Below, one piece after another: positions 1 through 64,000 of a stretch of 64,000 nt of DNA. The DNA is from a virus. Positions within the stretch are counted from its first letter, which is position 1. Each line of letters starts with the position of its first letter. The position numbers and the translations under genes were made by a program. The DNA lies in IMG/VR virus record IMGVR_UViG_3300027686_001029. The stretch is one strand, 5' to 3'. Below the pieces are notes generated by a model. The model worked only from the letters and a program-made list of their open reading frames with translations, made no database searches and was not told the DNA's origin.

Positions 1-12
1 GCCGAAGCGGGC
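1..12 (-). terminator. Probable intrinsic terminator hairpin (cUUCGg loop), truncated by the window edge
   Basis: Minus strand reads GCCCGC-TTCG-GC just downstream of the hc1-like stop; the rest of the stem lies outside the window. Confidence 0.5.
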
Positions 13-29
13 TTTGATTTAATGGTACC

Positions 30-200
30 TTACTTGCTTTCCTCAACTGAAGCCTTTCTGTAGTCTGTAATCAATTTCTTGATTTCACCTGCAGCTTTTC
101 TAGCTCTTTGTTGTGAAGCTTTAGTAGAACCTTCATTGTTCTCAGCTAAAGTGTTAAAATTAGCTTCGATTTGATCAAATAATTCTTGTTTACTTGCCAT
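30..200 (-). CDS. Histone H1-like (Hc1-type) small basic protein, 56 aa, not in ORF track
   Basis: Hand translation MASKQELFDQIEANFNTLAENNEGSTKASQQRARKAAGEIKKLITDYRKASVEESK; the RARKA..E..K....YRK.S pattern resembles Bacteroidota Hc1-family proteins. Confidence 0.75.
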   Translation of the reverse strand: MASKQELFDQIEANFNTLAENNEGSTKASQQRARKAAGEIKKLITDYRKASVEESK

Positions 201-220
201 AGTTATTATATTTAATTTAA

Positions 221-1879
221 TTAACCTAGCAACATATTTGGATCTACTCCTCCTACATTACCCTTATTGTCGTCTTCTTTATTAATTGATACCACCGCTT
301 CTGTAATTAGCATAGTGCTAGCTACTGATGCAGCATTTTCCAAGGCAAGACGTGTAACCTTTGTTGGATCAATAATTCCTGTTATATCATCCATATTGTA
401 GAAAGTATCAGTACGTGAGTTATACCCGTACCAGAAATCTCCGTTAGTAATTAACTCTTCTTCAATATCTCCGATTTTATTTTCCGATAATCCTCCGTTA
501 GTAAGTATCTTAGTAAAAGGTGACTCACATGCAGCAATTACTATTTCTACTCCTGCTTTTTCATGTAAGTTATATTCACTATCATCATCTGTTAATATAC
601 CCACAAGTTGTTTAGAGGCTTTTAGCAAAGCTACTCCACCTCCTGGTAGTATACCTTCTTCTAAAGCTGCTTGAGTAGCATGTAGAGCATCATCCACTCT
701 ATCTTTTTTCTCTTTCATTTCAACTTCAGTATGCCCTCCAACGTATACAATAGCTATCCCTCCTATAAATTTAGCTAACCTACTTTGTAAGTTTTCTTTT
801 TCATAAGGGGAAGTAGATTTATCGATTGCATTTTTAATTTCCTCCATTCGTTTCTGAATGTCTTCTTCGTTTCCTTTAGCATCGATAATAGTCGTATTAT
901 CCTTCCCTACTGTCACTTTATGTGCAGTACCTAACCATTTAGTATCGAATTTATCTAATCTTTGACCTTTTTCAGATGATACTACTTGACCTCCTGTTAA
1001 GGTAGCGATATCCTGTAGAATAGCTTTCTTACGATCACCAAAGTCAGGTGCTTTAACTGCTACTACCGGTAAGATACCTCTCATTTTATTTACTACCATA
1101 GTAGACAATGCCTCTCCGTCAATATCGTCAGCTATTATAACTAATGACTTGTTCTGTTGAGAAACACCTTCTAAGATAGGTAAAAGCTCTTTAATATTAG
1201 TTAAACGTTTATCCGTAATTAAGATTAAAGGTTCATCTAGTACTGCTGTCATAGTATTATTGTCGGTGACAAAATATGGAGATTTATAACCTCTATCAAA
1301 TTGCATTCCTTCAACAGTCTCTAAATAAGTTTCACCTGTTCTTGATTCTTCAATAGTAACTACTCCATCTCTTCCGACTTTATCAATTGCGGTTGCAATC
1401 AAAGTACCTACTTCTTCATCATTATTAGATGAAATTGTAGCAACTTGTTTAATTAAAGCTTCATCTGTAATATCTTTAGAGTTTTCAATTAGGTAATCAG
1501 TAACTACATTTACAGCTTTACTGATTCCTTTTTTAATATCTACAGCATTTGCACCATCGTACATCCTACTCATTCCATCATTTAATATTGTCTGAGCTAA
1601 TAAGGTAGATGTCGTAGTTCCATCTCCAGCTTGTTCTGCTGTTTTAATGGAAGCTTGTTTAACTATCTGTGCTCCAATATTCTCTTGTGGATCTGTTAAT
1701 TCAATTGACTTTGCTACTGTAACTCCGTCTTTAGTAGATACTGGGTTACCTTGTGCTTGTTCGATAATTACATTACGGCCAGATGGTCCTAATGTTGACG
1801 TTACTGCGTTTGCAAGTGCATCAACTCCTTGAGCTAATTTCTGTCTTGCATCATTTGAAAAAATAATTGATTTACTCAT
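221..1879 (-). CDS. groL: Chaperonin GroEL
   Basis: TLGPSGRNV, TKDGVTVAK, GDGTTT, EGMQFDRGY, GGGVALL, IIDPTKVTR motifs. Confidence 0.98.
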   Translation of the reverse strand: MSKSIIFSNDARQKLAQGVDALANAVTSTLGPSGRNVIIEQAQGNPVSTKDGVTVAKSIELTDPQENIGAQIVKQASIKTAEQAGDGTTTSTLLAQTILNDGMSRMYDGANAVDIKKGISKAVNVVTDYLIENSKDITDEALIKQVATISSNNDEEVGTLIATAIDKVGRDGVVTIEESRTGETYLETVEGMQFDRGYKSPYFVTDNNTMTAVLDEPLILITDKRLTNIKELLPILEGVSQQNKSLVIIADDIDGEALSTMVVNKMRGILPVVAVKAPDFGDRKKAILQDIATLTGGQVVSSEKGQRLDKFDTKWLGTAHKVTVGKDNTTIIDAKGNEEDIQKRMEEIKNAIDKSTSPYEKENLQSRLAKFIGGIAIVYVGGHTEVEMKEKKDRVDDALHATQAALEEGILPGGGVALLKASKQLVGILTDDDSEYNLHEKAGVEIVIAACESPFTKILTNGGLSENKIGDIEEELITNGDFWYGYNSRTDTFYNMDDITGIIDPTKVTRLALENAASVASTMLITEAVVSINKEDDNKGNVGGVDPNMLLG

Positions 1880-2189
1880 CTTTGCTTTCTTTTATAACTG
1901 CTAAAATCTCTCTATCTTGTGCTATGTAGTACTCTTCTCCTTCAAAGTCTATTCGTAAAGTACCTAGTTTTGGGACTAATACAATATCTCCTGGTTTACA
2001 AGAACGTACTAAAATAAGTTTAGAAGGATCTAATTCTGATTGTCGGCCTGAACCGATAGCTAAAACTTCTCCCATTTCTGGTTTTTCTTTTCCCATATCG
2101 GGAATAACTATAGACCCGTAAGTCTGTTCCCCTTCATCAATCGGCTTTATTAGTATCCGATCATTTGTAGGCTGTAACTGTTTTGACAT
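1872..2189 (-). CDS. groS: Co-chaperonin GroES
   Basis: LQPTNDRILI, mobile loop GSIVIPD, GEVLAIG, PGDIV; directly upstream of groEL. Confidence 0.95.
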   Translation of the reverse strand: MSKQLQPTNDRILIKPIDEGEQTYGSIVIPDMGKEKPEMGEVLAIGSGRQSELDPSKLILVRSCKPGDIVLVPKLGTLRIDFEGEEYYIAQDREILAVIKESKDE

Positions 2190-2210
2190 ATGTAACGTTT
2201 TTATTTATTA

Positions 2211-2241
2211 TTAATATACGATTATTATATATAAGAGCAAA
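2211..2241 (-). promoter_or_regulatory. Bacteroidota-type sigma-A promoter upstream of groES
   Basis: Minus strand TTTG-N19-TATATTAA. Confidence 0.65.
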
Positions 2242-2760
2242 CCCTAGAGCGGGTTAATTTAGCTAATTTTTAAAGTTTTTGATTCTTTTCCTTTAGCATA
2301 AGGTATTGAAACTTGCAATAAGCCGTTTTTAAACTCAGCTTTTGCTTTTTGTAGGTCAAATCTGCTATCAATCTTCCAACCTAAATTAAAAGATCTTTTA
2401 GCGATTCCTCTATAAATGTATTCCGTCTGTGAACAATCACAGTCTGGTTCACATTGGCAATCGTCTTTTGTTTTGTTATAATTGATTTTAATAATATTAC
2501 CCTCAATTAAGATTTCGATTTCTTCTTTTGGAATACCGGTACAGGCTATATCTAAGCCAAGGCCGTCTTCTACTTCGTAAATATCTACTGGGTGGGGTAA
2601 TTTTGACTCTTCTAACGTTTGATAGTTTTGAGTCTTTTGCAAAAAATTGCGGACTAAAATGTCGAACGGATTACGTTCTTGAAAAATATTACTCATATTG
2701 ATGTAGTTTTGTGGAGTCCTAAGATCTCCGGTTAAAATAAAATAAAAATTGCTCTAGGGT
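2241..2760. repeat. 10-bp perfect inverted repeat flanking hsp20 (2241-2250 and 2751-2760)
   Basis: accctagagc at 2241 is the reverse complement of gctctagggt at 2751. Confidence 0.6.
2259..2696 (-). CDS. Small heat shock protein (Hsp20/alpha-crystallin family)
   Basis: PVDIYE, YIYRGIAKRSF, AEFKNGLLQVSIP motifs. Confidence 0.93.
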   Translation of the reverse strand: MSNIFQERNPFDILVRNFLQKTQNYQTLEESKLPHPVDIYEVEDGLGLDIACTGIPKEEIEILIEGNIIKINYNKTKDDCQCEPDCDCSQTEYIYRGIAKRSFNLGWKIDSRFDLQKAKAEFKNGLLQVSIPYAKGKESKTLKIS

Positions 2761-2787
2761 CTATTCTTATTTAATATAAATAGCAGT

Positions 2788-3003
2788 TTATTTGCATTTA
2801 GTAATAAATTCTAAGTAAGGAACATCTACGTTTTGTACGTTAACGCTCATTAGCTTAGGTTTCCATGCAAGAGGATCGCTTTTATTGTCTAAAATGTTTT
2901 CTATAATTTGGAGACTACGTTCCGAAAAATCTTCTACGTACCCTACTCTCTTTGATCTCCAATCTCCTTTTTTTTGTTTTTTCATAATTCTATTAATGTC
3001 CAT
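2788..3003 (-). CDS. Hypothetical protein
   Basis: ORF overlapping the polA stop, same strand as neighbours. Confidence 0.55.
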   Translation of the reverse strand: MDINRIMKKQKKGDWRSKRVGYVEDFSERSLQIIENILDNKSDPLAWKPKLMSVNVQNVDVPYLEFITKCK

Positions 3004-5395
3004 CTCTCCAATTATTAGAAATCTCTGGAGGTGCTTTTAAAGTTACTCCTGGTAGATGTGTAGTATTCTCCATAATCTCCTGTACTACTGGGGCAAACAT
3101 CTCTACATCTTTAGCATCACAGTTAATAATAAGTTGATCATGAACTTGTGCCTGTACTTTAGCATCTATTCCTAATTCTTTAGCCTTTAAGTTAACTTTT
3201 AATGCTGCTCTATTTACTACTGCTGCAGCAAGGGATTGTAATTGAAAGTTTAAACAGTTATTAAGTCCGTTACGGTAGTCTCTATAAGCTTGAGTTACTT
3301 GGTCTCTAGGAGAAGTAATCTTACCAGTTTTCATATCAGTTTTAACAGGTATCTGCATCTCTAAATCTTTTCTAAATCTCCAATCCATTAATCTATCACC
3401 TAATTTCTCATGAAGCCTCTTTACTTTAGGTAAATGACGTATCCTTCCTAAAAAGTTTTGAATACTACCGTGCTCTTTAACTTGTATTCTAGAGTTTTCT
3501 CTCCATTTAGCTAATCCTGGAAATCCGTCTAAGTATCCTTTAATTAGTCCTTCTGCAGTCTTTTGATCAACTCCTAAAGTCATCTTTAATGCATATGCTT
3601 CCATACCGTAAGCTACTCCTAGTGAATAAGCTTTTGCTTTATTACGAGCTAGTACATCTAACTTTTTTAAGTAGTTATCAGCTTTTTTATCAGCAGATAC
3701 ACCATTAGGAAATCTATCTGTCTGCTCATTCATCTTTTCAGTTTGAATAGCAACGTAAGAGTAGAAATCCCAACCATTAGCAAATATCTCTTGAAGTTTT
3801 TCATCTCCTGAAACTGATGCAAAGCAATGAGGTTCTAAAGATTCATAATCTGCATCAATAACCTTCCTACCTTCTCCAGCTATTAAGAAAGCTCTTACAA
3901 TATTTACATACTTCATAATAATAGGAGCATCTTCACCTTCTTCTAAAGGTTTAGGTAACTGTTGAGCATCTGATCCGTATCGACCAGATACAGTCCCGTT
4001 TTGCTTAAAGTAGAAATAGTATTTACCGTCTTCCTGACGGTCTCTAAACCTGTCTACGTAAGTAGATTTGATCTTAAGTAACTTATTATATATACGTAAG
4101 TTCTCAGCCCAGGTATAGTCTTTAGCTAGGGTCTCTACCATACTCATATCAAACTTATCCCTACCGGATTTAGTATTAGCTCCTGCAGTAATAGGTTTTA
4201 CTCCCATGTACTTAAAGACTATTTCACCTAAGTGCTTTTTAGATTGAATATTAATATACTCTCCATTATTTGATTCTTTCCATAGAGCCATTGAAATACG
4301 GTAACGTTCTACCTCTTCTATTAATTCTTCATTACCGGTCAATAGAAACTCTTTTACTACTCTTTCTTTATCCGTAGAAGGTTCAAAAGCTTCTATATTT
4401 TTTTGAGTCAGAGAGTATTTACCAGTTTTATCTGATTTAGGTAAAGGTATAGAGTATCTTTGAATAAGGCTCTGAGCCCAATTACCTTTATGGGATACAG
4501 GGTATGCATTGAGAGCTGTTCCCATCACCCATGTTTGAGCTTCGTCAGTATCTAATAAAGATTTCATTACTATCTCTTTATTAATTTTTAAATCTTCAGA
4601 TATAGTTTTATGAGTTTCTTCAATTAAGTCCATATCTAATTCAACACCGTGTGCTTCCATAGGAACAGTTACTTCCCTATAAACAGGCATTACTTCATCT
4701 TCGAAGAAGAACTTTTCCAAGCCCTCATCTCTAAGCTTATCCAAATATAAATTACAAATACGAAGGGTAAGGTCAGTATCAGCAGCAGCATATTTTGAAA
4801 GTATATCCAAATCAGCTTTATATATTTGAAAGCTTTCTTTTGTAACGGATCCTCCATTTTTCTTTATGCTTTCTTTTAGTTCTACTTGTTCTTCATTAGC
4901 AGCTTTTTCAACATCAAGCCCTAATGCCTCTTGGTTCATAATAGCAATAGATTTTAGACCAAAAGGATTACCAAAACCAAATGCACCTTCTTCATAAACT
5001 GTATGAACAAGTAATCCTGTATCAACCCATACGTCTGGTAATAAATCTATACCGTAGTAATTACTGATAAACTGGACATCAAAAGAAGCATTATGAAATA
5101 CTAACTTCTTTCCTTTAAGTAACTTTAATAAGTTTTTAGAAATAACCTCAGTAGAGGTACCTTTAATTTCTTGGAGCATAAGCTCTTCTCTATGGTAATC
5201 CCATACTAGAGTAGGTAGGTAAAAACCTACTCCTTCATCTCCTGATACTGACCATCCTATAATTTTATCCTTACGAGGATTAAGACCAGTAGTCTCTGTA
5301 TCTACTGCAATTGTATCTGAGTCAAGGATATGTTGGTGAAGTAATTCTAACGTTTCACTATCTTGAACTGTGTAATACTTTTTCTCTAACTTCAT
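2993..5395 (-). CDS. polA: Family A DNA polymerase with 3'-5' exonuclease domain
   Basis: Exo motifs DTETTG, FHNASFD, YAAADT; TVSGRY; motif A ADYESLEPH, motif B KAKAYSLGVAYG, motif C QVHDQL. Confidence 0.95.
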   Translation of the reverse strand: MKLEKKYYTVQDSETLELLHQHILDSDTIAVDTETTGLNPRKDKIIGWSVSGDEGVGFYLPTLVWDYHREELMLQEIKGTSTEVISKNLLKLLKGKKLVFHNASFDVQFISNYYGIDLLPDVWVDTGLLVHTVYEEGAFGFGNPFGLKSIAIMNQEALGLDVEKAANEEQVELKESIKKNGGSVTKESFQIYKADLDILSKYAAADTDLTLRICNLYLDKLRDEGLEKFFFEDEVMPVYREVTVPMEAHGVELDMDLIEETHKTISEDLKINKEIVMKSLLDTDEAQTWVMGTALNAYPVSHKGNWAQSLIQRYSIPLPKSDKTGKYSLTQKNIEAFEPSTDKERVVKEFLLTGNEELIEEVERYRISMALWKESNNGEYINIQSKKHLGEIVFKYMGVKPITAGANTKSGRDKFDMSMVETLAKDYTWAENLRIYNKLLKIKSTYVDRFRDRQEDGKYYFYFKQNGTVSGRYGSDAQQLPKPLEEGEDAPIIMKYVNIVRAFLIAGEGRKVIDADYESLEPHCFASVSGDEKLQEIFANGWDFYSYVAIQTEKMNEQTDRFPNGVSADKKADNYLKKLDVLARNKAKAYSLGVAYGMEAYALKMTLGVDQKTAEGLIKGYLDGFPGLAKWRENSRIQVKEHGSIQNFLGRIRHLPKVKRLHEKLGDRLMDWRFRKDLEMQIPVKTDMKTGKITSPRDQVTQAYRDYRNGLNNCLNFQLQSLAAAVVNRAALKVNLKAKELGIDAKVQAQVHDQLIINCDAKDVEMFAPVVQEIMENTTHLPGVTLKAPPEISNNWRDGH

Positions 5396-5417
5396 ATATA
5401 ACCTTTATTTAATTTAG

Positions 5418-5490
5418 TTGCGCTGGAAGGATTCGAACCTTCGACCTCTAGGTTATGAGCCTAGCGAGCTGGCCACTGCTCTACAGCGCT
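5418..5490 (-). tRNA. tRNA-Met(CAT), initiator-like
   Basis: Cloverleaf AGCGCTG/CAGCGCA, D-stem GAGC/GCTC (A11:U24), anticodon loop CTCATAA, T-loop TTCGAAT; 1:72 mismatch; CCA not encoded. Confidence 0.92.
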
Positions 5491-5500
5491 ATATTATATC

Positions 5501-5531
5501 TAAATATAAGAATAATTTTTCAATTCTCCAA
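5501..5531 (-). promoter_or_regulatory. Bacteroidota-type sigma-A promoter upstream of the tRNA
   Basis: TTG-N20-TATATTTA. Confidence 0.7.
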
Positions 5532-6095
5532 CATTTCTTCAGGTAAATCTTTCTTATCAATTTTCGTTTCACACATAGTTTCTAATTGAGATATTACATG
5601 TCTCTTAGCTAATATATCTCCAGTATAAAAGGTATATATCATACTAAGTTTTTGAACTTCTATTTGTTTAGATAGACTTTTAATACTTCCCTCTAGTAGC
5701 TCTTCATCTTCCTCTTCAATATCAAACTTAACATCATTCAATCCAGCTAACTCTAATAATTCTAACATATCGTTAGATTCATATGCTTTTTTTGCAGATA
5801 AGAAATCTTCCTCTTTACCTCCTTTGTCAGGGTGTAATCTTTTTGATAGTTCTCTGAATAACTTTTTAACCTTATTATGTTTTTTAGATTTAGGGGTATT
5901 TTCAATCTCTTCTGGGTCTTTCAGTTCTCCAGTTTCAGTATTTATTAACATCTCTTTATCTTTGACAAAGTACTTTCCAAAACGTTTATTCCAATCTTCT
6001 AAATGACTTTCACATATATCGTTAATATCTTCAAGTTCCAATTTTAAATACTGGTGCTTTAATGAATACTTCTTTATATATCTAGATTTCGACAT
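5520..6095 (-). CDS. J-domain (DnaJ-like) protein
   Basis: KKLFRELSKRLHPDKGG, the HPD motif following a basic helix. Confidence 0.75.
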   Translation of the reverse strand: MSKSRYIKKYSLKHQYLKLELEDINDICESHLEDWNKRFGKYFVKDKEMLINTETGELKDPEEIENTPKSKKHNKVKKLFRELSKRLHPDKGGKEEDFLSAKKAYESNDMLELLELAGLNDVKFDIEEEDEELLEGSIKSLSKQIEVQKLSMIYTFYTGDILAKRHVISQLETMCETKIDKKDLPEEMLEN

Positions 6096-6364
6096 TAAAT
6101 TCCTTCCCCATAAAGGTCAAATAATTCAGGTTCTTTTTCTTCTACAATTTTTTCGTGTTCTATAATAGCATATAGTTTACCGTTGAGAGGTTCTAACCTA
6201 TAGTGCCCTTTAAATTTAGTTTTTCTCAAATATGCCGTTAATGCCGGAACTAATCCTTCAATAACAGTAGACTGGTCTCTTTCCAGAACCCAATTATCTC
6301 CAGGAGCTTTTCTTTTAGCGATTAATACGTTTTCTTCTTCTATAACTGTTTCTATATTGCTCAT
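6095..6364 (-). CDS. Hypothetical protein
   Basis: Tightly packed ORF in operon. Confidence 0.65.
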   Translation of the reverse strand: MSNIETVIEEENVLIAKRKAPGDNWVLERDQSTVIEGLVPALTAYLRKTKFKGHYRLEPLNGKLYAIIEHEKIVEEKEPELFDLYGEGI

Positions 6365-7185
6365 ACTACTGCTCTACCTTTTAATTCTAACCAATCCTTA
6401 TTCTCTCTTACTGTATCATTTAGTTCTAATACGCTTTCAAAAAAAATAGGGTCGATTCCTTTGCTTTTGTATAAATAGACTAAAGCGTTAAGATCTTTAG
6501 GTAAGCAATGTCCTCCAAAGCCTAACTCCCCATCAGGGCCTGGTACTGCTAGATGTGCTTTTCCAATACGTGGATCTAAAGTAGCATATTCAACAACTTT
6601 ATCGTAATCTAGATTTATAGCTTCACATAACCTGTATACTTCATTAGCAAAAGTAACTTTAGTTGCTAAAAAAGCATTAGTAAAGTACTTAACCATTTCA
6701 GCATGTGCTGCACCTGTTTTTACGATAGTAGCATTAGGAAATACTTTAACATATACTTGCTTAAGTAAAGTAGTAGAAGGTCTAGGACCTCCTAAAATAA
6801 CTCTAGTAGTATTTTTAAAGTCTTCTTCTGCTGATACTTCAGATAAAAATTCAGGATTAAATACGATACTCATATCTGAGTAAATTGAGTTTAATTCATC
6901 TGTGGTACCCGGTGGTACAGTAGACTTAATTACTATAGTTTCTCTATACCCCAAGAAATTAAGATCGTCTAATGCTTGTCTTAGTATATCGGTACTACAA
7001 GCTCCTGAAGATTCCATTGGGGTAGGTAAGCATAAAAATACTATTCCGCATTTTTGTACTATAATTTCTAAAGTAGAATTACACTTATCCTTATCTAGGT
7101 CATATGTAAATACTTCATAATAGCTTTTAAACTTTTTATAGATTGCATCACCTACAAAGCCTTGTCCTACAATTCCTATGTTCAT
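6361..7185 (-). CDS. ugd: UDP-glucose/GDP-mannose dehydrogenase family protein (short form)
   Basis: GIVGQGFVG Rossmann motif, IKSTVPPGTT, FNPEFL, AEMVKY, GFGGHCLPKD. Confidence 0.9.
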   Translation of the reverse strand: MNIGIVGQGFVGDAIYKKFKSYYEVFTYDLDKDKCNSTLEIIVQKCGIVFLCLPTPMESSGACSTDILRQALDDLNFLGYRETIVIKSTVPPGTTDELNSIYSDMSIVFNPEFLSEVSAEEDFKNTTRVILGGPRPSTTLLKQVYVKVFPNATIVKTGAAHAEMVKYFTNAFLATKVTFANEVYRLCEAINLDYDKVVEYATLDPRIGKAHLAVPGPDGELGFGGHCLPKDLNALVYLYKSKGIDPIFFESVLELNDTVRENKDWLELKGRAVV

Positions 7186-7188
7186 AAC

Positions 7189-8094
7189 TTATTGACGTAG
7201 AGTTTTTCTAATACAAAACATTGGGTTAGTAAAAAACTCTGGTATTAGCATTTGGTGGGTTGCTCTAATAGGGTTAATATCTATTCCTCCTCTGCGGGTA
7301 TACAGACAAGCAACCATTAATTGTTCTGGTTTGAATCTTTCTGTTAAGTGAGAATAAATCATTTCGCATATCTCTTCATGAAAGTGACTTACTGTTCTAT
7401 GACTAACTATGTATTTAGCAAGAGATTCTGCGGTAGGTACTTCATCTCCTTTGATAAAGATAAATATATCTCCCCAATCTGGTTGATCAGTTACTCTACA
7501 ATTAGAACGTAATAAATTTGATCGAACCTTAAGTTCTCGAGCATCAATAGAACCTTCTAACTGATTAGCATCTGATTTAAATGCTGTAAAATCGATTGCA
7601 TCTAAATTAGCTAATTCTCCAATTTCTTCGAATTCTTCAGAAAAAGACAAGGTTTCCATTTCAAAATCAGAAGAATAGAAACTAACTGTAGTTATAGTAT
7701 CAAGTAGTTCATCTAAATCTCTCTTTATTCTTGCTTCAATTCCTGCGATGCAGTCTGCTGCATTGTCACCTATCTTAGTCATATTAAATGAATTAAGATA
7801 AAGTTTAATCGATTTAGACTCAACGTGGTTTTCACTATCAGCCGGACATACTATTTTAACCATACCGGCAACAGGTTGACCTTTTGTAGTAATAGCAGAA
7901 ACTTCATAAGCATTCCATGTATCTACACCTACGAATTCCTTACCTGTTAATCCATATCCTTCTCGATTAAGATATCTTGGTATCTTAACTAAAAGTTCTG
8001 GAGAGTAAGTATCTTTATAACCTGCTCCGCCTACAGTTCCTAAATGTTTGGATGCAATATCCTTTACTTGTTCGTAATTTTTAACTTCTGACAT
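7189..8094 (-). CDS. queF: NADPH-dependent preQ0 reductase QueF (bimodular type)
   Basis: QueF motif ESKSIKLYL, RSNCRVTDQPDWG with catalytic Cys, FHEEICE, YTRRGGIDINP. Confidence 0.93.
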   Translation of the reverse strand: MSEVKNYEQVKDIASKHLGTVGGAGYKDTYSPELLVKIPRYLNREGYGLTGKEFVGVDTWNAYEVSAITTKGQPVAGMVKIVCPADSENHVESKSIKLYLNSFNMTKIGDNAADCIAGIEARIKRDLDELLDTITTVSFYSSDFEMETLSFSEEFEEIGELANLDAIDFTAFKSDANQLEGSIDARELKVRSNLLRSNCRVTDQPDWGDIFIFIKGDEVPTAESLAKYIVSHRTVSHFHEEICEMIYSHLTERFKPEQLMVACLYTRRGGIDINPIRATHQMLIPEFFTNPMFCIRKTLRQ

Positions 8095-8096
8095 AA

Positions 8097-8468
8097 TTAT
8101 CCTTTAAATATTTGTTTTTTACCACCTTCGTATTGATAAGCGTGGCCATTCTCTACCAGTAGTTTATTTAATGAGGTTTCTTCTCCGTCGATATCAATAA
8201 AAATCTCAGCAAGTATTCGACCGTACTTCCCTTTACCGTAAGATTGAATAACAAACTTACCATCATTCATCTCCATATATTTCTCAGTAAATTTAGAAGC
8301 TTCTATACCTTTAGCTTTCTCTTCTAAATTTCTAGTTCTCTTTTCCCAAGTATCAACTCCTTTAAATCTTAATCTGGCTCTAACCCAAGTATCAAATCCT
8401 AGATCGATCATTACATCTGCTGTATCACCATCAACTACTCTTAATAATTTTGCTCCGTATTTATACAT
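8097..8468 (-). CDS. Thermonuclease (SNase-like) family protein
   Basis: RVVDGDT, RLRFKGVDTWE, GKYGRILA, LVENGHA. Confidence 0.85.
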   Translation of the reverse strand: MYKYGAKLLRVVDGDTADVMIDLGFDTWVRARLRFKGVDTWEKRTRNLEEKAKGIEASKFTEKYMEMNDGKFVIQSYGKGKYGRILAEIFIDIDGEETSLNKLLVENGHAYQYEGGKKQIFKG

Positions 8469-8982
8469 TTATAAAATTTAATATTTGCTCTACTCTTTGC
8501 ATAGGAGAGCCAGTTATCGTCAAATAAGGTTGACGTACGTCTTCTAATACTGCTTTAAACTCTTCATCAATATCTACTCTCCACTTTTCATTTATACTTC
8601 TAACTCCATCATCTACAGAATCAAATTCTATAGGAAAATAAATATAATGAGTATACTCGTTTTTAATCCTATTCCAAGTAGCATCTATATATTTCCACGT
8701 CTCTTCTGATACGTTATCCATAAATCTTGTATATACTACAACATCCATAAAGCATCTATCGAGTACTTGATTATAAGGTTGTAATAAAGCTTCTAAATGA
8801 AAACAACTAATAGCTAATTGAGTAGCATCAGTTCCTTTTTCATTGATAGGAAAACCATAAGAACCTACCGTTCTAGTAGATTCGTTAACAAAGTCGTACT
8901 TTGGTAATTTATTCTTTAGTAATTCATACACAGTAGTCTTACCTGTACTACTAGCTCCTACTAACGCAATTCTCTTTGTCAT
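8461..8982 (-). CDS. P-loop nucleotide kinase-like protein (AAA_28/NadR-type)
   Basis: Walker A GASSTGKTT, LDRCFMD, DDGVRS. Confidence 0.75.
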   Translation of the reverse strand: MTKRIALVGASSTGKTTVYELLKNKLPKYDFVNESTRTVGSYGFPINEKGTDATQLAISCFHLEALLQPYNQVLDRCFMDVVVYTRFMDNVSEETWKYIDATWNRIKNEYTHYIYFPIEFDSVDDGVRSINEKWRVDIDEEFKAVLEDVRQPYLTITGSPMQRVEQILNFINV

Positions 8983-9000
8983 ACAACCTTTTTATTTAAT

Positions 9001-9032
9001 ACAATATACGAACTTTATTTTTTATTACCGAA
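9001..9032 (-). promoter_or_regulatory. Sigma-A-like promoter upstream of the kinase
   Basis: TTCG-N20-TATATTGT; the -33 element is imperfect. Confidence 0.5.
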
Positions 9033-9584
9033 TAATTCATTAGTAAATTCAATCCAAAGATATAGAGACCTATCTTTAAATACTTTCCACATCTCTTCTT
9101 CAGTTATACTAAATGCATTAAACCTAATTTCTTTTAGAACTTTTCCTTCATCTACTCCTTCTACTACTTTGTGTATTACACATCCCATAACTTCATGCTT
9201 AGCTTCAAAAGCTCTAATTTGAGGATCCTTTCCTTTTAATTCTGGGTAGACAGTTATTAGTCCTGGATGACCGTTAAATATGTTGAAGCTTTGAGTAACT
9301 TCAGAAGGTAGAATTCTCAGCCAACCGTGTAATGTAATAATCGCATCTGGAAAATACTGAAGTACGTCTAGATATTCATTCACTTTAGGTTTATTACTAA
9401 AGGTAAAATATCCTTTTTCTTCTATTCTAGGATCTATAGTTCTAGCATCATTAGGTCTCTCATTAGTAATAATACGGGATGGCCACTTACCTGTGCTTTC
9501 AGCAAGATCAGCTATTTCTGCTCCTGTTTGAGAGAAAAAAGCAATCCAGGTTTGTTTGCCAGATTTAATTTTTATATCTTTCAT
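9015..9584 (-). CDS. dpdN: PurN-like formyltransferase; candidate preQ1 formyltransferase (DpdN-like)
   Basis: FFSQTG, LHGWLRIL, FNGHPGL, GCVIHKV..GVDEG (N/H/D formyltransferase catalytic set); adjacent to a TGT-fold gene within the que cluster. Confidence 0.75.
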   Translation of the reverse strand: MKDIKIKSGKQTWIAFFSQTGAEIADLAESTGKWPSRIITNERPNDARTIDPRIEEKGYFTFSNKPKVNEYLDVLQYFPDAIITLHGWLRILPSEVTQSFNIFNGHPGLITVYPELKGKDPQIRAFEAKHEVMGCVIHKVVEGVDEGKVLKEIRFNAFSITEEEMWKVFKDRSLYLWIEFTNELFGNKK

Positions 9585-10399
9585 ATTCCTGCTATAGGTG
9601 TTGATCCATTAACGAACCACCTAAATTTCTGTATATTATTTAATACGGTGGGTATTTCTATATCGTCAATATCTGTGTTAATAAGTTCGAATAACTTCTG
9701 CGATTCTTTACTCCATAAGCCATCAGATCCGTAAGTTATGTCTTTTAATCCGTGTACTACAGGATTTGAAGTATCTAAAGAGTATATCCAACTGTAGTCT
9801 AAATGTTTATAGTACGAAAATTCCTGGGGAAGTGAACATCCTAATAAGTGATGAGGTTTATCTTTATTAATAACACCGTCTCTAAGTAAATCTCCAAGTA
9901 GCTTAACACGTCCTAGCATCCAACTAACGTATTTATTAGGATGAGGAAAAGACTCAGTATAATACGAATAATCAAAGGATATAGCAATCATATCACAAGG
10001 TGATAATTCATCTATAGCTTTATAACAGTCTTTAATTTCCTGATAAGTCTTACCTTGAACCACCCCTATACTCTTACCCGGTACATTATTATACTTTTTA
10101 AACCAGCTAGCCATTTGCGACATAGTTTTTTCAGCATTTTCTAAAGCATCTGGTACTATATACCATGTAGGTTTAAGCAATTGTACCCAGTTAGAAAACT
10201 TATCAGCATCAAAGGCTTCTTCTAATTCAAAAATAGAGTTGTCTAATATTACTTCTCTTCCTTTTCTTACTGCTTTTTCAAACTGCCTTAAGTATTCTGG
10301 ATCTTCTTCTAGTAAATGTACTAATGCATAGTCATAATCAGTTAGTCTTTGAACTTCATCAAAAATACTATTCGGAGATTCATGAGCAATCTTAATCAT
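9581..10399 (-). CDS. dpdA: TGT-fold deazaguanine transglycosylase-like protein (DpdA3-like)
   Basis: LDNSIFE, IVPD, GVVQG, HHLLG, SLDTSNP match the TGT motif order; no CxCxxC zinc site; located in the que cluster. Confidence 0.75.
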   Translation of the reverse strand: MIKIAHESPNSIFDEVQRLTDYDYALVHLLEEDPEYLRQFEKAVRKGREVILDNSIFELEEAFDADKFSNWVQLLKPTWYIVPDALENAEKTMSQMASWFKKYNNVPGKSIGVVQGKTYQEIKDCYKAIDELSPCDMIAISFDYSYYTESFPHPNKYVSWMLGRVKLLGDLLRDGVINKDKPHHLLGCSLPQEFSYYKHLDYSWIYSLDTSNPVVHGLKDITYGSDGLWSKESQKLFELINTDIDDIEIPTVLNNIQKFRWFVNGSTPIAGI

Positions 10400-10577
10400 C
10401 TTTATTAATTTCCTTTAAAGCGTTATTTAATAATTCTATTGAGCTATCTACTTTTAAAGCAGCATTATTAAGCTTAGCAGTATAATTGCTTACTTCTTTA
10501 ATAGCTTTTTCAGCTATTTCTACTGGGATCATTTCTACTCCTTCTACTACTACGATATTTTCTTTCCATGTATTCAT
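10392..10577 (-). CDS. Hypothetical protein
   Basis: Overlapping start/stop packing. Confidence 0.6.
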   Translation of the reverse strand: MNTWKENIVVVEGVEMIPVEIAEKAIKEVSNYTAKLNNAALKVDSSIELLNNALKEINKDD

Positions 10578-11146
10578 ATCCCTAAGTGTTGCTGTGGTCT
10601 AGTTTTAACAATTTCATCATCTGTAAAGAATTGTTTAAGGTCCGGTCTGAAGTAGTTAGTGCTTTTCATTACTTTTCTATCTCTAGTACGGTAGACAATA
10701 TACCGTCCTTCCTCAATCTTTTCAAAATGACAGGCCTCACCTTGTTCCTTACTTCTTTGGCGGACGGTCTGTATGGCTTCTTTTTCAGTTTCACAAGCTT
10801 TTGACATATTAGAGGCTTGTACTTCTTGATATGCTGGCCATATCTTGTTCTTAAGGCCATGTAGCATAGTACCGTTCCCAAGGGAAACATAAGTAATATC
10901 GCACAAAGCATCCAAAATTTCCACAATGTCTCCTCTTTCGCAAGCTTCTTTATATTCTTGGAGCTCTTCAAGGATAAAGTCGTAAACAAATCTCCATTCT
11001 TTTTCACTAGGGATAGTTGGTTCATAGTTATTAGGTTTGTTAAACGTTTTGTTAAACTCTTCTACTTCATCTACGAAAGGAACTCCGTTAACCCATACGG
11101 GTAATACTTTTTCTTCTACTTCAAATAATGATAGTTGCTCACCCAT
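10574..11146 (-). CDS. MazG-like / all-alpha NTP pyrophosphohydrolase (PRA-PH/DR2231 type)
   Basis: VEEF, ILEELQEY, EILDALCDITYV, EVQASNMSK. Confidence 0.85.
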   Translation of the reverse strand: MGEQLSLFEVEEKVLPVWVNGVPFVDEVEEFNKTFNKPNNYEPTIPSEKEWRFVYDFILEELQEYKEACERGDIVEILDALCDITYVSLGNGTMLHGLKNKIWPAYQEVQASNMSKACETEKEAIQTVRQRSKEQGEACHFEKIEEGRYIVYRTRDRKVMKSTNYFRPDLKQFFTDDEIVKTRPQQHLGI

Positions 11147-11147
11147 A

Positions 11148-11348
11148 TTAGATTACTTTTAAAATTCTTGATTCTGTAAGGCTTATGATTCTGAAATCTC
11201 TTTCTCCTTCGTTTTCTAAGTACTTATAAACTTTAGATTCAGCTTCAGTACCGCCCATAGCGTCAACCAAATAAATTTCTTTTACTTTTTGAATACGACC
11301 TCTATCGTTTTCTCTTTCAAACTGGGTAGTAACTTGCCAATATGTCAT
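11148..11348 (-). CDS. DUF4494-like small protein
   Basis: W.....FE....G..QKVKE.YLVDA...TEAE pattern, recalled from Bacteroidota proteins. Confidence 0.6.
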   Translation of the reverse strand: MTYWQVTTQFERENDRGRIQKVKEIYLVDAMGGTEAESKVYKYLENEGERDFRIISLTESRILKVI

Positions 11349-11370
11349 AATAATGCTTTTTTAATTTAAT

Positions 11371-11401
11371 TTAATATACGATTAATTTTACTTCTATACA
11401 A
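11371..11401 (-). promoter_or_regulatory. Bacteroidota-type sigma-A promoter
   Basis: TTG-N20-TATATTAA. Confidence 0.7.
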
Positions 11402-11770
11402 CTATTCTCTATTATAGTCATCTTCATATCTGATTATGTCTGATTCATCAAATATACCTGCATTACTATGCTGCACTTCAATAAAAATCATATCTTTGTT
11501 ATCCTGTACGTTATTAATATTTCTTATTCTATGTTTAGCTCCTTCTGGTATATAAACAGTATTCTTCTCCGTCAAAACACTATCTGAGCCATCTAAAGTA
11601 TATCCTGCCATTCCCTGTACTATAGTCCAAGTCTCTGATCTATGTTTATGAGATTGATAGGATAGTTGTCCGCCAGGTTTAACTGTAATCATTTTTACCT
11701 TACAAAAAGGACTATCAAGTAAAACTTGATACTCCCCCCAAGGTCTTATATCATGTTCTAATGTCTGCAT
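11402..11770 (-). CDS. Cupin, mannose-6-phosphate isomerase type II C-terminal-like
   Basis: RPWGEY, VKPGGQLSYQSHKHRSETW, HRIRN, IEVQ, ESDIIRYEDDYNR. Confidence 0.88.
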   Translation of the reverse strand: MQTLEHDIRPWGEYQVLLDSPFCKVKMITVKPGGQLSYQSHKHRSETWTIVQGMAGYTLDGSDSVLTEKNTVYIPEGAKHRIRNINNVQDNKDMIFIEVQHSNAGIFDESDIIRYEDDYNRE

Positions 11771-12471
11771 ATACTTGCTAATTCTATATTCTTATAAAAC
11801 TCTGCTTTTGCAGAATCCTCATCTAAAAATGCTCCTGTTAACTTAGCTGTCTGCATTGAAGCTCCTTGATGCTTTACTCCTCTACAGCTTACACAGTTAT
11901 GAGTAGCATTAATTTGAACTGCTACTCCTAAATTACCATCACAAATTTTATTAACAGCATTATGTATGGCAACTGTTAATTGTTCTTGAATGGCTCCTCT
12001 TCTTCCAAATTGTTCTACTATTCTATTTAATTTGGATAATCCAACAACCTTCCCAGACTCTGAAGCAATATAGGCTATGCTAACAGTCCCACCTATTGTT
12101 TGGTGGTGGTGACTACACATTGACGTTACAGGTATATTAGACTCTTGTACGATTCCGTCGTAGCCGTCGCTAGGGAATGCTGTAACTCGGTCTAAAGGTT
12201 CAAATCTACCTTTCCATAGATCATTAACGTATGCTTTAGCTACTCTCATAGGAGTATCAGAAGAGTTGGGATCGTTTTCCCAGTCAGTTCCAAGAGCGGT
12301 TAAGAAGTCACCAAATGCTGTTGCTGCATTAGTAATAATCTCTTGTTTCTCTTCTGATGATAACCTTGCTTCAGGTCCTTCGGTTAGTTGTTTCTTTGCT
12401 AATTGACTGGATATACCATTAGCGAATCCAGCTTGAACTAATTCTGTTCCTTCTATAAACTTCTTTGCCAT
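11758..12471 (-). CDS. folE: GTP cyclohydrolase I
   Basis: DTPMRVAKAY, SMCSHHH, VVGLSKLNR, IQEQLT, HNCVSCRG. Confidence 0.95.
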   Translation of the reverse strand: MAKKFIEGTELVQAGFANGISSQLAKKQLTEGPEARLSSEEKQEIITNAATAFGDFLTALGTDWENDPNSSDTPMRVAKAYVNDLWKGRFEPLDRVTAFPSDGYDGIVQESNIPVTSMCSHHHQTIGGTVSIAYIASESGKVVGLSKLNRIVEQFGRRGAIQEQLTVAIHNAVNKICDGNLGVAVQINATHNCVSCRGVKHQGASMQTAKLTGAFLDEDSAKAEFYKNIELASICRH

Positions 12472-12491
12472 TCTTATAACTTATTTATACT

Positions 12492-12523
12492 TAAATATAC
12501 GATTTTATTTTGTAGTATCCAAA
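12492..12523 (-). promoter_or_regulatory. Bacteroidota-type sigma-A promoter upstream of folE
   Basis: TTTG-N20-TATATTTA. Confidence 0.75.
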
Positions 12524-12909
12524 TAACCTTGTATGGTTTTTGAATCTTTTTTTTCCCAAGGGTAAACTATCCATTCAGGTCCTATATGCTGTGCAAAATA
12601 ATCTGGTTTAAATGTAGATTGTTTTTTATAATGAAGTGTTGCATATAAAGGTTGGGGGAACTTATACTGAAACTGTTTTAAAGTTTCTCCTGTATCAGCT
12701 ATATCATCAAGTACTAATAGGCTTGGATAATGATTGCTTGGGTTTTCCATATACTCAATTCCGAACCTATGTGAGTAGAGTATTGCTAAAATCGTACCTC
12801 CTCTTGGTACTCCTGTAACGTATCCTACCTGTCCTTTTGTCTGTTGGTATATATTATCTAGAAGGGAGTTTATATCTTCCCACGTTAAAAAAACTTTCTT
12901 TACGCTCAT
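12505..12909 (-). CDS. Type I phosphoribosyltransferase (Gpt-like purine PRTase); start refined to MSVKK
   Basis: GVPRGG, PRPP loop LVLDDIADTGETL, WIVYPWE. Confidence 0.88.
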   Translation of the reverse strand: MSVKKVFLTWEDINSLLDNIYQQTKGQVGYVTGVPRGGTILAILYSHRFGIEYMENPSNHYPSLLVLDDIADTGETLKQFQYKFPQPLYATLHYKKQSTFKPDYFAQHIGPEWIVYPWEKKDSKTIQGYLDTTK

Positions 12910-13040
12910 ACAATATTTGTTGTCCAAAACTGGTTATCGATTATATAACTCTGATCTTTACTTTTCCAGTATAATTCTCTTACTTTACTTCCTAATTCTT
13001 GATCGTTAGGATTTTCTTCTACTAATTTATTAAGGTTCAT
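12906..13040 (-). CDS. Small hypothetical protein, 44 aa, not in ORF track
   Basis: MNLNKLVEENPNDQELGSKVRELYWK...; fills the gap and has an ATGA overlap with the PRTase gene. Confidence 0.6.
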   Translation of the reverse strand: MNLNKLVEENPNDQELGSKVRELYWKSKDQSYIIDNQFWTTNIV

Positions 13041-13341
13041 AATTTAATCCAAAAAATTTATAATTGTTTTTAACTGCTTCTAATTCTCCTGCTTCTATTG
13101 CATCTTCTTCTGTTTCGTATATAGCCTCAACTGGGCATTCTGGAATACAGGCTCCGCAATCTATACATTCGTCTGGGTTAATATATAGGCTTTTGCCTAT
13201 CAATTGCTCTTTAGTCATATTCGCAACTTCTGCTCCTGCACCTTCAATATCTATAGGACCATGTATACAATCTACAGGACAAACAGCAACACAAGCTGTA
13301 TCACATGTACTAATACAGGGACTTCCTATAATGTAGCTCAT
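13030..13341 (-). CDS. 4Fe-4S dicluster ferredoxin
   Basis: CISTCDTACVAVCPVDCI and CIDCGACIPECP. Confidence 0.93.
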   Translation of the reverse strand: MSYIIGSPCISTCDTACVAVCPVDCIHGPIDIEGAGAEVANMTKEQLIGKSLYINPDECIDCGACIPECPVEAIYETEEDAIEAGELEAVKNNYKFFGLNYEP

Positions 13342-13574
13342 AAAGTAACTTTTTTCATAAATTTGTTTACAGCATCTGTAGAGGATGTTCCGGTTGCTAT
13401 ATCCTCTGTAACTATTAGAGCACCATATAGGTTAGACATTATCTCCCCAATCACGTCTAGTTCTTCACTAGTAACTTTTCTTGCTTCTGAGATGTCTTCT
13501 AATACCTTTAAAGTAATATTAATTTCATCTTCGTTAGAAGTTTTTACGATTTGTTTAATTACTTGTAGTTTCAT
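13338..13574 (-). CDS. Conserved Bacteroidota-like protein (DUF6952-like)
   Basis: MKL.VIK...EELDVIGE..SNLYGAL.V pattern, recalled from Bacteroidota proteins. Confidence 0.6.
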   Translation of the reverse strand: MKLQVIKQIVKTSNEDEINITLKVLEDISEARKVTSEELDVIGEIMSNLYGALIVTEDIATGTSSTDAVNKFMKKVTL

Positions 13575-13592
13575 TATAAGTTATTTATTAGG

Positions 13593-14372
13593 TTATACTT
13601 CTCTTTGATCCTCAAATGCTATAATATGTGGTCTCCAAGTCATCCTATATCCATTATCTCTAACCCAATCAAATAGTACCGGGTAAGATTTAAATAAAGC
13701 TTCTCTTGAATCTCCACTTGGCATAAACCAGACTTTATCCTGAGGTACTTCTAAAATACCTATGCATTCTAATATCTCCTGTAATGCGAAATCATCCTTT
13801 CCGTCCCATACAGGTTTAATATGGTAGTCTGAGTGGTAAGCAATACTTTTCTTCATTGCATCATAATTAAGCCTAAACTTATTATGCTGTTTAATCATCC
13901 TTTCGTCAGTAATCTTACCTTGTGGTGTTGCCACTCCAAGTACAGGTACCGAATTAGAGAACTTGGGACTGATCGAAAGCAGATTGATAGGATAATCCGT
14001 AGGTACAAAATGACTACCTTCATTCTCCATTGTAATAAAAATATTTTTTTCATTTGCAAAATGTGTTAGTTCATTAACCAGTTTACCATGCATAGAAGGT
14101 GAACCTCCTGTAAGCATCATTTCTTTTATATGAGGATTTTTCTCATATGCTTTAATAATGTCATTAAAGTTATATTGACCTTTATCTGGATGTATTGATG
14201 TATACCAGCTATCACACCAGCCACCTTCTCCAAAATAACATCTGTGAGTACATCCTGTGGTTCTAATTACTACTGTAGGGTACCCTGCTCTTGATCCTTC
14301 AGATTGAACAGCAGTATATATCTCTACAATAGGTAAATTCTTATCATAATCTACTACTCTACCTAGGCTCAT
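13593..14372 (-). CDS. queE: 7-carboxy-7-deazaguanine synthase (radical SAM)
   Basis: EIYTAVQSEG, IRTTGC, atypical Cx3Cx7C, LTGGSP, SISPK, RPHI. Confidence 0.9.
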   Translation of the reverse strand: MSLGRVVDYDKNLPIVEIYTAVQSEGSRAGYPTVVIRTTGCTHRCYFGEGGWCDSWYTSIHPDKGQYNFNDIIKAYEKNPHIKEMMLTGGSPSMHGKLVNELTHFANEKNIFITMENEGSHFVPTDYPINLLSISPKFSNSVPVLGVATPQGKITDERMIKQHNKFRLNYDAMKKSIAYHSDYHIKPVWDGKDDFALQEILECIGILEVPQDKVWFMPSGDSREALFKSYPVLFDWVRDNGYRMTWRPHIIAFEDQREV

Positions 14373-14826
14373 ATGTTGCTGTATTTTTAGCGTGTTCTCT
14401 AAATTCTACTTTTGATATTTTTACTCTTCCTTCAGTTTCTGCCTCAATAAAAGGATTTAATTTATCAAATATAAACTGTGAAAATCTTTCTCCTCCTGTT
14501 GCTGGTATTACTCTTATTTGAGCTACACCTGCATCATCCATTTTTTTAAATGATTCTAAGAAAGGATCATCTTCGGCTACTATAAAAGTATGGTCAAACA
14601 TATAGTCCATCCACTCTTTAGCAGACATACCATCAATCTTCCCTTTCGCCCTTTTCATTCCTCCGAAATCCCATACCCAGTTTCTTTCGTCTAAATCTCC
14701 TTCAAACCAAATTTTAAAAGAAATACCGTAACCGTGTAAAAACCTACAGTGAGTAGTTTCAGCTTTCCATTGTCTAAAGACTGTACTGAATCCTTCAAAT
14801 ACTTTTGTTGATTTAAATTTACTCAT
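14359..14826 (-). CDS. queD: 6-carboxytetrahydropterin synthase; start refined to MSKFK
   Basis: HCRFLHGY, WVWDFG, FDH, VEFRE. Confidence 0.9.
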   Translation of the reverse strand: MSKFKSTKVFEGFSTVFRQWKAETTHCRFLHGYGISFKIWFEGDLDERNWVWDFGGMKRAKGKIDGMSAKEWMDYMFDHTFIVAEDDPFLESFKKMDDAGVAQIRVIPATGGERFSQFIFDKLNPFIEAETEGRVKISKVEFREHAKNTATYEPR

Positions 14827-14983
14827 GCTTACAACTTTTTTTATGATTAAACATTCCTCCACATTTACATTTTATATATGTAACTGCTGCCAATACCATT
14901 GGACTTCCTGCTAGTAAGGTAAGTGCGTTAGGATGCCAATGATCCCCGCAAATGCCTACTGCGTGCTTTAAAATTTCTATCAT
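14819..14983 (-). CDS. Small Cys/His-rich membrane protein, 54 aa, not in ORF track
   Basis: MIEILKHAVGICGDHWHPNALTLLAGSPMVLAAVTYIKCKCGGMFNHKKSCKHE; overlaps both neighbours at their ends. Confidence 0.6.
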   Translation of the reverse strand: MIEILKHAVGICGDHWHPNALTLLAGSPMVLAAVTYIKCKCGGMFNHKKSCKHE

Positions 14984-15243
14984 ACTAATTCCTCTATTAT
15001 ACCAATTACTTCAGAAACAATTAAAACACTAGCTGCTGCTAATAAGTTAATAGGTATAAGTATATAACCAAATATACGAATTCCTGACTTAATAAACGAC
15101 ACTATCTGGTGTTTTTTTGCGTCTGGGTAGTTAATAAAGGAGTCTGGTAAAGGGTTTGAGTTTTGTCTGTTGAGTAGATACTCTTCGTTTGTAACTCTTC
15201 TTGACTCTACATCGTAGAGTTCTTTTTCAATTATACTATTCAT
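14980..15243 (-). CDS. Hypothetical membrane protein
   Basis: C-terminal hydrophobic segment. Confidence 0.65.
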   Translation of the reverse strand: MNSIIEKELYDVESRRVTNEEYLLNRQNSNPLPDSFINYPDAKKHQIVSFIKSGIRIFGYILIPINLLAAASVLIVSEVIGIIEELV

Positions 15244-15293
15244 ATTTCGTGTTTTTAAAGTGGTGCTGTGACACTATGTCTTATATTTATATT

Positions 15294-15324
15294 ACAATAT
15301 AAGAAGAAAAAGGGTAGTAAACAA
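15294..15324 (-). promoter_or_regulatory. Sigma-A promoter overlapping a terminator
   Basis: TTG-N20-TATATTGT. Confidence 0.6.
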
Positions 15325-15331
15325 CTACCCC
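15301..15331 (-). terminator. Intrinsic terminator
   Basis: Stem gggtagt/actaccc followed by TTTTTCTTCTT on the minus strand. Confidence 0.8.
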
Positions 15332-15341
15332 TTAGTTTATT

Positions 15342-16235
15342 TTAATATAAAGCATTCCAAGTTGAACCGTTATAAAAATACGGTTTAATTGGACTACTTG
15401 ATGATACTGCGAATGCTCCGGCTGCTAATCCTGCAGATGGAAGAGGATGTTGTGGCTGTAATGTTAATACGTTAGATGCACTTACGAAAAGTGATGCTGA
15501 TAGTGGGTATACAGCATTAATATGACCATTATCCTGTATAGTTAGTCTAACAGTTGATCCATATGCTCCTGTTTCTTGAGTTGCAAATGTTATCTTAGCT
15601 CCTGAAGAGCTTACTGCTGATTTTGTTACAGTTCCTGTAATTTGTACAGGTTCAGAATAATCTGTCCAAGTTAGAGCGTTACCTGTTCTTGTAGAACCTG
15701 AGTTTACTACTCTTCCTGCTATTCTAAATATATTATCGCCTACTAGTGCGGGTGATTCAGCTCCTGGTACACCTCTTGATTTTATAAATACAAAGTTTCC
15801 TGCTGACTGGTCAGTTGAAGCTTGGTCAATCCAAATCTCAGATCTATAATTTTTTAACCCAATTTTAGCCGGGTACCAGTGATGTTGTCCTATCTCTACA
15901 GATCCTGTAATAGATAAACTACCTGTGTGGTTTATTTTTCCTCTAATTAACTGCTCACCTATAAACGTATTACTACTAGTTAGTGCGTATTTCGCATTAT
16001 TAACATAAGATGCGGTAGTTGCGGTAGTTGCTTTTGTAGATACAGATGATGATAGTGCAGTAACAATAGAAGTTAGCCCAGATCCGTCTCCAACAAATGA
16101 TCCTGAGAATGATCCTGTAAGGTTATTGAAAGATGCAGAAAGTGCATTTCCAAGTCCATCTTCAAATCTATTATTAGTCCACTGTACTACTTTTCCGTAG
16201 GTATCCTTTATTTTACTTCCTGTTAAATTTGCCAT
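15342..16235 (-). CDS. Putative virion fibre/decoration protein
   Basis: Ser/Gly/Thr-rich with GSFSGSF repeats like the tail fibre at 61831; C-terminal YFYNGSTW; preceded by the TATTTAT motif. Confidence 0.6.
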   Translation of the reverse strand: MANLTGSKIKDTYGKVVQWTNNRFEDGLGNALSASFNNLTGSFSGSFVGDGSGLTSIVTALSSSVSTKATTATTASYVNNAKYALTSSNTFIGEQLIRGKINHTGSLSITGSVEIGQHHWYPAKIGLKNYRSEIWIDQASTDQSAGNFVFIKSRGVPGAESPALVGDNIFRIAGRVVNSGSTRTGNALTWTDYSEPVQITGTVTKSAVSSSGAKITFATQETGAYGSTVRLTIQDNGHINAVYPLSASLFVSASNVLTLQPQHPLPSAGLAAGAFAVSSSSPIKPYFYNGSTWNALY

Positions 16236-16261
16236 GAGTATACTGTATAAAAATAAATAGG

Positions 16262-16378
16262 TTAAAAATTCTTATAGGTGAAAGGATCTCTCTTTTTCAT
16301 TTCAGCTATCCTTTTTTCAAAGTTCTTTTCTCTTTTTCTATTAGCAAAGTATGCTTTTATCTTCTGAATCAAGTTCAT
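16262..16378 (-). CDS. Small basic protein, 38 aa, not in ORF track
   Basis: MNLIQKIKAYFANRKREKNFEKRIAEMKKRDPFTYKNF; ends the carbamoyltransferase cassette. Confidence 0.55.
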   Translation of the reverse strand: MNLIQKIKAYFANRKREKNFEKRIAEMKKRDPFTYKNF

Positions 16379-17006
16379 ATATTTGTTTTTTAGTGAAAAA
16401 CTTAGGTTTTATATTATTTAGTAGTAAAGAAAAAGCTATTCCCATACCTTCACCATTGCCCCTATGGTTATAAATAGACTTCTCAAACATACTATTGTAC
16501 TCTATTATAGGTTTAAGTACCTCTATATACTTAGTAACATTTCTCAACCTACTGTCGTAAGGGATGTAAAATACGGTTTCTAGTAATGGTCTTAATAAAT
16601 TTATAGGGAAATCTGCAAGTTTTAAGTAGTCTGTTAATTTGTCCCAATAGGAACCATTTATATCTGTATCTTTCCATATAGAATTGCCGTAGTCCCAGTA
16701 CCCTACAAAACAATAATCGTCACTTCCTTTAAAATGCTGGTGGAAGTCTGGTGTCATTGCATGTATTTTATTAGCATCAACAAAAAGTACTCCTTGTTTT
16801 TCTTTTAACGCTAATTGAAATGCATATATCAACTTATCGTAGTATGAAAATATAATATTATTATAGGTTGTAGTATCGTATTCCTTGAACCGTTCGGGAT
16901 CATCGGTTAACACTCTAATATCGTATATTTTTCTATCTAATATCTTTAATAGTTTTTCAGCTGATTCTGTATACGGTTTATTTATTGCAGTTGTAGCTAA
17001 AATCAT
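16341..17006 (-). CDS. Hypothetical protein, possible GT-A-like fold
   Basis: YYDK...VLFVDAN resembles the K...hhhDxD pattern of the paralogues at 19697, 58957 and 59898. Confidence 0.5.
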   Translation of the reverse strand: MILATTAINKPYTESAEKLLKILDRKIYDIRVLTDDPERFKEYDTTTYNNIIFSYYDKLIYAFQLALKEKQGVLFVDANKIHAMTPDFHQHFKGSDDYCFVGYWDYGNSIWKDTDINGSYWDKLTDYLKLADFPINLLRPLLETVFYIPYDSRLRNVTKYIEVLKPIIEYNSMFEKSIYNHRGNGEGMGIAFSLLLNNIKPKFFTKKQIYELDSEDKSILC

Positions 17007-18664
17007 GTTTTTCTGATTAAAAAGTTACCTATAACTAAAAAATTAATTTTAGAAGATATAAACCTCTCTATTGCCTGTTTTGGAGTCATCGTAATAGTTT
17101 GGTCTTTTAGGTTAAAAGATGTATTAAGTACTACTGCTTTATTTGATAACCTACCTACTTGTTTAATAAGGTCATAATATCTTTTATTTTGAGCTTGTGT
17201 TACAGTGTGTACTCTACAGCTACCGTCTATATGTGTTGCTGCAGGTAGGTATTTAGTTTTAGCTTGTACTACTTGATTCATATAGGGAATATTCTCTTTC
17301 ACGTGGAACCACATGGAGGCCTCTTCCTCTATAACAGACGGAGCAAAGGGTCTAAATCCTTCTCGTTCTTTAATAATAAGGTTGAGTCTTTGTCTCATTT
17401 CTGGATCTGATGGAGAGGCTAGGATACTTCTATTACCTAAAGCTCTAGCTCCAAATTCCATTCTACCTTGGAACCATGCTACTATATTTTGATTATTAAT
17501 TAACTCAGCAGTTTTTTGAATTAATTTTGAATCAGATAGTTTAAATGCCTGAATATGCTCTTTATAGTTCTGTATCTCTTTGGAAATTTCTTTATTACTG
17601 TATTCTGGTCCTAAGAATGGATTTGAATTTTCTTCCCTTTTTAACTCCGTTGAAATATTACTAAAGCAAGCTCCAATTGCTGATCCAGCATCTGATGGAG
17701 CATTAGGGATATGGATAGACTTAAAGTACTTATAAGCAAGTGTATTAGCTACACCATTATACGCACAGCCTCCTCCTAAACATAAGTTATTTGATTTAGT
17801 TAAGTATTTTGTTCTTTCTACAAGTTTTAAAAACTGTATCTCATATATTTTTTGTAATGCTGCTGCTAAATCTTTATGTTCTTGAGTAACTTTTTCTTCA
17901 GGTAATCTAGGAGGTAGATCTAAAAGTGAAGCTAGTTTTTTATTAAACATAATTTTATCTGAGTATTCCCATGTAAAGTACTTCTGTTTAATATAGAATT
18001 TATTAGTAGTATTTTCAAATACACTAGCTAACTTCTCTTTATACCTGCTTGGGTCTCCATAAGGTGCTAATCCCATAACTTTATACTCGCCTTCATTAGG
18101 TTTAAAGCCTAGAAACGAAGTAATAGTTGAGTAAAACATACCTAGTGAATTAGGGAAATCAATTGAAACTTTCTTTTCTATTCTATTACCTATACCTAAT
18201 GATACAGTAGCTGTTTCCCATTCTCCTACTCCATCAATAGTTAAAATTGCTGAATCAATATAAGGAGAGGTATAGTAACTATAAGCAGCATGAGAAGCAT
18301 GGTGAGGAGTATATACAATCTCTCCGGTGAATCCCATATTCTGTAAAAGCAACTTAATATCGTGTATTTTTTGCTCTTTAAGAAACTTTCGTCTTTGAAA
18401 ATACGTCCTAAAAAATTTCTTATTAAACGTAGTAAGTACTCTATCTTTTTTAATAATTGGGTCTTCATACCAGCATACTTGATCTATATCTTTTATGGTT
18501 AGTCCTTCTTCTTCTAAACAGAAGTTTATAGCATTAATTGGGAAAGATAAGTCATGTTTAATTTCAGTAAATCTTTCTTCCTCTACTGCTACTTTGACTT
18601 TTCCGTCAATTAGTATACAAGCTGCAGCGTCGTGATAAAATGCGGATATTCCTAATTGCTTCAT
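17003..18664 (-). CDS. Carbamoyltransferase (NodU/CmcH/TobZ family)
   Basis: SAFYHDAAA, EEERF, HHASHA, DGVGE, GGCAYN, EFGARALGNRS, RPFAPS, LNTSFN. Confidence 0.95.
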   Translation of the reverse strand: MKQLGISAFYHDAAACILIDGKVKVAVEEERFTEIKHDLSFPINAINFCLEEEGLTIKDIDQVCWYEDPIIKKDRVLTTFNKKFFRTYFQRRKFLKEQKIHDIKLLLQNMGFTGEIVYTPHHASHAAYSYYTSPYIDSAILTIDGVGEWETATVSLGIGNRIEKKVSIDFPNSLGMFYSTITSFLGFKPNEGEYKVMGLAPYGDPSRYKEKLASVFENTTNKFYIKQKYFTWEYSDKIMFNKKLASLLDLPPRLPEEKVTQEHKDLAAALQKIYEIQFLKLVERTKYLTKSNNLCLGGGCAYNGVANTLAYKYFKSIHIPNAPSDAGSAIGACFSNISTELKREENSNPFLGPEYSNKEISKEIQNYKEHIQAFKLSDSKLIQKTAELINNQNIVAWFQGRMEFGARALGNRSILASPSDPEMRQRLNLIIKEREGFRPFAPSVIEEEASMWFHVKENIPYMNQVVQAKTKYLPAATHIDGSCRVHTVTQAQNKRYYDLIKQVGRLSNKAVVLNTSFNLKDQTITMTPKQAIERFISSKINFLVIGNFLIRKT

Positions 18665-19704
18665 AACAGTTCTGAGAAATTATTGTGAACTTTATCTTGT
18701 GGTAAAATTCTTTTTATAGTATTAACGAAATCTTCATGGTTTCTATGGGAAGTATCAAATATATTATGCTCTTTAAATTCTTCTTCACTAAAAGTACCCC
18801 AATTAATAAGTCTACTAAAGTAAATATCCGATTTTTCTTTACATATACCAACTATTAGCTCAATAAAGTCTTCCATTTCATGATAATTACTATTTTGCAC
18901 AACAAAAGAGGTTTTTATATGTTTTAAGGTAGGAATGGTGTATATATAGTTTAAATTACTTATAAGTTCTTTCCATTTTCCTCCTAACCTTACTTTATTT
19001 TCATAAGTATTTTGAGTAGCTGCATCAATTGATACCTCAGTGCTCTTTACGTATTCATGTACGTTAGACATACTATTCCACATTTTTTTATTCCACTTAG
19101 TAGCGTTAGTATGAAGGTGTATCCAGTAGAGATTTGGATACTTACTTTTATCGAAGTTCTTTAAGAAGTTTCTAAATCCTACTGATACGAAAGGATCACC
19201 GGTTCCTGTTAAAGACAGTAGTTGTACGTACTCTCCTAAACTCTCTTCTATCTCTTCTATAGTCTTTTGTACTTTAGTTATAGTTGACTTATTAGCAGTA
19301 ATAATTTCCACTCTGCAGGTAGGGCATTTTAAATTGCAGGTATAATCAAAGGAATATTGAACCGTATTAGGGTATATAGGTTTACCTTGTTTATAGTCGT
19401 TAATTGTATTTTGTAAAGTATCAGGTAGCTTCCCTCTGTCTACCATTGGACGGATCACTTTAGGTGCAGTTTTGTCTCTTAAGCCGGAAAGTAGTGAACA
19501 AAGATTTTCATCACAGTACCTATAAGAACCATCGAGAATAGAATCTCGAATTTCATTCGCTTCTTTAGAGTTCCAAGCTTCTAATGGTGATATGTTTTCT
19601 GGTAATTTTTTGCTAACCCAAGCAGGGCAACATAAAAAACTTGTTTTATCATGGACTTCTAAATTTACGAAAGGATTTGCACATATATAATCCTTTTTAT
19701 TCAT
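18661..19704 (-). CDS. Radical SAM protein with N-terminal Cys-rich auxiliary (SPASM/twitch-like) domain
   Basis: CNLKCPTC, GTGDPF, TNAT; N-terminal CANPF..CC..C. Confidence 0.88.
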   Translation of the reverse strand: MNKKDYICANPFVNLEVHDKTSFLCCPAWVSKKLPENISPLEAWNSKEANEIRDSILDGSYRYCDENLCSLLSGLRDKTAPKVIRPMVDRGKLPDTLQNTINDYKQGKPIYPNTVQYSFDYTCNLKCPTCRVEIITANKSTITKVQKTIEEIEESLGEYVQLLSLTGTGDPFVSVGFRNFLKNFDKSKYPNLYWIHLHTNATKWNKKMWNSMSNVHEYVKSTEVSIDAATQNTYENKVRLGGKWKELISNLNYIYTIPTLKHIKTSFVVQNSNYHEMEDFIELIVGICKEKSDIYFSRLINWGTFSEEEFKEHNIFDTSHRNHEDFVNTIKRILPQDKVHNNFSELL

Positions 19705-20473
19705 GTATAAAGTATAAATCTTTACTTATAAATAACTTTATATAGTCATTTAAATCTTTTTGTTTAAAATGAGTTTCAAATTTTGCGTTAGATACTAAAG
19801 GCTCATACTTCTTAATATAAGCCTCTAGCGTTGTACCTTGATTTAAAAAATAATGCATTACAGGCGTTTCATCGCTTACTATTTCAATATCTTCTTCTTG
19901 ATTTATTCTAATAAATTCCTCAGCTATGCTTAGATCTGAGCAGTATACAAAGGATGTGTTAGGAACTACTACGTTGTTTGCCCATTGCCAATTATATTTC
20001 TGGAGTACAGATTGGTGTTTATGTAAGTATTTTATATCTTCCCTGCTTATATCTTTCCATTCTTTAAGAACATACTCTTCGTAGTTATTAGGAAAACAAT
20101 AAAGAGGTATTTGAAGTTTACTGTTTTGCTCTTCTAACCTACTATAAAAATTAAAATCAAGTGGTTTCTGTTGGTAAATATCCCAGTCAAGAAATATAAT
20201 TTGTTCGTATAGCTCTACTCCAGTCTTTATAGCTACAAGCTTATGCAGGAAAAAAGTATGTGATTCATAGAAGTAGTGTGTTCCGTACTCATAAGGATCT
20301 TTAGACATTAATATAGCTTCATACCCAAAAGATTTAATAAAATCATAATTGCTTTCGCCCCATACGAACACTACTTCATCAAATCTTTGTTCTTTAGAGC
20401 ATCTTATAATTTCTTTTCTTGGTTTACTATCATGATGTTCTAAATCTCCCCATAGGGCTCTAATAAATTTCAT
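19697..20473 (-). CDS. Putative nucleotide-diphospho-sugar transferase-like protein
   Basis: HKL....IIFLDWD and PNTSFVY, shared with 58957 and 59898. Confidence 0.55.
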   Translation of the reverse strand: MKFIRALWGDLEHHDSKPRKEIIRCSKEQRFDEVVFVWGESNYDFIKSFGYEAILMSKDPYEYGTHYFYESHTFFLHKLVAIKTGVELYEQIIFLDWDIYQQKPLDFNFYSRLEEQNSKLQIPLYCFPNNYEEYVLKEWKDISREDIKYLHKHQSVLQKYNWQWANNVVVPNTSFVYCSDLSIAEEFIRINQEEDIEIVSDETPVMHYFLNQGTTLEAYIKKYEPLVSNAKFETHFKQKDLNDYIKLFISKDLYFIHE

Positions 20474-20501
20474 ATGATAGATTTAAGTATTTCCCAATAA
20501 T

Positions 20502-21317
20502 TTAAGAATAACCTAATTCTGCAGCAGTACTGTAGTCGACTAGTATTTTTTCTACATGTGCTTTCGCAACATTATAATCAACCGGTCCAGTTTCGTTCTC
20601 GTACTGTACAGGGTCATCCACACCGAGTGCGATAAAAGCTTCAATCCTTTCAACAGATGATGCTGATTTGTAATCGCTATTACCGCTAGGATAGGGCTTA
20701 TAAGAAGTATTAGTACGTTTGTACACTTCATTAAAAACAATTCCGAGCTCTTCAACCAATTGTTGTCCATCTTTTAATATTCCAAATTTGTCTGTTTCTA
20801 AATAAGGTGTAAAATACCCTACCTTATCTGCTTCCCAATTACCTAATCTAAAGGCATTGTCATCTGCATCTCTAAACTCTTGTCTACAGTCTGGATATAC
20901 TGCATGATCACCTGCATGTATACCTAATGCAATATCTGTATTATTACCATTAGCCATTGCTTCTGATAGAGCTACTGCTTGTACTAACGAAGCAAATATT
21001 TTGTTTCTATTAGGTACTACTGTAGCTTTCATGTTATCCTGTTCATAATGACCTTCAGGTACATCTGCTCCTCCTTCAGTAAGTGCTGAATTTAGTAAGT
21101 TTACTAATCCGTCTAGTTTAATTACCTGGTACTTGATACCAAAATCTTTCTCATTTAGGTAATCTACTAACGATTGTGCTCTTTCAAGCTCTACTTTATG
21201 CTTTTGACCGTAATCGAAAGATATTGCAGTTACATTGTCATACTCTGATAAACATCTGAGTAGTAAAGTAGAGGAATCCATCCCTCCCGATAAGGATATT
21301 ACAACATTTTTTGCCAT
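20502..21317 (-). CDS. queC: 7-cyano-7-deazaguanine synthase (variant lacking the zinc-site Cys)
   Basis: SLSGGMDSS, FDYGQKH, VPNRN, GIHAGD..YPDCR. Confidence 0.92.
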   Translation of the reverse strand: MAKNVVISLSGGMDSSTLLLRCLSEYDNVTAISFDYGQKHKVELERAQSLVDYLNEKDFGIKYQVIKLDGLVNLLNSALTEGGADVPEGHYEQDNMKATVVPNRNKIFASLVQAVALSEAMANGNNTDIALGIHAGDHAVYPDCRQEFRDADDNAFRLGNWEADKVGYFTPYLETDKFGILKDGQQLVEELGIVFNEVYKRTNTSYKPYPSGNSDYKSASSVERIEAFIALGVDDPVQYENETGPVDYNVAKAHVEKILVDYSTAAELGYS

Positions 21318-21372
21318 TTGTATAAATTTAATTTTTGCCAGGTATTAATAAGGATATAGGCGAATCCTATTT

Positions 21373-21675
21373 TTAAAAGTTAAATCTACTACTTATCTCG
21401 TTATGTATAGTTTCATATCTATTAACATATTGATTTAAATCGTATACTTTACTTTCTCCATTATTAAGTCTCTCTTTTACTACTGTTTTTAAAGCAGCAT
21501 TGAAGTTAGAAGGGTAGCTAATAGTTTTAATATACTCTGTTTTATTCTCTCCCTTAATAACTCTTTCGTAGACTGTATAACCTCCTGATTGAGATTTAGC
21601 AATAAAAAAAGGTTCCATTACTTTATCTTGTATAACTGTATCCCCAGAAGGAATACTATTTGGGTTTCTTAACAT
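21373..21675 (-). CDS. Hypothetical protein
   Basis: ORF in operon. Confidence 0.65.
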   Translation of the reverse strand: MLRNPNSIPSGDTVIQDKVMEPFFIAKSQSGGYTVYERVIKGENKTEYIKTISYPSNFNAALKTVVKERLNNGESKVYDLNQYVNRYETIHNEISSRFNF

Positions 21676-21679
21676 ATTA

Positions 21680-21940
21680 TTACGTGTTTATTAGTTTAAT
21701 TAATGCATTTTTATCTAATCTACCTTGTACTAAATTAACTCTATTATCCTCTTTAATTATTAAAGTAGCAGGAATATTAGAGACTTTATATTTAGCAGCA
21801 AAACCTGTAGTATCTTTATCAATATTTACTTCAGAAAATTCATGTTCATCTTTTAACTCTTCTGCAACTATACTAAAAGTCTTCGCATACAGTTTACAGG
21901 GGCCACACCAATTGGCGTATACTTTAATTACCTTTGCCAT
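21680..21940 (-). CDS. trxA: Thioredoxin
   Basis: WCGPC active site, IPA cis-Pro motif. Confidence 0.93.
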   Translation of the reverse strand: MAKVIKVYANWCGPCKLYAKTFSIVAEELKDEHEFSEVNIDKDTTGFAAKYKVSNIPATLIIKEDNRVNLVQGRLDKNALIKLINT

Positions 21941-21945
21941 AATTA

Positions 21946-22074
21946 TTATTTTTTATTGTAAGTGTCTGCTTTAGAGAAGCGTTTTTGTCTACTTTCAGTT
22001 TTAACAGTTGGTCTATTTACTGCTAACCATTCTTTGAGTTGAGTAATTCTTTGTTTTGCGGAGTTTCTTGACAT
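21946..22074 (-). CDS. Small basic protein, 42 aa, not in ORF track
   Basis: MSRNSAKQRITQLKEWLAVNRPTVK...; lies between a promoter and the thioredoxin gene. Confidence 0.55.
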   Translation of the reverse strand: MSRNSAKQRITQLKEWLAVNRPTVKTESRQKRFSKADTYNKK

Positions 22075-22096
22075 ATTTATAACTTATTTGTTTATA

Positions 22097-22127
22097 TTAA
22101 TATACGAAATAATTATTAATCTATCAA
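22097..22127 (-). promoter_or_regulatory. Bacteroidota-type sigma-A promoter
   Basis: TTG-N20-TATATTAA. Confidence 0.7.
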
Positions 22128-22657
22128 CTAAATCTACCGTAAAATTGACTTGATCCAGTAAATGTAGTTAAAGTGATAGATAGTGGGTTATCTGTAGATA
22201 CTGCTGAACCTCCTGAACTTGCATGAAACCATCCACCAAAGGTTGTTGGATATACTGGGTTAGCTTTTATAGTAAAGTTAGGATATGTATTAAAATTAAC
22301 TTTTTGAGCAATTGAACTAGTAACTGGTCCGGCTGCAATGGGATAGGTTACTTCAACAGTAGAGTTCCTACCGCTTGAATCTGTAGCAAATACATCAAAG
22401 TATCTAGTTGCAGGGTTAGCATTTCCTATAACATTTAAACTACCAGTTGTATTAATACATGCATTGTCTTTTGATCGTCCCCAAAATACATTATAAGCAT
22501 CAGGTATATCATTTATTGTAACGCCTGAACCTGTTAATGCTGAAGCAGAAACTATCGTTATTAGGTTACTAGCAGTAATAGCAGTATGGTATATTTCTAT
22601 AGTTGTTAAATCGAAACCTAATGATCCACTTTCTCGTATGTTAATTGACTTGCTCAT
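22124..22657 (-). CDS. Putative virion beta-rich protein with C-terminal InlB-B-repeat-like domain
   Basis: Ser/Thr-rich; C-terminal TIKANP.YP.TF.GW...GGS..FYGRFS is similar to the protein at 60818. Confidence 0.5.
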   Translation of the reverse strand: MSKSINIRESGSLGFDLTTIEIYHTAITASNLITIVSASALTGSGVTINDIPDAYNVFWGRSKDNACINTTGSLNVIGNANPATRYFDVFATDSSGRNSTVEVTYPIAAGPVTSSIAQKVNFNTYPNFTIKANPVYPTTFGGWFHASSGGSAVSTDNPLSITLTTFTGSSQFYGRFS

Positions 22658-22679
22658 ATAATATAAATAGCTTATTTAT

Positions 22680-24395
22680 TTAACCATCACAGCTTAAACA
22701 GTTCTCATCCGTTCTACTTCCAATGTCTCCGTTGATTACACTATCAGTACGTAGGTAATATAGTGTTTTTATTCCTAATCTCCAAGCTGTTTGATGTACT
22801 TCGTTAATAAACTTAGGACTATCCGTAGGATCGAAAGCTAAATTAAGAGATTGTGTTTGATCTATATACTTTTGTCTAGCTGCTGCCTGTTCTACTAACT
22901 GCAATTGATTTATTTCTGCAAAAGTAAGAAATATAGGTTTATCTTCATGTGGCATAACACTTTCAGGTAGATTAGCTATAGACCCTCTATCTTTCATTAT
23001 TTGATCCCATACTTCTTCTGTGTTTGATCCTTTTCCTTCAAGGTAAGACTCTAAAGCTGAGTTTTTTCTTATAAATGTTCCTTTAGCTGAATTAAACGTA
23101 AATATGTTAGCTGGTATTGGTTCGATTCCTGCAGATATTCCTCCTACGATCGTACTATTAGAAACTGTTGGTGCTATAGCTAGAGTATGGGTATTTCTCA
23201 TTCCAGTTCCTCTACACCAAAGAGGTTCCCCGTACTCGTCTGCTAACTTTCTTGAAGCTGCTTCTGATTGGTTTTTTATTTGTGAAAATATCTGATGAGT
23301 ATAAGAGGTAGCAGCTAAAGATGCGAAAGGAATTCTTTCGTTCTGTAAGAATGTATGCCATCCCAGTACTCCGAGTCCAATAGCTCTTCCTTTTTTAGCT
23401 GATCTTGCTGCTCTTACTAGTGATTCTCTTCCTGATACTTTATCAAGAAACTCTTCTAGTACTCCGTCTAAAAAGTATATAGCAGTTTCTATTAAATCGC
23501 TATTTTTCCATTCATGCCATTTAGTTAGATTAACTGAAGATAAACAGCATATAAACGAATGCTCTTCGTCTGTGTGGAGTGTAATCTCTGAGCATATATT
23601 AGTCATACTTACATCCAAGTTGTTCTTTTTATATGCAGCAGGATTTGCATTATTAACATTATCCTTAAACATAATATAGGGTTCACCTGTTTCCATTCGA
23701 GACTTCAGTATAGTCACCCATAATTCCATTGCATCAGGGTCTCTATGCTCTAATTTTTGCATATATGTATCATCCACTACAACACATTGATGTAGGTTTA
23801 GACACTGTCTATTAGGGTCTCCTTTAGGTCTTCTTATCTCTAGAAACTCTTTAATATCTGGATGATTAATGTCTAGGTTTACAGAAGCGGCTCCTCTTCT
23901 TACTGCACCTTGATTAGTTGCAATAATAGTAGAATCATAAATCTTTGCCCAAGGAATAACTCCTTCTGATTGTCCTATTCCTTCTCTTCCGATCTGTTCT
24001 CCTCTACCTCTTACTTTAGATAGTCCAATTCCAACTCCTCCTCCTAAAGAAGTAAGTCTCATTAGTTCAGCATTAGTAAGACCTATTCCTCTTATTGAAT
24101 CTGGGGTATCTATACCGAAACAAGAGATTGGGAGTCCCTTATCTGTACCGGTATTAGATAAAACAGGTGAGGCTAAGTTCAACCAACCTTTCCACATATA
24201 GCGGAAAAACTTATTCGCTAGATCAGGTCGATCTAATCTTTTGGCAATTGTATCTGCAACACGTTTATATGCCTTTTTTGGAGTTTCGTCCGGTAGTAAG
24301 TAACCTTTCGATATTGTTGCTAATGAAACTTCATTCATCCACTCAGGATAATCTTTACCTACCTCCCAAGTTGCAGTGTCTACGTCTATTCCCAT
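22680..24395 (-). CDS. nrdA: Class Ia ribonucleotide reductase alpha subunit
   Basis: ASPVLSN, PISCF, GGGVG, TNICSEI, CCLSS, LAIAPT, TLYYLR, C-terminal CLSC. Confidence 0.95.
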   Translation of the reverse strand: MGIDVDTATWEVGKDYPEWMNEVSLATISKGYLLPDETPKKAYKRVADTIAKRLDRPDLANKFFRYMWKGWLNLASPVLSNTGTDKGLPISCFGIDTPDSIRGIGLTNAELMRLTSLGGGVGIGLSKVRGRGEQIGREGIGQSEGVIPWAKIYDSTIIATNQGAVRRGAASVNLDINHPDIKEFLEIRRPKGDPNRQCLNLHQCVVVDDTYMQKLEHRDPDAMELWVTILKSRMETGEPYIMFKDNVNNANPAAYKKNNLDVSMTNICSEITLHTDEEHSFICCLSSVNLTKWHEWKNSDLIETAIYFLDGVLEEFLDKVSGRESLVRAARSAKKGRAIGLGVLGWHTFLQNERIPFASLAATSYTHQIFSQIKNQSEAASRKLADEYGEPLWCRGTGMRNTHTLAIAPTVSNSTIVGGISAGIEPIPANIFTFNSAKGTFIRKNSALESYLEGKGSNTEEVWDQIMKDRGSIANLPESVMPHEDKPIFLTFAEINQLQLVEQAAARQKYIDQTQSLNLAFDPTDSPKFINEVHQTAWRLGIKTLYYLRTDSVINGDIGSRTDENCLSCDG

Positions 24396-24403
24396 AATTT
24401 ATT

Positions 24404-25381
24404 TTAAAATGCTGTTGACCAGTCTAAATGACCTTTACTATAATTTGTTACTCTACTTGCAAAGAAATCTGTTTGTTGTTTACCTGCGATGACTGCATCA
24501 AACCATTTCATAGTTTTTAATGCTCCTTTATCAATATCTTCTGATGGAATAATAGGTGTTAGCCCTAAGTCACTCATTTTGATATTAACTCTATGTCTAA
24601 TAAAGTTTTTTAATTCGTCTTTAGTTAAATTTTCTAAATCTCCCATTTCGAATGTCTTATCAATAAAGTCAAATTCTAATTTTATTGCTAATAGTGCTGC
24701 TTCTTCTATTTCTTTAATTAACTTTTTAGTTTTGAATTCAGGATGCTCCTCCATTAAAGTTCTAAATAACCAACATCCAGCGTTAGAGTGTAAAGATTCA
24801 TCTCTCACTGACCATTCTACTATTTGTCCTACTCCTTTTAACTTATTTCTCATTTTAAAAGAAAGTAAAACAGCAAAGGAAGAAAATAAATTAACACCTT
24901 CTGTAAATGCAGAAAAAATTGCAAGTGATTTAGCTCTTTCATGCCAGTTTGCAGTACCATCATGATTATCTCTAACATTCATTAAAGATTCTATTTTAGC
25001 CATAGTAGCTTCATCTTGTAGGAATTCTGAGAAGTCATCTAATCCTAATTGCTCATTTAGTAAAGAGTATGCCTCAGCATGAATAGTTTCTGATGAACCT
25101 AAAGTTGTGCCCATCATAATTATTTCAGGTTTTCTGAACCATTTAGTTACTAAGGTAGACCAGTAGTCGTTTACTATAGTTTCAGTTTGTGCAAATCCTT
25201 TTAGTATTTGACCTATTACGTTTTTTTCGTATGGTTTTAAATTACTTTTCCAGTCTGTTACATCATTTGCCATTGGTACCTCTGTATGTAGCCAGTGTGC
25301 TTGTTGTTGTTTTAACCAGTAGTCGTATGCCTGTGGGTATTCAAACGGTTTATAAACAATTCTTTCATTAAGTAAACTCAT
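24404..25381 (-). CDS. nrdB: Class Ia ribonucleotide reductase beta subunit
   Basis: WLHTE, ETIHAEAY, FTEG..LFSSF, RDESLH, DFF...VTNY. Confidence 0.95.
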   Translation of the reverse strand: MSLLNERIVYKPFEYPQAYDYWLKQQQAHWLHTEVPMANDVTDWKSNLKPYEKNVIGQILKGFAQTETIVNDYWSTLVTKWFRKPEIIMMGTTLGSSETIHAEAYSLLNEQLGLDDFSEFLQDEATMAKIESLMNVRDNHDGTANWHERAKSLAIFSAFTEGVNLFSSFAVLLSFKMRNKLKGVGQIVEWSVRDESLHSNAGCWLFRTLMEEHPEFKTKKLIKEIEEAALLAIKLEFDFIDKTFEMGDLENLTKDELKNFIRHRVNIKMSDLGLTPIIPSEDIDKGALKTMKWFDAVIAGKQQTDFFASRVTNYSKGHLDWSTAF

Positions 25382-25487
25382 ATATCTTTATATATTATTG
25401 ATTGATTTAGACAAGAAATCCTCGATAATCTTTGACTGTCGAGGACATTTAATAAATAGAATATATATTCTACTTTCGCCCTAAAAA

Positions 25488-26840
25488 TTATAGTTTTTTA
25501 TCAAATACTTTATTCATTACATCTTTATCCAAATTATACTTCGGAGTATTTTCATCAGCAATTAAATCTTGTGCTGACATTTTCTCTAAAAATTCTATCC
25601 TACCGTTATTAGTATCCATTTTTATGTTATAAGTCATACCGTCTTGGCCGTATCTATTTTTCATGACGTGTATTCTTCCTGTTCCAAGTACTTTATCTTC
25701 TTTCTGACGTGATAAGGATATACATAGGTCTGCTACCATCATCTTATCGTAAGATCCTGCTGCTTTATCTCCTTCTATAATTGTATCTTTAGCTCCCATT
25801 CTATTAACTTGGGAAGGAGTAATAATAGGTATTTTTAATTCCTTAGCTAATCCTTTAGTTGCAATAAATACATCATCAATTTCATCTTTACGTTCTGCAA
25901 ACTTATTTCCTTTAGAGGGTGCTCGTAAGTAGTCTACATAGTCAATAACAACTAAGTCTGGTTTATGTTCCATATCCATACATTTTTGAATGTGTGACTT
26001 AATAGTGTTAACTGTAGCTCCTTTTGGAGGGTACTCCTTAACTATTAACTTACCTTTAAGGTTATCTACGTACTTCTGTACTTCCTCACGGTGTTGATTA
26101 ACTTCATCGATAGAGTATCCTGTAAAATAGCAGTCAAAGCGCTTGCCAACGTAGTCTTCTCCGAGTTCCAAAGTGTAATAATTAACGTTGTACCCAAGGC
26201 TAACAGCGTGAGCAGCAATAGCAACCATAGTCCACGACTTACCGCCACCAGGATTACCAAATACAATACCAAGGTCCCCAGGTCCGAACCCTCCTTGAAT
26301 AGCATCGTTAAAGATAGGCCAAGGAGTAGCAACAGTAGGACGATAGTCAGTTCTATACCGCGTTTCAACATCTTTATTATATTCATGTCCAATATTTTTA
26401 TCCATCCCGGCTTTCATTGCAGTTTCGATTGTATTTCTTATACCGTCGAAATCACCAGCTTTTAATAAGTCTGCTGAGTTAAGGATAGCGTGTTTCATTT
26501 CTTGATTCTTACAGAAAGTTGTAAATTCTTCCTGTACATATTCTAAGTCATCTTGAGATGCCTCATAAGAAGTTCTTAATTCTTCTTTTAATGCAACTAT
26601 CAACACTTCGTTTTCAACTTTTTGTAGCTCTACTTTGAGTACATCCATTGTTACAACGGTGTGGTACTTATCAAAGTATTCTGTAATCTTATTAATAATC
26701 CACTTATGTGAATCTGCATCAAAATACTCCTCTCTAATTGTATCTCTAACATTTAAAAGAAAGGTCTTATCCGTAAGGAGAGAACCTAAAACTTTTAACT
26801 GGAAACCTTTACCGTACTCTTGAAGTCTTTTTAATGTCAT
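25488..26840 (-). CDS. dnaB: DnaB-like replicative helicase
   Basis: Walker A GNPGGGKS, LELGE, VIDYVD, SQVNR, KNRYG. Confidence 0.92.
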   Translation of the reverse strand: MTLKRLQEYGKGFQLKVLGSLLTDKTFLLNVRDTIREEYFDADSHKWIINKITEYFDKYHTVVTMDVLKVELQKVENEVLIVALKEELRTSYEASQDDLEYVQEEFTTFCKNQEMKHAILNSADLLKAGDFDGIRNTIETAMKAGMDKNIGHEYNKDVETRYRTDYRPTVATPWPIFNDAIQGGFGPGDLGIVFGNPGGGKSWTMVAIAAHAVSLGYNVNYYTLELGEDYVGKRFDCYFTGYSIDEVNQHREEVQKYVDNLKGKLIVKEYPPKGATVNTIKSHIQKCMDMEHKPDLVVIDYVDYLRAPSKGNKFAERKDEIDDVFIATKGLAKELKIPIITPSQVNRMGAKDTIIEGDKAAGSYDKMMVADLCISLSRQKEDKVLGTGRIHVMKNRYGQDGMTYNIKMDTNNGRIEFLEKMSAQDLIADENTPKYNLDKDVMNKVFDKKL

Positions 26841-26869
26841 ATAACCGTTTTATTATTCTATAAATATAA

Positions 26870-27292
26870 TTAATTTTTGTCTAATAGCCAACTACTTGAC
26901 TGTATCTTTTGCCCTAATCCGTCAATTAACTTTATCCCTAATTCTTTACATATTAATGATTCAGGAATAGTATCATTATTCTGGTCTCCTCCATTAGCAA
27001 AAGATAGTACGTGAGTTTCACCATATATAGCATGTACTTCTTTTAAACTTTGAATTTGAGTTTTATCAATATCCACAGATACCATAGCCCAGTCAACATA
27101 TTTTATTGCTTTAATAATTGTTAACCTTTCTTCTTCGAGTTGAAATTCTTTAGAACCTTTTAAATACCTTTGCAAGTCTGAGTTAACTATTACTATTAGC
27201 ATATCTCCTACTCCTTTAGCAATCTCTAATAATTCTAAATGACCTTTATGAATGGGGTTAAAATACCCGCTAACTATTGTTGCTTTTTTCAT
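26870..27292 (-). CDS. Cytidylyltransferase-family (HIGH-motif) nucleotidyltransferase
   Basis: SGYFNPIHKGH, VIVNSD, FANGGD, KIQSSS. Confidence 0.88.
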   Translation of the reverse strand: MKKATIVSGYFNPIHKGHLELLEIAKGVGDMLIVIVNSDLQRYLKGSKEFQLEEERLTIIKAIKYVDWAMVSVDIDKTQIQSLKEVHAIYGETHVLSFANGGDQNNDTIPESLICKELGIKLIDGLGQKIQSSSWLLDKN

Positions 27293-28310
27293 TTACCGTT
27301 GTTAATCTTCTAAAATTTTCTAGCCAACCTTCTGTGTTCTTAGTTATACCTTCTATCTTATCTATTTCTAGTAAAGATAAAAATACTCCTACTCGCAGGG
27401 TAGGAATGGGAGCTTTAATAACCTCCATAACATGCTCTTTTTCTTTATCGTCAAGTACAGTTTTATGCAAGTCCATTAATTCAAAATTGGTTTCAACTCT
27501 ATCCCATTCTGTGATAATCTTAGGAAATATTTTTTTACCGTCTAATTTTCCTTCACAGACTTCGTAAACATACTCTAAACCAGTATTAGGTTCAGTAACT
27601 AATTTAGGGAACTCTTTAATTATTGTTTTTATCCCTAATCCTTTTACTCCTGCTAAATTATCAGAATTATCACCTAATAAAGCTTTTACAACGTTGTAGT
27701 TGGTAACGTCTACTTTTAATTCTTCAGCTATATTATCCTTAGTAAACAGTACTTTTCTAATAGGAGAGTATACTTCTACTGTATCGTCTACAAGTTGTAG
27801 GAAATCTTTATCTGAAGATACTATTGTTAATTTTTTAGAATTAGAAAATGATGCTTGTTTACCTATATAGGCTATAATATCATCTGCTTCAAGTTTGTCA
27901 AGTATAATTTGCTGGACTGGTAGGTGTTCTATATAGTCCATAGTCCTATAAAGCTGTGCTATTAATGCTTCTGTTTCTTCAGCTTTAGTATCATATAACC
28001 CCCAATGTGTTATCCTATTAGTAGCTCGATTAGCTTTATAGTTAGGATCAATATTTTTCCTATTACCTGATCCTCCTTTTCCATCCCATACTATTACAAC
28101 TCTTGTAGGATCAAAAGTACGTGTAACGTAACCAAGAGAACGCAAGAAGCCAACCAGACCTCCTATATGGTGGCCTGATGGATTCATTGCCTTAAGAAGA
28201 GAAAAACTACGAATTAACATATTCATAGCATCGATCACTAAAATGTGGTCGTTCACTTCTCGGGGCGGGGTCTCTTTTAAGTTATTAAGTATATTACTAT
28301 AGTTTGCCAT
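27270..28310 (-). CDS. 5'-3' exonuclease / flap endonuclease (PolI N-terminal or phage RNase H type)
   Basis: IDAMN, WDG, YKANR, EADD, SSDKDF, GDNSDNL.GVKGLG. Confidence 0.92.
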   Translation of the reverse strand: MANYSNILNNLKETPPREVNDHILVIDAMNMLIRSFSLLKAMNPSGHHIGGLVGFLRSLGYVTRTFDPTRVVIVWDGKGGSGNRKNIDPNYKANRATNRITHWGLYDTKAEETEALIAQLYRTMDYIEHLPVQQIILDKLEADDIIAYIGKQASFSNSKKLTIVSSDKDFLQLVDDTVEVYSPIRKVLFTKDNIAEELKVDVTNYNVVKALLGDNSDNLAGVKGLGIKTIIKEFPKLVTEPNTGLEYVYEVCEGKLDGKKIFPKIITEWDRVETNFELMDLHKTVLDDKEKEHVMEVIKAPIPTLRVGVFLSLLEIDKIEGITKNTEGWLENFRRLTTVNEKSNNS

Positions 28311-29380
28311 TAATCTAAAATATTAGGTGTGATTCTTTCTTCTTCAAGGTCTCCCTCTTCTATTAAGTCGAAATCTATAGTACCTACTAATTTTAGCCAG
28401 TGATCTTTATGTGCATCTCTATATTTATCTATTGCTTTTTTATCATCTTCGATAAAACCATGTGAAGTCATTACAACTCTACCTCTTGATTGTACGCCAC
28501 CTATATGGTTTTTTTCTATCTGAATGTTTGTTCTTTTAGCAAACTCTACCTGTAAGCCATTCTTTACAGCTTTAATTTTAGAAGTACCTGGATTAGTAAT
28601 ATTTCCAAACGTTACAACTAAAGTAGCGTCATACCACATGGACATACCTCCTTTGTTCTGTAATTTAGGCTGTCCCATCGGATGCTCAGGTTTCATTGTC
28701 CAAACCTTATTGATAGCAACTAATGTATTAGTATAAGGTGAGTTTTCTTTTCTAGATAATAGAATCTTTTGATTTAGGTTATTACCGAATTGAGTAGACA
28801 TTGCTCCTGCATTCCATTCATTATTATTCTTATTAGAACGAATTGATAAATCACAAGGTATAGATCCGATTGAATCCCAGAAGAAGCACATATCATATGG
28901 TAAGTTACCTTTTGCTTGTTCATCCATTAAGTCAGCCATATATACCGCTACTTCTTCAATAGAATTTAACGAACCTCTATCTGCATATAAAAAATGACCT
29001 TCGTAATCCGTTACGGTACCGTTTTTATCGGTTACCTCATCGAACTCTAATCCCATCTCTTTAGCATGATCCCAAGACCATTTCATCTCAGATATAATGA
29101 ATACTGGTAGAATACCTGCTTTTTGAGCATTTACTGCTGCTTCTAATAACGCGGTAGTTTTTCCAGTATCACTATGTCCTCTTAATAAAGTTATATGTCC
29201 TGTTGGAATACCAGGTAGTGAAGTAATATCTTGAAATGCCTTAGACAAGGGAATCCAACCTTGCTCCTTAAATTTTACGGATGCATTTGAGAATCCTTTC
29301 TTCTTTTTAAAATTACCAAGATTAAAATTTTTCTTGACAGCCGCACTCGCGGCTTCTTGGACTTCCTTTTTCTTTGCCAT
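28310..29380 (-). CDS. recA: RecA/UvsX-like recombinase
   Basis: GHSDTGKTT Walker A, WDSIG, INKVW, GG. Confidence 0.85.
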   Translation of the reverse strand: MAKKKEVQEAASAAVKKNFNLGNFKKKKGFSNASVKFKEQGWIPLSKAFQDITSLPGIPTGHITLLRGHSDTGKTTALLEAAVNAQKAGILPVFIISEMKWSWDHAKEMGLEFDEVTDKNGTVTDYEGHFLYADRGSLNSIEEVAVYMADLMDEQAKGNLPYDMCFFWDSIGSIPCDLSIRSNKNNNEWNAGAMSTQFGNNLNQKILLSRKENSPYTNTLVAINKVWTMKPEHPMGQPKLQNKGGMSMWYDATLVVTFGNITNPGTSKIKAVKNGLQVEFAKRTNIQIEKNHIGGVQSRGRVVMTSHGFIEDDKKAIDKYRDAHKDHWLKLVGTIDFDLIEEGDLEEERITPNILD

Positions 29381-29390
29381 TTATTGTTTT

Positions 29391-30182
29391 TTACTCGTTA
29401 AATAAATCTGTAAACTTTTCTGCTTTTGTTGATCCTTGCGATTGAGCTGTCTCTAAAGAAAAATCAGTAGTAGTAGGTGCAGGTACAACTCCAGGAGTAG
29501 CAGCAGGAGCATCTGATTCTATCTCTGCAGATGGATCAAGATATTTCTGTAATTGCTTCTTTACAAAGTCGTATGCCATAGGTTTATGAACCTCCATAGG
29601 ATCTGGTTGTTCTTTTAACCATGCTTCTACTAAAGTATTATTATCGGATAAAGCAGTTTGCTTAGGTTTAATACGAACAGTAGTCTGTGGGTAAGGGTTA
29701 CCTTGTACTTGTTCTACTACTAAATCCCATCCGTTAATCACGTCCGTAATATCACCGATATCTTCATCAGCAATTAGAGAGTATAGAGCTTTCTGAATAG
29801 TAACTCCGAATCCCCATAGTCTTACTCCTTGGTCTTCTTGACCTCTTACTATAACAGGAGCAAATACTCTTGTTTTAGGGTTAAGTTTACCAGCTAAAGA
29901 CCAATTGTCTCTATCAGAAGTCTTTTTTAATTCATTTACGAACTCTTCAATAGGGTCTTGTTTACCGAAGTTAGATAGAGCTACCATAGGTCGTTCTCCT
30001 ACTCCATAGTGAAATTTCATTTCTTTGAATGGCATTGCCGGATCAAAAAATGATGGAAGCAGACGAACTGTCTGTTTTCCTAATTCAGGTTTCCAAAAGA
30101 TTTTGGTGTAGTCAGTTTTTTCTCTCTCCTGACCATTTGAGTTTAAGGCATCTAGTTTAGCCTTGATTGCATTTAAATCCAT
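29391..30182 (-). CDS. Single-stranded DNA-binding protein (gp32-like)
   Basis: FWKP..G..TVRLLP, HY, DITD..NG.D, acidic tail ending FTDLFNE. Confidence 0.75.
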   Translation of the reverse strand: MDLNAIKAKLDALNSNGQEREKTDYTKIFWKPELGKQTVRLLPSFFDPAMPFKEMKFHYGVGERPMVALSNFGKQDPIEEFVNELKKTSDRDNWSLAGKLNPKTRVFAPVIVRGQEDQGVRLWGFGVTIQKALYSLIADEDIGDITDVINGWDLVVEQVQGNPYPQTTVRIKPKQTALSDNNTLVEAWLKEQPDPMEVHKPMAYDFVKKQLQKYLDPSAEIESDAPAATPGVVPAPTTTDFSLETAQSQGSTKAEKFTDLFNE

Positions 30183-30215
30183 ATATATAACATTTAATTA
30201 ATAACCTATTATTCT

Positions 30216-30246
30216 ATAATATAAGAATAATTTTTCGAACTTACAA
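30216..30246 (-). promoter_or_regulatory. Sigma-A promoter upstream of the SSB/replication operon
   Basis: TTG-N20-TATATTAT. Confidence 0.65.
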
Positions 30247-30693
30247 CTCTAATATCTTATAAAGTTTAGTATTTATCCTTTTTAATTCGTCTCCTTTGGT
30301 TAAAAGTATACAGTTTTTGAAGTCTGGCCAATTAACTCGGAAAGTATTGTCTGCTACTCCTCCATTTAACTCTTTAATTAGTGTATTCAATGCATTAATT
30401 GTATATAATGTATTAGATTCTTTCTTTCTGTGTACTAGGATAGTATTCTCTAAAAAATTAGAAATATTACCAAAGTCTACATTATACGTACAGATGTATT
30501 CATCTTGACTCTTTGCATACAGTATAAAGATCTTGTTGTAAATGATCTTATATTTTTCCTGTATTTGCGTGAGAGTTGAATCTAGATTTTGCTCTGTAGA
30601 AAATGTGCAAAATAATTTGTTACTCATATCGTCGTTTATCCTAATAGGCTCGAAATCGTAGCTAAATGTGTTCGTGTCTTGAATGTCTATCAT
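30241..30693 (-). CDS. Hypothetical protein
   Basis: ORF preceded by the TATTTATA motif. Confidence 0.7.
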   Translation of the reverse strand: MIDIQDTNTFSYDFEPIRINDDMSNKLFCTFSTEQNLDSTLTQIQEKYKIIYNKIFILYAKSQDEYICTYNVDFGNISNFLENTILVHRKKESNTLYTINALNTLIKELNGGVADNTFRVNWPDFKNCILLTKGDELKRINTKLYKILEL

Positions 30694-30715
30694 TCTAATA
30701 TAAATATGAGTTACT

Positions 30716-32035
30716 TTATAAAACTAAACTGTTTGAATACTTAAATTTAACGGGGTATAACGAGTTGCATTCTAAAATAGACTGCAATTCACTTATTATA
30801 TGTTCTCCATCATCATCACTTAAGTCGATAATTAAAGCGTCATAGATATATAACACTAGTTCACTTTTCTTATTATCTAAATACCTAAGTACTTCTTTTA
30901 ATATAGTAATATTATTTGAGGTCTCCAACGATTGCATCATATAGTTCATTAACTTTGCTGGATGCATCTCTTTTAATGCTTTAGTAAACGGCTTTCCTGA
31001 TTGAGGATTATATACAACTCCATCTTTTTCATATGTAGCCCAAAGAGTATCTATGTACTCTTGTACTTTAATAAATATTTCTAAATTTTTATGCTCTTCT
31101 GGTATTTTACCGTATATTGCTTGAAAATTAATCTGTTTTGCCTGTATATACTGTTCATCAGTAATATCTTTAGTTCCGTAATAAAATTCAGCAAGTTGTT
31201 TGTGGGCTGATTCTGCTGTTAACTTGTAGTTAATCTGATTACAAAGTAGACGCAAGTGATAACCGTCAAAATCAAGCTCAACAAATCGGTTATTTTTAGG
31301 TCTGAAAGATTTCCTGTGTTCTTCAGATTTTGGTATTGCAGCGAAATTAACGCTATTAAAAGCATTAGTAGGTCTAGATGTAGCATTATATAAATTGTAT
31401 GAAGTTAGTACTGATTTATTAAGTGTGTTGTATTTAGGGTCCCTTGGTGTAAATAATTTAATGTAATCTTCATAATTTACTCCTATACCCGGTTGTTCTA
31501 TTAAGTAAAATACATTAGTAGCGGTTTTATTATAAAAATCAAACCCTTTTGGTATATCAAACCCTATTACGTGTTTAACTGAATTGTATGTATCCTCACA
31601 GGATTCGTGTAATTTAGCAATTGGTATGATTCTGTTAATATCATCAATTGTTCTGTACCTTGAATAGAGGTTATTGTTAATTTCCTTACTATACTCTAAT
31701 CTATCGTACTTAGTCATTGAATATAACAGTGATAGATCTATTGCTCCCTGTAAATTGAAGTGGTATAACAGATCCTTTTTGTTTAATGTATATAGTAGTG
31801 GTATTTTCGAAAGAATTGCAGAGACACAAGATTTCGATAGGTTAACTCCTTCTTCATGGTCGATAGGGATAATATATCCTTTAGTATCATGGACGGGTCG
31901 TAAATATACTGCAACAGTTTTAGATAATTTAGGATGGTAGTAGTTATTAGTAGTTATAACATCTACGTATAACCCATCTTTTGATAATTCCAGTAATTTT
32001 TCGAGTTTAGACTCTTCTTCAACTATATAAAACAC
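30716..32035 (-). CDS. Second, short and divergent family A polymerase-like protein
   Basis: TSRPTN, motif A-like LDFDGYHLRLL, motif B AKQINFQAIYG, motif C-like LYIYDAL. Confidence 0.75.
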   Translation of the reverse strand: MFYIVEEESKLEKLLELSKDGLYVDVITTNNYYHPKLSKTVAVYLRPVHDTKGYIIPIDHEEGVNLSKSCVSAILSKIPLLYTLNKKDLLYHFNLQGAIDLSLLYSMTKYDRLEYSKEINNNLYSRYRTIDDINRIIPIAKLHESCEDTYNSVKHVIGFDIPKGFDFYNKTATNVFYLIEQPGIGVNYEDYIKLFTPRDPKYNTLNKSVLTSYNLYNATSRPTNAFNSVNFAAIPKSEEHRKSFRPKNNRFVELDFDGYHLRLLCNQINYKLTAESAHKQLAEFYYGTKDITDEQYIQAKQINFQAIYGKIPEEHKNLEIFIKVQEYIDTLWATYEKDGVVYNPQSGKPFTKALKEMHPAKLMNYMMQSLETSNNITILKEVLRYLDNKKSELVLYIYDALIIDLSDDDGEHIISELQSILECNSLYPVKFKYSNSLVL

Positions 32036-32086
32036 TTGTATAACCTTTTTATTTAATATAAGAATAAATAAGTTATAAAAAAACTA

Positions 32087-32947
32087 TTACAGCATTTGAT
32101 CTCGATCTCTATTTGAACCTCCGCTTCTACCTCCTGATCTTCTAGTGCTTATCATTCCTTTTGGATCATTTACCCTTCTTCTTTGAGGACTCGGTGTTTT
32201 TTTCTTTTTAACTCTCTCAATATTTTTCTCCTTAACTACTATTTCTTTTTCTACCTTAGGGGTAATAGGTCGAGGTATTGGTTTTGATTTAGGATTCAAT
32301 AAATCATTTAACTGGTTTAATGCACCTTCAATATCAATTTTAGATTTATAAGGTACGAAAGGTTTTAACTTAGCTTTTTCAGCTGCTATTGCGGCTTGAA
32401 TAAATGAGTTAGCTTGTCCTTCCGTAAGTATAAATTCAGTAGTATCGTTTAAAATTAAAGCAATACCTGGGAATATTATTTGCGATTGATCAATTACGTC
32501 TTGATTTTTACGTTTTAACCCCGGGTGCTGATAGTCATTAATAATGGTATCTTCTGCAAGTCCTACTATATTCCACTGTACCTTTAAGGTTCTTCTATAT
32601 AATTTACCTTCTTTTTGTTCAGCAAGATATTGTTTAGGATCAGTTTCTACAATTTTATTTTTTCTTATGTCTCTTATAAAATACCTATCGTATGTTTTTT
32701 TCTGATAGTCTTTATATGTAGGTTTTCTATAAACTCTAGTCAATCCTAATTCTTTAGCAACTAAGTTTGGATCTATATCAGGAACAAATTCTAGGGATAC
32801 TGATTCAGCTGTTACTTCTTCTCCTTTGTAAAAATTACCTAGAAAATCTTGCACAAACTTACCGCCGAAAGCTCTTCCAGTTACTTTATCAAGTAGTTTC
32901 CCACCGATCTTTCCTCCTACTATTTGTTTTATCTTAGGTATATACAT
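32087..32947 (-). CDS. Hypothetical protein at the end of the baseplate operon
   Basis: Co-oriented with baseplate genes; basic C-terminus. Confidence 0.6.
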   Translation of the reverse strand: MYIPKIKQIVGGKIGGKLLDKVTGRAFGGKFVQDFLGNFYKGEEVTAESVSLEFVPDIDPNLVAKELGLTRVYRKPTYKDYQKKTYDRYFIRDIRKNKIVETDPKQYLAEQKEGKLYRRTLKVQWNIVGLAEDTIINDYQHPGLKRKNQDVIDQSQIIFPGIALILNDTTEFILTEGQANSFIQAAIAAEKAKLKPFVPYKSKIDIEGALNQLNDLLNPKSKPIPRPITPKVEKEIVVKEKNIERVKKKKTPSPQRRRVNDPKGMISTRRSGGRSGGSNRDRDQML

Positions 32948-35346
32948 TACATTCCAGTTGAATACATTAAAGCTTTAACATTTGTAACCCATTTATTATC
33001 TGCGCCTACATCATGAGATATTCCTGTTATAATATACGCAAATCTTTTATACCTATCAGGTAAAATAGTATTATTTATTCTAAAGGTAAGTCCTATTTTG
33101 AATCCTGCTATTCCTTGTAGCTTTAAAGACAGTTCAATAGGTACAGGTAGTGGATCAAAACTAAATTCTTTATCAATATCCAGTCGCAATTGTTCTTTTA
33201 TATTTTTAGCCCCTTGTTCTGCTATTATAGGCCAAATATAGGTATTAGTCACACCCTCACTTAATTGATCGTATCCTTTTCTTAGTAATTCTGTGTAATT
33301 AAGTTTGGGGTCTTCATCGGATTTTTGAGATTCTTCTTTGTCAATTTTACATGCCTTTTCTGCTTTAGCATTTGCCTTGTATGGAAAGTGTCTGTCTACT
33401 GCTCCTAAATTCCATTGCATCATAGCCTCAACATTAGAGTTATACCCAGACCCTACTGATCCTTGAGCTGCTATGGAAACTTGAGAAGAAGTGTTAGATG
33501 ATATTTTGCTCTCTACACCTAATTCTAAGACTGTAGAATTTAATCCGGATTCTGCAATAATAGGTATCCCTCCTTTAAGGCCTCCTGATGGGAACCCTCT
33601 ATCTACTATAGTGAACATCTTCAAGTTTTGGTCAAACATATACGTAAAATGGTTTATTCCTCCAAATGCATCATTAATAATGTTACATATTAAATCAATA
33701 AATGTGAGTATAGACTTTTCTCCATCAACCATCGTCTCTTCATATGCTTGAAGTATAGAATCTGTTTCTATTAATACTGATAAACAGTCATCTATAGGTA
33801 CTCCTTTTTTAATGGCAGCTACATTTAAACTCACATTAAAGCCTTTTCCTTTTACTACGTTATCTGGATTTAATGTCGGGGTGCCTAATTTTATTGCTTT
33901 TGTAGGTGCTATACTATAGTGTGATTTATAGGTTTTAAACTTTTCCCCTAGTTGTTCACTAAATAATACTACCGCTTCTCCGTTTGAAGCATTCTTAGGC
34001 ATTTCTATTGAGTTAATAATAGAAAGTAGGGTACGGAACGAAATGTAAGTTAAATTTTCACCTGGTGTTAGAAACTTATTAAACATTATTGATGCCCAAC
34101 GAAGTAAGTTACCCCCCATAGTGTTAGAACTATCATCATTTACTGCTTCTGATTTTACTACAAAAAACTCTAAAGTAGTAGAGCTACAATCATGGTTATA
34201 TAATCCCTTATAAAGCTTCCGTTGCTGTTTATCAGTTATAGATTGAGCTCCTGTTAAATAGTCGTATATTTTGACACCTAATGCATACGGTTTTTTTAGT
34301 CCTGCCAGTGCTCGCTTCTTTATCTCACCGCGAAGTGCCATTTCCAAAGGGTAGTCATAACCATCTTTAGCATTATCTGCATTATGGGTCCAAATATCAT
34401 TTCCAAATATTTGCAAATTTCGAAGGAGAAAGTGCATGGCTGATATATCTTCAGTGTCGTCTCTTCCTTTCTCACCATCTGGTCCAGGGTTACATACAAA
34501 TGTGGTTATCTGTACTCCAGTTTTTAAACTTTCTACAATCGATCCTTTTGAAGTAAGTTTAACTGTGCATTTATATGTACCGTCTTTATTAAAAGAGTAC
34601 GAAAAGTTAGTTATAAATCCGAAGAGTCCGTCGTAATTATAATCTGTTTTTTTCTTAAGTTTATCTATTTGAAGTACTATGTCATCAGCTTTATCAGATG
34701 ATTTAAACCAAAGATCTTCGCTAATTTTTTCTCCTGCAGTTTTAACTCTATTTCCGTCATTATCTATATATACCGTATGGCCCCATTCTAACAACGCAGA
34801 GTATCCAGGTCTAAAGAAGAGCAATTCAGCATCCTCTAACTGTTCTTGAGAGTTAAGTGTAAAATTAACTGTTGCTGTTCTTAACTGACCGTATGCTCCT
34901 TTGGTTGCTACAGATATACCCGTTAATCCTGGCATTGGTCTGAATCCCATACTATCGTAGTTCAGGTAAGCTTCTGTATCTCTTTGTAAAGCAGCAGCTC
35001 CGTGATAATCATCAGAGTCTTTGCTGTTAAGTATCCCTGATCTAGGTGTTTTACTATCGGGGTTTAAAGTTCCTCCTAATAGTTCGTAATTCTGTGCTTT
35101 AATTGGGCTCCCTCTTTTAACATTCGTATTAATTATACAGTTATTTTTAGATGCATTAAAGATATCTCGAGCATCATTATAAGTAACTTTGTTAACACTA
35201 GATCTAAATATTGCAAACCCAGTATTTGAATTTATAGCTTCCATCTCATCTAAAGTTTTATTATTAGATGAAAGTGCTTCTCCTCGTACCTTAATTTGTT
35301 TTGCTACTTTATCGGGAATAGGTGAACCTAATACTTGTTTTGACAT
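32947..35346 (-). CDS. Putative baseplate hub protein
   Basis: RPMPG, FFRPGYSALLEWG, YDGLFGFITNFSYS, PIELSLKLQGIAGF..G; position in the tail module. Confidence 0.6.
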   Translation of the reverse strand: MSKQVLGSPIPDKVAKQIKVRGEALSSNNKTLDEMEAINSNTGFAIFRSSVNKVTYNDARDIFNASKNNCIINTNVKRGSPIKAQNYELLGGTLNPDSKTPRSGILNSKDSDDYHGAAALQRDTEAYLNYDSMGFRPMPGLTGISVATKGAYGQLRTATVNFTLNSQEQLEDAELLFFRPGYSALLEWGHTVYIDNDGNRVKTAGEKISEDLWFKSSDKADDIVLQIDKLKKKTDYNYDGLFGFITNFSYSFNKDGTYKCTVKLTSKGSIVESLKTGVQITTFVCNPGPDGEKGRDDTEDISAMHFLLRNLQIFGNDIWTHNADNAKDGYDYPLEMALRGEIKKRALAGLKKPYALGVKIYDYLTGAQSITDKQQRKLYKGLYNHDCSSTTLEFFVVKSEAVNDDSSNTMGGNLLRWASIMFNKFLTPGENLTYISFRTLLSIINSIEMPKNASNGEAVVLFSEQLGEKFKTYKSHYSIAPTKAIKLGTPTLNPDNVVKGKGFNVSLNVAAIKKGVPIDDCLSVLIETDSILQAYEETMVDGEKSILTFIDLICNIINDAFGGINHFTYMFDQNLKMFTIVDRGFPSGGLKGGIPIIAESGLNSTVLELGVESKISSNTSSQVSIAAQGSVGSGYNSNVEAMMQWNLGAVDRHFPYKANAKAEKACKIDKEESQKSDEDPKLNYTELLRKGYDQLSEGVTNTYIWPIIAEQGAKNIKEQLRLDIDKEFSFDPLPVPIELSLKLQGIAGFKIGLTFRINNTILPDRYKRFAYIITGISHDVGADNKWVTNVKALMYSTGM

Positions 35347-35351
35347 AACTA

Positions 35352-35657
35352 CTATAATTTCTCATTAAATTCAGTAAATAGGTTCTTAGCAGCTGTACCG
35401 TTAGCAGGAATTCTTAACTGTACACCCGGTTTTACTATCAGCCCATCTGTTTTAGATACATTTGCTGATGCTATTACCCACCAGAGTTTATGGTCTCCGT
35501 AAAACTGCTGTGCTAAAGTATCGTATCTATCACTACCTGTTGTAATAACATATAAGTCATTATCAGTAACAGGTATGTCTGGGTAAATGGCATTTTTATA
35601 GTACCTTTTCCCTTCATCTGTTTTTAATACCTCTATTTCTTTATATCTATTAGCCAT
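35352..35657 (-). CDS. LysM-like baseplate wedge protein (gp53/TailX type)
   Basis: DRYDTLAQQFYGD..LWWVIA.AN, G..LRIP. Confidence 0.8.
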   Translation of the reverse strand: MANRYKEIEVLKTDEGKRYYKNAIYPDIPVTDNDLYVITTGSDRYDTLAQQFYGDHKLWWVIASANVSKTDGLIVKPGVQLRIPANGTAAKNLFTEFNEKL

Positions 35658-37576
35658 TAGTTGGATGGATCGATTACATTGGTAGCGTTAGTACTAAAGT
35701 CTCTTCCTGTATCTGGGCTTTTTCCAAAGTCTCCGGTTCCTACCTCAACACTTGCGTTTCTACCTCCAATATACTTTCTTAAGCTAGAGGTTATTTTTTC
35801 TGCGTTTACATTAAAATTATGTATGGGTGTAAATGCAATTGAACAGTCAAGAACATGTGGTACTAGGGGATTTTTTTTGCCGACACTTTGATTATTAGTT
35901 TCCCATTGGTAGGATGTGTTCCAGCTTAAATTTACACTTGTTATAAAGCCTTTTACGTTATTAAGGTAGTTTCCTATAGTTACTGCAGTCAAAGTTCCTT
36001 TCATAAAAGCTCCTTCAGTGTTATAAGTTGGAGCAGTAGTAGATACTAGTCCATTAATTTTTTGGTACATAGGTATTAATTCCTCTCTTGAAAATGCTGC
36101 TATTTTAAATGAAAAGTCTATTGTTCTATCAAATCCTTGATAAGTATAGAATTGTTCAGCTCTACCTACGTATCTTTCTCCGCCCCAGTCTCCAGTGTAA
36201 TTATCAGCTAAGCTATCTAAAAAAGCTCTAAAGTATATAAACCTTTCATCATCATTAGGTGTAATTATTTGAAATTCGAAAGGAATAATATCCTCTACTT
36301 CTGATTTACCGAGTATTGATTGTGTTTGCTCAGCTAATAGTCCTATTGCATCAGGATAAAGAGACGGTTTACTATTAGTACCACCTTTATTATACCTATT
36401 ACGTAAGGTTATATTACTATTTATATAGTTTGTTTCGTTCTTTTTTGTACCTACTGGCCTATAAACATTTAAGTCGCTAGTATCTGGTTTAGGATCAGTC
36501 CATCCTGCTTCTCCTATTAGTCCTTTTCTGTTTGACCTAGTTGTAGTGCCGTCGTTAACTAATTTTCGAAGTAAAGCATCGTTTTCTGTTGCAATACGAG
36601 TTGATATAGGAACGTTAATTTTACTTCTGCCTGAATTAGTAGTACCAACTGCGTTTTCATCGTCGCTGTTGAGATAACCGTTATTACGGTCAAAAGGTTT
36701 AGAGTTTGTTGGTTCTGTTAGTTGAACTTTTTCTAAAGAAGCATCTAACAAAGAGCCTAAGAATGGAATATTGTTTTTTAGTAATAAACTGTTAGTTGCA
36801 AGACTTGGTGTTCCTGGTAAGTTAAATCTAGCAAGAGCTTTACTCACAAAAGGTGGTTTACTCAAACTGTATATTGCTTTTAGTGCAAATGCTCCTAATG
36901 GTGCAGCATATTTTGCGAAAAGTTCTAATGATACGTCGCTACCAAATTCTGAGTTTTGAATAGATAAATCACTTTCAAACTGACTATTATTAAGTATACC
37001 TCCGTCTTCTAATCTACCGGATATTGTTTGACCTTTTAAAGCTTTTGATGCCCCGTCTACTCCTCCACCGATATCAGCAAAATCTTTTACTTTTTGAATA
37101 AATCTTCCTAAGCCGGTGCTAGCTTCCTCTCGGCCTCCTTCTCTAAGGTAGCCGTTTGCTCCTAATCCCTGTATAAAATGGGTACCTGTACCATTAACTG
37201 GTGCTTGTGCCAGAATAGACAGGGTAGTCTTAGCATTATTTAGTGCGGTATTTAATACCTGTTTACCTATACGTTTACCTAGTTCTTTAAAATTAAACTT
37301 ACCTTTCTTAGACTTACCAAGATTTTTTAAGTTTAATTCGTTTCCATACTGATAAAGTAGTGCTTGATTGGCTTGAAATTTGAGACCTTGTTTAGATAAT
37401 AGTAACTTACCTAATCTCTCAGTATCTGTTATACGTGAATTGATTTGGTTATACTTATTACCTATTTTATCTTCGATAATAGGAGAACCGTTACGGTACT
37501 CACTGTACTTAAGTGAGCGTAAATTAGTTTGTTCTCCTTTTAGCAGAGATGTTTTAAGGCCTTTATTTTCCGCCAT
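35657..37576 (-). CDS. Putative baseplate/tail-tube initiator protein
   Basis: C-terminal FRAFL....DNY...W....Y.GRAE.FY.Y.GF.R domain; position between tape measure and LysM genes. Confidence 0.6.
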   Translation of the reverse strand: MAENKGLKTSLLKGEQTNLRSLKYSEYRNGSPIIEDKIGNKYNQINSRITDTERLGKLLLSKQGLKFQANQALLYQYGNELNLKNLGKSKKGKFNFKELGKRIGKQVLNTALNNAKTTLSILAQAPVNGTGTHFIQGLGANGYLREGGREEASTGLGRFIQKVKDFADIGGGVDGASKALKGQTISGRLEDGGILNNSQFESDLSIQNSEFGSDVSLELFAKYAAPLGAFALKAIYSLSKPPFVSKALARFNLPGTPSLATNSLLLKNNIPFLGSLLDASLEKVQLTEPTNSKPFDRNNGYLNSDDENAVGTTNSGRSKINVPISTRIATENDALLRKLVNDGTTTRSNRKGLIGEAGWTDPKPDTSDLNVYRPVGTKKNETNYINSNITLRNRYNKGGTNSKPSLYPDAIGLLAEQTQSILGKSEVEDIIPFEFQIITPNDDERFIYFRAFLDSLADNYTGDWGGERYVGRAEQFYTYQGFDRTIDFSFKIAAFSREELIPMYQKINGLVSTTAPTYNTEGAFMKGTLTAVTIGNYLNNVKGFITSVNLSWNTSYQWETNNQSVGKKNPLVPHVLDCSIAFTPIHNFNVNAEKITSSLRKYIGGRNASVEVGTGDFGKSPDTGRDFSTNATNVIDPSN

Positions 37577-37579
37577 TTA

Positions 37580-37726
37580 TTAGTCTCTTGCTGCTGGTGG
37601 TGTAGCATCAACAATATTAGATCCTAAAGCATCTTCTGGTCTGTTGTCTTCGTAAGTTCCTAATGCAGGAAGCTCACCTTTCAATCCTAAGATGGAATTT
37701 GGTAATTGATCTTTTTTGATTCCCAT
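37580..37726 (-). CDS. Small hypothetical protein, 48 aa, not in ORF track
   Basis: MGIKKDQLPNSILGLKGELPALGTYEDNRPEDALGSNIVDATPPAARD; follows the TATTTATA motif. Confidence 0.6.
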   Translation of the reverse strand: MGIKKDQLPNSILGLKGELPALGTYEDNRPEDALGSNIVDATPPAARD

Positions 37727-37790
37727 GATTTTAAATTTAATTGGTTATATTATTATTATAAGTATAAATAGATAGTAAAAAAGGTATTAT

Positions 37791-40577
37791 CTACCCTAGT
37801 CCTGGATTTTTAGCTAATGCTGCTTGGACTTTATCTCCATCTAAGTACACATCAAAACTTTTATTTTTCATGACTGCTTTAAGTTGCTGCAGTTCTTTTA
37901 TAACATTATTATTACTAGTTTCTTCATTATCTCCTGTAATACCTGTTATTAAATCTGTTATTGCTCCTGTTGCTGCCACCATTGGTGCGGCGAATGCTGT
38001 GGTTATAACTAGATCTTGTAATTCATCTAATTTTTCAGTATCTAATTTATTTAATGCTGAAGCAACTAGTCCTATACCTGCTGCTATAGTAGTTAATGAT
38101 GTTCCAACACTTAGTAAGTCGGGAGCTAACGTAGAAATAGATTTTAATAAAGGTAAAGATAGGTATAACAAAGGTGCAGCTAGAAGTAATTGACCTGCAA
38201 ATAACGCTAATCCTGATCCTGCTACTATGAGTGCCGGTCCTAATGCGTAGAGAAATCCTAATTTATCTAGTGTCATTCCATCTAAGAAGGTATGAAACTC
38301 TTTTGCTACTAACGGAATTATTGTTGCAATACCGTTAAATACAGATGTGATTATTGTACCGAATGCTTCGATAGCGGGTGCGGCTGCTCTTAATCCAAGT
38401 CCAATTCCTATAATTCCTAAGGCTATCACACCTACACCAGCTGCAGTTGCAGGGTTGGCAAATACCGCTAAACCTGCTGCGATTGCTTGAGCAGATAAGG
38501 CGAATGATGATCCGAATAATCTTGACGAGGTGGTTGCTGTGGTTTGTGCTGCTGAGTATCCGAGTAGGTTTGCTGTTCCTGCTATAATTTTTTTGGAAAA
38601 CAGAGAGATTCCTCCTGCTAATTTAGTAAAAAGGAATCCTACCGCTTTAAAAGGCAACATAATTAAAGATCTTCCAAAGAGTAGTACTGCACCTACTACA
38701 GGTCCTCCAAAGCCTTTTGCAAAACTATCTATAAATTCAATAGATTTAGCTATTGCATAAGCTAAAGGTTTTACAATCGACCCGAGTACATCTACAATAG
38801 GAATAAGTACCTCTAGAACAGGTGAAAAAGATTGTGCTAATTTAGAAACCATTAAATTTAACTTAGTCTGTACATCTAAAGCTTCTGAAGCTTCAATTGT
38901 TATTCCTCTTGCAGCTGCTTTTTGTTTCTTTGTTAAGTTTAATCCTTGAGACTGGTTAATTAGCATTTCAGCCATTTCCTGTTTACTCATTCCCATTGCT
39001 TCAGAAATAGCATTTTGTTGTATTCTATTCATATTAGCAAACTCTAGTGCTGATGCTCCTTGTTTGCTTAGTTCTTGTGCTAATCCTGCTAAATCATTAT
39101 TTAATGCTAGTTCTCTAGCTTTACCTAATCTTATATGTTTACCTGTTAATAGTTGAGCTTCTAATTCACTTTCTATAGAAGATTCAAAGTCCATTAATTT
39201 ATCTGCTATACTATTAACTTTAGATAAATCTATACCTAATTTACGTGCTGCTGCTGCTGCTTCTGAAAGTGCAGTAGGGCTATTGCCTAATGATAAAGCT
39301 ATATCGTCACTTACGTTTAGTACGTCTTTCATTACCTCGTGTGGACTAACAATTGAATCATTTAATGTATTGAATGCTGAAACAGAGTTATATATGTTGT
39401 CGTTAAATGTACCTACGTTTCCTCCAAATGTTTTACTTAGTCTGCCTATTTGAATAGCTTCATCGCTGCTTAACCCTAAAAGATTTTTTGCTTCAGCTAA
39501 CCTACTTAGATCTTCTTTAGAAAATACAGACGTACTAAGCATTCCTAATTTTCTAGTTGCCTCGGCTGATAATTCTAGTGTTTGAGCAGCTGATGCTAAG
39601 TTAGTGTTAAGACTTGCAAAATTAGTATCAGTTCTACCTGTTTGTCTTTGAAAGTCTGTCTGTGCCTTATTTACTGCTAAAAATGCTTTTAATATATTAC
39701 CTAAGATGACTACTGGGTCTGTTAATGCAGCTCCTATTGCTTTTGCAGCTCCTTTTGCACCTATCAAAGCAACTTGAAGTCTACTTCCCTCTTTAGCTGC
39801 TTCTCGCATTTCTTCAGTTGTCTCCTTTAGTATATCCTGTACTTGTGAAGAAGAAATACCTAATTTAGTCATCAGTCCTCCTACTCCTTCTAATGCAGCA
39901 CCGGATAATCCCATTGCTTTATTAATTCGTAGTTGTAACTGTATTTGTTCTTCTGTCTTATTAAGTAATTCTTGGGTTATATCAACATTGTCTGTTCCTA
40001 TACCTCTTCTAGATATCTCTAGTGCTATAAGTGCTCTTGTCTCATCAGACGAGTCTTTTAATGCCTTTAGATTCATTATTGCGTCTAATGCAGAATCATG
40101 ATTATGAGAATTGCCGTCTGATTTTAGATTATTTAACTGTTTTGTTAAATTTACACCGGTGGTTTGGGAGATAATGTTGACGGCAGCGGAAGCAGCATGC
40201 GCATCTTGTAATACTATTTTTTGCTTAAGACTCTGCAATTGAATTAGGCTCATATCAGCGGATCCAGATTCAACATCTTTTAGTTTCTCAGCAGCATTAG
40301 TAATCTGTCTCATTGCAGACCTACTTCTTCCTAATTCTGTTGTTTGACCTTTAAATTCTGATGCTATTGCTTTGACTCTTTCAAATAGAGATGATGCTGT
40401 TCCTTCAAGATTAGCTAATTCACGACGTTCTTCTCTAATAGCTTGATTTATAGCCTGTTGAGATCTAGCTCTATCAGAACCTATCTTAGTGGTATCTGCT
40501 CCAGTCTTTTTCTCAAGTGCATTTAAATCTTTGAGAAGTTTCTGTCTTTCTCTTAAGTCGTCGTTCTGCTTTGCCAT
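37791..40577 (-). CDS. Tail tape measure protein
   Basis: 928 aa, helical Ala/Leu-rich with hydrophobic Gly/Ala stretches; downstream of the tube and chaperone genes. Confidence 0.85.
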   Translation of the reverse strand: MAKQNDDLRERQKLLKDLNALEKKTGADTTKIGSDRARSQQAINQAIREERRELANLEGTASSLFERVKAIASEFKGQTTELGRSRSAMRQITNAAEKLKDVESGSADMSLIQLQSLKQKIVLQDAHAASAAVNIISQTTGVNLTKQLNNLKSDGNSHNHDSALDAIMNLKALKDSSDETRALIALEISRRGIGTDNVDITQELLNKTEEQIQLQLRINKAMGLSGAALEGVGGLMTKLGISSSQVQDILKETTEEMREAAKEGSRLQVALIGAKGAAKAIGAALTDPVVILGNILKAFLAVNKAQTDFQRQTGRTDTNFASLNTNLASAAQTLELSAEATRKLGMLSTSVFSKEDLSRLAEAKNLLGLSSDEAIQIGRLSKTFGGNVGTFNDNIYNSVSAFNTLNDSIVSPHEVMKDVLNVSDDIALSLGNSPTALSEAAAAARKLGIDLSKVNSIADKLMDFESSIESELEAQLLTGKHIRLGKARELALNNDLAGLAQELSKQGASALEFANMNRIQQNAISEAMGMSKQEMAEMLINQSQGLNLTKKQKAAARGITIEASEALDVQTKLNLMVSKLAQSFSPVLEVLIPIVDVLGSIVKPLAYAIAKSIEFIDSFAKGFGGPVVGAVLLFGRSLIMLPFKAVGFLFTKLAGGISLFSKKIIAGTANLLGYSAAQTTATTSSRLFGSSFALSAQAIAAGLAVFANPATAAGVGVIALGIIGIGLGLRAAAPAIEAFGTIITSVFNGIATIIPLVAKEFHTFLDGMTLDKLGFLYALGPALIVAGSGLALFAGQLLLAAPLLYLSLPLLKSISTLAPDLLSVGTSLTTIAAGIGLVASALNKLDTEKLDELQDLVITTAFAAPMVAATGAITDLITGITGDNEETSNNNVIKELQQLKAVMKNKSFDVYLDGDKVQAALAKNPGLG

Positions 40578-40617
40578 TAGGTAGTAGTTCTATATAGTAT
40601 AAATAGTTAAGGCCCGC

Positions 40618-40872
40618 CTATTTGCGAGCCTTTGTACTATATGAAGGTTTTTTAATATTCGGTCCCATTGATGGAGTGCTGTTAGCTGGTTTTCCTTTAG
40701 CAGCTTCCTGCTCTGCTTCATAAAAATCAATTATCTTTCTGTGAGTAAAGTTTCTTAACCATATGGGCATATTATATATTGTGTTATAGTTGTAACCTCC
40801 TTTTCCATGAAATACTATATCATGAACTTGATTAAATATGTTTACTCTATATTGTTGCGTCAGGCCAAAGAA
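40618..40872 (-). CDS. ATG-less reading frame overlapping the chaperone end in +1 frame (GT-like extension or gp51-like)
   Basis: FFGLTQQYRVNIFNQVHDIVFHGKGGYNYNTIYNMPIWLRNF...; open to the TAG at 40618 and bounded upstream by an in-frame TAG. Confidence 0.65.
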   Translation of the reverse strand, partial: FFGLTQQYRVNIFNQVHDIVFHGKGGYNYNTIYNMPIWLRNFTHRKIIDFYEAEQEAAKGKPANSTPSMGPNIKKPSYSTKARK

Positions 40873-41590
40873 AGTTAATTCCTATCGGAATTGTAACCCC
40901 TCCTTCTGGTCCGTTCTCTGGGTAGAACGTTAGATCGACGTCTGGTGATACTTCTGCCATATGTTTTCTAAAAGATCTTGAGTCTCTAGCAAGAAATAAG
41001 TTATCTACGAAATCTCTTACTGCCTTGGTATCTCCATTACCGTCAACTGATGTAATAGTATGTTTAAGTCTAGTAGATAATTCAGGAGAAGCATCTTTGT
41101 TAAATTTCTTTAACCCTCTTACTTCAGCATCTACCTTTTGTTCATCACCGTGAGTTAGTAACTTAAAGGTTATCACTGTACCTGATGAAGGTAAAGTATA
41201 CTCTAACTCATTATTACCATCTTTAAATTTTGAAAGGTCTACGTCCTTATGTCCTAATTGAGAAAGATCAACTGTTTCTTTTTCTCCTCCATAAGTAATT
41301 TCGTATTCTGCTCCATACCCTAAGATACGTGCTGCAACTAATAGTGCATTTTTATCTCCTGATAAGATTGTACTGTAGTCGATAGTTTTGTCTACAATTA
41401 ATGCCTGTAATAATTTATCTATTACTGTGCCTTTTTCAATGTAGTTTTGATTTGTTAAAATATCTTCTTCTTTTGCAGTCATATACTTCATCTCTATCGT
41501 TCCGGATGATAAAGGTGAGTCTTTAGAATACAATAAGCCTTTTGAAGGTAATTCAACTTGTTCCGTTGGGAATTTAGTCTCTGTGCTCAT
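40847..41590 (-). CDS. Tail assembly chaperone / T4 gp26-like baseplate assembly protein
   Basis: VELPSKG..Y, MKYMTAKEEDIL, LVAARILGYG; lies between tube and tape measure genes. Confidence 0.75.
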   Translation of the reverse strand: MSTETKFPTEQVELPSKGLLYSKDSPLSSGTIEMKYMTAKEEDILTNQNYIEKGTVIDKLLQALIVDKTIDYSTILSGDKNALLVAARILGYGAEYEITYGGEKETVDLSQLGHKDVDLSKFKDGNNELEYTLPSSGTVITFKLLTHGDEQKVDAEVRGLKKFNKDASPELSTRLKHTITSVDGNGDTKAVRDFVDNLFLARDSRSFRKHMAEVSPDVDLTFYPENGPEGGVTIPIGINFLWPDATI

Positions 41591-41621
41591 AAATTTTATT
41601 TTGTGTAACTATAGTTATATA

Positions 41622-41652
41622 TAAATATAAGATAAATAACTTTATAAAACAA
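41622..41652 (-). promoter_or_regulatory. Sigma-A-like promoter overlapping a TATTTATA motif
   Basis: TTG-N20-TATATTTA. Confidence 0.55.
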
Positions 41653-41676
41653 CAAAACCCGACAAAAAGTCGGGCT
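41650..41676 (-). terminator. Intrinsic terminator after the tail tube gene
   Basis: Stem cccgac/gtcggg followed by TTTTGTTG. Confidence 0.8.
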
Positions 41677-41697
41677 TTATTTTTAATACTATAATGT

Positions 41698-42183
41698 TTA
41701 GTAGTTGAGAACGCAATAATCCATTGCTACTGTAATCTGTAGTTCTGCTGCATCTGAATTTGCCCAGTCAAACGATCCTTGTTGCATGTTTGTAATAAAC
41801 GCTCCTTGAATAATCCATTCTGATACGATATCACCTACAGGTCCTAATAGATTTAATGTTAAATCTTTTTTGTAGAAATCTGAGTATCCTGCTCTTCCTG
41901 TTACGGATTCATAAGATAAACGAGCCCAGTCCATTACTGCTTGTGCTCCAGAAGGTGTTATAGGATCATATAATGTCATGTCCATGTTATTCCAAGATCT
42001 TTTTCCTCGGATTTTTCTATATGTGTTGATATGATCAAGCTTCACCTCTTCATCCTCAAATGAAGGTGCAGTTACAGATTTTATCATGAAAGATGGAATT
42101 CCATCTACATACATGACAAACCTATTCTGTACCTTAGGTTCAAAGGCTTTAAACATTATTTCGTTTGGATCTAATACTGCCAT
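41698..42183 (-). CDS. Tail tube protein (T4 gp19-like)
   Basis: FEPKVQNRF, LYDPI, GYSDFYKKD, W..QGAF, FDW; follows the sheath gene. Confidence 0.88.
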   Translation of the reverse strand: MAVLDPNEIMFKAFEPKVQNRFVMYVDGIPSFMIKSVTAPSFEDEEVKLDHINTYRKIRGKRSWNNMDMTLYDPITPSGAQAVMDWARLSYESVTGRAGYSDFYKKDLTLNLLGPVGDIVSEWIIQGAFITNMQQGSFDWANSDAAELQITVAMDYCVLNY

Positions 42184-42219
42184 TTTATTTTCGTTTATTA
42201 TAAATATTCACGTTTTAAA

Positions 42220-43977
42220 TTATCCTGCAAAAGTTGCTCCACCTGGCTCAACTGTAAAGTCAAGTACGATGTATTCTACTGTCTTAGCTGGTTGGATAAA
42301 TATCTGACCTACTAATTGGTTTCTGTCAACTACGTCTGCAGTGTTGTTTGTGTCATCCATTACTACTCTGAAAGCGTAAAGACCTTGTCTTTGTACTACT
42401 GATTCTAAGTAAGGATTAACTTGCGATAAGAAAGCGTTTCTAGTTTGGATAGTATTCTGTTCGAATATTAAAGTTTTAGAAACATCTCCTACAAATTTCT
42501 TAAGTGAAATTAATAGTCTTCTCACGTTTACTCTATCAAGAGCTGATTTTTTCTTTTGTAAGGTCTTTTGACCGAATACTGAAATACCAGATCCTGGGAA
42601 CGTTGCAATTGGGTTAATGTTATTTGTATAAAGAGTATCTCTTTGAGTTCTCGTTAACTTTCTTTCTGCTTGTATAACATTTCCAATACCTCCTCTAGTA
42701 AGACCTGCTGGTGCGAACCAAGGTGCTGCTGCTCCATCTGTAAAGGCATATACTCCTGGAATAACTGTCGAAGCAGGTATCCATACGTTTCTACCAGACT
42801 CAGATTGAGTCTGTAACCAAGGCCAGTAAGTAGCTGCATACGAACTATTAATTGTATTTGCTGCTGCTGTTGCATTGGATACTGTTGCTCCATATTGCTC
42901 TACATCTACTACTGCGATACAATCTCCTCTTGTCTCTGCTAAAGAGATAATAGAATCAATCGGTGCTTTGTGAGTAGCGAAGTCATATATTAAACCTGGT
43001 GCTGATATAACGTTAAATACGTATTCGTCTTTGTTGTTTAATATTGAAATAGCATCTGTATAGTTAGGACCTGTTAATCCTTGAGTATCTAGATTAGATA
43101 TATCTCCATTAAATTTCATTGCTCTATGTGAAGAAGCTTCTAAACCAGTTGCTCCAAAGAAAGAACCAGAAGATTTAGACGGTAGAGATCCTGAATAAGA
43201 AAAGCCATCAGATGCTACTCCTACTGTTAGTCCGTCATTACCTAAGTAATCTATTGTCTTGTTTGCTACTGAAGCGACTCTAATATAATTTGATCTTGTA
43301 ACATATTCTCCTGATGATATTACAAAAGTAGCACCGTCTCCATCTGTTGTCTTGGATAGTGTTTGGTTACCAATTTGTCTTTCTATGTAATTAGAAGAAT
43401 TCGGGTCTAAAGAAACGTTATTAAAAGTTTCTAGTACAATTTTATTTTTTGTATTATCGTCTCCACGTCTAATTATAAGGCTAAATTCACCTACTTTAGT
43501 ATTAACGTTAGATACTTCCCATCTTAGGTTGTCAGCTGAACCAGTTACTAATGAACCATCACTATTTTGGTGAGTTGTTCCTGTGCCTGCTTCTGCATTG
43601 TAAATTGTACCTCTACCTAGAGTAGTTAAGGTAAAAGGGTTAGTAATTGATGCTGTCTGTGCTGTTATAGTAGTATTGGTTGCTGATGTAAATGAACCAG
43701 TTACTACTCTAGTAATTACCGCTGTGTTACCGCCTTGGTTAAAATAAGATTTAACTGCAATTGAAGTAAGGTATTCGTAGTTATTAGAGCCAGATTTAAG
43801 AGTCGTACCAAAAAGTCTTTGGTATTGACCGTATGATGTTACAAGTGTAGGAACTTCTACGGGTCCTTTTACCGATGGACCAATGAACGCTGCTCCAGCT
43901 TCTACTGGGGATGGTGCGATAAATGATACATCGTTTTCGCGTGCTAGTACACCTGGTGAGATTAATGCTTCTGCCAT
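42220..43977 (-). CDS. Tail sheath protein
   Basis: SPGV, WFAPAG..RG, NINPI, FGQKTLQ, DRVNVRRL, FEQN, IQPAKTVEYI.LDF. Confidence 0.95.
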   Translation of the reverse strand: MAEALISPGVLARENDVSFIAPSPVEAGAAFIGPSVKGPVEVPTLVTSYGQYQRLFGTTLKSGSNNYEYLTSIAVKSYFNQGGNTAVITRVVTGSFTSATNTTITAQTASITNPFTLTTLGRGTIYNAEAGTGTTHQNSDGSLVTGSADNLRWEVSNVNTKVGEFSLIIRRGDDNTKNKIVLETFNNVSLDPNSSNYIERQIGNQTLSKTTDGDGATFVISSGEYVTRSNYIRVASVANKTIDYLGNDGLTVGVASDGFSYSGSLPSKSSGSFFGATGLEASSHRAMKFNGDISNLDTQGLTGPNYTDAISILNNKDEYVFNVISAPGLIYDFATHKAPIDSIISLAETRGDCIAVVDVEQYGATVSNATAAANTINSSYAATYWPWLQTQSESGRNVWIPASTVIPGVYAFTDGAAAPWFAPAGLTRGGIGNVIQAERKLTRTQRDTLYTNNINPIATFPGSGISVFGQKTLQKKKSALDRVNVRRLLISLKKFVGDVSKTLIFEQNTIQTRNAFLSQVNPYLESVVQRQGLYAFRVVMDDTNNTADVVDRNQLVGQIFIQPAKTVEYIVLDFTVEPGGATFAG

Positions 43978-44005
43978 GTTTTGTATGTTAAAATTATGAG
44001 TCTAT

Positions 44006-44013
44006 TATAAATA
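44006..44013 (-). promoter_or_regulatory. Representative copy of the recurrent TATTTAT(A/T) upstream motif (candidate late promoter)
   Basis: Same motif at 2775, 16252, 22662, 25451, 26859, 30699, 37763, 40598, 41620, 42199, 44064, 54161, 63579. Confidence 0.55.
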
Positions 44014-44091
44014 TCGTCTATATATCGAAAACAGCCTAAAATAACTAATGACTCTTTTACTAATATAAATATGTTTTAATTAGCGTAAAAG

Positions 44092-44343
44092 TTACTCAAT
44101 AGTATTATATTTTCCATTCTCTAAATCTAACTGTCCTTTACCGTAAGTCGATTCTAGTAATTCAGCTAATTCCACCTCTTTATTCTTTAAGTGCTTGTGT
44201 ATATTTTCAGCTTGTTCTTTTCTTTCTTTTAGTGTAATTTCCTGTACGTATAGGTTACCGAAATCTTGTTGTAATTTTCCTTGATCTATCTGTAATTGTT
44301 TGATTTGTGCTATTATTGGTTTACTTACTATAAAATCCGGCAT
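44092..44343 (-). CDS. Hypothetical coiled-coil protein
   Basis: Heptad-like Q/L/E-rich ORF. Confidence 0.65.
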   Translation of the reverse strand: MPDFIVSKPIIAQIKQLQIDQGKLQQDFGNLYVQEITLKERKEQAENIHKHLKNKEVELAELLESTYGKGQLDLENGKYNTIE

Positions 44344-44382
44344 TGTTTATTAATTTAAATTGGTTTAAAACTCTTTTGTTAT

Positions 44383-45303
44383 TTAACATTGGTTGCTATG
44401 GTAGTGTTCTTCTTTATCTTCTGTTAAGATAGGATTGAACCAGAAGTCATATACTTTTGTTGCCCAGTGTTTATGTGCTTTTTCATCGTAGTGATGATCT
44501 TTTGCATGTTCAGAAATCTTCATATCTGGGTTTTGTTTCATATGTCCATAAAAAGACCTATCGTGATCTAAAAATGCATAGTGGTATTTACTATCTTCTC
44601 TATACATCCTTAATAGGTTTATATAAGTTTTTTTAATCGGGTGGTGAGCATAGGCTTTAGGAATATAATCAAAACCGGGTAAACTATTTATAGTATTTCC
44701 ATGATACTTTTGTATATTTAAACTTTTTAGCCAGTGATTCATACTTACTATCTTCTGTAGCATAATATAGTCACTGAATAAGTTATCAAATAACATAACT
44801 TTTGCTTTTTTTAATTCACTTAAATTTAGTATATACTCAGGAGTTAAATTTTCTAAGCGATTAGTATCCAACGCAGGTGATAATGATATGAGTGAGTTAT
44901 GTGGGTAAAGTTGATCCAGACCTTCAGGTTTACTTTCGTCTTTAGGAACGTATACTTCATACCTATCTACACCACTCCAAAATAATATTACAATAATATC
45001 TTCTGGTAGATATTTCGGTTTCCTAGATTCTGCGTTTTTACCTTGTTCCGGTACTGAATCAAAATCTTTTTCTTCTCCTAGTATAACATTATCAATAATC
45101 CAATCTTGAGTGGTTCTGAAGATAGTATCATTACTAGCGCCGGGTTGGGCAATATTTACTACCTCTTTTACTTTCAATAGGTCTCCTAAGTGTTTAGGCC
45201 ATGCTTTATGGTAACAATTTGGTTGATAAACATATTCCATTTCTGAGCCTGCAGTATGACTGCATCCATTTACTAATAAAATCTTATTCTTAAAATCCTT
45301 CAT
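44383..45303 (-). CDS. SGNH/GDSL-like hydrolase or acyltransferase-like protein
   Basis: NGCSHTAG (block I), NIAQPGASN (block II), C-terminal DHHY..KAH..W. Confidence 0.55.
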   Translation of the reverse strand: MKDFKNKILLVNGCSHTAGSEMEYVYQPNCYHKAWPKHLGDLLKVKEVVNIAQPGASNDTIFRTTQDWIIDNVILGEEKDFDSVPEQGKNAESRKPKYLPEDIIVILFWSGVDRYEVYVPKDESKPEGLDQLYPHNSLISLSPALDTNRLENLTPEYILNLSELKKAKVMLFDNLFSDYIMLQKIVSMNHWLKSLNIQKYHGNTINSLPGFDYIPKAYAHHPIKKTYINLLRMYREDSKYHYAFLDHDRSFYGHMKQNPDMKISEHAKDHHYDEKAHKHWATKVYDFWFNPILTEDKEEHYHSNQC

Positions 45304-48300
45304 TTATTCTATTACGATATTAGGTAGTTCAATAGGCGGTACTCTACTCTGTGTTAATGTTACCGGTCTATCCTTTTTACGGTACATTTCATGTATTGTA
45401 GGTTTAGTAATTACTTTGTCTACTTCTACTGAGGTTATATTACCCTGAAGTTCAATAGTATCTTGAAAACTTAAATCTCCGTGTTCATTATCTCTTTCCC
45501 ATTTAAGTATATCTTCCATTTTAGGAGTTTGTCCTTTATGTTTAAACTTATGATATAGGTTAAATTTAAATGTACCGTCTGATTCTACTCTAACTTCCAT
45601 ACTACTTGCATAATTTGTTGCAATACTCCCCCAAGACATAATATCTTTTTCTGGTTCAAAATTTATTACCAGTTCAAAAGAGTTAAATATTCGGTAAAGA
45701 CCATATATAACTGAAAAGTATTCATTAGAAAGGTAAAGACTCTGAGCTGAGTATGATGGAACTTCTTTAATAAGAGCAAAATTTAAGTTATCCTCTTGGG
45801 GAATATAATCTGGATGTTCAAAGTTTCCTAAGGTCTTAAAGGTGTAGCAATCTTGGATATCACCATGCCTTTGAGAATTACTTACTTTGCTTTCAGTAAA
45901 TGCATTGAGGATTTCCATCCAGATATGAAACATTTTAACTCTTATAAATCTTGTCATCTTAGTATTACGGTAACCTGTGGTATACCAATCCCCTAAAAAT
46001 TGATTATCCCATACTTTCTCTTTCCAAGCTATATCGTAAATTGCAAACCTTTCCTGTAAGTCACTTAAAGCACTTGGGCCACATCCCATACCAGGTGATA
46101 GTTCATGTATACTGTTTCTTGTATTATATATTAGTATATTACTATGGTAGTAGTCAATGTACTCCTCTGTTGGGAAACCAATTAACCAGTTTACATGTGT
46201 AAATATAGTGCCGGTATTGTAAGTATCCCTAAGGTTATTTTCTATTTCCCATATTTGTATTTTCTTACGCATATCGTTTAAGACCTTCTGGCTGCCTGAT
46301 TCTACTCCGTAGCTAAGTGCTGTACATCCAGATTTTGCTACCGTATCTAAAAACTCTTTATCCATTCTACCGTCACATCTGCTATAGCTATTCCACCCTA
46401 TATTTAAATTATTAGCTATAATAAGATCGACTAACTGTCTAAAACTTTTAATATTTCCATTAACAAGACTGTCGACGAACCAAAAACGTTTAACACCGTA
46501 GTTCTCTACGTGGTGTTTCATTTCTTCAACTGTACGTTCTGGTGCCATTGATCTAAATTTCCAGAAATAAGTCTCTGCGCAGAAGCTACATTGAGCAACG
46601 CATCCTCTTGAGGTTTCTATGCTAATACCGTCTTGATGTAGGTATGAAGTAAGGTCATAATCTTGAAAATCAGCATAAGCTTGATCATCAAGGCTTAGTC
46701 TACTATCTGTGCTACCTATAGTTTTACCCATTAGTGGAAGGGTCTCTTTAAATACTTCATTATCTAAAAATTCTAAGAAACTTTCTTCTGATTCTCCTTT
46801 AAAGAAGTAACTAACGTACTTAGCAAATTGAGTTTTCATCATGTTCTCTTCTGTGGCTACTGCGGGTCCTCCTGCTATAATAATGACGTCTGGGTCTAAT
46901 TCTTTTAATTTTTCTATTAGTACTAAACTAGCATTGGCATTAGTAGTATATAGACTAAGGCCTATCATAGTAGGTTTATCAGAAAGCATTTTAACTGCTG
47001 CTGCGTGTAGGTACTCCTCAATTTCTTTTAATAGGTATTCATTAAAAAACCATTTGTCTTCCCAAAAGAAAAACTTCTCTGAAGCCCAGTAGTCTTGACC
47101 TGTTCTTTTGAGTAAGTTATGATATAACTGTACATTTAAGTCATATACCTTACATGCATACCCTCCTTTTCTTGCAGCTCCTACAATTTTAGAGAGTCCA
47201 TATGGAGGAAAAATTACTCCCCAGGATGGGCAGATTGTAAAGACTAACCTTTCTTTACCGTTGCTTGGAGTAAAATCTCTGAGAGCTACAGGTTCTTCAA
47301 AATCGTGGTACTTTACATTACCGGGACGTCCAATATGAGCTGATGCATGCCCTAGAGAATCTTTTTTCTCTTTATCAACCTTCATTATGTGTTTAACTAT
47401 AAGTTGATCCCTGTCTCCAGATAAATTTTCTAAAGCATTTGTTCTTTTTAGTTCGTTTTCATCAAAGACTGGTTCATCTAGATATTCAGATTCGGGAGTA
47501 AACCCTGTTAATATTGTATCATGTGGTAGATGTCTTTGTAGTATATAGAAACTTTCTTTTAATTTTTTTCTTGTTACAAAGGTATTAGTAAAATCTGTAG
47601 CATAAATATTAGAAATATTAATAAATGCATTTTTACTTTCAATCTTACTAGTTAATTCTGTCGGGTCGTTAATTAGGTCGATCGTAGTAAATTCAACATT
47701 TGCTGCCCTAAAGGCTTTAAGGTACTCTACTGTCTTCTCTATACCTCCAAAATGTTTATAACTTTCGTTAATGTTATTATGGAAATCCTCAGTGAATGTT
47801 TCTTCTGGTAAGTATGCGAATACTTTCTTACCTGATATTTGAAATTGAGACCTATGTTCAAAAGTTCTAATTAGTTCCTCTATATCTGTTTCAGTAGAAT
47901 TCTTTATTAATTTAATCCATTCTAAACTTTTACTGTTAAAATCGTAGATAATTAATTTTCCGTTTTCCCTTAAGAGGTTACTTTTAAATGGTTCTAAAAA
48001 TTTTAATCCTGCTGCTGGAAGTACAATGGTATTGTAAGTCCTATCTGGATGTTTATCAGATAGTACCATATTCTCTGAGTTTGTTAACCAGATTTGATCT
48101 TTAACATTAGACCCTAGAGCAAGAAGTTTTCTCTGGTTGATATTAAGTGAAGGATCTGTAGTCTTATTATTTAAGCATTCTAAAAATTTATCTGAATTGC
48201 TTTCAGGGTAGTAGTACGTTCTTTTATTTCTTATTTTTTGGGACCAATTCAGTACGTCAAAGTTATTTTTTATACTCTCACTCAGGATATTCCATCCCTG

Positions 48301-48840
48301 TTTGGAATGGGACTGTTTTTCTTCTTTACCTGTTCCCTTGATCCACAGAGGAGTGTAGTCGTCATGAAAATTCTCTACACTTCTTTGTATAACAGGAAGT
48401 ATACTGCTGTTCATACCCCATCCTCCGTAAAGAGGTTTATTACTTTTAGACCAATTCTCTGTATTAACTAACACAAATTGATGGTGTATTTCATACCAAT
48501 GCTCTTTCCACTCTAAGATATGGCCTGCAACCATATAATTTGGATTATTGTTTATTTCATTATTTATATCAAATATTATAGTACTATCAAAAATTCTTGC
48601 TCCTGCTGCTATAAATAAGATATGGTCATACTTTTCATGTAGTCTCTGGAGTCCTATATCAATGCTTTGGTGAATTTCAATTTTAAAGGGAGTACTACAA
48701 ATTGTATTCAGTCTTTGGATATAGAACTTAGTAAAATCAACCATTTTATCAGCTAGATCAAAATTAGTTAATGTATCTGCAGGGAAGATACAAATTCCTA
48801 TCTTGTTTGTGTTTTCAAATGTATCTTTAATATAGTCCAT
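45304..48840 (-). CDS. Multidomain cobalamin-binding radical SAM protein, 1178 aa
   Basis: C-terminal half: DLN, IGLSLY, IAGGP (B12 domain), ETSRGCVAQCSFC, FVDSLVNG, GVESGS, LIGFPTE; about 470-aa uncharacterised N-terminal extension. Confidence 0.85.
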   Translation of the reverse strand: MDYIKDTFENTNKIGICIFPADTLTNFDLADKMVDFTKFYIQRLNTICSTPFKIEIHQSIDIGLQRLHEKYDHILFIAAGARIFDSTIIFDINNEINNNPNYMVAGHILEWKEHWYEIHHQFVLVNTENWSKSNKPLYGGWGMNSSILPVIQRSVENFHDDYTPLWIKGTGKEEKQSHSKQGWNILSESIKNNFDVLNWSQKIRNKRTYYYPESNSDKFLECLNNKTTDPSLNINQRKLLALGSNVKDQIWLTNSENMVLSDKHPDRTYNTIVLPAAGLKFLEPFKSNLLRENGKLIIYDFNSKSLEWIKLIKNSTETDIEELIRTFEHRSQFQISGKKVFAYLPEETFTEDFHNNINESYKHFGGIEKTVEYLKAFRAANVEFTTIDLINDPTELTSKIESKNAFINISNIYATDFTNTFVTRKKLKESFYILQRHLPHDTILTGFTPESEYLDEPVFDENELKRTNALENLSGDRDQLIVKHIMKVDKEKKDSLGHASAHIGRPGNVKYHDFEEPVALRDFTPSNGKERLVFTICPSWGVIFPPYGLSKIVGAARKGGYACKVYDLNVQLYHNLLKRTGQDYWASEKFFFWEDKWFFNEYLLKEIEEYLHAAAVKMLSDKPTMIGLSLYTTNANASLVLIEKLKELDPDVIIIAGGPAVATEENMMKTQFAKYVSYFFKGESEESFLEFLDNEVFKETLPLMGKTIGSTDSRLSLDDQAYADFQDYDLTSYLHQDGISIETSRGCVAQCSFCAETYFWKFRSMAPERTVEEMKHHVENYGVKRFWFVDSLVNGNIKSFRQLVDLIIANNLNIGWNSYSRCDGRMDKEFLDTVAKSGCTALSYGVESGSQKVLNDMRKKIQIWEIENNLRDTYNTGTIFTHVNWLIGFPTEEYIDYYHSNILIYNTRNSIHELSPGMGCGPSALSDLQERFAIYDIAWKEKVWDNQFLGDWYTTGYRNTKMTRFIRVKMFHIWMEILNAFTESKVSNSQRHGDIQDCYTFKTLGNFEHPDYIPQEDNLNFALIKEVPSYSAQSLYLSNEYFSVIYGLYRIFNSFELVINFEPEKDIMSWGSIATNYASSMEVRVESDGTFKFNLYHKFKHKGQTPKMEDILKWERDNEHGDLSFQDTIELQGNITSVEVDKVITKPTIHEMYRKKDRPVTLTQSRVPPIELPNIVIE

Positions 48841-49504
48841 TGAATGTTGTATTTACAGCTTCTGCCATAATATTAGGATTAACCTCCCCATGGAGTATTA
48901 AGTGTATTCTTTCTTGGTCTGTATTATTATATACTGCGTGTATGTTACCTATATCGGGGAATACACCTCTTCCTTTTTTAAAAGGTACAACTCCATAGTC
49001 TTCAAATACAAACTCACATCCTTCAGGATTGTTTAAAGCAATATTAAAAGGGCCGAATATTCTAGTTTTACCGTCTTTATGTGGCATAATGTATCCTCCT
49101 GGTGCTAATTTCATTAACCTTACTCTTTCGTATGTTATAAAATTTAAGTTTTTAATAAACTGTGTTATTTTTGGTACATATTTACAGACATCTGTCCAAG
49201 TATAATTTGCCTCCTCTATACTTTTAAATCCATATCTATCATAGTTCTCAGTTTTATCATAAGATATACCGTGTAGTGTACAAGATTCCCAACCTTGATG
49301 TGAGTAAGAACCTTTTGAATCTTTTGCTCTATGGCTTGTCCAGAATTTACTAGGTAGCTCTATTGCTTCCTTTTCTAAAACATCAAAGTCATCTTTGAAA
49401 TCTAAAAAAGCATAGGGCCAGTCTGATTCCCATACATTATTAGGTATATGTTCAGGTCTCCATATTTTTGTATGGTTTTCAGTGTAGAATTTACTTCGGA
49501 TCAT
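48827..49504 (-). CDS. 2OG-Fe(II) oxygenase, aspartyl/asparaginyl beta-hydroxylase-like
   Basis: RVRLMKLAPGGYIMPHKD (HxD), HAVYN, RIHLILHG. Confidence 0.85.
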   Translation of the reverse strand: MIRSKFYTENHTKIWRPEHIPNNVWESDWPYAFLDFKDDFDVLEKEAIELPSKFWTSHRAKDSKGSYSHQGWESCTLHGISYDKTENYDRYGFKSIEEANYTWTDVCKYVPKITQFIKNLNFITYERVRLMKLAPGGYIMPHKDGKTRIFGPFNIALNNPEGCEFVFEDYGVVPFKKGRGVFPDIGNIHAVYNNTDQERIHLILHGEVNPNIMAEAVNTTFNGLY

Positions 49505-50522
49505 ATAAGTTAATTTGTTTAATACCGGTTACTTTAGTCCAAACCTCTTTGTTCCATTTTGTTTTAATATTTTCACTATCATCTAAAGCCGGGTAAGAGG
49601 GGCCTACAGGTAAATGCCATTTTTTAATATCTGGTTCATAATCGGTAAAGGTATTATCTAATATAATACGGCCTAACTTATATCTACCTAAAGATAATTT
49701 ATAATAGTCTTCAATTGGTACTTTATCCTGTACTGATGGTTTTAATGTGAGGTACCATGTATAAAAACTCTCTCTTATAGAGTCCGACATATCTGGGCCA
49801 AAGTTTAACCAAGTCTCTGGAGCGAATCTTTCTTGAATTCTTATTTCATCTCGATCAATAACATCCCAGTCGTTTTCAGGTGCTACTGATAAGTAGTCTT
49901 TACCTAATGTGTTGTAACCTGTATAGAGTCCTCCCCATTCGAAACTATCACCTAAAAATAACTTATCTAGTAGGGTAACTGGTTCAAACTTACCTACTGG
50001 TAAAAAATCATATATGCAACTAAAGTTAGGAAATTTATGTTCATCACTATGAATAGCTGTTTCAATCATATGAATAAACTCATTTAAATTAAGAAAAGCT
50101 TCGTGTAGTTCCATACTCCAGTAGTAGTAGACTCCACTAACTTCATCTTTGCCTTTTTCTTGTAGTTCCTCTATCCTATCTCCGTATACCTCAAACTCTT
50201 CATGTAAAAAGTTTAAAACCGTATTATCCAGTTCTTCTACGTTTGTAAATATAGGTAATTTACTATCGTATTCTGAATTTAGAGTTGTGTAGTTCTTATT
50301 AATGAATACTAGTATTTCATTAATTTTTTCCATTAGTTTACCTATATTATCAAAATCGTTATTGGTAATTCTAGTTTTTATTTCTAAATCTTCCTCTAAT
50401 GATTCTTGAGTCATTTTAAACCATCTATCCACAATAGGGTTATTTGGGAATAGGTAGTATGATAATATTAATGGAGAATTATCTTCGGTTTTAAATTTTA
50501 TTTTTATAATCCTATTTGGCAT
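49491..50522 (-). CDS. Hypothetical protein
   Basis: Long ORF in island operon. Confidence 0.7.
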   Translation of the reverse strand: MPNRIIKIKFKTEDNSPLILSYYLFPNNPIVDRWFKMTQESLEEDLEIKTRITNNDFDNIGKLMEKINEILVFINKNYTTLNSEYDSKLPIFTNVEELDNTVLNFLHEEFEVYGDRIEELQEKGKDEVSGVYYYWSMELHEAFLNLNEFIHMIETAIHSDEHKFPNFSCIYDFLPVGKFEPVTLLDKLFLGDSFEWGGLYTGYNTLGKDYLSVAPENDWDVIDRDEIRIQERFAPETWLNFGPDMSDSIRESFYTWYLTLKPSVQDKVPIEDYYKLSLGRYKLGRIILDNTFTDYEPDIKKWHLPVGPSYPALDDSENIKTKWNKEVWTKVTGIKQINLYDPK

Positions 50523-50533
50523 AACTTTTAATT

Positions 50534-51523
50534 TTATTTAAGTTCTGAATGAAGTTTTGATTTTGAAATAAACATATCTGTAGCACAATGGCATATGTCT
50601 ACATTACAGGTGACAGCTTTAGTTGGCCATTGGACCTCTTGAGGGTTATCTAAATGACCTATGATGCCACCTACTATACAGTTTCCTCGTTCTATATGAC
50701 CAGTAGTACCTATAAAAAGACTTTCTAGACCTATATTACATTTCCAGCCATTAAAGTTTGTAAGTCCTTGATTTATCCATTCAACAGGACTAATATTATC
50801 AGTATCATAAGCTGTATCATTTTCATCAATTAAAAGAGCTTTCATCGCTGGACTAGAATCTACCTGAGTTTCCATTCTTCCAAACTGACTGCTTTTAATA
50901 TCTCCAAACCATTCTAACTGCTCCGGTGAGTAATCAAAAGCATATTTAGCTACCCCTTTATATGGAGTAACTTTTACACTTTCATAAGAAATTGTAGGGT
51001 TTTTTGATAATCTTTTAATAAGAGCTTTTGATTTATCCCACAGTTTAGGGTCTGCATGCATCATAACTCTAACGGGTGAAGTACTTATAGGGTTTGTAGT
51101 TAATACTTTTTCTATAAATTCTTGATCGTTAGTATACTCCGGATGGTAAGAGTAAGCAATATAATTTAAGTCATGTGCTATTTTTTCCATATACTTAACG
51201 GGTTTTACTCCGTTAGTGGTTATACCCACGGTGTTTCCTGAGTCTTTAATCATTCGAATAAATTCTGGAAAGAAAGGAGACATGGTTGGTTCTCCTCCGG
51301 AAACACTCCAATGTGAAGATTTATACCTGTTTATTACCGTCCGAATAAACTCTTTAGCATTTAGCCAATCGTAGTTATGGTTAGTCCCTGCATAAAGTGA
51401 TGGAAGGCAGTAGGTACATGCATTACTACATATATTATTCATCACCCAAGTGACCTGGAGGGTGCTAGGTTCTAAATTAACAATCTTCTTAAGGGGCTGT
51501 AATGCTGATTCTGTGCTTTTCAT
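50534..51523 (-). CDS. Radical SAM protein with C-terminal Cys-rich auxiliary domain
   Basis: CSNACTYC, SGGEPT, TTNG; C-terminal CNIG...GNC...C..ICHC. Confidence 0.88.
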   Translation of the reverse strand: MKSTESALQPLKKIVNLEPSTLQVTWVMNNICSNACTYCLPSLYAGTNHNYDWLNAKEFIRTVINRYKSSHWSVSGGEPTMSPFFPEFIRMIKDSGNTVGITTNGVKPVKYMEKIAHDLNYIAYSYHPEYTNDQEFIEKVLTTNPISTSPVRVMMHADPKLWDKSKALIKRLSKNPTISYESVKVTPYKGVAKYAFDYSPEQLEWFGDIKSSQFGRMETQVDSSPAMKALLIDENDTAYDTDNISPVEWINQGLTNFNGWKCNIGLESLFIGTTGHIERGNCIVGGIIGHLDNPQEVQWPTKAVTCNVDICHCATDMFISKSKLHSELK

Positions 51524-51533
51524 ATATTATATA

Positions 51534-52841
51534 TTAAGACTGTGGGCCGTGATCAACTTCTCTTCTTGCATCTTTAAATATTCCCATATCATCTAATTCT
51601 TTAAATGCTTCTTTTCTATTTAAATTTCTTAATTTATCTATATTTTCCAAGTAGTCATTAAATTGATTTAATAAGTGAGAATGGTCTTCCTCATTCATTA
51701 AAGCACAAAGTCCTTTTATACTATCTAAATTAATCCTATCTCCATAATCTAAGATAAAATTTTCTAATTTCCTAGTAATTTGTCTTTTTACTCTAGGAGG
51801 AAATATTTTTGGAGATAAGTATTGAGGGTAATGTAGTATACCTGTATGTATAATATCAGCTATATTATCTTTACTTTTGTAATCTGCGATCCTCGGTAAA
51901 TCCATATCTAAAAGCCACTTAACAAACTCTGGTATATAGTATATATTTAAAGCTTGGACTGTGTATAATACTTTAAAGTGTATATTAGGTGGTGCATTAT
52001 CATTATACTTCTTTAAGTTGCCCACTACGGTATCATGTAATGATGGGTACCTAACATATTTGTTAATTCTATCAATACCGTCAAAAGATAGAAATAAGTC
52101 TACCCTTTTAAAATGTTTCCATAGCTCTAATAATTCAGTATCGTAAATAGTTCCGTTAGTATGGTAATTTACTTTAATATTTTTAGCTGTTCCTCTCTTT
52201 ACTAACTCTTTTATAATAGCTTTATGTTCTTTTATAAGTAGGGGTTCACCTCCAGCAAAAATCATCTGTCTCATTTCCCCACTTGCTTCGTAGAAACTTT
52301 CTAAAAACTTTGGATTTTTATACCATTCAAAAGAATCTCTATCTACTTTTTCTTTCGATTGCCATTCGTATTTAGCTCCGGTTTTAAGTGTACCCGATAA
52401 TATTTGTGCTTCTTTATACCATTTACTACTATCTTGAGGTCTACACATTACACACGCTAGGTTACATGTATTTCCTAATCTAAAATCAACTGTATATACA
52501 TCGTTATCTATACTGCCGTCTTCTTTTGTATCCTCTATTAAAGAATCTATGTGCTCCTGGCCAAGTGTGTCTCGCCAAAACCTATTTTCATGTAATCTAT
52601 GACTTCTAAGTCCTGCTGCTTCTTCTTTATAGCATGCAGTACATGCGTGGAATTGCTTTCCTTCCTGTAGAGCTAATCGTGCGTCTTTAAAGTAGTCTGA
52701 GTTTCTAACTTCATCTACTGTCTGTGTATTAAGGTTTGTTTTCTCTCCACCGGGTTTAGCAATACAGCATAGCAGACCAGTACCATCGGTATAGGTAGCT
52801 AAATGAACCCAGGGGAGTATACAAAATGTTTGGTTTTTCAT
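51534..52841 (-). CDS. Radical SAM protein, N-terminal twitch-like domain
   Basis: FCILPW..CC..CTAC, CNLACVMC, AGGEPL, HTNGT, SFDG. Confidence 0.9.
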   Translation of the reverse strand: MKNQTFCILPWVHLATYTDGTGLLCCIAKPGGEKTNLNTQTVDEVRNSDYFKDARLALQEGKQFHACTACYKEEAAGLRSHRLHENRFWRDTLGQEHIDSLIEDTKEDGSIDNDVYTVDFRLGNTCNLACVMCRPQDSSKWYKEAQILSGTLKTGAKYEWQSKEKVDRDSFEWYKNPKFLESFYEASGEMRQMIFAGGEPLLIKEHKAIIKELVKRGTAKNIKVNYHTNGTIYDTELLELWKHFKRVDLFLSFDGIDRINKYVRYPSLHDTVVGNLKKYNDNAPPNIHFKVLYTVQALNIYYIPEFVKWLLDMDLPRIADYKSKDNIADIIHTGILHYPQYLSPKIFPPRVKRQITRKLENFILDYGDRINLDSIKGLCALMNEEDHSHLLNQFNDYLENIDKLRNLNRKEAFKELDDMGIFKDARREVDHGPQS

Positions 52842-54157
52842 TACAGGACGCTTTTTACGTAATTTTTTTCTAAGTATGATGACAATTCAGGACATGCATC
52901 CGAAAATTTCTGTTTCCTGTGGTTATCTAGTGACTTAGTATATTTTAAAAACATATTAATTTTTTCTTTATTATGATCTCCTTGCTTTCCGAGAATATTT
53001 AGTGCTGTCTGTATACCTGCTTTAGTAGACCCGTGCATGTGAGTTTGATCTATTTTGTCCCATATATTCCATAACTTATCTCTAGCTTGCTTTCTTATTT
53101 CATAAGGAAGTATTTGTACATCTAGAATAGTAGGGTGAGTATTTAAAAGTACATCAATAAATACTTCTCTATGGTAGTTATATTTAACTTCTTCAACATA
53201 TTTAACTACCTCTCCAATATTAAAAATATTATATGTCTGTAGTACAGGTGTAGCACCTAAATTTACATTAGGTAGTTTAGCATATTTTTCAAATACAGCT
53301 GATACTGCTGACCATTTAGCAGGGTATCTAATGTAGTCATTCATTGCTCCGTGGCCGTCTAAGCTACCGTTTATATCTACTTTATCAAATTGAGATATAT
53401 AACTCAAGAACTTTTTATTCAAATTAGTACAGTTAGTATTAAAAAATAAGTGAATATCTTTTCTATCACGATCCAAAGCATACTTTAAAAATTCAGTATT
53501 ACCTTTTATCATAGTTGGTTCTCCACCTGTAAAGTAAACCTTTTTTAAATCAGGAATATAAGAAATAATATCTGACCAAAATAAATCTGCTTCAAACCAT
53601 TCTGATCTTTTTGCTATTTCTGGTGCTTTATTATTGTAGTCAAATTTAATAGCTTCTTGATAGTCTTCATCCTTATCCCAGAGTTCATACTGTTCTTTTT
53701 CTATCTGCGAAGAATTATAAGGGTTACACATTCTACATTTAAGATTACATAGAGTACCTAATTTCAAATCTAAGTAAACTGGATTATCAAATAAGTTATA
53801 GTTGTTCTCTATAGCTTGCTGCACTAATTTCCTCATCTGAGGTCTTCCTAGTTTGCCAAGCCATTCATCAGTCATATTCTGTCTAAATGATCTTTCTCCT
53901 ACTTTTTCCTGGTAGTAGCAATGAGAACATCCTTCGTGTTCTTCGCCGTTAATTAACTTCTCTCGAACATCTCTAAAAGTTTGTTCATTCCATACTTGTT
54001 TTGGTGATTTTTTATCTAAAAAAACCTGTTTATCATCCTTATCTTTAATAGTGCCTCTCTGTATACAGCAGAACCTATAAGCTCCATCAGCGGCGGTTGT
54101 TAGGTTTACGAAAGGCATTGCACAAAACGTTTCAGAACCAAAATAACTTTTCTTCAT
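52841..54157 (-). CDS. Radical SAM protein, N-terminal twitch-like domain
   Basis: FCAMPF..CC..CSHC, CNLKCRMC, TGGEPT, NTN, SLDG. Confidence 0.9.
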   Translation of the reverse strand: MKKSYFGSETFCAMPFVNLTTAADGAYRFCCIQRGTIKDKDDKQVFLDKKSPKQVWNEQTFRDVREKLINGEEHEGCSHCYYQEKVGERSFRQNMTDEWLGKLGRPQMRKLVQQAIENNYNLFDNPVYLDLKLGTLCNLKCRMCNPYNSSQIEKEQYELWDKDEDYQEAIKFDYNNKAPEIAKRSEWFEADLFWSDIISYIPDLKKVYFTGGEPTMIKGNTEFLKYALDRDRKDIHLFFNTNCTNLNKKFLSYISQFDKVDINGSLDGHGAMNDYIRYPAKWSAVSAVFEKYAKLPNVNLGATPVLQTYNIFNIGEVVKYVEEVKYNYHREVFIDVLLNTHPTILDVQILPYEIRKQARDKLWNIWDKIDQTHMHGSTKAGIQTALNILGKQGDHNKEKINMFLKYTKSLDNHRKQKFSDACPELSSYLEKNYVKSVL

Positions 54158-54173
54158 ATTAATAAATATCCTC

Positions 54174-55589
54174 TTAAAATTTAATGTTTAACATCTTAGC
54201 CCAAGGTGTTAATTTTTCTTCGTTTATGAATTCATATTTTAGCTGTTTAATACCGTCGCCCTTATAATTTATTTTACCTTGCTGCATTTCAAGTACATAC
54301 CTACGTTCATTAGCTGCTGATGTATCTCCTTTTTTAAATTTACCGTCCACTATACCTTCATCATCATGAGGTAAACATCTCATTTTACCATCTTTTCTAT
54401 AAGGTAGTATAGAGTTAGGTACTTTTATATCCTCTTTTTTTAATTCAGCATTAAATACTTCTACGTCTTTTAGTCCTTCAGAGAAATCATAATCTAATAT
54501 TAAATTATTTTCAGGTTTTATTTTATGTATGTTTTGTACCTCTTCTGGGGTTAGTGCTCGGTTCCAGGCAAATACTTTTGCTATATCTCCTTTAAAGTAC
54601 TTGTACGTACTATCCTCAGGTTGAGAAGGAGATGTACCTAAATAGAAATTATTTGATCCGTAGCTTTTAAGTTTACCGTCGTATTTAAAAGGAGAATGAC
54701 TTCCCTGTCCTGCTCTTGCATCGATTTCACTACCGTTTAAGTAAAAATGAGACATACGAGTTTCATCGTCTATAACTGCAGTAACCCAACTCCAATGTTT
54801 ATCGTACCTTTTTACCCACATGTAATTATGTTTATTAAAAGAATTCCAATATGTTAAAGTTACAGCTTTAGAGTTATTAAACGAAATACCATAGTCATAC
54901 CCCGGCAGTCTAAATATAGGGTATTCTATATAGTTAGCTTTACTATCTCCTATGAGAAAAACTTTATTTTTAACAGGTTGTTGAAAACTTCTAACAAGTA
55001 CAGAAATTGTATGAGCTTTAGAGGTTAGTCCTTTATGCTCTCTTTTATAAGGTATTTTTGCGTAACTATTTTCTCCTGTGAATGAAAGATATGAGTTACC
55101 CTTTAAGTCTGCATCTAACCAGGTATCATTAGTAAGACCTTCTAGATGACATCTCCAAAACAAATCATCATCTTCCATACCCCAGTCCCAATATCCGTTA
55201 GAATATCCGTTAGTAGCTTCTAAATGTTCTTTTGTAAAAATTACTGCTCCTCCAAAATATTCATGGTACTTTAATTTATATCCCATTTGAGATATCTTAG
55301 TAGCTATATGTCTAGGTCCTTCTGTAGGGTAAGAATAATCAGCTCCTTCTTCTGGTATCATATCTATATCGTGGAAAACTACATAATCACACCCGTCTTC
55401 TATAGCATGCTTAGCAGCTATATTCTTAGTAGCTCCTCTATTAAAAAGTTTATCATCTACCTGATGACAGAAGTACATCTGAAACTCTATTCCCTGTTCT
55501 TTTAAGTACTTTCCTACTTTAGGTACAAACTCATTAAGGTGTAGCTCTCTATTTCTGTATGGTACACAAACTCCTAACTTATGTTTCAT
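54174..55589 (-). CDS. GT7-like galactosyltransferase with inserted LamG/ConA-like domain
   Basis: VPYRNR, FNRG, FHDIDM, YFGG, GYW.WG.EDDDL, then a LamG-like segment (F.G.....I....W..V...YLNG...FKGDIA.V.AWNRAL), then the GT7 C-terminal H..N..DG...Y. Confidence 0.8.
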   Translation of the reverse strand: MKHKLGVCVPYRNRELHLNEFVPKVGKYLKEQGIEFQMYFCHQVDDKLFNRGATKNIAAKHAIEDGCDYVVFHDIDMIPEEGADYSYPTEGPRHIATKISQMGYKLKYHEYFGGAVIFTKEHLEATNGYSNGYWDWGMEDDDLFWRCHLEGLTNDTWLDADLKGNSYLSFTGENSYAKIPYKREHKGLTSKAHTISVLVRSFQQPVKNKVFLIGDSKANYIEYPIFRLPGYDYGISFNNSKAVTLTYWNSFNKHNYMWVKRYDKHWSWVTAVIDDETRMSHFYLNGSEIDARAGQGSHSPFKYDGKLKSYGSNNFYLGTSPSQPEDSTYKYFKGDIAKVFAWNRALTPEEVQNIHKIKPENNLILDYDFSEGLKDVEVFNAELKKEDIKVPNSILPYRKDGKMRCLPHDDEGIVDGKFKKGDTSAANERRYVLEMQQGKINYKGDGIKQLKYEFINEEKLTPWAKMLNIKF

Positions 55590-57010
55590 TAGTTTACTAA
55601 TATATGGTGATAATTATCTAAAGAATCTTTACTAATAACTTTATACCCGCAAGTAGTTAGACCATCTTTATGATAACCGGTTCCTGATTTATAATAACTA
55701 TCTAAATACTTAAGTTGGTTATTCCTACTAGACCAACTTACCCAGTACCCATCTTTATATCCATTTTCTGTATGAGGTAATACTTCAAATCTACCTTTTC
55801 TTCTGAAAGGTATTGGTCTTTTGACGTCTGGTGTTTTATGAATATCTACTTGTTCACAATTTACTACGGTTCCGTTAGCAGATTTTTTTAAATCTATAAG
55901 CTCCCCAGAATCTACAAATTTACAGTCGTAATATGATGATAAACTCAAGCCTGATTCTAAGCCAAATAAACTCCTATTGGTATTATTTCCTAACTGTAGG
56001 CATTCCCTTTCTGTTAAATCTGTATTATAAGTAGCAAAAGTATCTATATTTCCTTTAAACCAGTTTCTTCTTTCTTCCCTATTGGGATCTCCTACTCCTA
56101 AGTAGATATATTTTGACTTCCTTAAATTTGATAGTTTATCAAATGCATTTTCTCCAACTAGTTCTCCATTAATGTACATCTTAACAGTAGGTGGCATAAA
56201 ATCATCAGTATTTTCATTGAGAGTTTTACTTCTTACAGTAATTACAGCATTATATCTACCTGCTCTTAATCCTTTTGTAGGTAAAGATATAGACTCTAAA
56301 TTCTTTTTCCAAAACTGAAATGTCAAGTCAAAAAAGGAATTAACAGTTAAAGTTGTATCAAACCCTGGTATGCTAAATATTGAGTTGTTATCTGAGATTT
56401 GATGCTGATTAGTATTTATTTCATCGTAACTAAAAGATACGAATATAGAAAAATTTCTTGAACTATTCAACTTGTTAGGTATTGCAACATAACTATCTTC
56501 ACCATTAAATTCTAATGCTGTTGCTGCTCTTGCTTTTTGTACTGTTTCATTACCGTCTAATGCAATATGGTTTTCCAAACAACGGAGCAGTAGGTTATCA
56601 TCTTCAAATCCCCATCCTTGGTATAAGTTGGTATACCCGTTTATTTGTTTAAATATACTTACAGGAAAAAGAGTCACACCACCAAAGTATTCATCAAAGA
56701 GTGTCCTAGATACTCCTTGAGGTAAATCCAAATCGGTAATTAAGTGAAGAGGTTTATCCGAGTAGCTATAGTCGACATCTATGGGCAACATGTCTATATC
56801 GTGAAATACTACATAATCACAACCTAGTTTCTCAGCTTCTTTGAATCCTATATTTAAAAGCCTTCCCCTATTAAATTCTTTCTTACCTTGTTGGTCGACT
56901 ATAATTAATTCAAAGCTAATATCAGTAATATACTGATTAATACTTTCTCTAAACTTAGTTAATTGGTCTGGTCTATTTCTATAAGGTACAATTATACCTA
57001 ATTTATGCAT
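55589..57010 (-). CDS. Second GT7-like galactosyltransferase with inserted LamG/ConA-like domain; start refined to MHKLG
   Basis: VPYRNR, FNRG, FHDIDM, YFGGV, GWGFEDDNL; LamG-like LEFNG..MYING..FKGNID; C-terminal H..N..DGL. Confidence 0.8.
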   Translation of the reverse strand: MHKLGIIVPYRNRPDQLTKFRESINQYITDISFELIIVDQQGKKEFNRGRLLNIGFKEAEKLGCDYVVFHDIDMLPIDVDYSYSDKPLHLITDLDLPQGVSRTLFDEYFGGVTLFPVSIFKQINGYTNLYQGWGFEDDNLLLRCLENHIALDGNETVQKARAATALEFNGEDSYVAIPNKLNSSRNFSIFVSFSYDEINTNQHQISDNNSIFSIPGFDTTLTVNSFFDLTFQFWKKNLESISLPTKGLRAGRYNAVITVRSKTLNENTDDFMPPTVKMYINGELVGENAFDKLSNLRKSKYIYLGVGDPNREERRNWFKGNIDTFATYNTDLTERECLQLGNNTNRSLFGLESGLSLSSYYDCKFVDSGELIDLKKSANGTVVNCEQVDIHKTPDVKRPIPFRRKGRFEVLPHTENGYKDGYWVSWSSRNNQLKYLDSYYKSGTGYHKDGLTTCGYKVISKDSLDNYHHILVN

Positions 57011-57233
57011 TCTTTTTAGACTTAGACGGTTTAGACTTAGTTGTTGAAGCTTCATCTATGTACTGCTCTTTCCAGAGACTAAGATACCATGCCATTCTAT
57101 CTCCCCAGCCTTCTTTGTCTATTTCTTCAAACCACATAGTTAGGCTATCTAAAGATAAGGATATTTTTTCTAGGGCTCTAACTTTACGTTGTTCTAATAC
57201 TATATCGTCTGCTTTTTTGTCTATTTTACTCAT
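57003..57233 (-). CDS. Hypothetical protein
   Basis: ORF with overlapping start/stop packing. Confidence 0.6.
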   Translation of the reverse strand: MSKIDKKADDIVLEQRKVRALEKISLSLDSLTMWFEEIDKEGWGDRMAWYLSLWKEQYIDEASTTKSKPSKSKKNA

Positions 57234-58072
57234 ATTTTAACTATTTTATTTGTTAATGTACTCCATTTAGAGTAGGTAGAATAACCAATATACGAACTTT
57301 CAATTAAGTTCTCAACTAAATACTCCGATTTTTTTAAGTCGAATTTCATATCATTATCTGCTATTGCATCATACATATCTCTATACTCATACCAATGTTT
57401 GTAGTTATCTTGCATTTTAGAACACCATAGTAATCTTTCTAAAATAGTAGAATCCCACTTAAAATGATGAACCTGTGTAAAGCATTCTTCTACAGGCATT
57501 CTTTTAGGGTGAGTTATCCCCCAACTGTTACTACCGTTATTAAAATCAGCGTAATGTTGTCCATCCGTTACATCTTGATACCCTTTCATTAAAGTTACTT
57601 TATTAGGACAGGCTCCAGACATTGGATATCTAAAAAAACCGGCATTAGGAAATAACTTATGAATATCCGTATCTCTCGGTACTTTGGGGAAAGTACCATT
57701 AGTACCTATTCTATCTAAGAACCCTCCTGTGACAAAGTCATATCCTTTGTTATCACAGTGTTTCACTATACTTTCAACTGTGTCTGGGTATATTTGTAGT
57801 TCATCGTCATCAGCTACTATCCACCAGTCATTTGGACGGGACCTTTTTACTTCGTTATAAATCTTAGTTACTTGATACCAGTTAAATTTATCATCAACTA
57901 CAACCTTATATGGTTTAATATTTAACTCTTCTAATTCATTCAGAACTCCAATATGCTGACGATCGGTGTAAACACAGAGATATATCTTATCAACCATATT
58001 CTCGTAATGCTTTAACATATGCGGTAATATGGGGGTATTGTACCCGACTACTGTAACTAGGTTAATCTTCAT
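57230..58072 (-). CDS. GT-A fold glycosyltransferase-like protein (GT2/GT92-like)
   Basis: WWIVADDDEL DxD region; HHFKW. Confidence 0.65.
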   Translation of the reverse strand: MKINLVTVVGYNTPILPHMLKHYENMVDKIYLCVYTDRQHIGVLNELEELNIKPYKVVVDDKFNWYQVTKIYNEVKRSRPNDWWIVADDDELQIYPDTVESIVKHCDNKGYDFVTGGFLDRIGTNGTFPKVPRDTDIHKLFPNAGFFRYPMSGACPNKVTLMKGYQDVTDGQHYADFNNGSNSWGITHPKRMPVEECFTQVHHFKWDSTILERLLWCSKMQDNYKHWYEYRDMYDAIADNDMKFDLKKSEYLVENLIESSYIGYSTYSKWSTLTNKIVKI

Positions 58073-58967
58073 ACCAATCTCCTCCTGCTGCGTCTAATGT
58101 TTCTCCCGGTACTTCATTCAATAAAAAATCACCGTAAGTGTTTTCATCCCAATCTCCATCAAAAAAATGTAGTATATACTGGTTAGGGCTATTCTTATGT
58201 ATTGGGTTTCCTCCTCCTTTTTCATACCAATCAGCGTCAGTATCTACTTCGTAGAAGTAAACTGTAGGGGTCGTAAGTATATTAGAAGTTGCTGCATAAT
58301 CATCTGCATCTAACATACCACTTATTTGTTTATTCATTTCTTGATATAGCTTTAATGAAAAAGTATGTACCCCAAAAGAATTTAATATGGTATTACCTTT
58401 TCTTTTAAATCCTAAGTCTAAAATCTCTAAAAATAACCTGTATTCTTTTTTGGCAAAAATTACTGCGTTATTTAATTTAGGTATAACTAAACCGTATTTG
58501 TTATAGTGGTACTCGTATACTGTCTTTTCTTGACCTACAATAATATCATAAGAATTCTGTATTTTAAGTTCTGGAGCTATATGCCAATCGGAGAAAGGGT
58601 AGTCATCTCTTACTATAGTAGTAAGGTTTAGAAATTCATCTAAATCTCTTTTTATAACTGTATCCATATCTAAATATAAACCCCCATAAACATAAAGTAT
58701 CATTAATCTAGCGCAATCTACTTTTTTAATTACTCCTGTTATTGTCTTATATTCTTCTAATCTTTCAGGAAAATGTTCCTTTATCAAAGTAAGAACAGTA
58801 GTTTCGTTCCATAATGTATACCCCCAACCTTTTTTATCGCAGAAGTCTTTATGGCTATTAGAGAACTCTATATAATCTTTATTTCCTATGCATCCTATTC
58901 CGTAATTGCTATCTGGTTTCTGAAACCAAATTTGATGTATGTGTTTATTAAAGTTTTCAATTAACAT
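58062..58967 (-). CDS. GT32/Och1-like DxD glycosyltransferase
   Basis: HQIW, LWNE, DCARL.ILY.YGGLYLDMD, NNAV, H.FDG.W. Confidence 0.85.
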   Translation of the reverse strand: MLIENFNKHIHQIWFQKPDSNYGIGCIGNKDYIEFSNSHKDFCDKKGWGYTLWNETTVLTLIKEHFPERLEEYKTITGVIKKVDCARLMILYVYGGLYLDMDTVIKRDLDEFLNLTTIVRDDYPFSDWHIAPELKIQNSYDIIVGQEKTVYEYHYNKYGLVIPKLNNAVIFAKKEYRLFLEILDLGFKRKGNTILNSFGVHTFSLKLYQEMNKQISGMLDADDYAATSNILTTPTVYFYEVDTDADWYEKGGGNPIHKNSPNQYILHFFDGDWDENTYGDFLLNEVPGETLDAAGGDWYED

Positions 58968-59901
58968 TATAGAGTGGTTTTAAATTATCTAAATACTGAG
59001 GGAAGTTATCTTCTAACATTTTTTTATGTCTTTCTAAATAAAGTATTAAATTATTAGAACTATGTCTATTAAAGTTTACTGTTTCTTCTTTTAGTTGGTG
59101 TTTAAAAGACCAGGTATGATCAAACCCTATTGACTGTACTAATGGATTATCATCTATAACAGTCCATGAATCTCTAATTTCTTTTTCTAAAGGTAAAAAT
59201 TTAAGGTTACTAAAGGTACCCCATTCTATATTTTCAGTTTTCATCATCATCATTAGTAGACGTTGATCAGCAAATAAATACTGTACCTGAGATAGATGAG
59301 GATCCTGTACATTATTTAATAGTTCAAACTGCATTGCTTTATCAGCATATTTCTTTTTAAATTCTGGGTTATTAAAGTATAGGATGCTTGTGTTACATAC
59401 TTCATCATCCCAATTCCAATCGTCATCATATTTAAATCCTTCTACTTTTAATTTATCTTTATCAGGGTAGTAGTAGGGATTAATTTCTTCTAAGTGTGCA
59501 AATCTAACATCAGCATCCCATAGTTCGTCAGGTATAGGGGTGTATATTAAATTATCATGATCTAAAAGAACGAATGGACATTCTAACTCTCCTATTAACC
59601 AGGTTTTAAAGGCAGTCCAGTTATTAACTGAGTTAATATTTAGTTTGTTGAACTGTTTAGTTTTACTAGTATCTATTTTATCCCAGTATATATCATATCC
59701 TAATTTTTCTAAGTAACTCTTAAATGTATCATCTGTGTATAAGTGTATTTCACCAATATGTTTTTTATACATTAGTGCTGATAATATAAAGTGTAAGAGT
59801 TCAAAATTAAACATAGAGTATGTTTCCATACTTTCTTTTGTATGGTGTCCTGCTGTTCCTGTTAATACAGGGTTAGACCAATAAGCATGTACTCCTATCA
59901 A
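58957..59901 (-). CDS. Putative nucleotide-diphospho-sugar transferase-like protein (DUF6734-like)
   Basis: LYTD, W...K....PFVLLDHD, CNTSILY, DQ.LL. Confidence 0.55.
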   Translation of the reverse strand: MIGVHAYWSNPVLTGTAGHHTKESMETYSMFNFELLHFILSALMYKKHIGEIHLYTDDTFKSYLEKLGYDIYWDKIDTSKTKQFNKLNINSVNNWTAFKTWLIGELECPFVLLDHDNLIYTPIPDELWDADVRFAHLEEINPYYYPDKDKLKVEGFKYDDDWNWDDEVCNTSILYFNNPEFKKKYADKAMQFELLNNVQDPHLSQVQYLFADQRLLMMMMKTENIEWGTFSNLKFLPLEKEIRDSWTVIDDNPLVQSIGFDHTWSFKHQLKEETVNFNRHSSNNLILYLERHKKMLEDNFPQYLDNLKPLYNVN

Positions 59902-60755
59902 TTTTTAAGTTCTTTTAAAGGTTCTAAGTTTAACTCTGGTTGGTTTTTTAATATGTTATAAAGTGTTTTATACTCTTTAGTATTCTTGTCTTTTCTGATT
60001 ATAGGCTTATCCATCCAGTAGTGCTTAAAGTATAGTTCGTGATTAGGAGGTGCTATAATACCTTTCTCTGTTGCTCTAAATACCTTAGTTTCGCATACCC
60101 ATTCTTGTTTCATTAGAGTAGTATACTCTACTCTATGGTAATCTAATAGGTGTCTCAAGGTAAGTTGCTCAGCAAAAATAAGAAAAGTAGAATTTGGAGC
60201 TTTTAATTTAGTAAATCTCTCCATCATCTCTAAACTAAATTGAGCATAACTATTTGCGAATTTATAATCAGGAAAGTAACAAAAGCTACAATTTATCGCT
60301 TGGGGTACAGGTCTAGATATCATATCTGATATTTCTGCTATAAAAGGATCGTTTGCTGTAGGATAGTACATTGTTCCGTCTTCTTTATGAGTAAAGACAG
60401 GTTTATCGTTTAACATTTCTGATATGTTCTTATATATCAAGAAATCATTATCCATTACTATAGTTGGTTCTTTTATATTCCTTAGTACTTCTAATTTACT
60501 AGAAGCCCAAAATACACTCTTGTCAATAAAGGTATTTATTGCTAGATTTTTTACTTCATCCCAAAGGTCTAAAGCATTGAGTGTTTTAAGAAAGTCTTTT
60601 GTTGATTTATCGCAGTATAGTATACAAGTATCATTAGGATGATTCTTCTTATATAAAAAAACAGAGCTCAATAGTAATAAACTATCAAGCTTAGTATAAA
60701 AGAGATGTTTCTCTTTATCTGTCTTTATGTTCTCTAATACCCACAGTACTTGCAC
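59898..60755 (-). CDS. Putative nucleotide-diphospho-sugar transferase-like protein (DUF6734-like)
   Basis: LYCD, WASSK....PTIVMDND, INCSFCY, EQ.TL. Confidence 0.55.
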   Translation of the reverse strand: MQVLWVLENIKTDKEKHLFYTKLDSLLLLSSVFLYKKNHPNDTCILYCDKSTKDFLKTLNALDLWDEVKNLAINTFIDKSVFWASSKLEVLRNIKEPTIVMDNDFLIYKNISEMLNDKPVFTHKEDGTMYYPTANDPFIAEISDMISRPVPQAINCSFCYFPDYKFANSYAQFSLEMMERFTKLKAPNSTFLIFAEQLTLRHLLDYHRVEYTTLMKQEWVCETKVFRATEKGIIAPPNHELYFKHYWMDKPIIRKDKNTKEYKTLYNILKNQPELNLEPLKELKN

Positions 60756-60782
60756 AACCTATTGTTTTAACTATTATAACCA

Positions 60783-60814
60783 TTAATATACGAAATTTAC
60801 TGCTTACTTACAAA
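60783..60814 (-). promoter_or_regulatory. Bacteroidota-type sigma-A promoter heading the GT/radical SAM island
   Basis: TTTG-N20-TATATTAA. Confidence 0.75.
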
Positions 60815-60817
60815 TTA

Positions 60818-61267
60818 TTATGTAAATTCTGCGTAAAATACTGTAGTACTTGTTTGTGCTGCTGCATTCAAGGTAAGAGTAGTACCAGTTTGAATTTGTG
60901 ATCCTCCTGATCCACCAGCTCTCCATCTAACAAAAGTTTTAGGGTATGCTGCTGTTTCGTCTGCAGTAAGTGTTAAGTTACCTTCATCTAAATTACAGTT
61001 TTTTAATGCTACTGTACCTGTCTGATCTGCTAAAGCATAACTTCCTGGTCCTGCTACATCTACATATCCTCCAGATGATACCTGTATTGATCCATAAAAC
61101 CAATTATTGTCTCGTATCTCACTTGCAGCAGTTGGGTTACTGTTGCTCGGTGAGGCATCTGCCAGTGCATCATTCATAGTTACATTCGAATCTGAGCTAA
61201 TATTATTTGCCCATGTATCAAAAGAGCTAAAAGAAATGTTTGTTGTTCCGTATGTTTGTACTGCCAT
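60818..61267 (-). CDS. Putative virion protein with C-terminal InlB-B-repeat-like domain
   Basis: N-terminal NISFSSF..., C-terminal TLTA..YP.TF..W..GGSGG...FYAEFT. Confidence 0.55.
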   Translation of the reverse strand: MAVQTYGTTNISFSSFDTWANNISSDSNVTMNDALADASPSNSNPTAASEIRDNNWFYGSIQVSSGGYVDVAGPGSYALADQTGTVALKNCNLDEGNLTLTADETAAYPKTFVRWRAGGSGGSQIQTGTTLTLNAAAQTSTTVFYAEFT

Positions 61268-61269
61268 GT

Positions 61270-61815
61270 CTAATCTTTTATTATTTTATCTTTAGGAAAT
61301 AACTTACCTAACTCGGAAGCTAGATGTTTATAAGAAACCTTTGTTAAATTATCAATAATTGAGGAGTCTATTACCTCTCTTACTTCTTGTTTATCTCCTA
61401 CTTTTACATTTTTCTTTTCTTCTACGGTACGGTAAAGAGTTAACTCTTCTCCTTCTTCATTGAAGCTTATGTAAGGTACTTCTCTTTTAAAACTCTGTTC
61501 TTCATAAACTGGAACAGTAACTTTCTTTTTAGTAGCTATTGGAAACTTATAGAGATTAACTATCTCTTTTTCTTCTCCGTCCTTACTATTATCATAGCAA
61601 ATTACTTTTGAAGATACTAGACCAATAGCATTATTATAAGGCTCTGATGTATATTGTCTGTTCATATCTTTCCCAAACTTTTTGTTTAGCCAAGATGTTG
61701 TAGTGAATCTAATTTCACTTACAGACCTGTTTATTTTCCACGTATCAATACGTATGTACAGTTCATCAGTAGGTCCAGAACTTGTTTCTAATTCGCAACT
61801 TATTTTTAATCCCAT
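61270..61815 (-). CDS. Hypothetical protein, possibly fibre assembly
   Basis: Directly downstream of the tail fibre gene. Confidence 0.6.
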   Translation of the reverse strand: MGLKISCELETSSGPTDELYIRIDTWKINRSVSEIRFTTTSWLNKKFGKDMNRQYTSEPYNNAIGLVSSKVICYDNSKDGEEKEIVNLYKFPIATKKKVTVPVYEEQSFKREVPYISFNEEGEELTLYRTVEEKKNVKVGDKQEVREVIDSSIIDNLTKVSYKHLASELGKLFPKDKIIKD

Positions 61816-61830
61816 AACGTTTAATGTATA

Positions 61831-63546
61831 TTAATTACAATTACACTTATCTACTTTAGCAGATAATTCTTTAACTGCTTCTATTAATACTGCTGTTAAT
61901 TTTACATAATCAACTGCTAAATATCCATTGTCTCTTTCATGAACTAACTCTGGGTATACAGCTTGTACTTCTTGTGCTTTAACTCCAATGTCGTGTCCTT
62001 CTTTGCTTACTATTTCTTCAATTCCTTCTTTCCAATCGAATTCGTATCCACCTATTTGGTTTACTTTATCTAAAGCTCCTGCTAGTGGTGCAAAGTTTTC
62101 TTTTAGTCTTTCGTCAGAAGAATAGTATGCTGTAATATCTCCAGTTGCTCTAATCTCTCCTGTTGTACCAGATGCTGCTGTACCTACTCCAAAGCTATCA
62201 AACCGTACGTCATCGTCAGTATCTAAGTTTAGATCTCCTAATGTCTGATCTGCTGTTGCAGAAGATTCTATACCATCTAATTTAGTACCATCAGTTGCAA
62301 CATCTCTTCCATCAAATGTACTATTAGTTGTAATAGCTCCTGTCATTGCACCACCACCTTTAGGTAATGCAGCATCTGCTTTAGTTCCTTGTGCTGCTGT
62401 AGCGTAATCTGTTGAATCGAATGCTTTAACTTCTGCTAAGTTATCTACTTCACTATCCATTAATGCACCTGCAGTAGTTACATCCGAAGTTGTTGTTGTG
62501 TTTGTGTTCGTTGTATATGAAGGAGTTCCAAATGATCCATCATGTTTTAAGAATGTTCCTGCTGAACCAGCAGATGGTACTAAATTCCCATTTCCAGTTC
62601 CAATAGCACTTCTTAATTCAGATGCAGTTTGGTCAGCAGTTGCTGAAGCTTCGATTGCATTTAATTTAGTGTGATCATCATCTGTAAATGTATTTGAATC
62701 ACTTGCTGCTTCTACTGCTGCCTTAATTTCATCATTTGTTTGGTCTGCAGTTGCACTTGCTTCGATACCGTCTAATTTAGTACCGTCAGTTGCAACATCT
62801 CTTCCATCAAATGTACTATTAGTTGTAATAGCTCCTGTCATTGCTCCACCTACTTTAGGTAGTGCAGCACCTGCTGTAGTTGCATTGGTTGCTACTTGAC
62901 CGCCACTAAGACTTGATACTAATCCTGCTGCTATATTTTTTTCGATTACTCTCTGTGCATGAGCTGATCCACTTAGTATACCTACTTTAGCTATACGGTC
63001 TGTATGAGCTGATCCACTTAGTACACTTACTTTAGCTATACGGTCTGTATGAGCTGATCCAGATAGTGCTCCTCTTTCGGTATCTGTTGATATACCTAAA
63101 CTGTCAAGAGCATCAATAGTAGCATCTAATGAAGCTGAAATTTGATTTCTTCTAATATGTGCAGAACCACTCAACGTATTTACTGCTGCCACATATTCTC
63201 CTCTTATAGCTCCTGCTGAAGATCCTGAATAGGTATTAAATGTTGCTGTCGGTAGTCTGTTACCTACTGATGTAGCTAAAGATGCAGAGAAATTAGAATC
63301 GTCTCCTAATGCTGCTGCTAATTCGTTTAATGTATCTAGTGCTCCTGGAGAACTATCTACTAGATCGGCTACTTTGGCGTCAGTGTATGTTGCTACTGAA
63401 GCACTATAAGTTCCAAATCCTGTTGTTGCTGTTAAGACTACTTGCGAGGATCCCGACACAATCGGTTGTTCAGCAGTCGATGTAATGGATCCGCTAAAAG
63501 ATCCGGAGATTGACGCGTTAGTCAATTGTGCACTATCTATTCTCAT
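61831..63546 (-). CDS. Tail fibre/spike with C-terminal intramolecular chaperone (peptidase S74) domain
   Basis: SSDERLKEN, HDIGVKAQEV..VYPELV, YLAVDY.KL..VLIEA.KEL; PGALDTLNELAAALGDD fibre motif; internal repeats. Confidence 0.9.
   Translation of the reverse strand: MRIDSAQLTNASISGSFSGSITSTAEQPIVSGSSQVVLTATTGFGTYSASVATYTDAKVADLVDSSPGALDTLNELAAALGDDSNFSASLATSVGNRLPTATFNTYSGSSAGAIRGEYVAAVNTLSGSAHIRRNQISASLDATIDALDSLGISTDTERGALSGSAHTDRIAKVSVLSGSAHTDRIAKVGILSGSAHAQRVIEKNIAAGLVSSLSGGQVATNATTAGAALPKVGGAMTGAITTNSTFDGRDVATDGTKLDGIEASATADQTNDEIKAAVEAASDSNTFTDDDHTKLNAIEASATADQTASELRSAIGTGNGNLVPSAGSAGTFLKHDGSFGTPSYTTNTNTTTTSDVTTAGALMDSEVDNLAEVKAFDSTDYATAAQGTKADAALPKGGGAMTGAITTNSTFDGRDVATDGTKLDGIESSATADQTLGDLNLDTDDDVRFDSFGVGTAASGTTGEIRATGDITAYYSSDERLKENFAPLAGALDKVNQIGGYEFDWKEGIEEIVSKEGHDIGVKAQEVQAVYPELVHERDNGYLAVDYVKLTAVLIEAVKELSAKVDKCNCN
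62246..62869. repeat. Two approximately 125-bp direct repeats 495 bp apart inside the fibre gene
   Basis: Both encode ALPK.GGAMTGAITTNSTFDGRDVATDGTKLDGIE.SATADQT (about 62246-62374 and 62741-62869). Confidence 0.9.
62959..63060. repeat. 45-bp tandem repeat (15 aa, LSGSAHTDRIAKVxx), about 2.3 copies
   Basis: atgagctgatcc starts at 62959, 63004 and 63049. Confidence 0.9.
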
Positions 63547-63666
63547 CTGTTGTTTTTTTAAGTAATTACGTTGTTATTAATAAATATCTCTGTTCTATGT
63601 TAAACCTATTTTTTTCTTTAGTTAGTTTACTGTGTTCCATGTGGGTAAATTACCGTATATTATAAG

Positions 63667-63999
63667 CTATTTTTTTACGATTATTTTCCCTGCAAAAGTT
63701 GTAGAAAAATCAACAGTTACTCTATTTACTGAGTTTGATGTTACATCTTTTGGTATTTCTTGTTGTGAAGTTCCTGTGTTCCATACTTGAACAATTGGAT
63801 ACTGTTCATTCAAGTTGTGATCTACTGTATATGAAGATGCTCCACTAACTGTTTCTTTATGAGTAGTTAAATCTGTTATTTGAGATGAACCACTAACGAT
63901 TGCATTTGTAAATAATGCATTACTACCGTTTATACTAAATGATCTATCGAAAGTGTTTGCAGTATATCCAGAATCTATTGAATCTTGTTCACTTGATTG
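63667..63999 (-). CDS. C-terminal end of a virion fibre-like protein (5'-truncated by the window edge)
   Basis: Open frame ending VDHNLNEQYPIVQVW...VTVDFSTTFAGKIIVKK*. Confidence 0.75.
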   Translation of the reverse strand, partial: QSSEQDSIDSGYTANTFDRSFSINGSNALFTNAIVSGSSQITDLTTHKETVSGASSYTVDHNLNEQYPIVQVWNTGTSQQEIPKDVTSNSVNRVTVDFSTTFAGKIIVKK

Positions 64000-64000
64000 T

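Follow-up and report, generated by a model that had tools for sequence, protein, structure and literature searches.

Is the modified guanine of DpdA3 phages swapped into finished DNA, or could it be built on free nucleotides before the DNA is copied? We considered this question for a stretch of 64,000 nucleotides of viral DNA (the window), in which three genes for nucleotide-handling proteins, namely a phosphoribosyltransferase (PRTase), a MazG-like NTP pyrophosphatase and a P-loop kinase, lie among deazaguanine genes. A preliminary description had read these three as one nucleotide-pool arm of guanine replacement.

The deazaguanine cluster of the window

This region holds the central genes of a guanine-replacement cluster of the DpdA3, formyl-preQ1 (fdPreQ1) type in an immuto-like phage. 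The cluster repeats, in diverged form, the published fdPreQ1 system of phage vB_FspM_immuto_2-6A, and the source phage is an uncultured relative of this Flavobacterium phage. The relevant genes are the following (identities refer to the immuto proteins):

2993-5395, minus strand: family A DNA polymerase with 3'-5' exonuclease (PF00476, 5.9e-54), downstream in the same gene direction
7189-8094, minus strand: QueF, bimodular type (PF14819 and PF14489), preQ0 to preQ1
8097-8468, minus strand: staphylococcal-nuclease-like protein (SNase; PF00565, 2e-10), accessory, in 16/80 loci
8461-8982, minus strand: AAA_28 P-loop nucleoside/nucleotide kinase (PF13521, 60.9 bits, cut-off 27), a conserved DpdA3 partner; 66.9% identity
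9015-9584, minus strand: DpdN, PurN-like formyltransferase, preQ1 to formyl-preQ1 (PF00551, 8e-12); 47% identity
9581-10399, minus strand: DpdA3, TGT-superfamily guanine transglycosylase; 73.6% identity to immuto DpdA
10392-10577, minus strand: 61-aa ORF overlapping the MazG-like and DpdA3 genes; recognisable homologue in 5/80 loci
10574-11146, minus strand: MazG-like all-alpha NTP pyrophosphohydrolase, PRA-PH type (PF01503, 43.4 bits, cut-off 21.3; PHROG 671, 3e-30); 73.8% identity
11148-11348, minus strand: DUF4494-like short ORF, 66 aa (PF14902, 1.5e-10, profile positions 1-62 of 139), also in immuto
11402-11770, minus strand: cupin / mannose-6-P isomerase C-terminal-like protein (PF01050, 8.5e-26), accessory, in 24/80 related loci
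11758-12471, minus strand: FolE, the GTP cyclohydrolase I that starts preQ synthesis (PF01227, 3.6e-42); 80% identity
12505-12909, minus strand: Gpt-like type I PRTase with 6-oxopurine PRTase relatives and the PRPP motif LLVLDDIADTGETL; 41.9% identity
13593-14372, minus strand: QueE; 80% identity
14359-14862, minus strand: QueD; 72% identity
20502-21317, minus strand: QueC (PF06508, 6.5e-40)
22680-25381, minus strand: ribonucleotide reductase (RNR), large and small subunits (PF02867, PF00317, PF00268)

All three nucleotide genes are intact minus-strand ORFs and share one minus-strand operon with FolE, DpdA3, DpdN and QueF. The order is PRTase, FolE, cupin, DUF4494 fragment, MazG-like, 61-aa ORF, DpdA3, DpdN, kinase, SNase and QueF, with overlaps of 4-8 nt linking MazG, the 61-aa ORF, DpdA3 and DpdN. 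The interleaving of nucleotide and deazaguanine genes noted in the preliminary description is thereby borne out by the ORF positions, and gene order from PRTase to QueF is identical in immuto_2-6A. The two phages differ in that their single DNA-level match spans 421 bases of the MazG-like gene (79% identity), and in that the cupin, SNase and a UDP-glucose-dehydrogenase-like gene are extra in the window. The cupin gene is confined to part of the clade. Pfam and PHROG profile searches with the 61-aa ORF returned no family match.

Pfam, PHROG and solved-structure matches also upheld the family assignments made earlier for the PRTase, MazG-like protein and kinase. The kinase matches PHROG 2107 'thymidylate kinase' (3e-23), has the Walker A motif GASSTGKT, and conserves Q55, D75-R76, D80, Y84 and a DDGxRS segment among its homologues. 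Its structural model (pLDDT 92.7) is predicted to have a nucleoside/nucleotide-kinase fold: the best match was NadR ribosylnicotinamide kinase (TM 0.80), further matches were deoxyadenosine, deoxyguanosine, deoxycytidine and thymidylate kinases, and neither a polynucleotide kinase nor a ParB-like ATPase was among the matches listed. In the MazG-like protein, the acidic residues E60/E61/E64 and D79/D83 were invariant in 15 homologues and probably form a metal-binding motif. The protein had no significant sequence match to solved structures; it weakly resembles DR2231 (E 0.56), which we take to be a dUTP-specific MazG-like protein. The PRTase ORF covers 12505-12927 when counted from a TTG, with the ATG at 12909 as the likely start. 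It scored 19.4 bits against PF00156, under the cut-off of 26.3, and matched PHROG 8995 'phosphoribosyl transferase' at 1.8e-18; among solved structures, 6-oxopurine PRTases are closest to it (1vdm, 2e-7; Sulfolobus GpT-1/2; E. coli Gpt, 8e-4). The model of DpdA3 (pLDDT 95.5) matched TGT best (E 3e-7, probability 1.0), and the protein has the conserved motifs LDNSxFEL and DTSNPV.

Gene neighbours of DpdA3

We surveyed 162 loci from 25 DpdA3 lineages (proteins grouped at ~65% identity), 108 of these loci belonging to one immuto-like lineage, with 38 classic-DpdA loci as controls. An AAA_28 kinase within six genes was the commonest neighbour of DpdA3, found in 19 of the 25 lineages, as compared with QueF in 17, FolE in 16, DpdN in 15 and QueE in 14; none was present in the 38 control loci. 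Co-occurrence with dpdA3, which the preliminary description had put forward as a check, is thus positive for the kinase. A small N-terminal Walker-A ORF lay within three genes of DpdA3 in 18/25 lineages and 128/162 loci, versus one control locus (1/38, anywhere in the flank). This corresponds to Fisher p = 2e-19 by locus and p = 0.005 by lineage, the controls being taken as ~8 lineages (a rough estimate). The fetched flanks of six lineages contained no AAA_28 kinase; four of the contigs, which we checked, are 9-34% complete fragments.

The linkage extends to distant phages. In Campylobacter phage CP220, the que genes are scattered across the genome, yet the gene immediately after DpdA3 (gp056) still encodes a homologous kinase, gp057 (30% identity, 6e-13). 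Elsewhere other families occupy the slot: i) a T4 gp1-type dNMP kinase (PF21448, 1.7e-17) directly after the DpdA3-like gene of Aeromonas phage Ahp1, ii) an AAA_18 P-loop protein directly before DpdA3 in Cellulophaga phage phiST, and iii) phrog_761 'thymidylate kinase' (1e-15) directly before the DpdA3-like gene of Bacillus phage BSTP12. In Brevundimonas phage MaInes, an annotated dNMP kinase shares a gene block with FolE, PRTase, DNA polymerase and a DpdA3-like gene. DpdN is fused to DpdA3 in P0165 and P0243, and on two contigs a kinase with a GNAT-like domain stands in DpdN's place. These fusions and replacements link exchange, tailoring and phosphorylation.

Like CP220 (dADG), phiST (dDG) is another DpdA3 phage with complete G replacement. 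In both, a P-loop kinase-like gene flanks DpdA3 and the PRTase family is present, as in the window; they differ from it in their final bases and in the absence of DpdN. Between FolE and DpdA3, phiST has a MazG gene, next to FolE, and then two further genes, but this MazG is of the PF03819 type and the P-loop protein is AAA_18, not AAA_28. CP220 has an HD and P-loop fusion instead of MazG.

As for the kinase family as a whole, homologues occur in 118 phage records, many without a DpdA3-like gene. Homologues of ~30% identity occur in 89 Streptomyces phage records, and the family is also present in records of Bacteroides phages; the two checked, Samisti12 (Streptomyces) and DAC23 (Bacteroides), lacked both DpdA3 and QueC, and in a tree that is itself unsupported their kinases fall within the DpdA3-linked clade. 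These homologues weaken the case for a kinase specific to DpdA3 phages. The MazG-like family, present in 78/80 close loci, is a general phage family: it was found in 294 phage records, as compared with only 26 records that have a DpdA3-like gene, so that its role as a specific part of the arm was not sustained. Some NTP-cleaving enzyme (PF01503 MazG, PF03819 MazG or DCD/dUTPase-like) was nevertheless found in the flanks of 16/25 DpdA3 lineages versus 1/38 control loci.

Where the modified base may be made

In known pre-replicative systems, namely the Z-genome (PurZ/MazZ/DatZ) and T4 hmC (gp42, gp1 dNMP kinase, gp56 dCTPase), a canonical dNTP is cleaved to dNMP, the base is remade on the monophosphate, and the product re-enters the pool through a kinase. 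A model of the same logic can be drawn for the window. According to it, the MazG-like enzyme would convert dGTP to dGMP, lowering the competing dGTP pool and supplying the acceptor. DpdA3, a minimal TGT-fold transglycosylase, would exchange guanine for preQ1 on the free deoxyguanosine nucleotide, or possibly nucleoside; DpdN would add a formyl group to the aminomethyl group; the AAA_28 kinase would phosphorylate the product, which host or phage kinases would carry to the triphosphate; and phage PolA would incorporate it. The Gpt-like PRTase would act off this route, turning released guanine via GMP into GTP, on which the neighbouring FolE acts. Were a deoxynucleotide the substrate of DpdA3, the reduction step by RNR proposed earlier would be needless. 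The T4 parallel includes the gp1-family kinase beside the Ahp1 gene; the difference is that the base would be changed by TGT-fold transglycosylation, not by synthesis on the existing base. Nucleoside 2'-deoxyribosyltransferases exchange bases on free deoxynucleosides, but DpdA3 has the TGT fold, not the NDT fold. The analysis shows which genes and families are present, their folds and conserved motifs, and how the genes are ordered, fused and found together; from this we infer every substrate, whether formylation or phosphorylation comes first, and a timing before replication. In our judgement there is an even chance that base exchange by DpdA3 takes place on a free (deoxy)guanosine nucleotide or nucleoside and that the resulting product is phosphorylated by the kinase.

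To our knowledge, the characterised TGT/DpdA enzymes all have polynucleotides as substrates, and a single paper treats DpdA3 (Cui et al. 2023, PMC10516641). It reports that DpdA3 phages replace all G, with every G of immuto becoming fdPreQ1, while classic DpdA modifies only 0.1-30% of G and the bacterial Dpd system <0.1%. Attempts to get DpdA3 working on DNA in E. coli failed, and ADG nucleoside was seen in cytoplasm from cells infected with CP220 (Cui et al. 2023). The complete replacement, the lack of activity in E. coli and the cytoplasmic nucleoside favour exchange on free nucleotides. Post-replicative exchange was proposed there for all DpdA subfamilies, and so for immuto; kinase, PRTase and NTP pyrophosphatase were left undiscussed (no occurrence of 'kinase' or 'PRTase', one of 'pyrophosph'). 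The preliminary description is supported in that the cluster has a nucleotide-level component on which this paper is silent.

If the published proposal holds, DpdA3 would swap every G in replicated DNA for preQ1, DpdN would formylate in DNA or on the free base, and the MazG-like enzyme would serve pool housekeeping. The P-loop protein would then use ATP to assist DpdA3, either with a function analogous to that of DpdB or as a polynucleotide kinase for end healing; or else, together with the PRTase, it would boost the flow from guanine via GMP to GTP for FolE, a supply role that the position of the PRTase beside FolE suits. The TGT fold of DpdA3 speaks for exchange in DNA, as do CP220 gp055, directly upstream of DpdA3, with its HD-Pnk end-healing architecture, and the ATP-dependent DNA ligase that phiST encodes at a distance of three annotated genes from DpdA3. 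Bacterial DpdA, likewise a TGT-superfamily transglycosylase that inserts 7-deazaguanine, requires its ATPase partner DpdB and the hydrolysis of ATP (PMC10164549), and because of this precedent a conserved P-loop partner need not be a metabolic kinase. However, DpdB is a ParB-like ATPase, whereas the partner in the window has a predicted nucleoside/nucleotide-kinase fold. Its place is taken in Ahp1 by a dNMP kinase, in the dispersed CP220 cluster the kinase keeps with DpdA3 and not with FolE or PRTase, and the classic-DpdA controls have no such partner. A dGTP-cleaving enzyme beside DpdA3 would moreover be counter-productive if DNA were first made with dGTP. Post-replicative exchange is in our judgement the less likely of the two.

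We consider improbable a route in which the PRTase joins free preQ1 or preQ0 to PRPP to give the ribonucleotide, the diphosphate made from it by the kinase is reduced by RNR, and the product is incorporated by PolA, with only the patching of residual G left to DpdA3. PRTases acting on 7-deazaguanines are known from toyocamycin and tubercidin biosynthesis, where ToyH and TubE make 7-deazapurine nucleotides from free base and PRPP; the PRTase of the window groups with 6-oxopurine PRTases. In favour of this route, genes for PRTase, kinase and RNR all lie near que genes, and every inspected context of the PRTase family (55 phage records) was a DpdA-encoding phage or lay beside folE/queD. Against it, the PRTase was in the fetched flanks of only 8/25 DpdA3 lineages, its steady neighbour is FolE and not the kinase or DpdA3, and the strong linkage of the latter two would be left unexplained. 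The same family occurs in 16/38 classic-DpdA control loci, there too next to folE, and between queD and folE in the Queuovirinae phage PaMx25. Because the PRTase travels with FolE in classic-DpdA loci too, it more likely serves guanine salvage feeding FolE, and the base-to-nucleotide step of complete replacement once assigned to it is unlikely. The PRTase, MazG-like and kinase genes thus fail to behave as a single arm.

That they are ordinary nucleotide-metabolism genes of the replication module, beside que genes by inherited synteny, would suit the wide MazG-like and kinase families and the dominance of one lineage in the survey, but is highly improbable, given that kinase adjacency recurs across lineages with only 24-45% DpdA3 identity and in phages of Bacteroidota, Campylobacter, Aeromonas, Bacillus and Brevundimonas, with different kinase families in the slot, and is absent from the controls.

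We therefore return to the exchange on free nucleotides. Because a nucleotide-kinase gene adjoins DpdA3 in most lineages sampled, the modified G of these phages may be built on free nucleotides before the DNA is copied and not swapped into finished DNA, a reading that contradicts the published post-replicative proposal.

Gene order around DpdA3

The window is AT-rich (GC about 33%) and nearly every gene lies on the minus strand. A single long string of minus-strand genes spans the region from 15 kb to 3 kb, in the order QueD, QueE, DUF6952, ferredoxin, PRTase, FolE, cupin, a DUF4494 fragment and the MazG-like gene, followed by a 61-aa ORF, DpdA3, DpdN, the P-loop kinase, SNase, QueF, a UDP-glucose-dehydrogenase-like gene, two small ORFs and PolA. 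Overlaps of 4-8 nt among the MazG-like gene, the 61-aa ORF, DpdA3 and DpdN indicate that these genes form one operon. The features discussed here are as follows.

Main features of the que/DpdA3 region
12505-12909, minus strand: PRTase
10574-11146, minus strand: MazG-like gene
9581-10399, minus strand: DpdA3
9015-9584, minus strand: DpdN
8461-8982, minus strand: P-loop kinase
20502-21317, further upstream of the string: QueC
22680-25381, further upstream of the string: RNR

The preliminary description had noted three nucleotide-handling genes (PRTase, kinase and MazG-like hydrolase) around DpdA3 and DpdN. All three are intact and each carries the motifs of its own family, which confirms this observation.

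The same gene order was found in the Flavobacterium-infecting phage vB_FspM_immuto_2-6A (immuto), with 42-80% protein identity and almost no DNA identity to the window. In immuto, all G is replaced by formyl-preQ1, and it was for the transglycosylase and the formyltransferase of this phage that the names DpdA3 and DpdN were introduced (Cui, Hutinet et al., NAR 2023, PMC10516641). Relative to immuto, the window contains accessory insertions, all on the minus strand: a UDP-glucose/GDP-mannose dehydrogenase-like protein lacking the start of its NAD domain (6361-7185), an SNase-like nuclease (8097-8468), a cupin (11402-11770), and ferredoxin plus DUF6952 adjoining QueE (13030-13574). Between QueD and QueC (17003-19704, minus strand), a NodU/CmcH-type carbamoyltransferase (PF02543 and PF16861, ~1e-61) and a radical SAM protein are encoded, which might serve further tailoring of the base or belong to a separate pathway. 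Of the terminator-like hairpins in this region, the strongest (15309-15333, minus strand) has 10 pairs with a T run after them. It is located immediately downstream of a 297-aa ORF without family match (15342-16235) and is the probable upstream limit of the que/DpdA3 operon. A general promoter/terminator scan was uninformative, with 42 promoter-like sites found versus 50 expected.

DpdA3 and its neighbouring kinase

The window DpdA3 belongs to the DpdA3 subfamily by homology, sharing 73.6% identity with the immuto protein and 41-42% with the group of Campylobacter phage CP220. Immuto gp065, CP220 gp056 and CGPG_00065 of Cellulophaga phage phiST were taken as founding members, the last of them being matched by the DpdA3 family HMM at 9e-27. 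The structural model (pLDDT 95.5) is a compact TGT-like TIM-barrel, for which Foldseek ranked TGT of Z. mobilis first (E 3e-7, probability 1.0, TM ~0.6). D53 (in LDNSxFEL) is invariant and D209 (in DTSNPV) nearly so; by motif resemblance, they may correspond to D102 and D280 of TGT, its catalytic Asp pair (general acid/base and nucleophile). Neither isoelectric point and net charge (median pI 5.5 versus 5.6) nor the CxCxxC Zn motif, missing from DpdA3 and from DpdA of phage PaMx25 as well, discriminated DpdA3 from classic DpdA. The family is large, comprising 4098 clusters at 90% identity or 1540 at 50% identity (E up to 1e-3), and was present in at least 570 IMG/VR stretches. The IMG/VR scans called for an alignment as query, since those with the single representative proteins P0132 and P0137 gave 0 and 1 loci, respectively. 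Two representative clusters (P0165 and P0243, 447 aa each) proved to be single-chain fusions, with DpdA3 at residues 1-268 and the formyltransferase at ~270-445. DpdN itself is a single-domain formyltransferase of the PurN type, and PurN acts, according to the textbooks, on a small ribonucleotide.

To see which genes accompany DpdA3, 3996 ORFs flanking it in 162 loci were clustered without recourse to annotation, and the loci were grouped into 25 lineages by DpdA3 identity (~65%). The commonest neighbour within six genes was the AAA_28 kinase, present in 19 lineages, followed by QueF (17), FolE and QueC (16 each), DpdN (15), QueE (14) and QueD (12). The usual order of the core was DpdA3, DpdN (where present), kinase and QueF. 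The 38 loci around classic DpdA (PaMx25/Queuovirinae type), which served as a control, contained neither the kinase nor either type of MazG; a DCD-like gene and a small Walker-A ORF were each found once and PRTase 16 times. Co-occurrence with DpdA3, which the preliminary description had put forward as a test of its proposal, thus gave a positive answer for the kinase. With a family-independent criterion (ORFs of 110-260 aa with an N-terminal GxxxxGK[ST]), a hit lay within three genes of DpdA3 in 128/162 loci (18 lineages), versus one of the 38 control loci even when the whole flank was considered. As for the lineages without kinase, whole-contig searches were uninformative, the contigs being 9-34% complete. 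Four neighbour clusters (c25, c291, c70 and c95) had no match in PHROGs. Taken together, the coupling between kinase and DpdA3 is well supported and very probably real.

The genes found in this position are not always of the same family. In CP220, where the que genes are dispersed (QueD, ~64 kb; QueC, ~101 kb; PRTase, ~164 kb), DpdA3 (gp056) still has a homologous kinase (gp057) immediately after it, and an HD plus P-loop protein (gp055) before it. In phiST, the order is QueD, QueE, FolE, MazG of the PF03819 type, one ORF, an AAA_18 P-loop protein and DpdA3. In Aeromonas phage Ahp1, a T4 gp1-type dNMP kinase and a DCD/dUTPase-like gene come after a DpdA3-like gene. In Bacillus phage BSTP12, the DpdA3-like gene lies between a member of a 'thymidylate kinase' PHROG and PolA, and in Brevundimonas phage MaInes such a gene is accompanied by Pol, RNR, FolE, PRTase and a gene whose annotation reads dNMP kinase. 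That several types of P-loop kinase occupy the same slot is the pattern of a required activity rather than of inherited synteny.

Several of these loci deserve comment in their own right. In CP220 gp055 (L002:7862-8893), immediately upstream of DpdA3, an HD phosphohydrolase domain is joined to a P-loop domain resembling polynucleotide kinase (AAA_33, phrog_505). HD-Pnk end-healing enzymes are built in this way, but the protein could equally represent a nucleotidase-kinase pair. BSTP12_038 (L172:4896-5684), located in a Gat-QueC/QueD/FolE cluster, carries the annotation NadR, while in sister phages its counterparts are labelled polynucleotide kinase or integrase; in fact, it is DpdA3-like (profile E 3e-26). 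The MaInes ORF (locus L211) is a distant DpdA3 relative (E 6.5e-10), and the annotated dNMP kinase adjoins FolE there. On two immuto-like contigs without DpdN (L013:6123-7079, on a contig shared with L132, and L015:10331-11287), DpdA3 is directly followed by a 318-aa AAA_28 kinase with a C-terminal GNAT-like domain ([HR]KGKGLGSR; Pfam Acetyltransf_10, E 0.002), which may indicate an acetyl-preQ1 variant of the modification. Streptomyces phage Samisti12 (L167) and 88 further Streptomyces phage records encode an AAA_28 kinase ~30% identical to that of the window; in Samisti12 it shares a replication module with a PF03819-type MazG, and the phage has neither QueC nor DpdA3. A search for longer proteins containing the kinase returned none, which carries little weight, and none of eight long DpdA3 representatives had a Walker A motif or matched the kinase HMM.

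The kinase of the window is a member of the nucleoside/nucleotide kinases, matching PF13521 with 60.9 bits and containing GxxxxGKT and a conserved DDGxRS segment. Its AlphaFold model (pLDDT 92.7) was closest to NadR ribosylnicotinamide kinase (TM 0.80), followed by deoxyadenosine, deoxyguanosine and deoxycytidine kinases, Drosophila dNK, YorR and thymidylate kinases. Since nucleoside kinases rank highest among these matches, the enzyme may have a nucleoside as acceptor instead of a monophosphate. Residues Q55, R76, D80, Y84, D125 and R128 are invariant and, judging by their spacing rather than by superposition, would occupy the acceptor-binding and lid positions of dNK/TMPK enzymes. Neither polynucleotide kinase nor ParB-like ATPase was among the fold matches listed. 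The kinase has no ParB-type Pfam match and does not belong with DpdB, the ParB-like ATPase that partners bacterial DpdA and is defined by a ParB/SspE-like NTPase domain; nor does it match PF21448 (DNMK), the T4 gp1 dNMP kinase family, which instead adjoins the DpdA3-like gene of Ahp1.

The MazG-like gene and the PRTase

The MazG-like protein belongs to the all-alpha NTP pyrophosphohydrolases (MazG/HisE), scoring 43.4 bits against PF01503 (cut-off 21.3), and its E60, E61, E64, D79 and D83 are invariant among 15 homologues. As regards kinship with MazZ, the (d)GTP-specific pyrophosphohydrolase of Z-genome phages, neither single-sequence nor profile searches of solved structures gave a significant match (best E 0.13-0.27); the sole hint of a solved relative was DR2231 (E 0.56), which we take to be a dUTPase. 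This family is generic: it was found in 294 phage records, compared with only 26 phage records that have a DpdA3-like gene, and just four of the 25 lineages have it near DpdA3. An NTP-cleaving enzyme of some kind was present in the flanks of 16 lineages.

The PRTase carries the PRPP-binding motif LLVLDDIADTGETL and was assigned to the type I 6-oxopurine (Gpt-like) PRTases, with 1vdm (2e-7), 4trb (4e-7) and E. coli Gpt (8e-4) as solved relatives, its PF00156 score of 19.4 being under the gathering score of 26.3. The family occurs in 55 phage records, and every context inspected was either a DpdA-encoding phage or a position beside folE/queD. In Queuovirinae with classic DpdA, the PRTase lies between queD and folE. 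Adjacency of FolE and PRTase also recurs outside the immuto clade, in MaInes (L211) and in Pseudomonas phage PaMx25 (L170). Because the PRTase is also found in phages with classic DpdA, in which 0.1-30% of G is modified (PMC10516641), it is not a good choice for the step from base to nucleotide in a complete replacement. The route from PRTase to RNR is the least supported part of the earlier proposal. The simplest reading is that the PRTase salvages guanine into the pathway's own precursor: FolE is its constant neighbour, and exchange would free one guanine while preQ1 costs one GTP.

The level at which guanine is exchanged

To our knowledge, no viruses other than DpdA3 phages have a 7-deazaguanine in place of every G. 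Complete replacement in virion DNA has been demonstrated only for immuto, phiST (dDG for all G) and CP220 (dADG for all G), and a post-replicative route for DpdA3 was offered as a proposal only; the terms 'kinase' and 'phosphoribosyl' do not occur in that paper (PMC10516641). In the literature that we searched, no later paper dealt with DpdA3 or with a route at the nucleotide level.

We give about an even chance to a pre-replicative pathway, which is the best single explanation of both the kinase-DpdA3 coupling and the recurrence of NTP-cleaving enzymes. It also fits three published points: replacement is 100%, DpdA3 failed in an E. coli DNA assay, and the ADG nucleoside was detected in infected cells (PMC10516641). 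Counting against it, the AAA_28 kinase family also exists without DpdA3, in phages of Streptomyces and Bacteroides. The main rival is exchange at the DNA level by DpdA3 assisted by an ATP-using helper, for which DpdB provides a real precedent (PMC10164549) and to which the resemblance of CP220 gp055 to end-healing HD-Pnk would also be suited.

As for the pre-replicative pathway, we tentatively propose a specific form of it, which we consider possible though slightly on the doubtful side: DpdA3 would be a TGT-fold exchanger acting on free deoxyguanosine mononucleotide or nucleoside, so that 7-deazaguanine replaces guanine before replication. An NTP pyrophosphatase would act first, followed by DpdA3, the formyl- or acyltransferase, the dedicated kinase and finally PolA. 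The guanine freed by DpdA3 would be salvaged via the PRTase back to GTP, the substrate of FolE, and the guanine loop would thereby be closed.

If exchange does take place on free nucleotides, this would represent a new substrate class for the TGT superfamily, and 7-deazaguanine would join hmC, hmU and Z as a rewriting of the genome at the level of the nucleotide pool. The combination of NTP pyrophosphatase, DpdA3, tailoring enzyme and kinase would then constitute a route to modified dGTP analogues.
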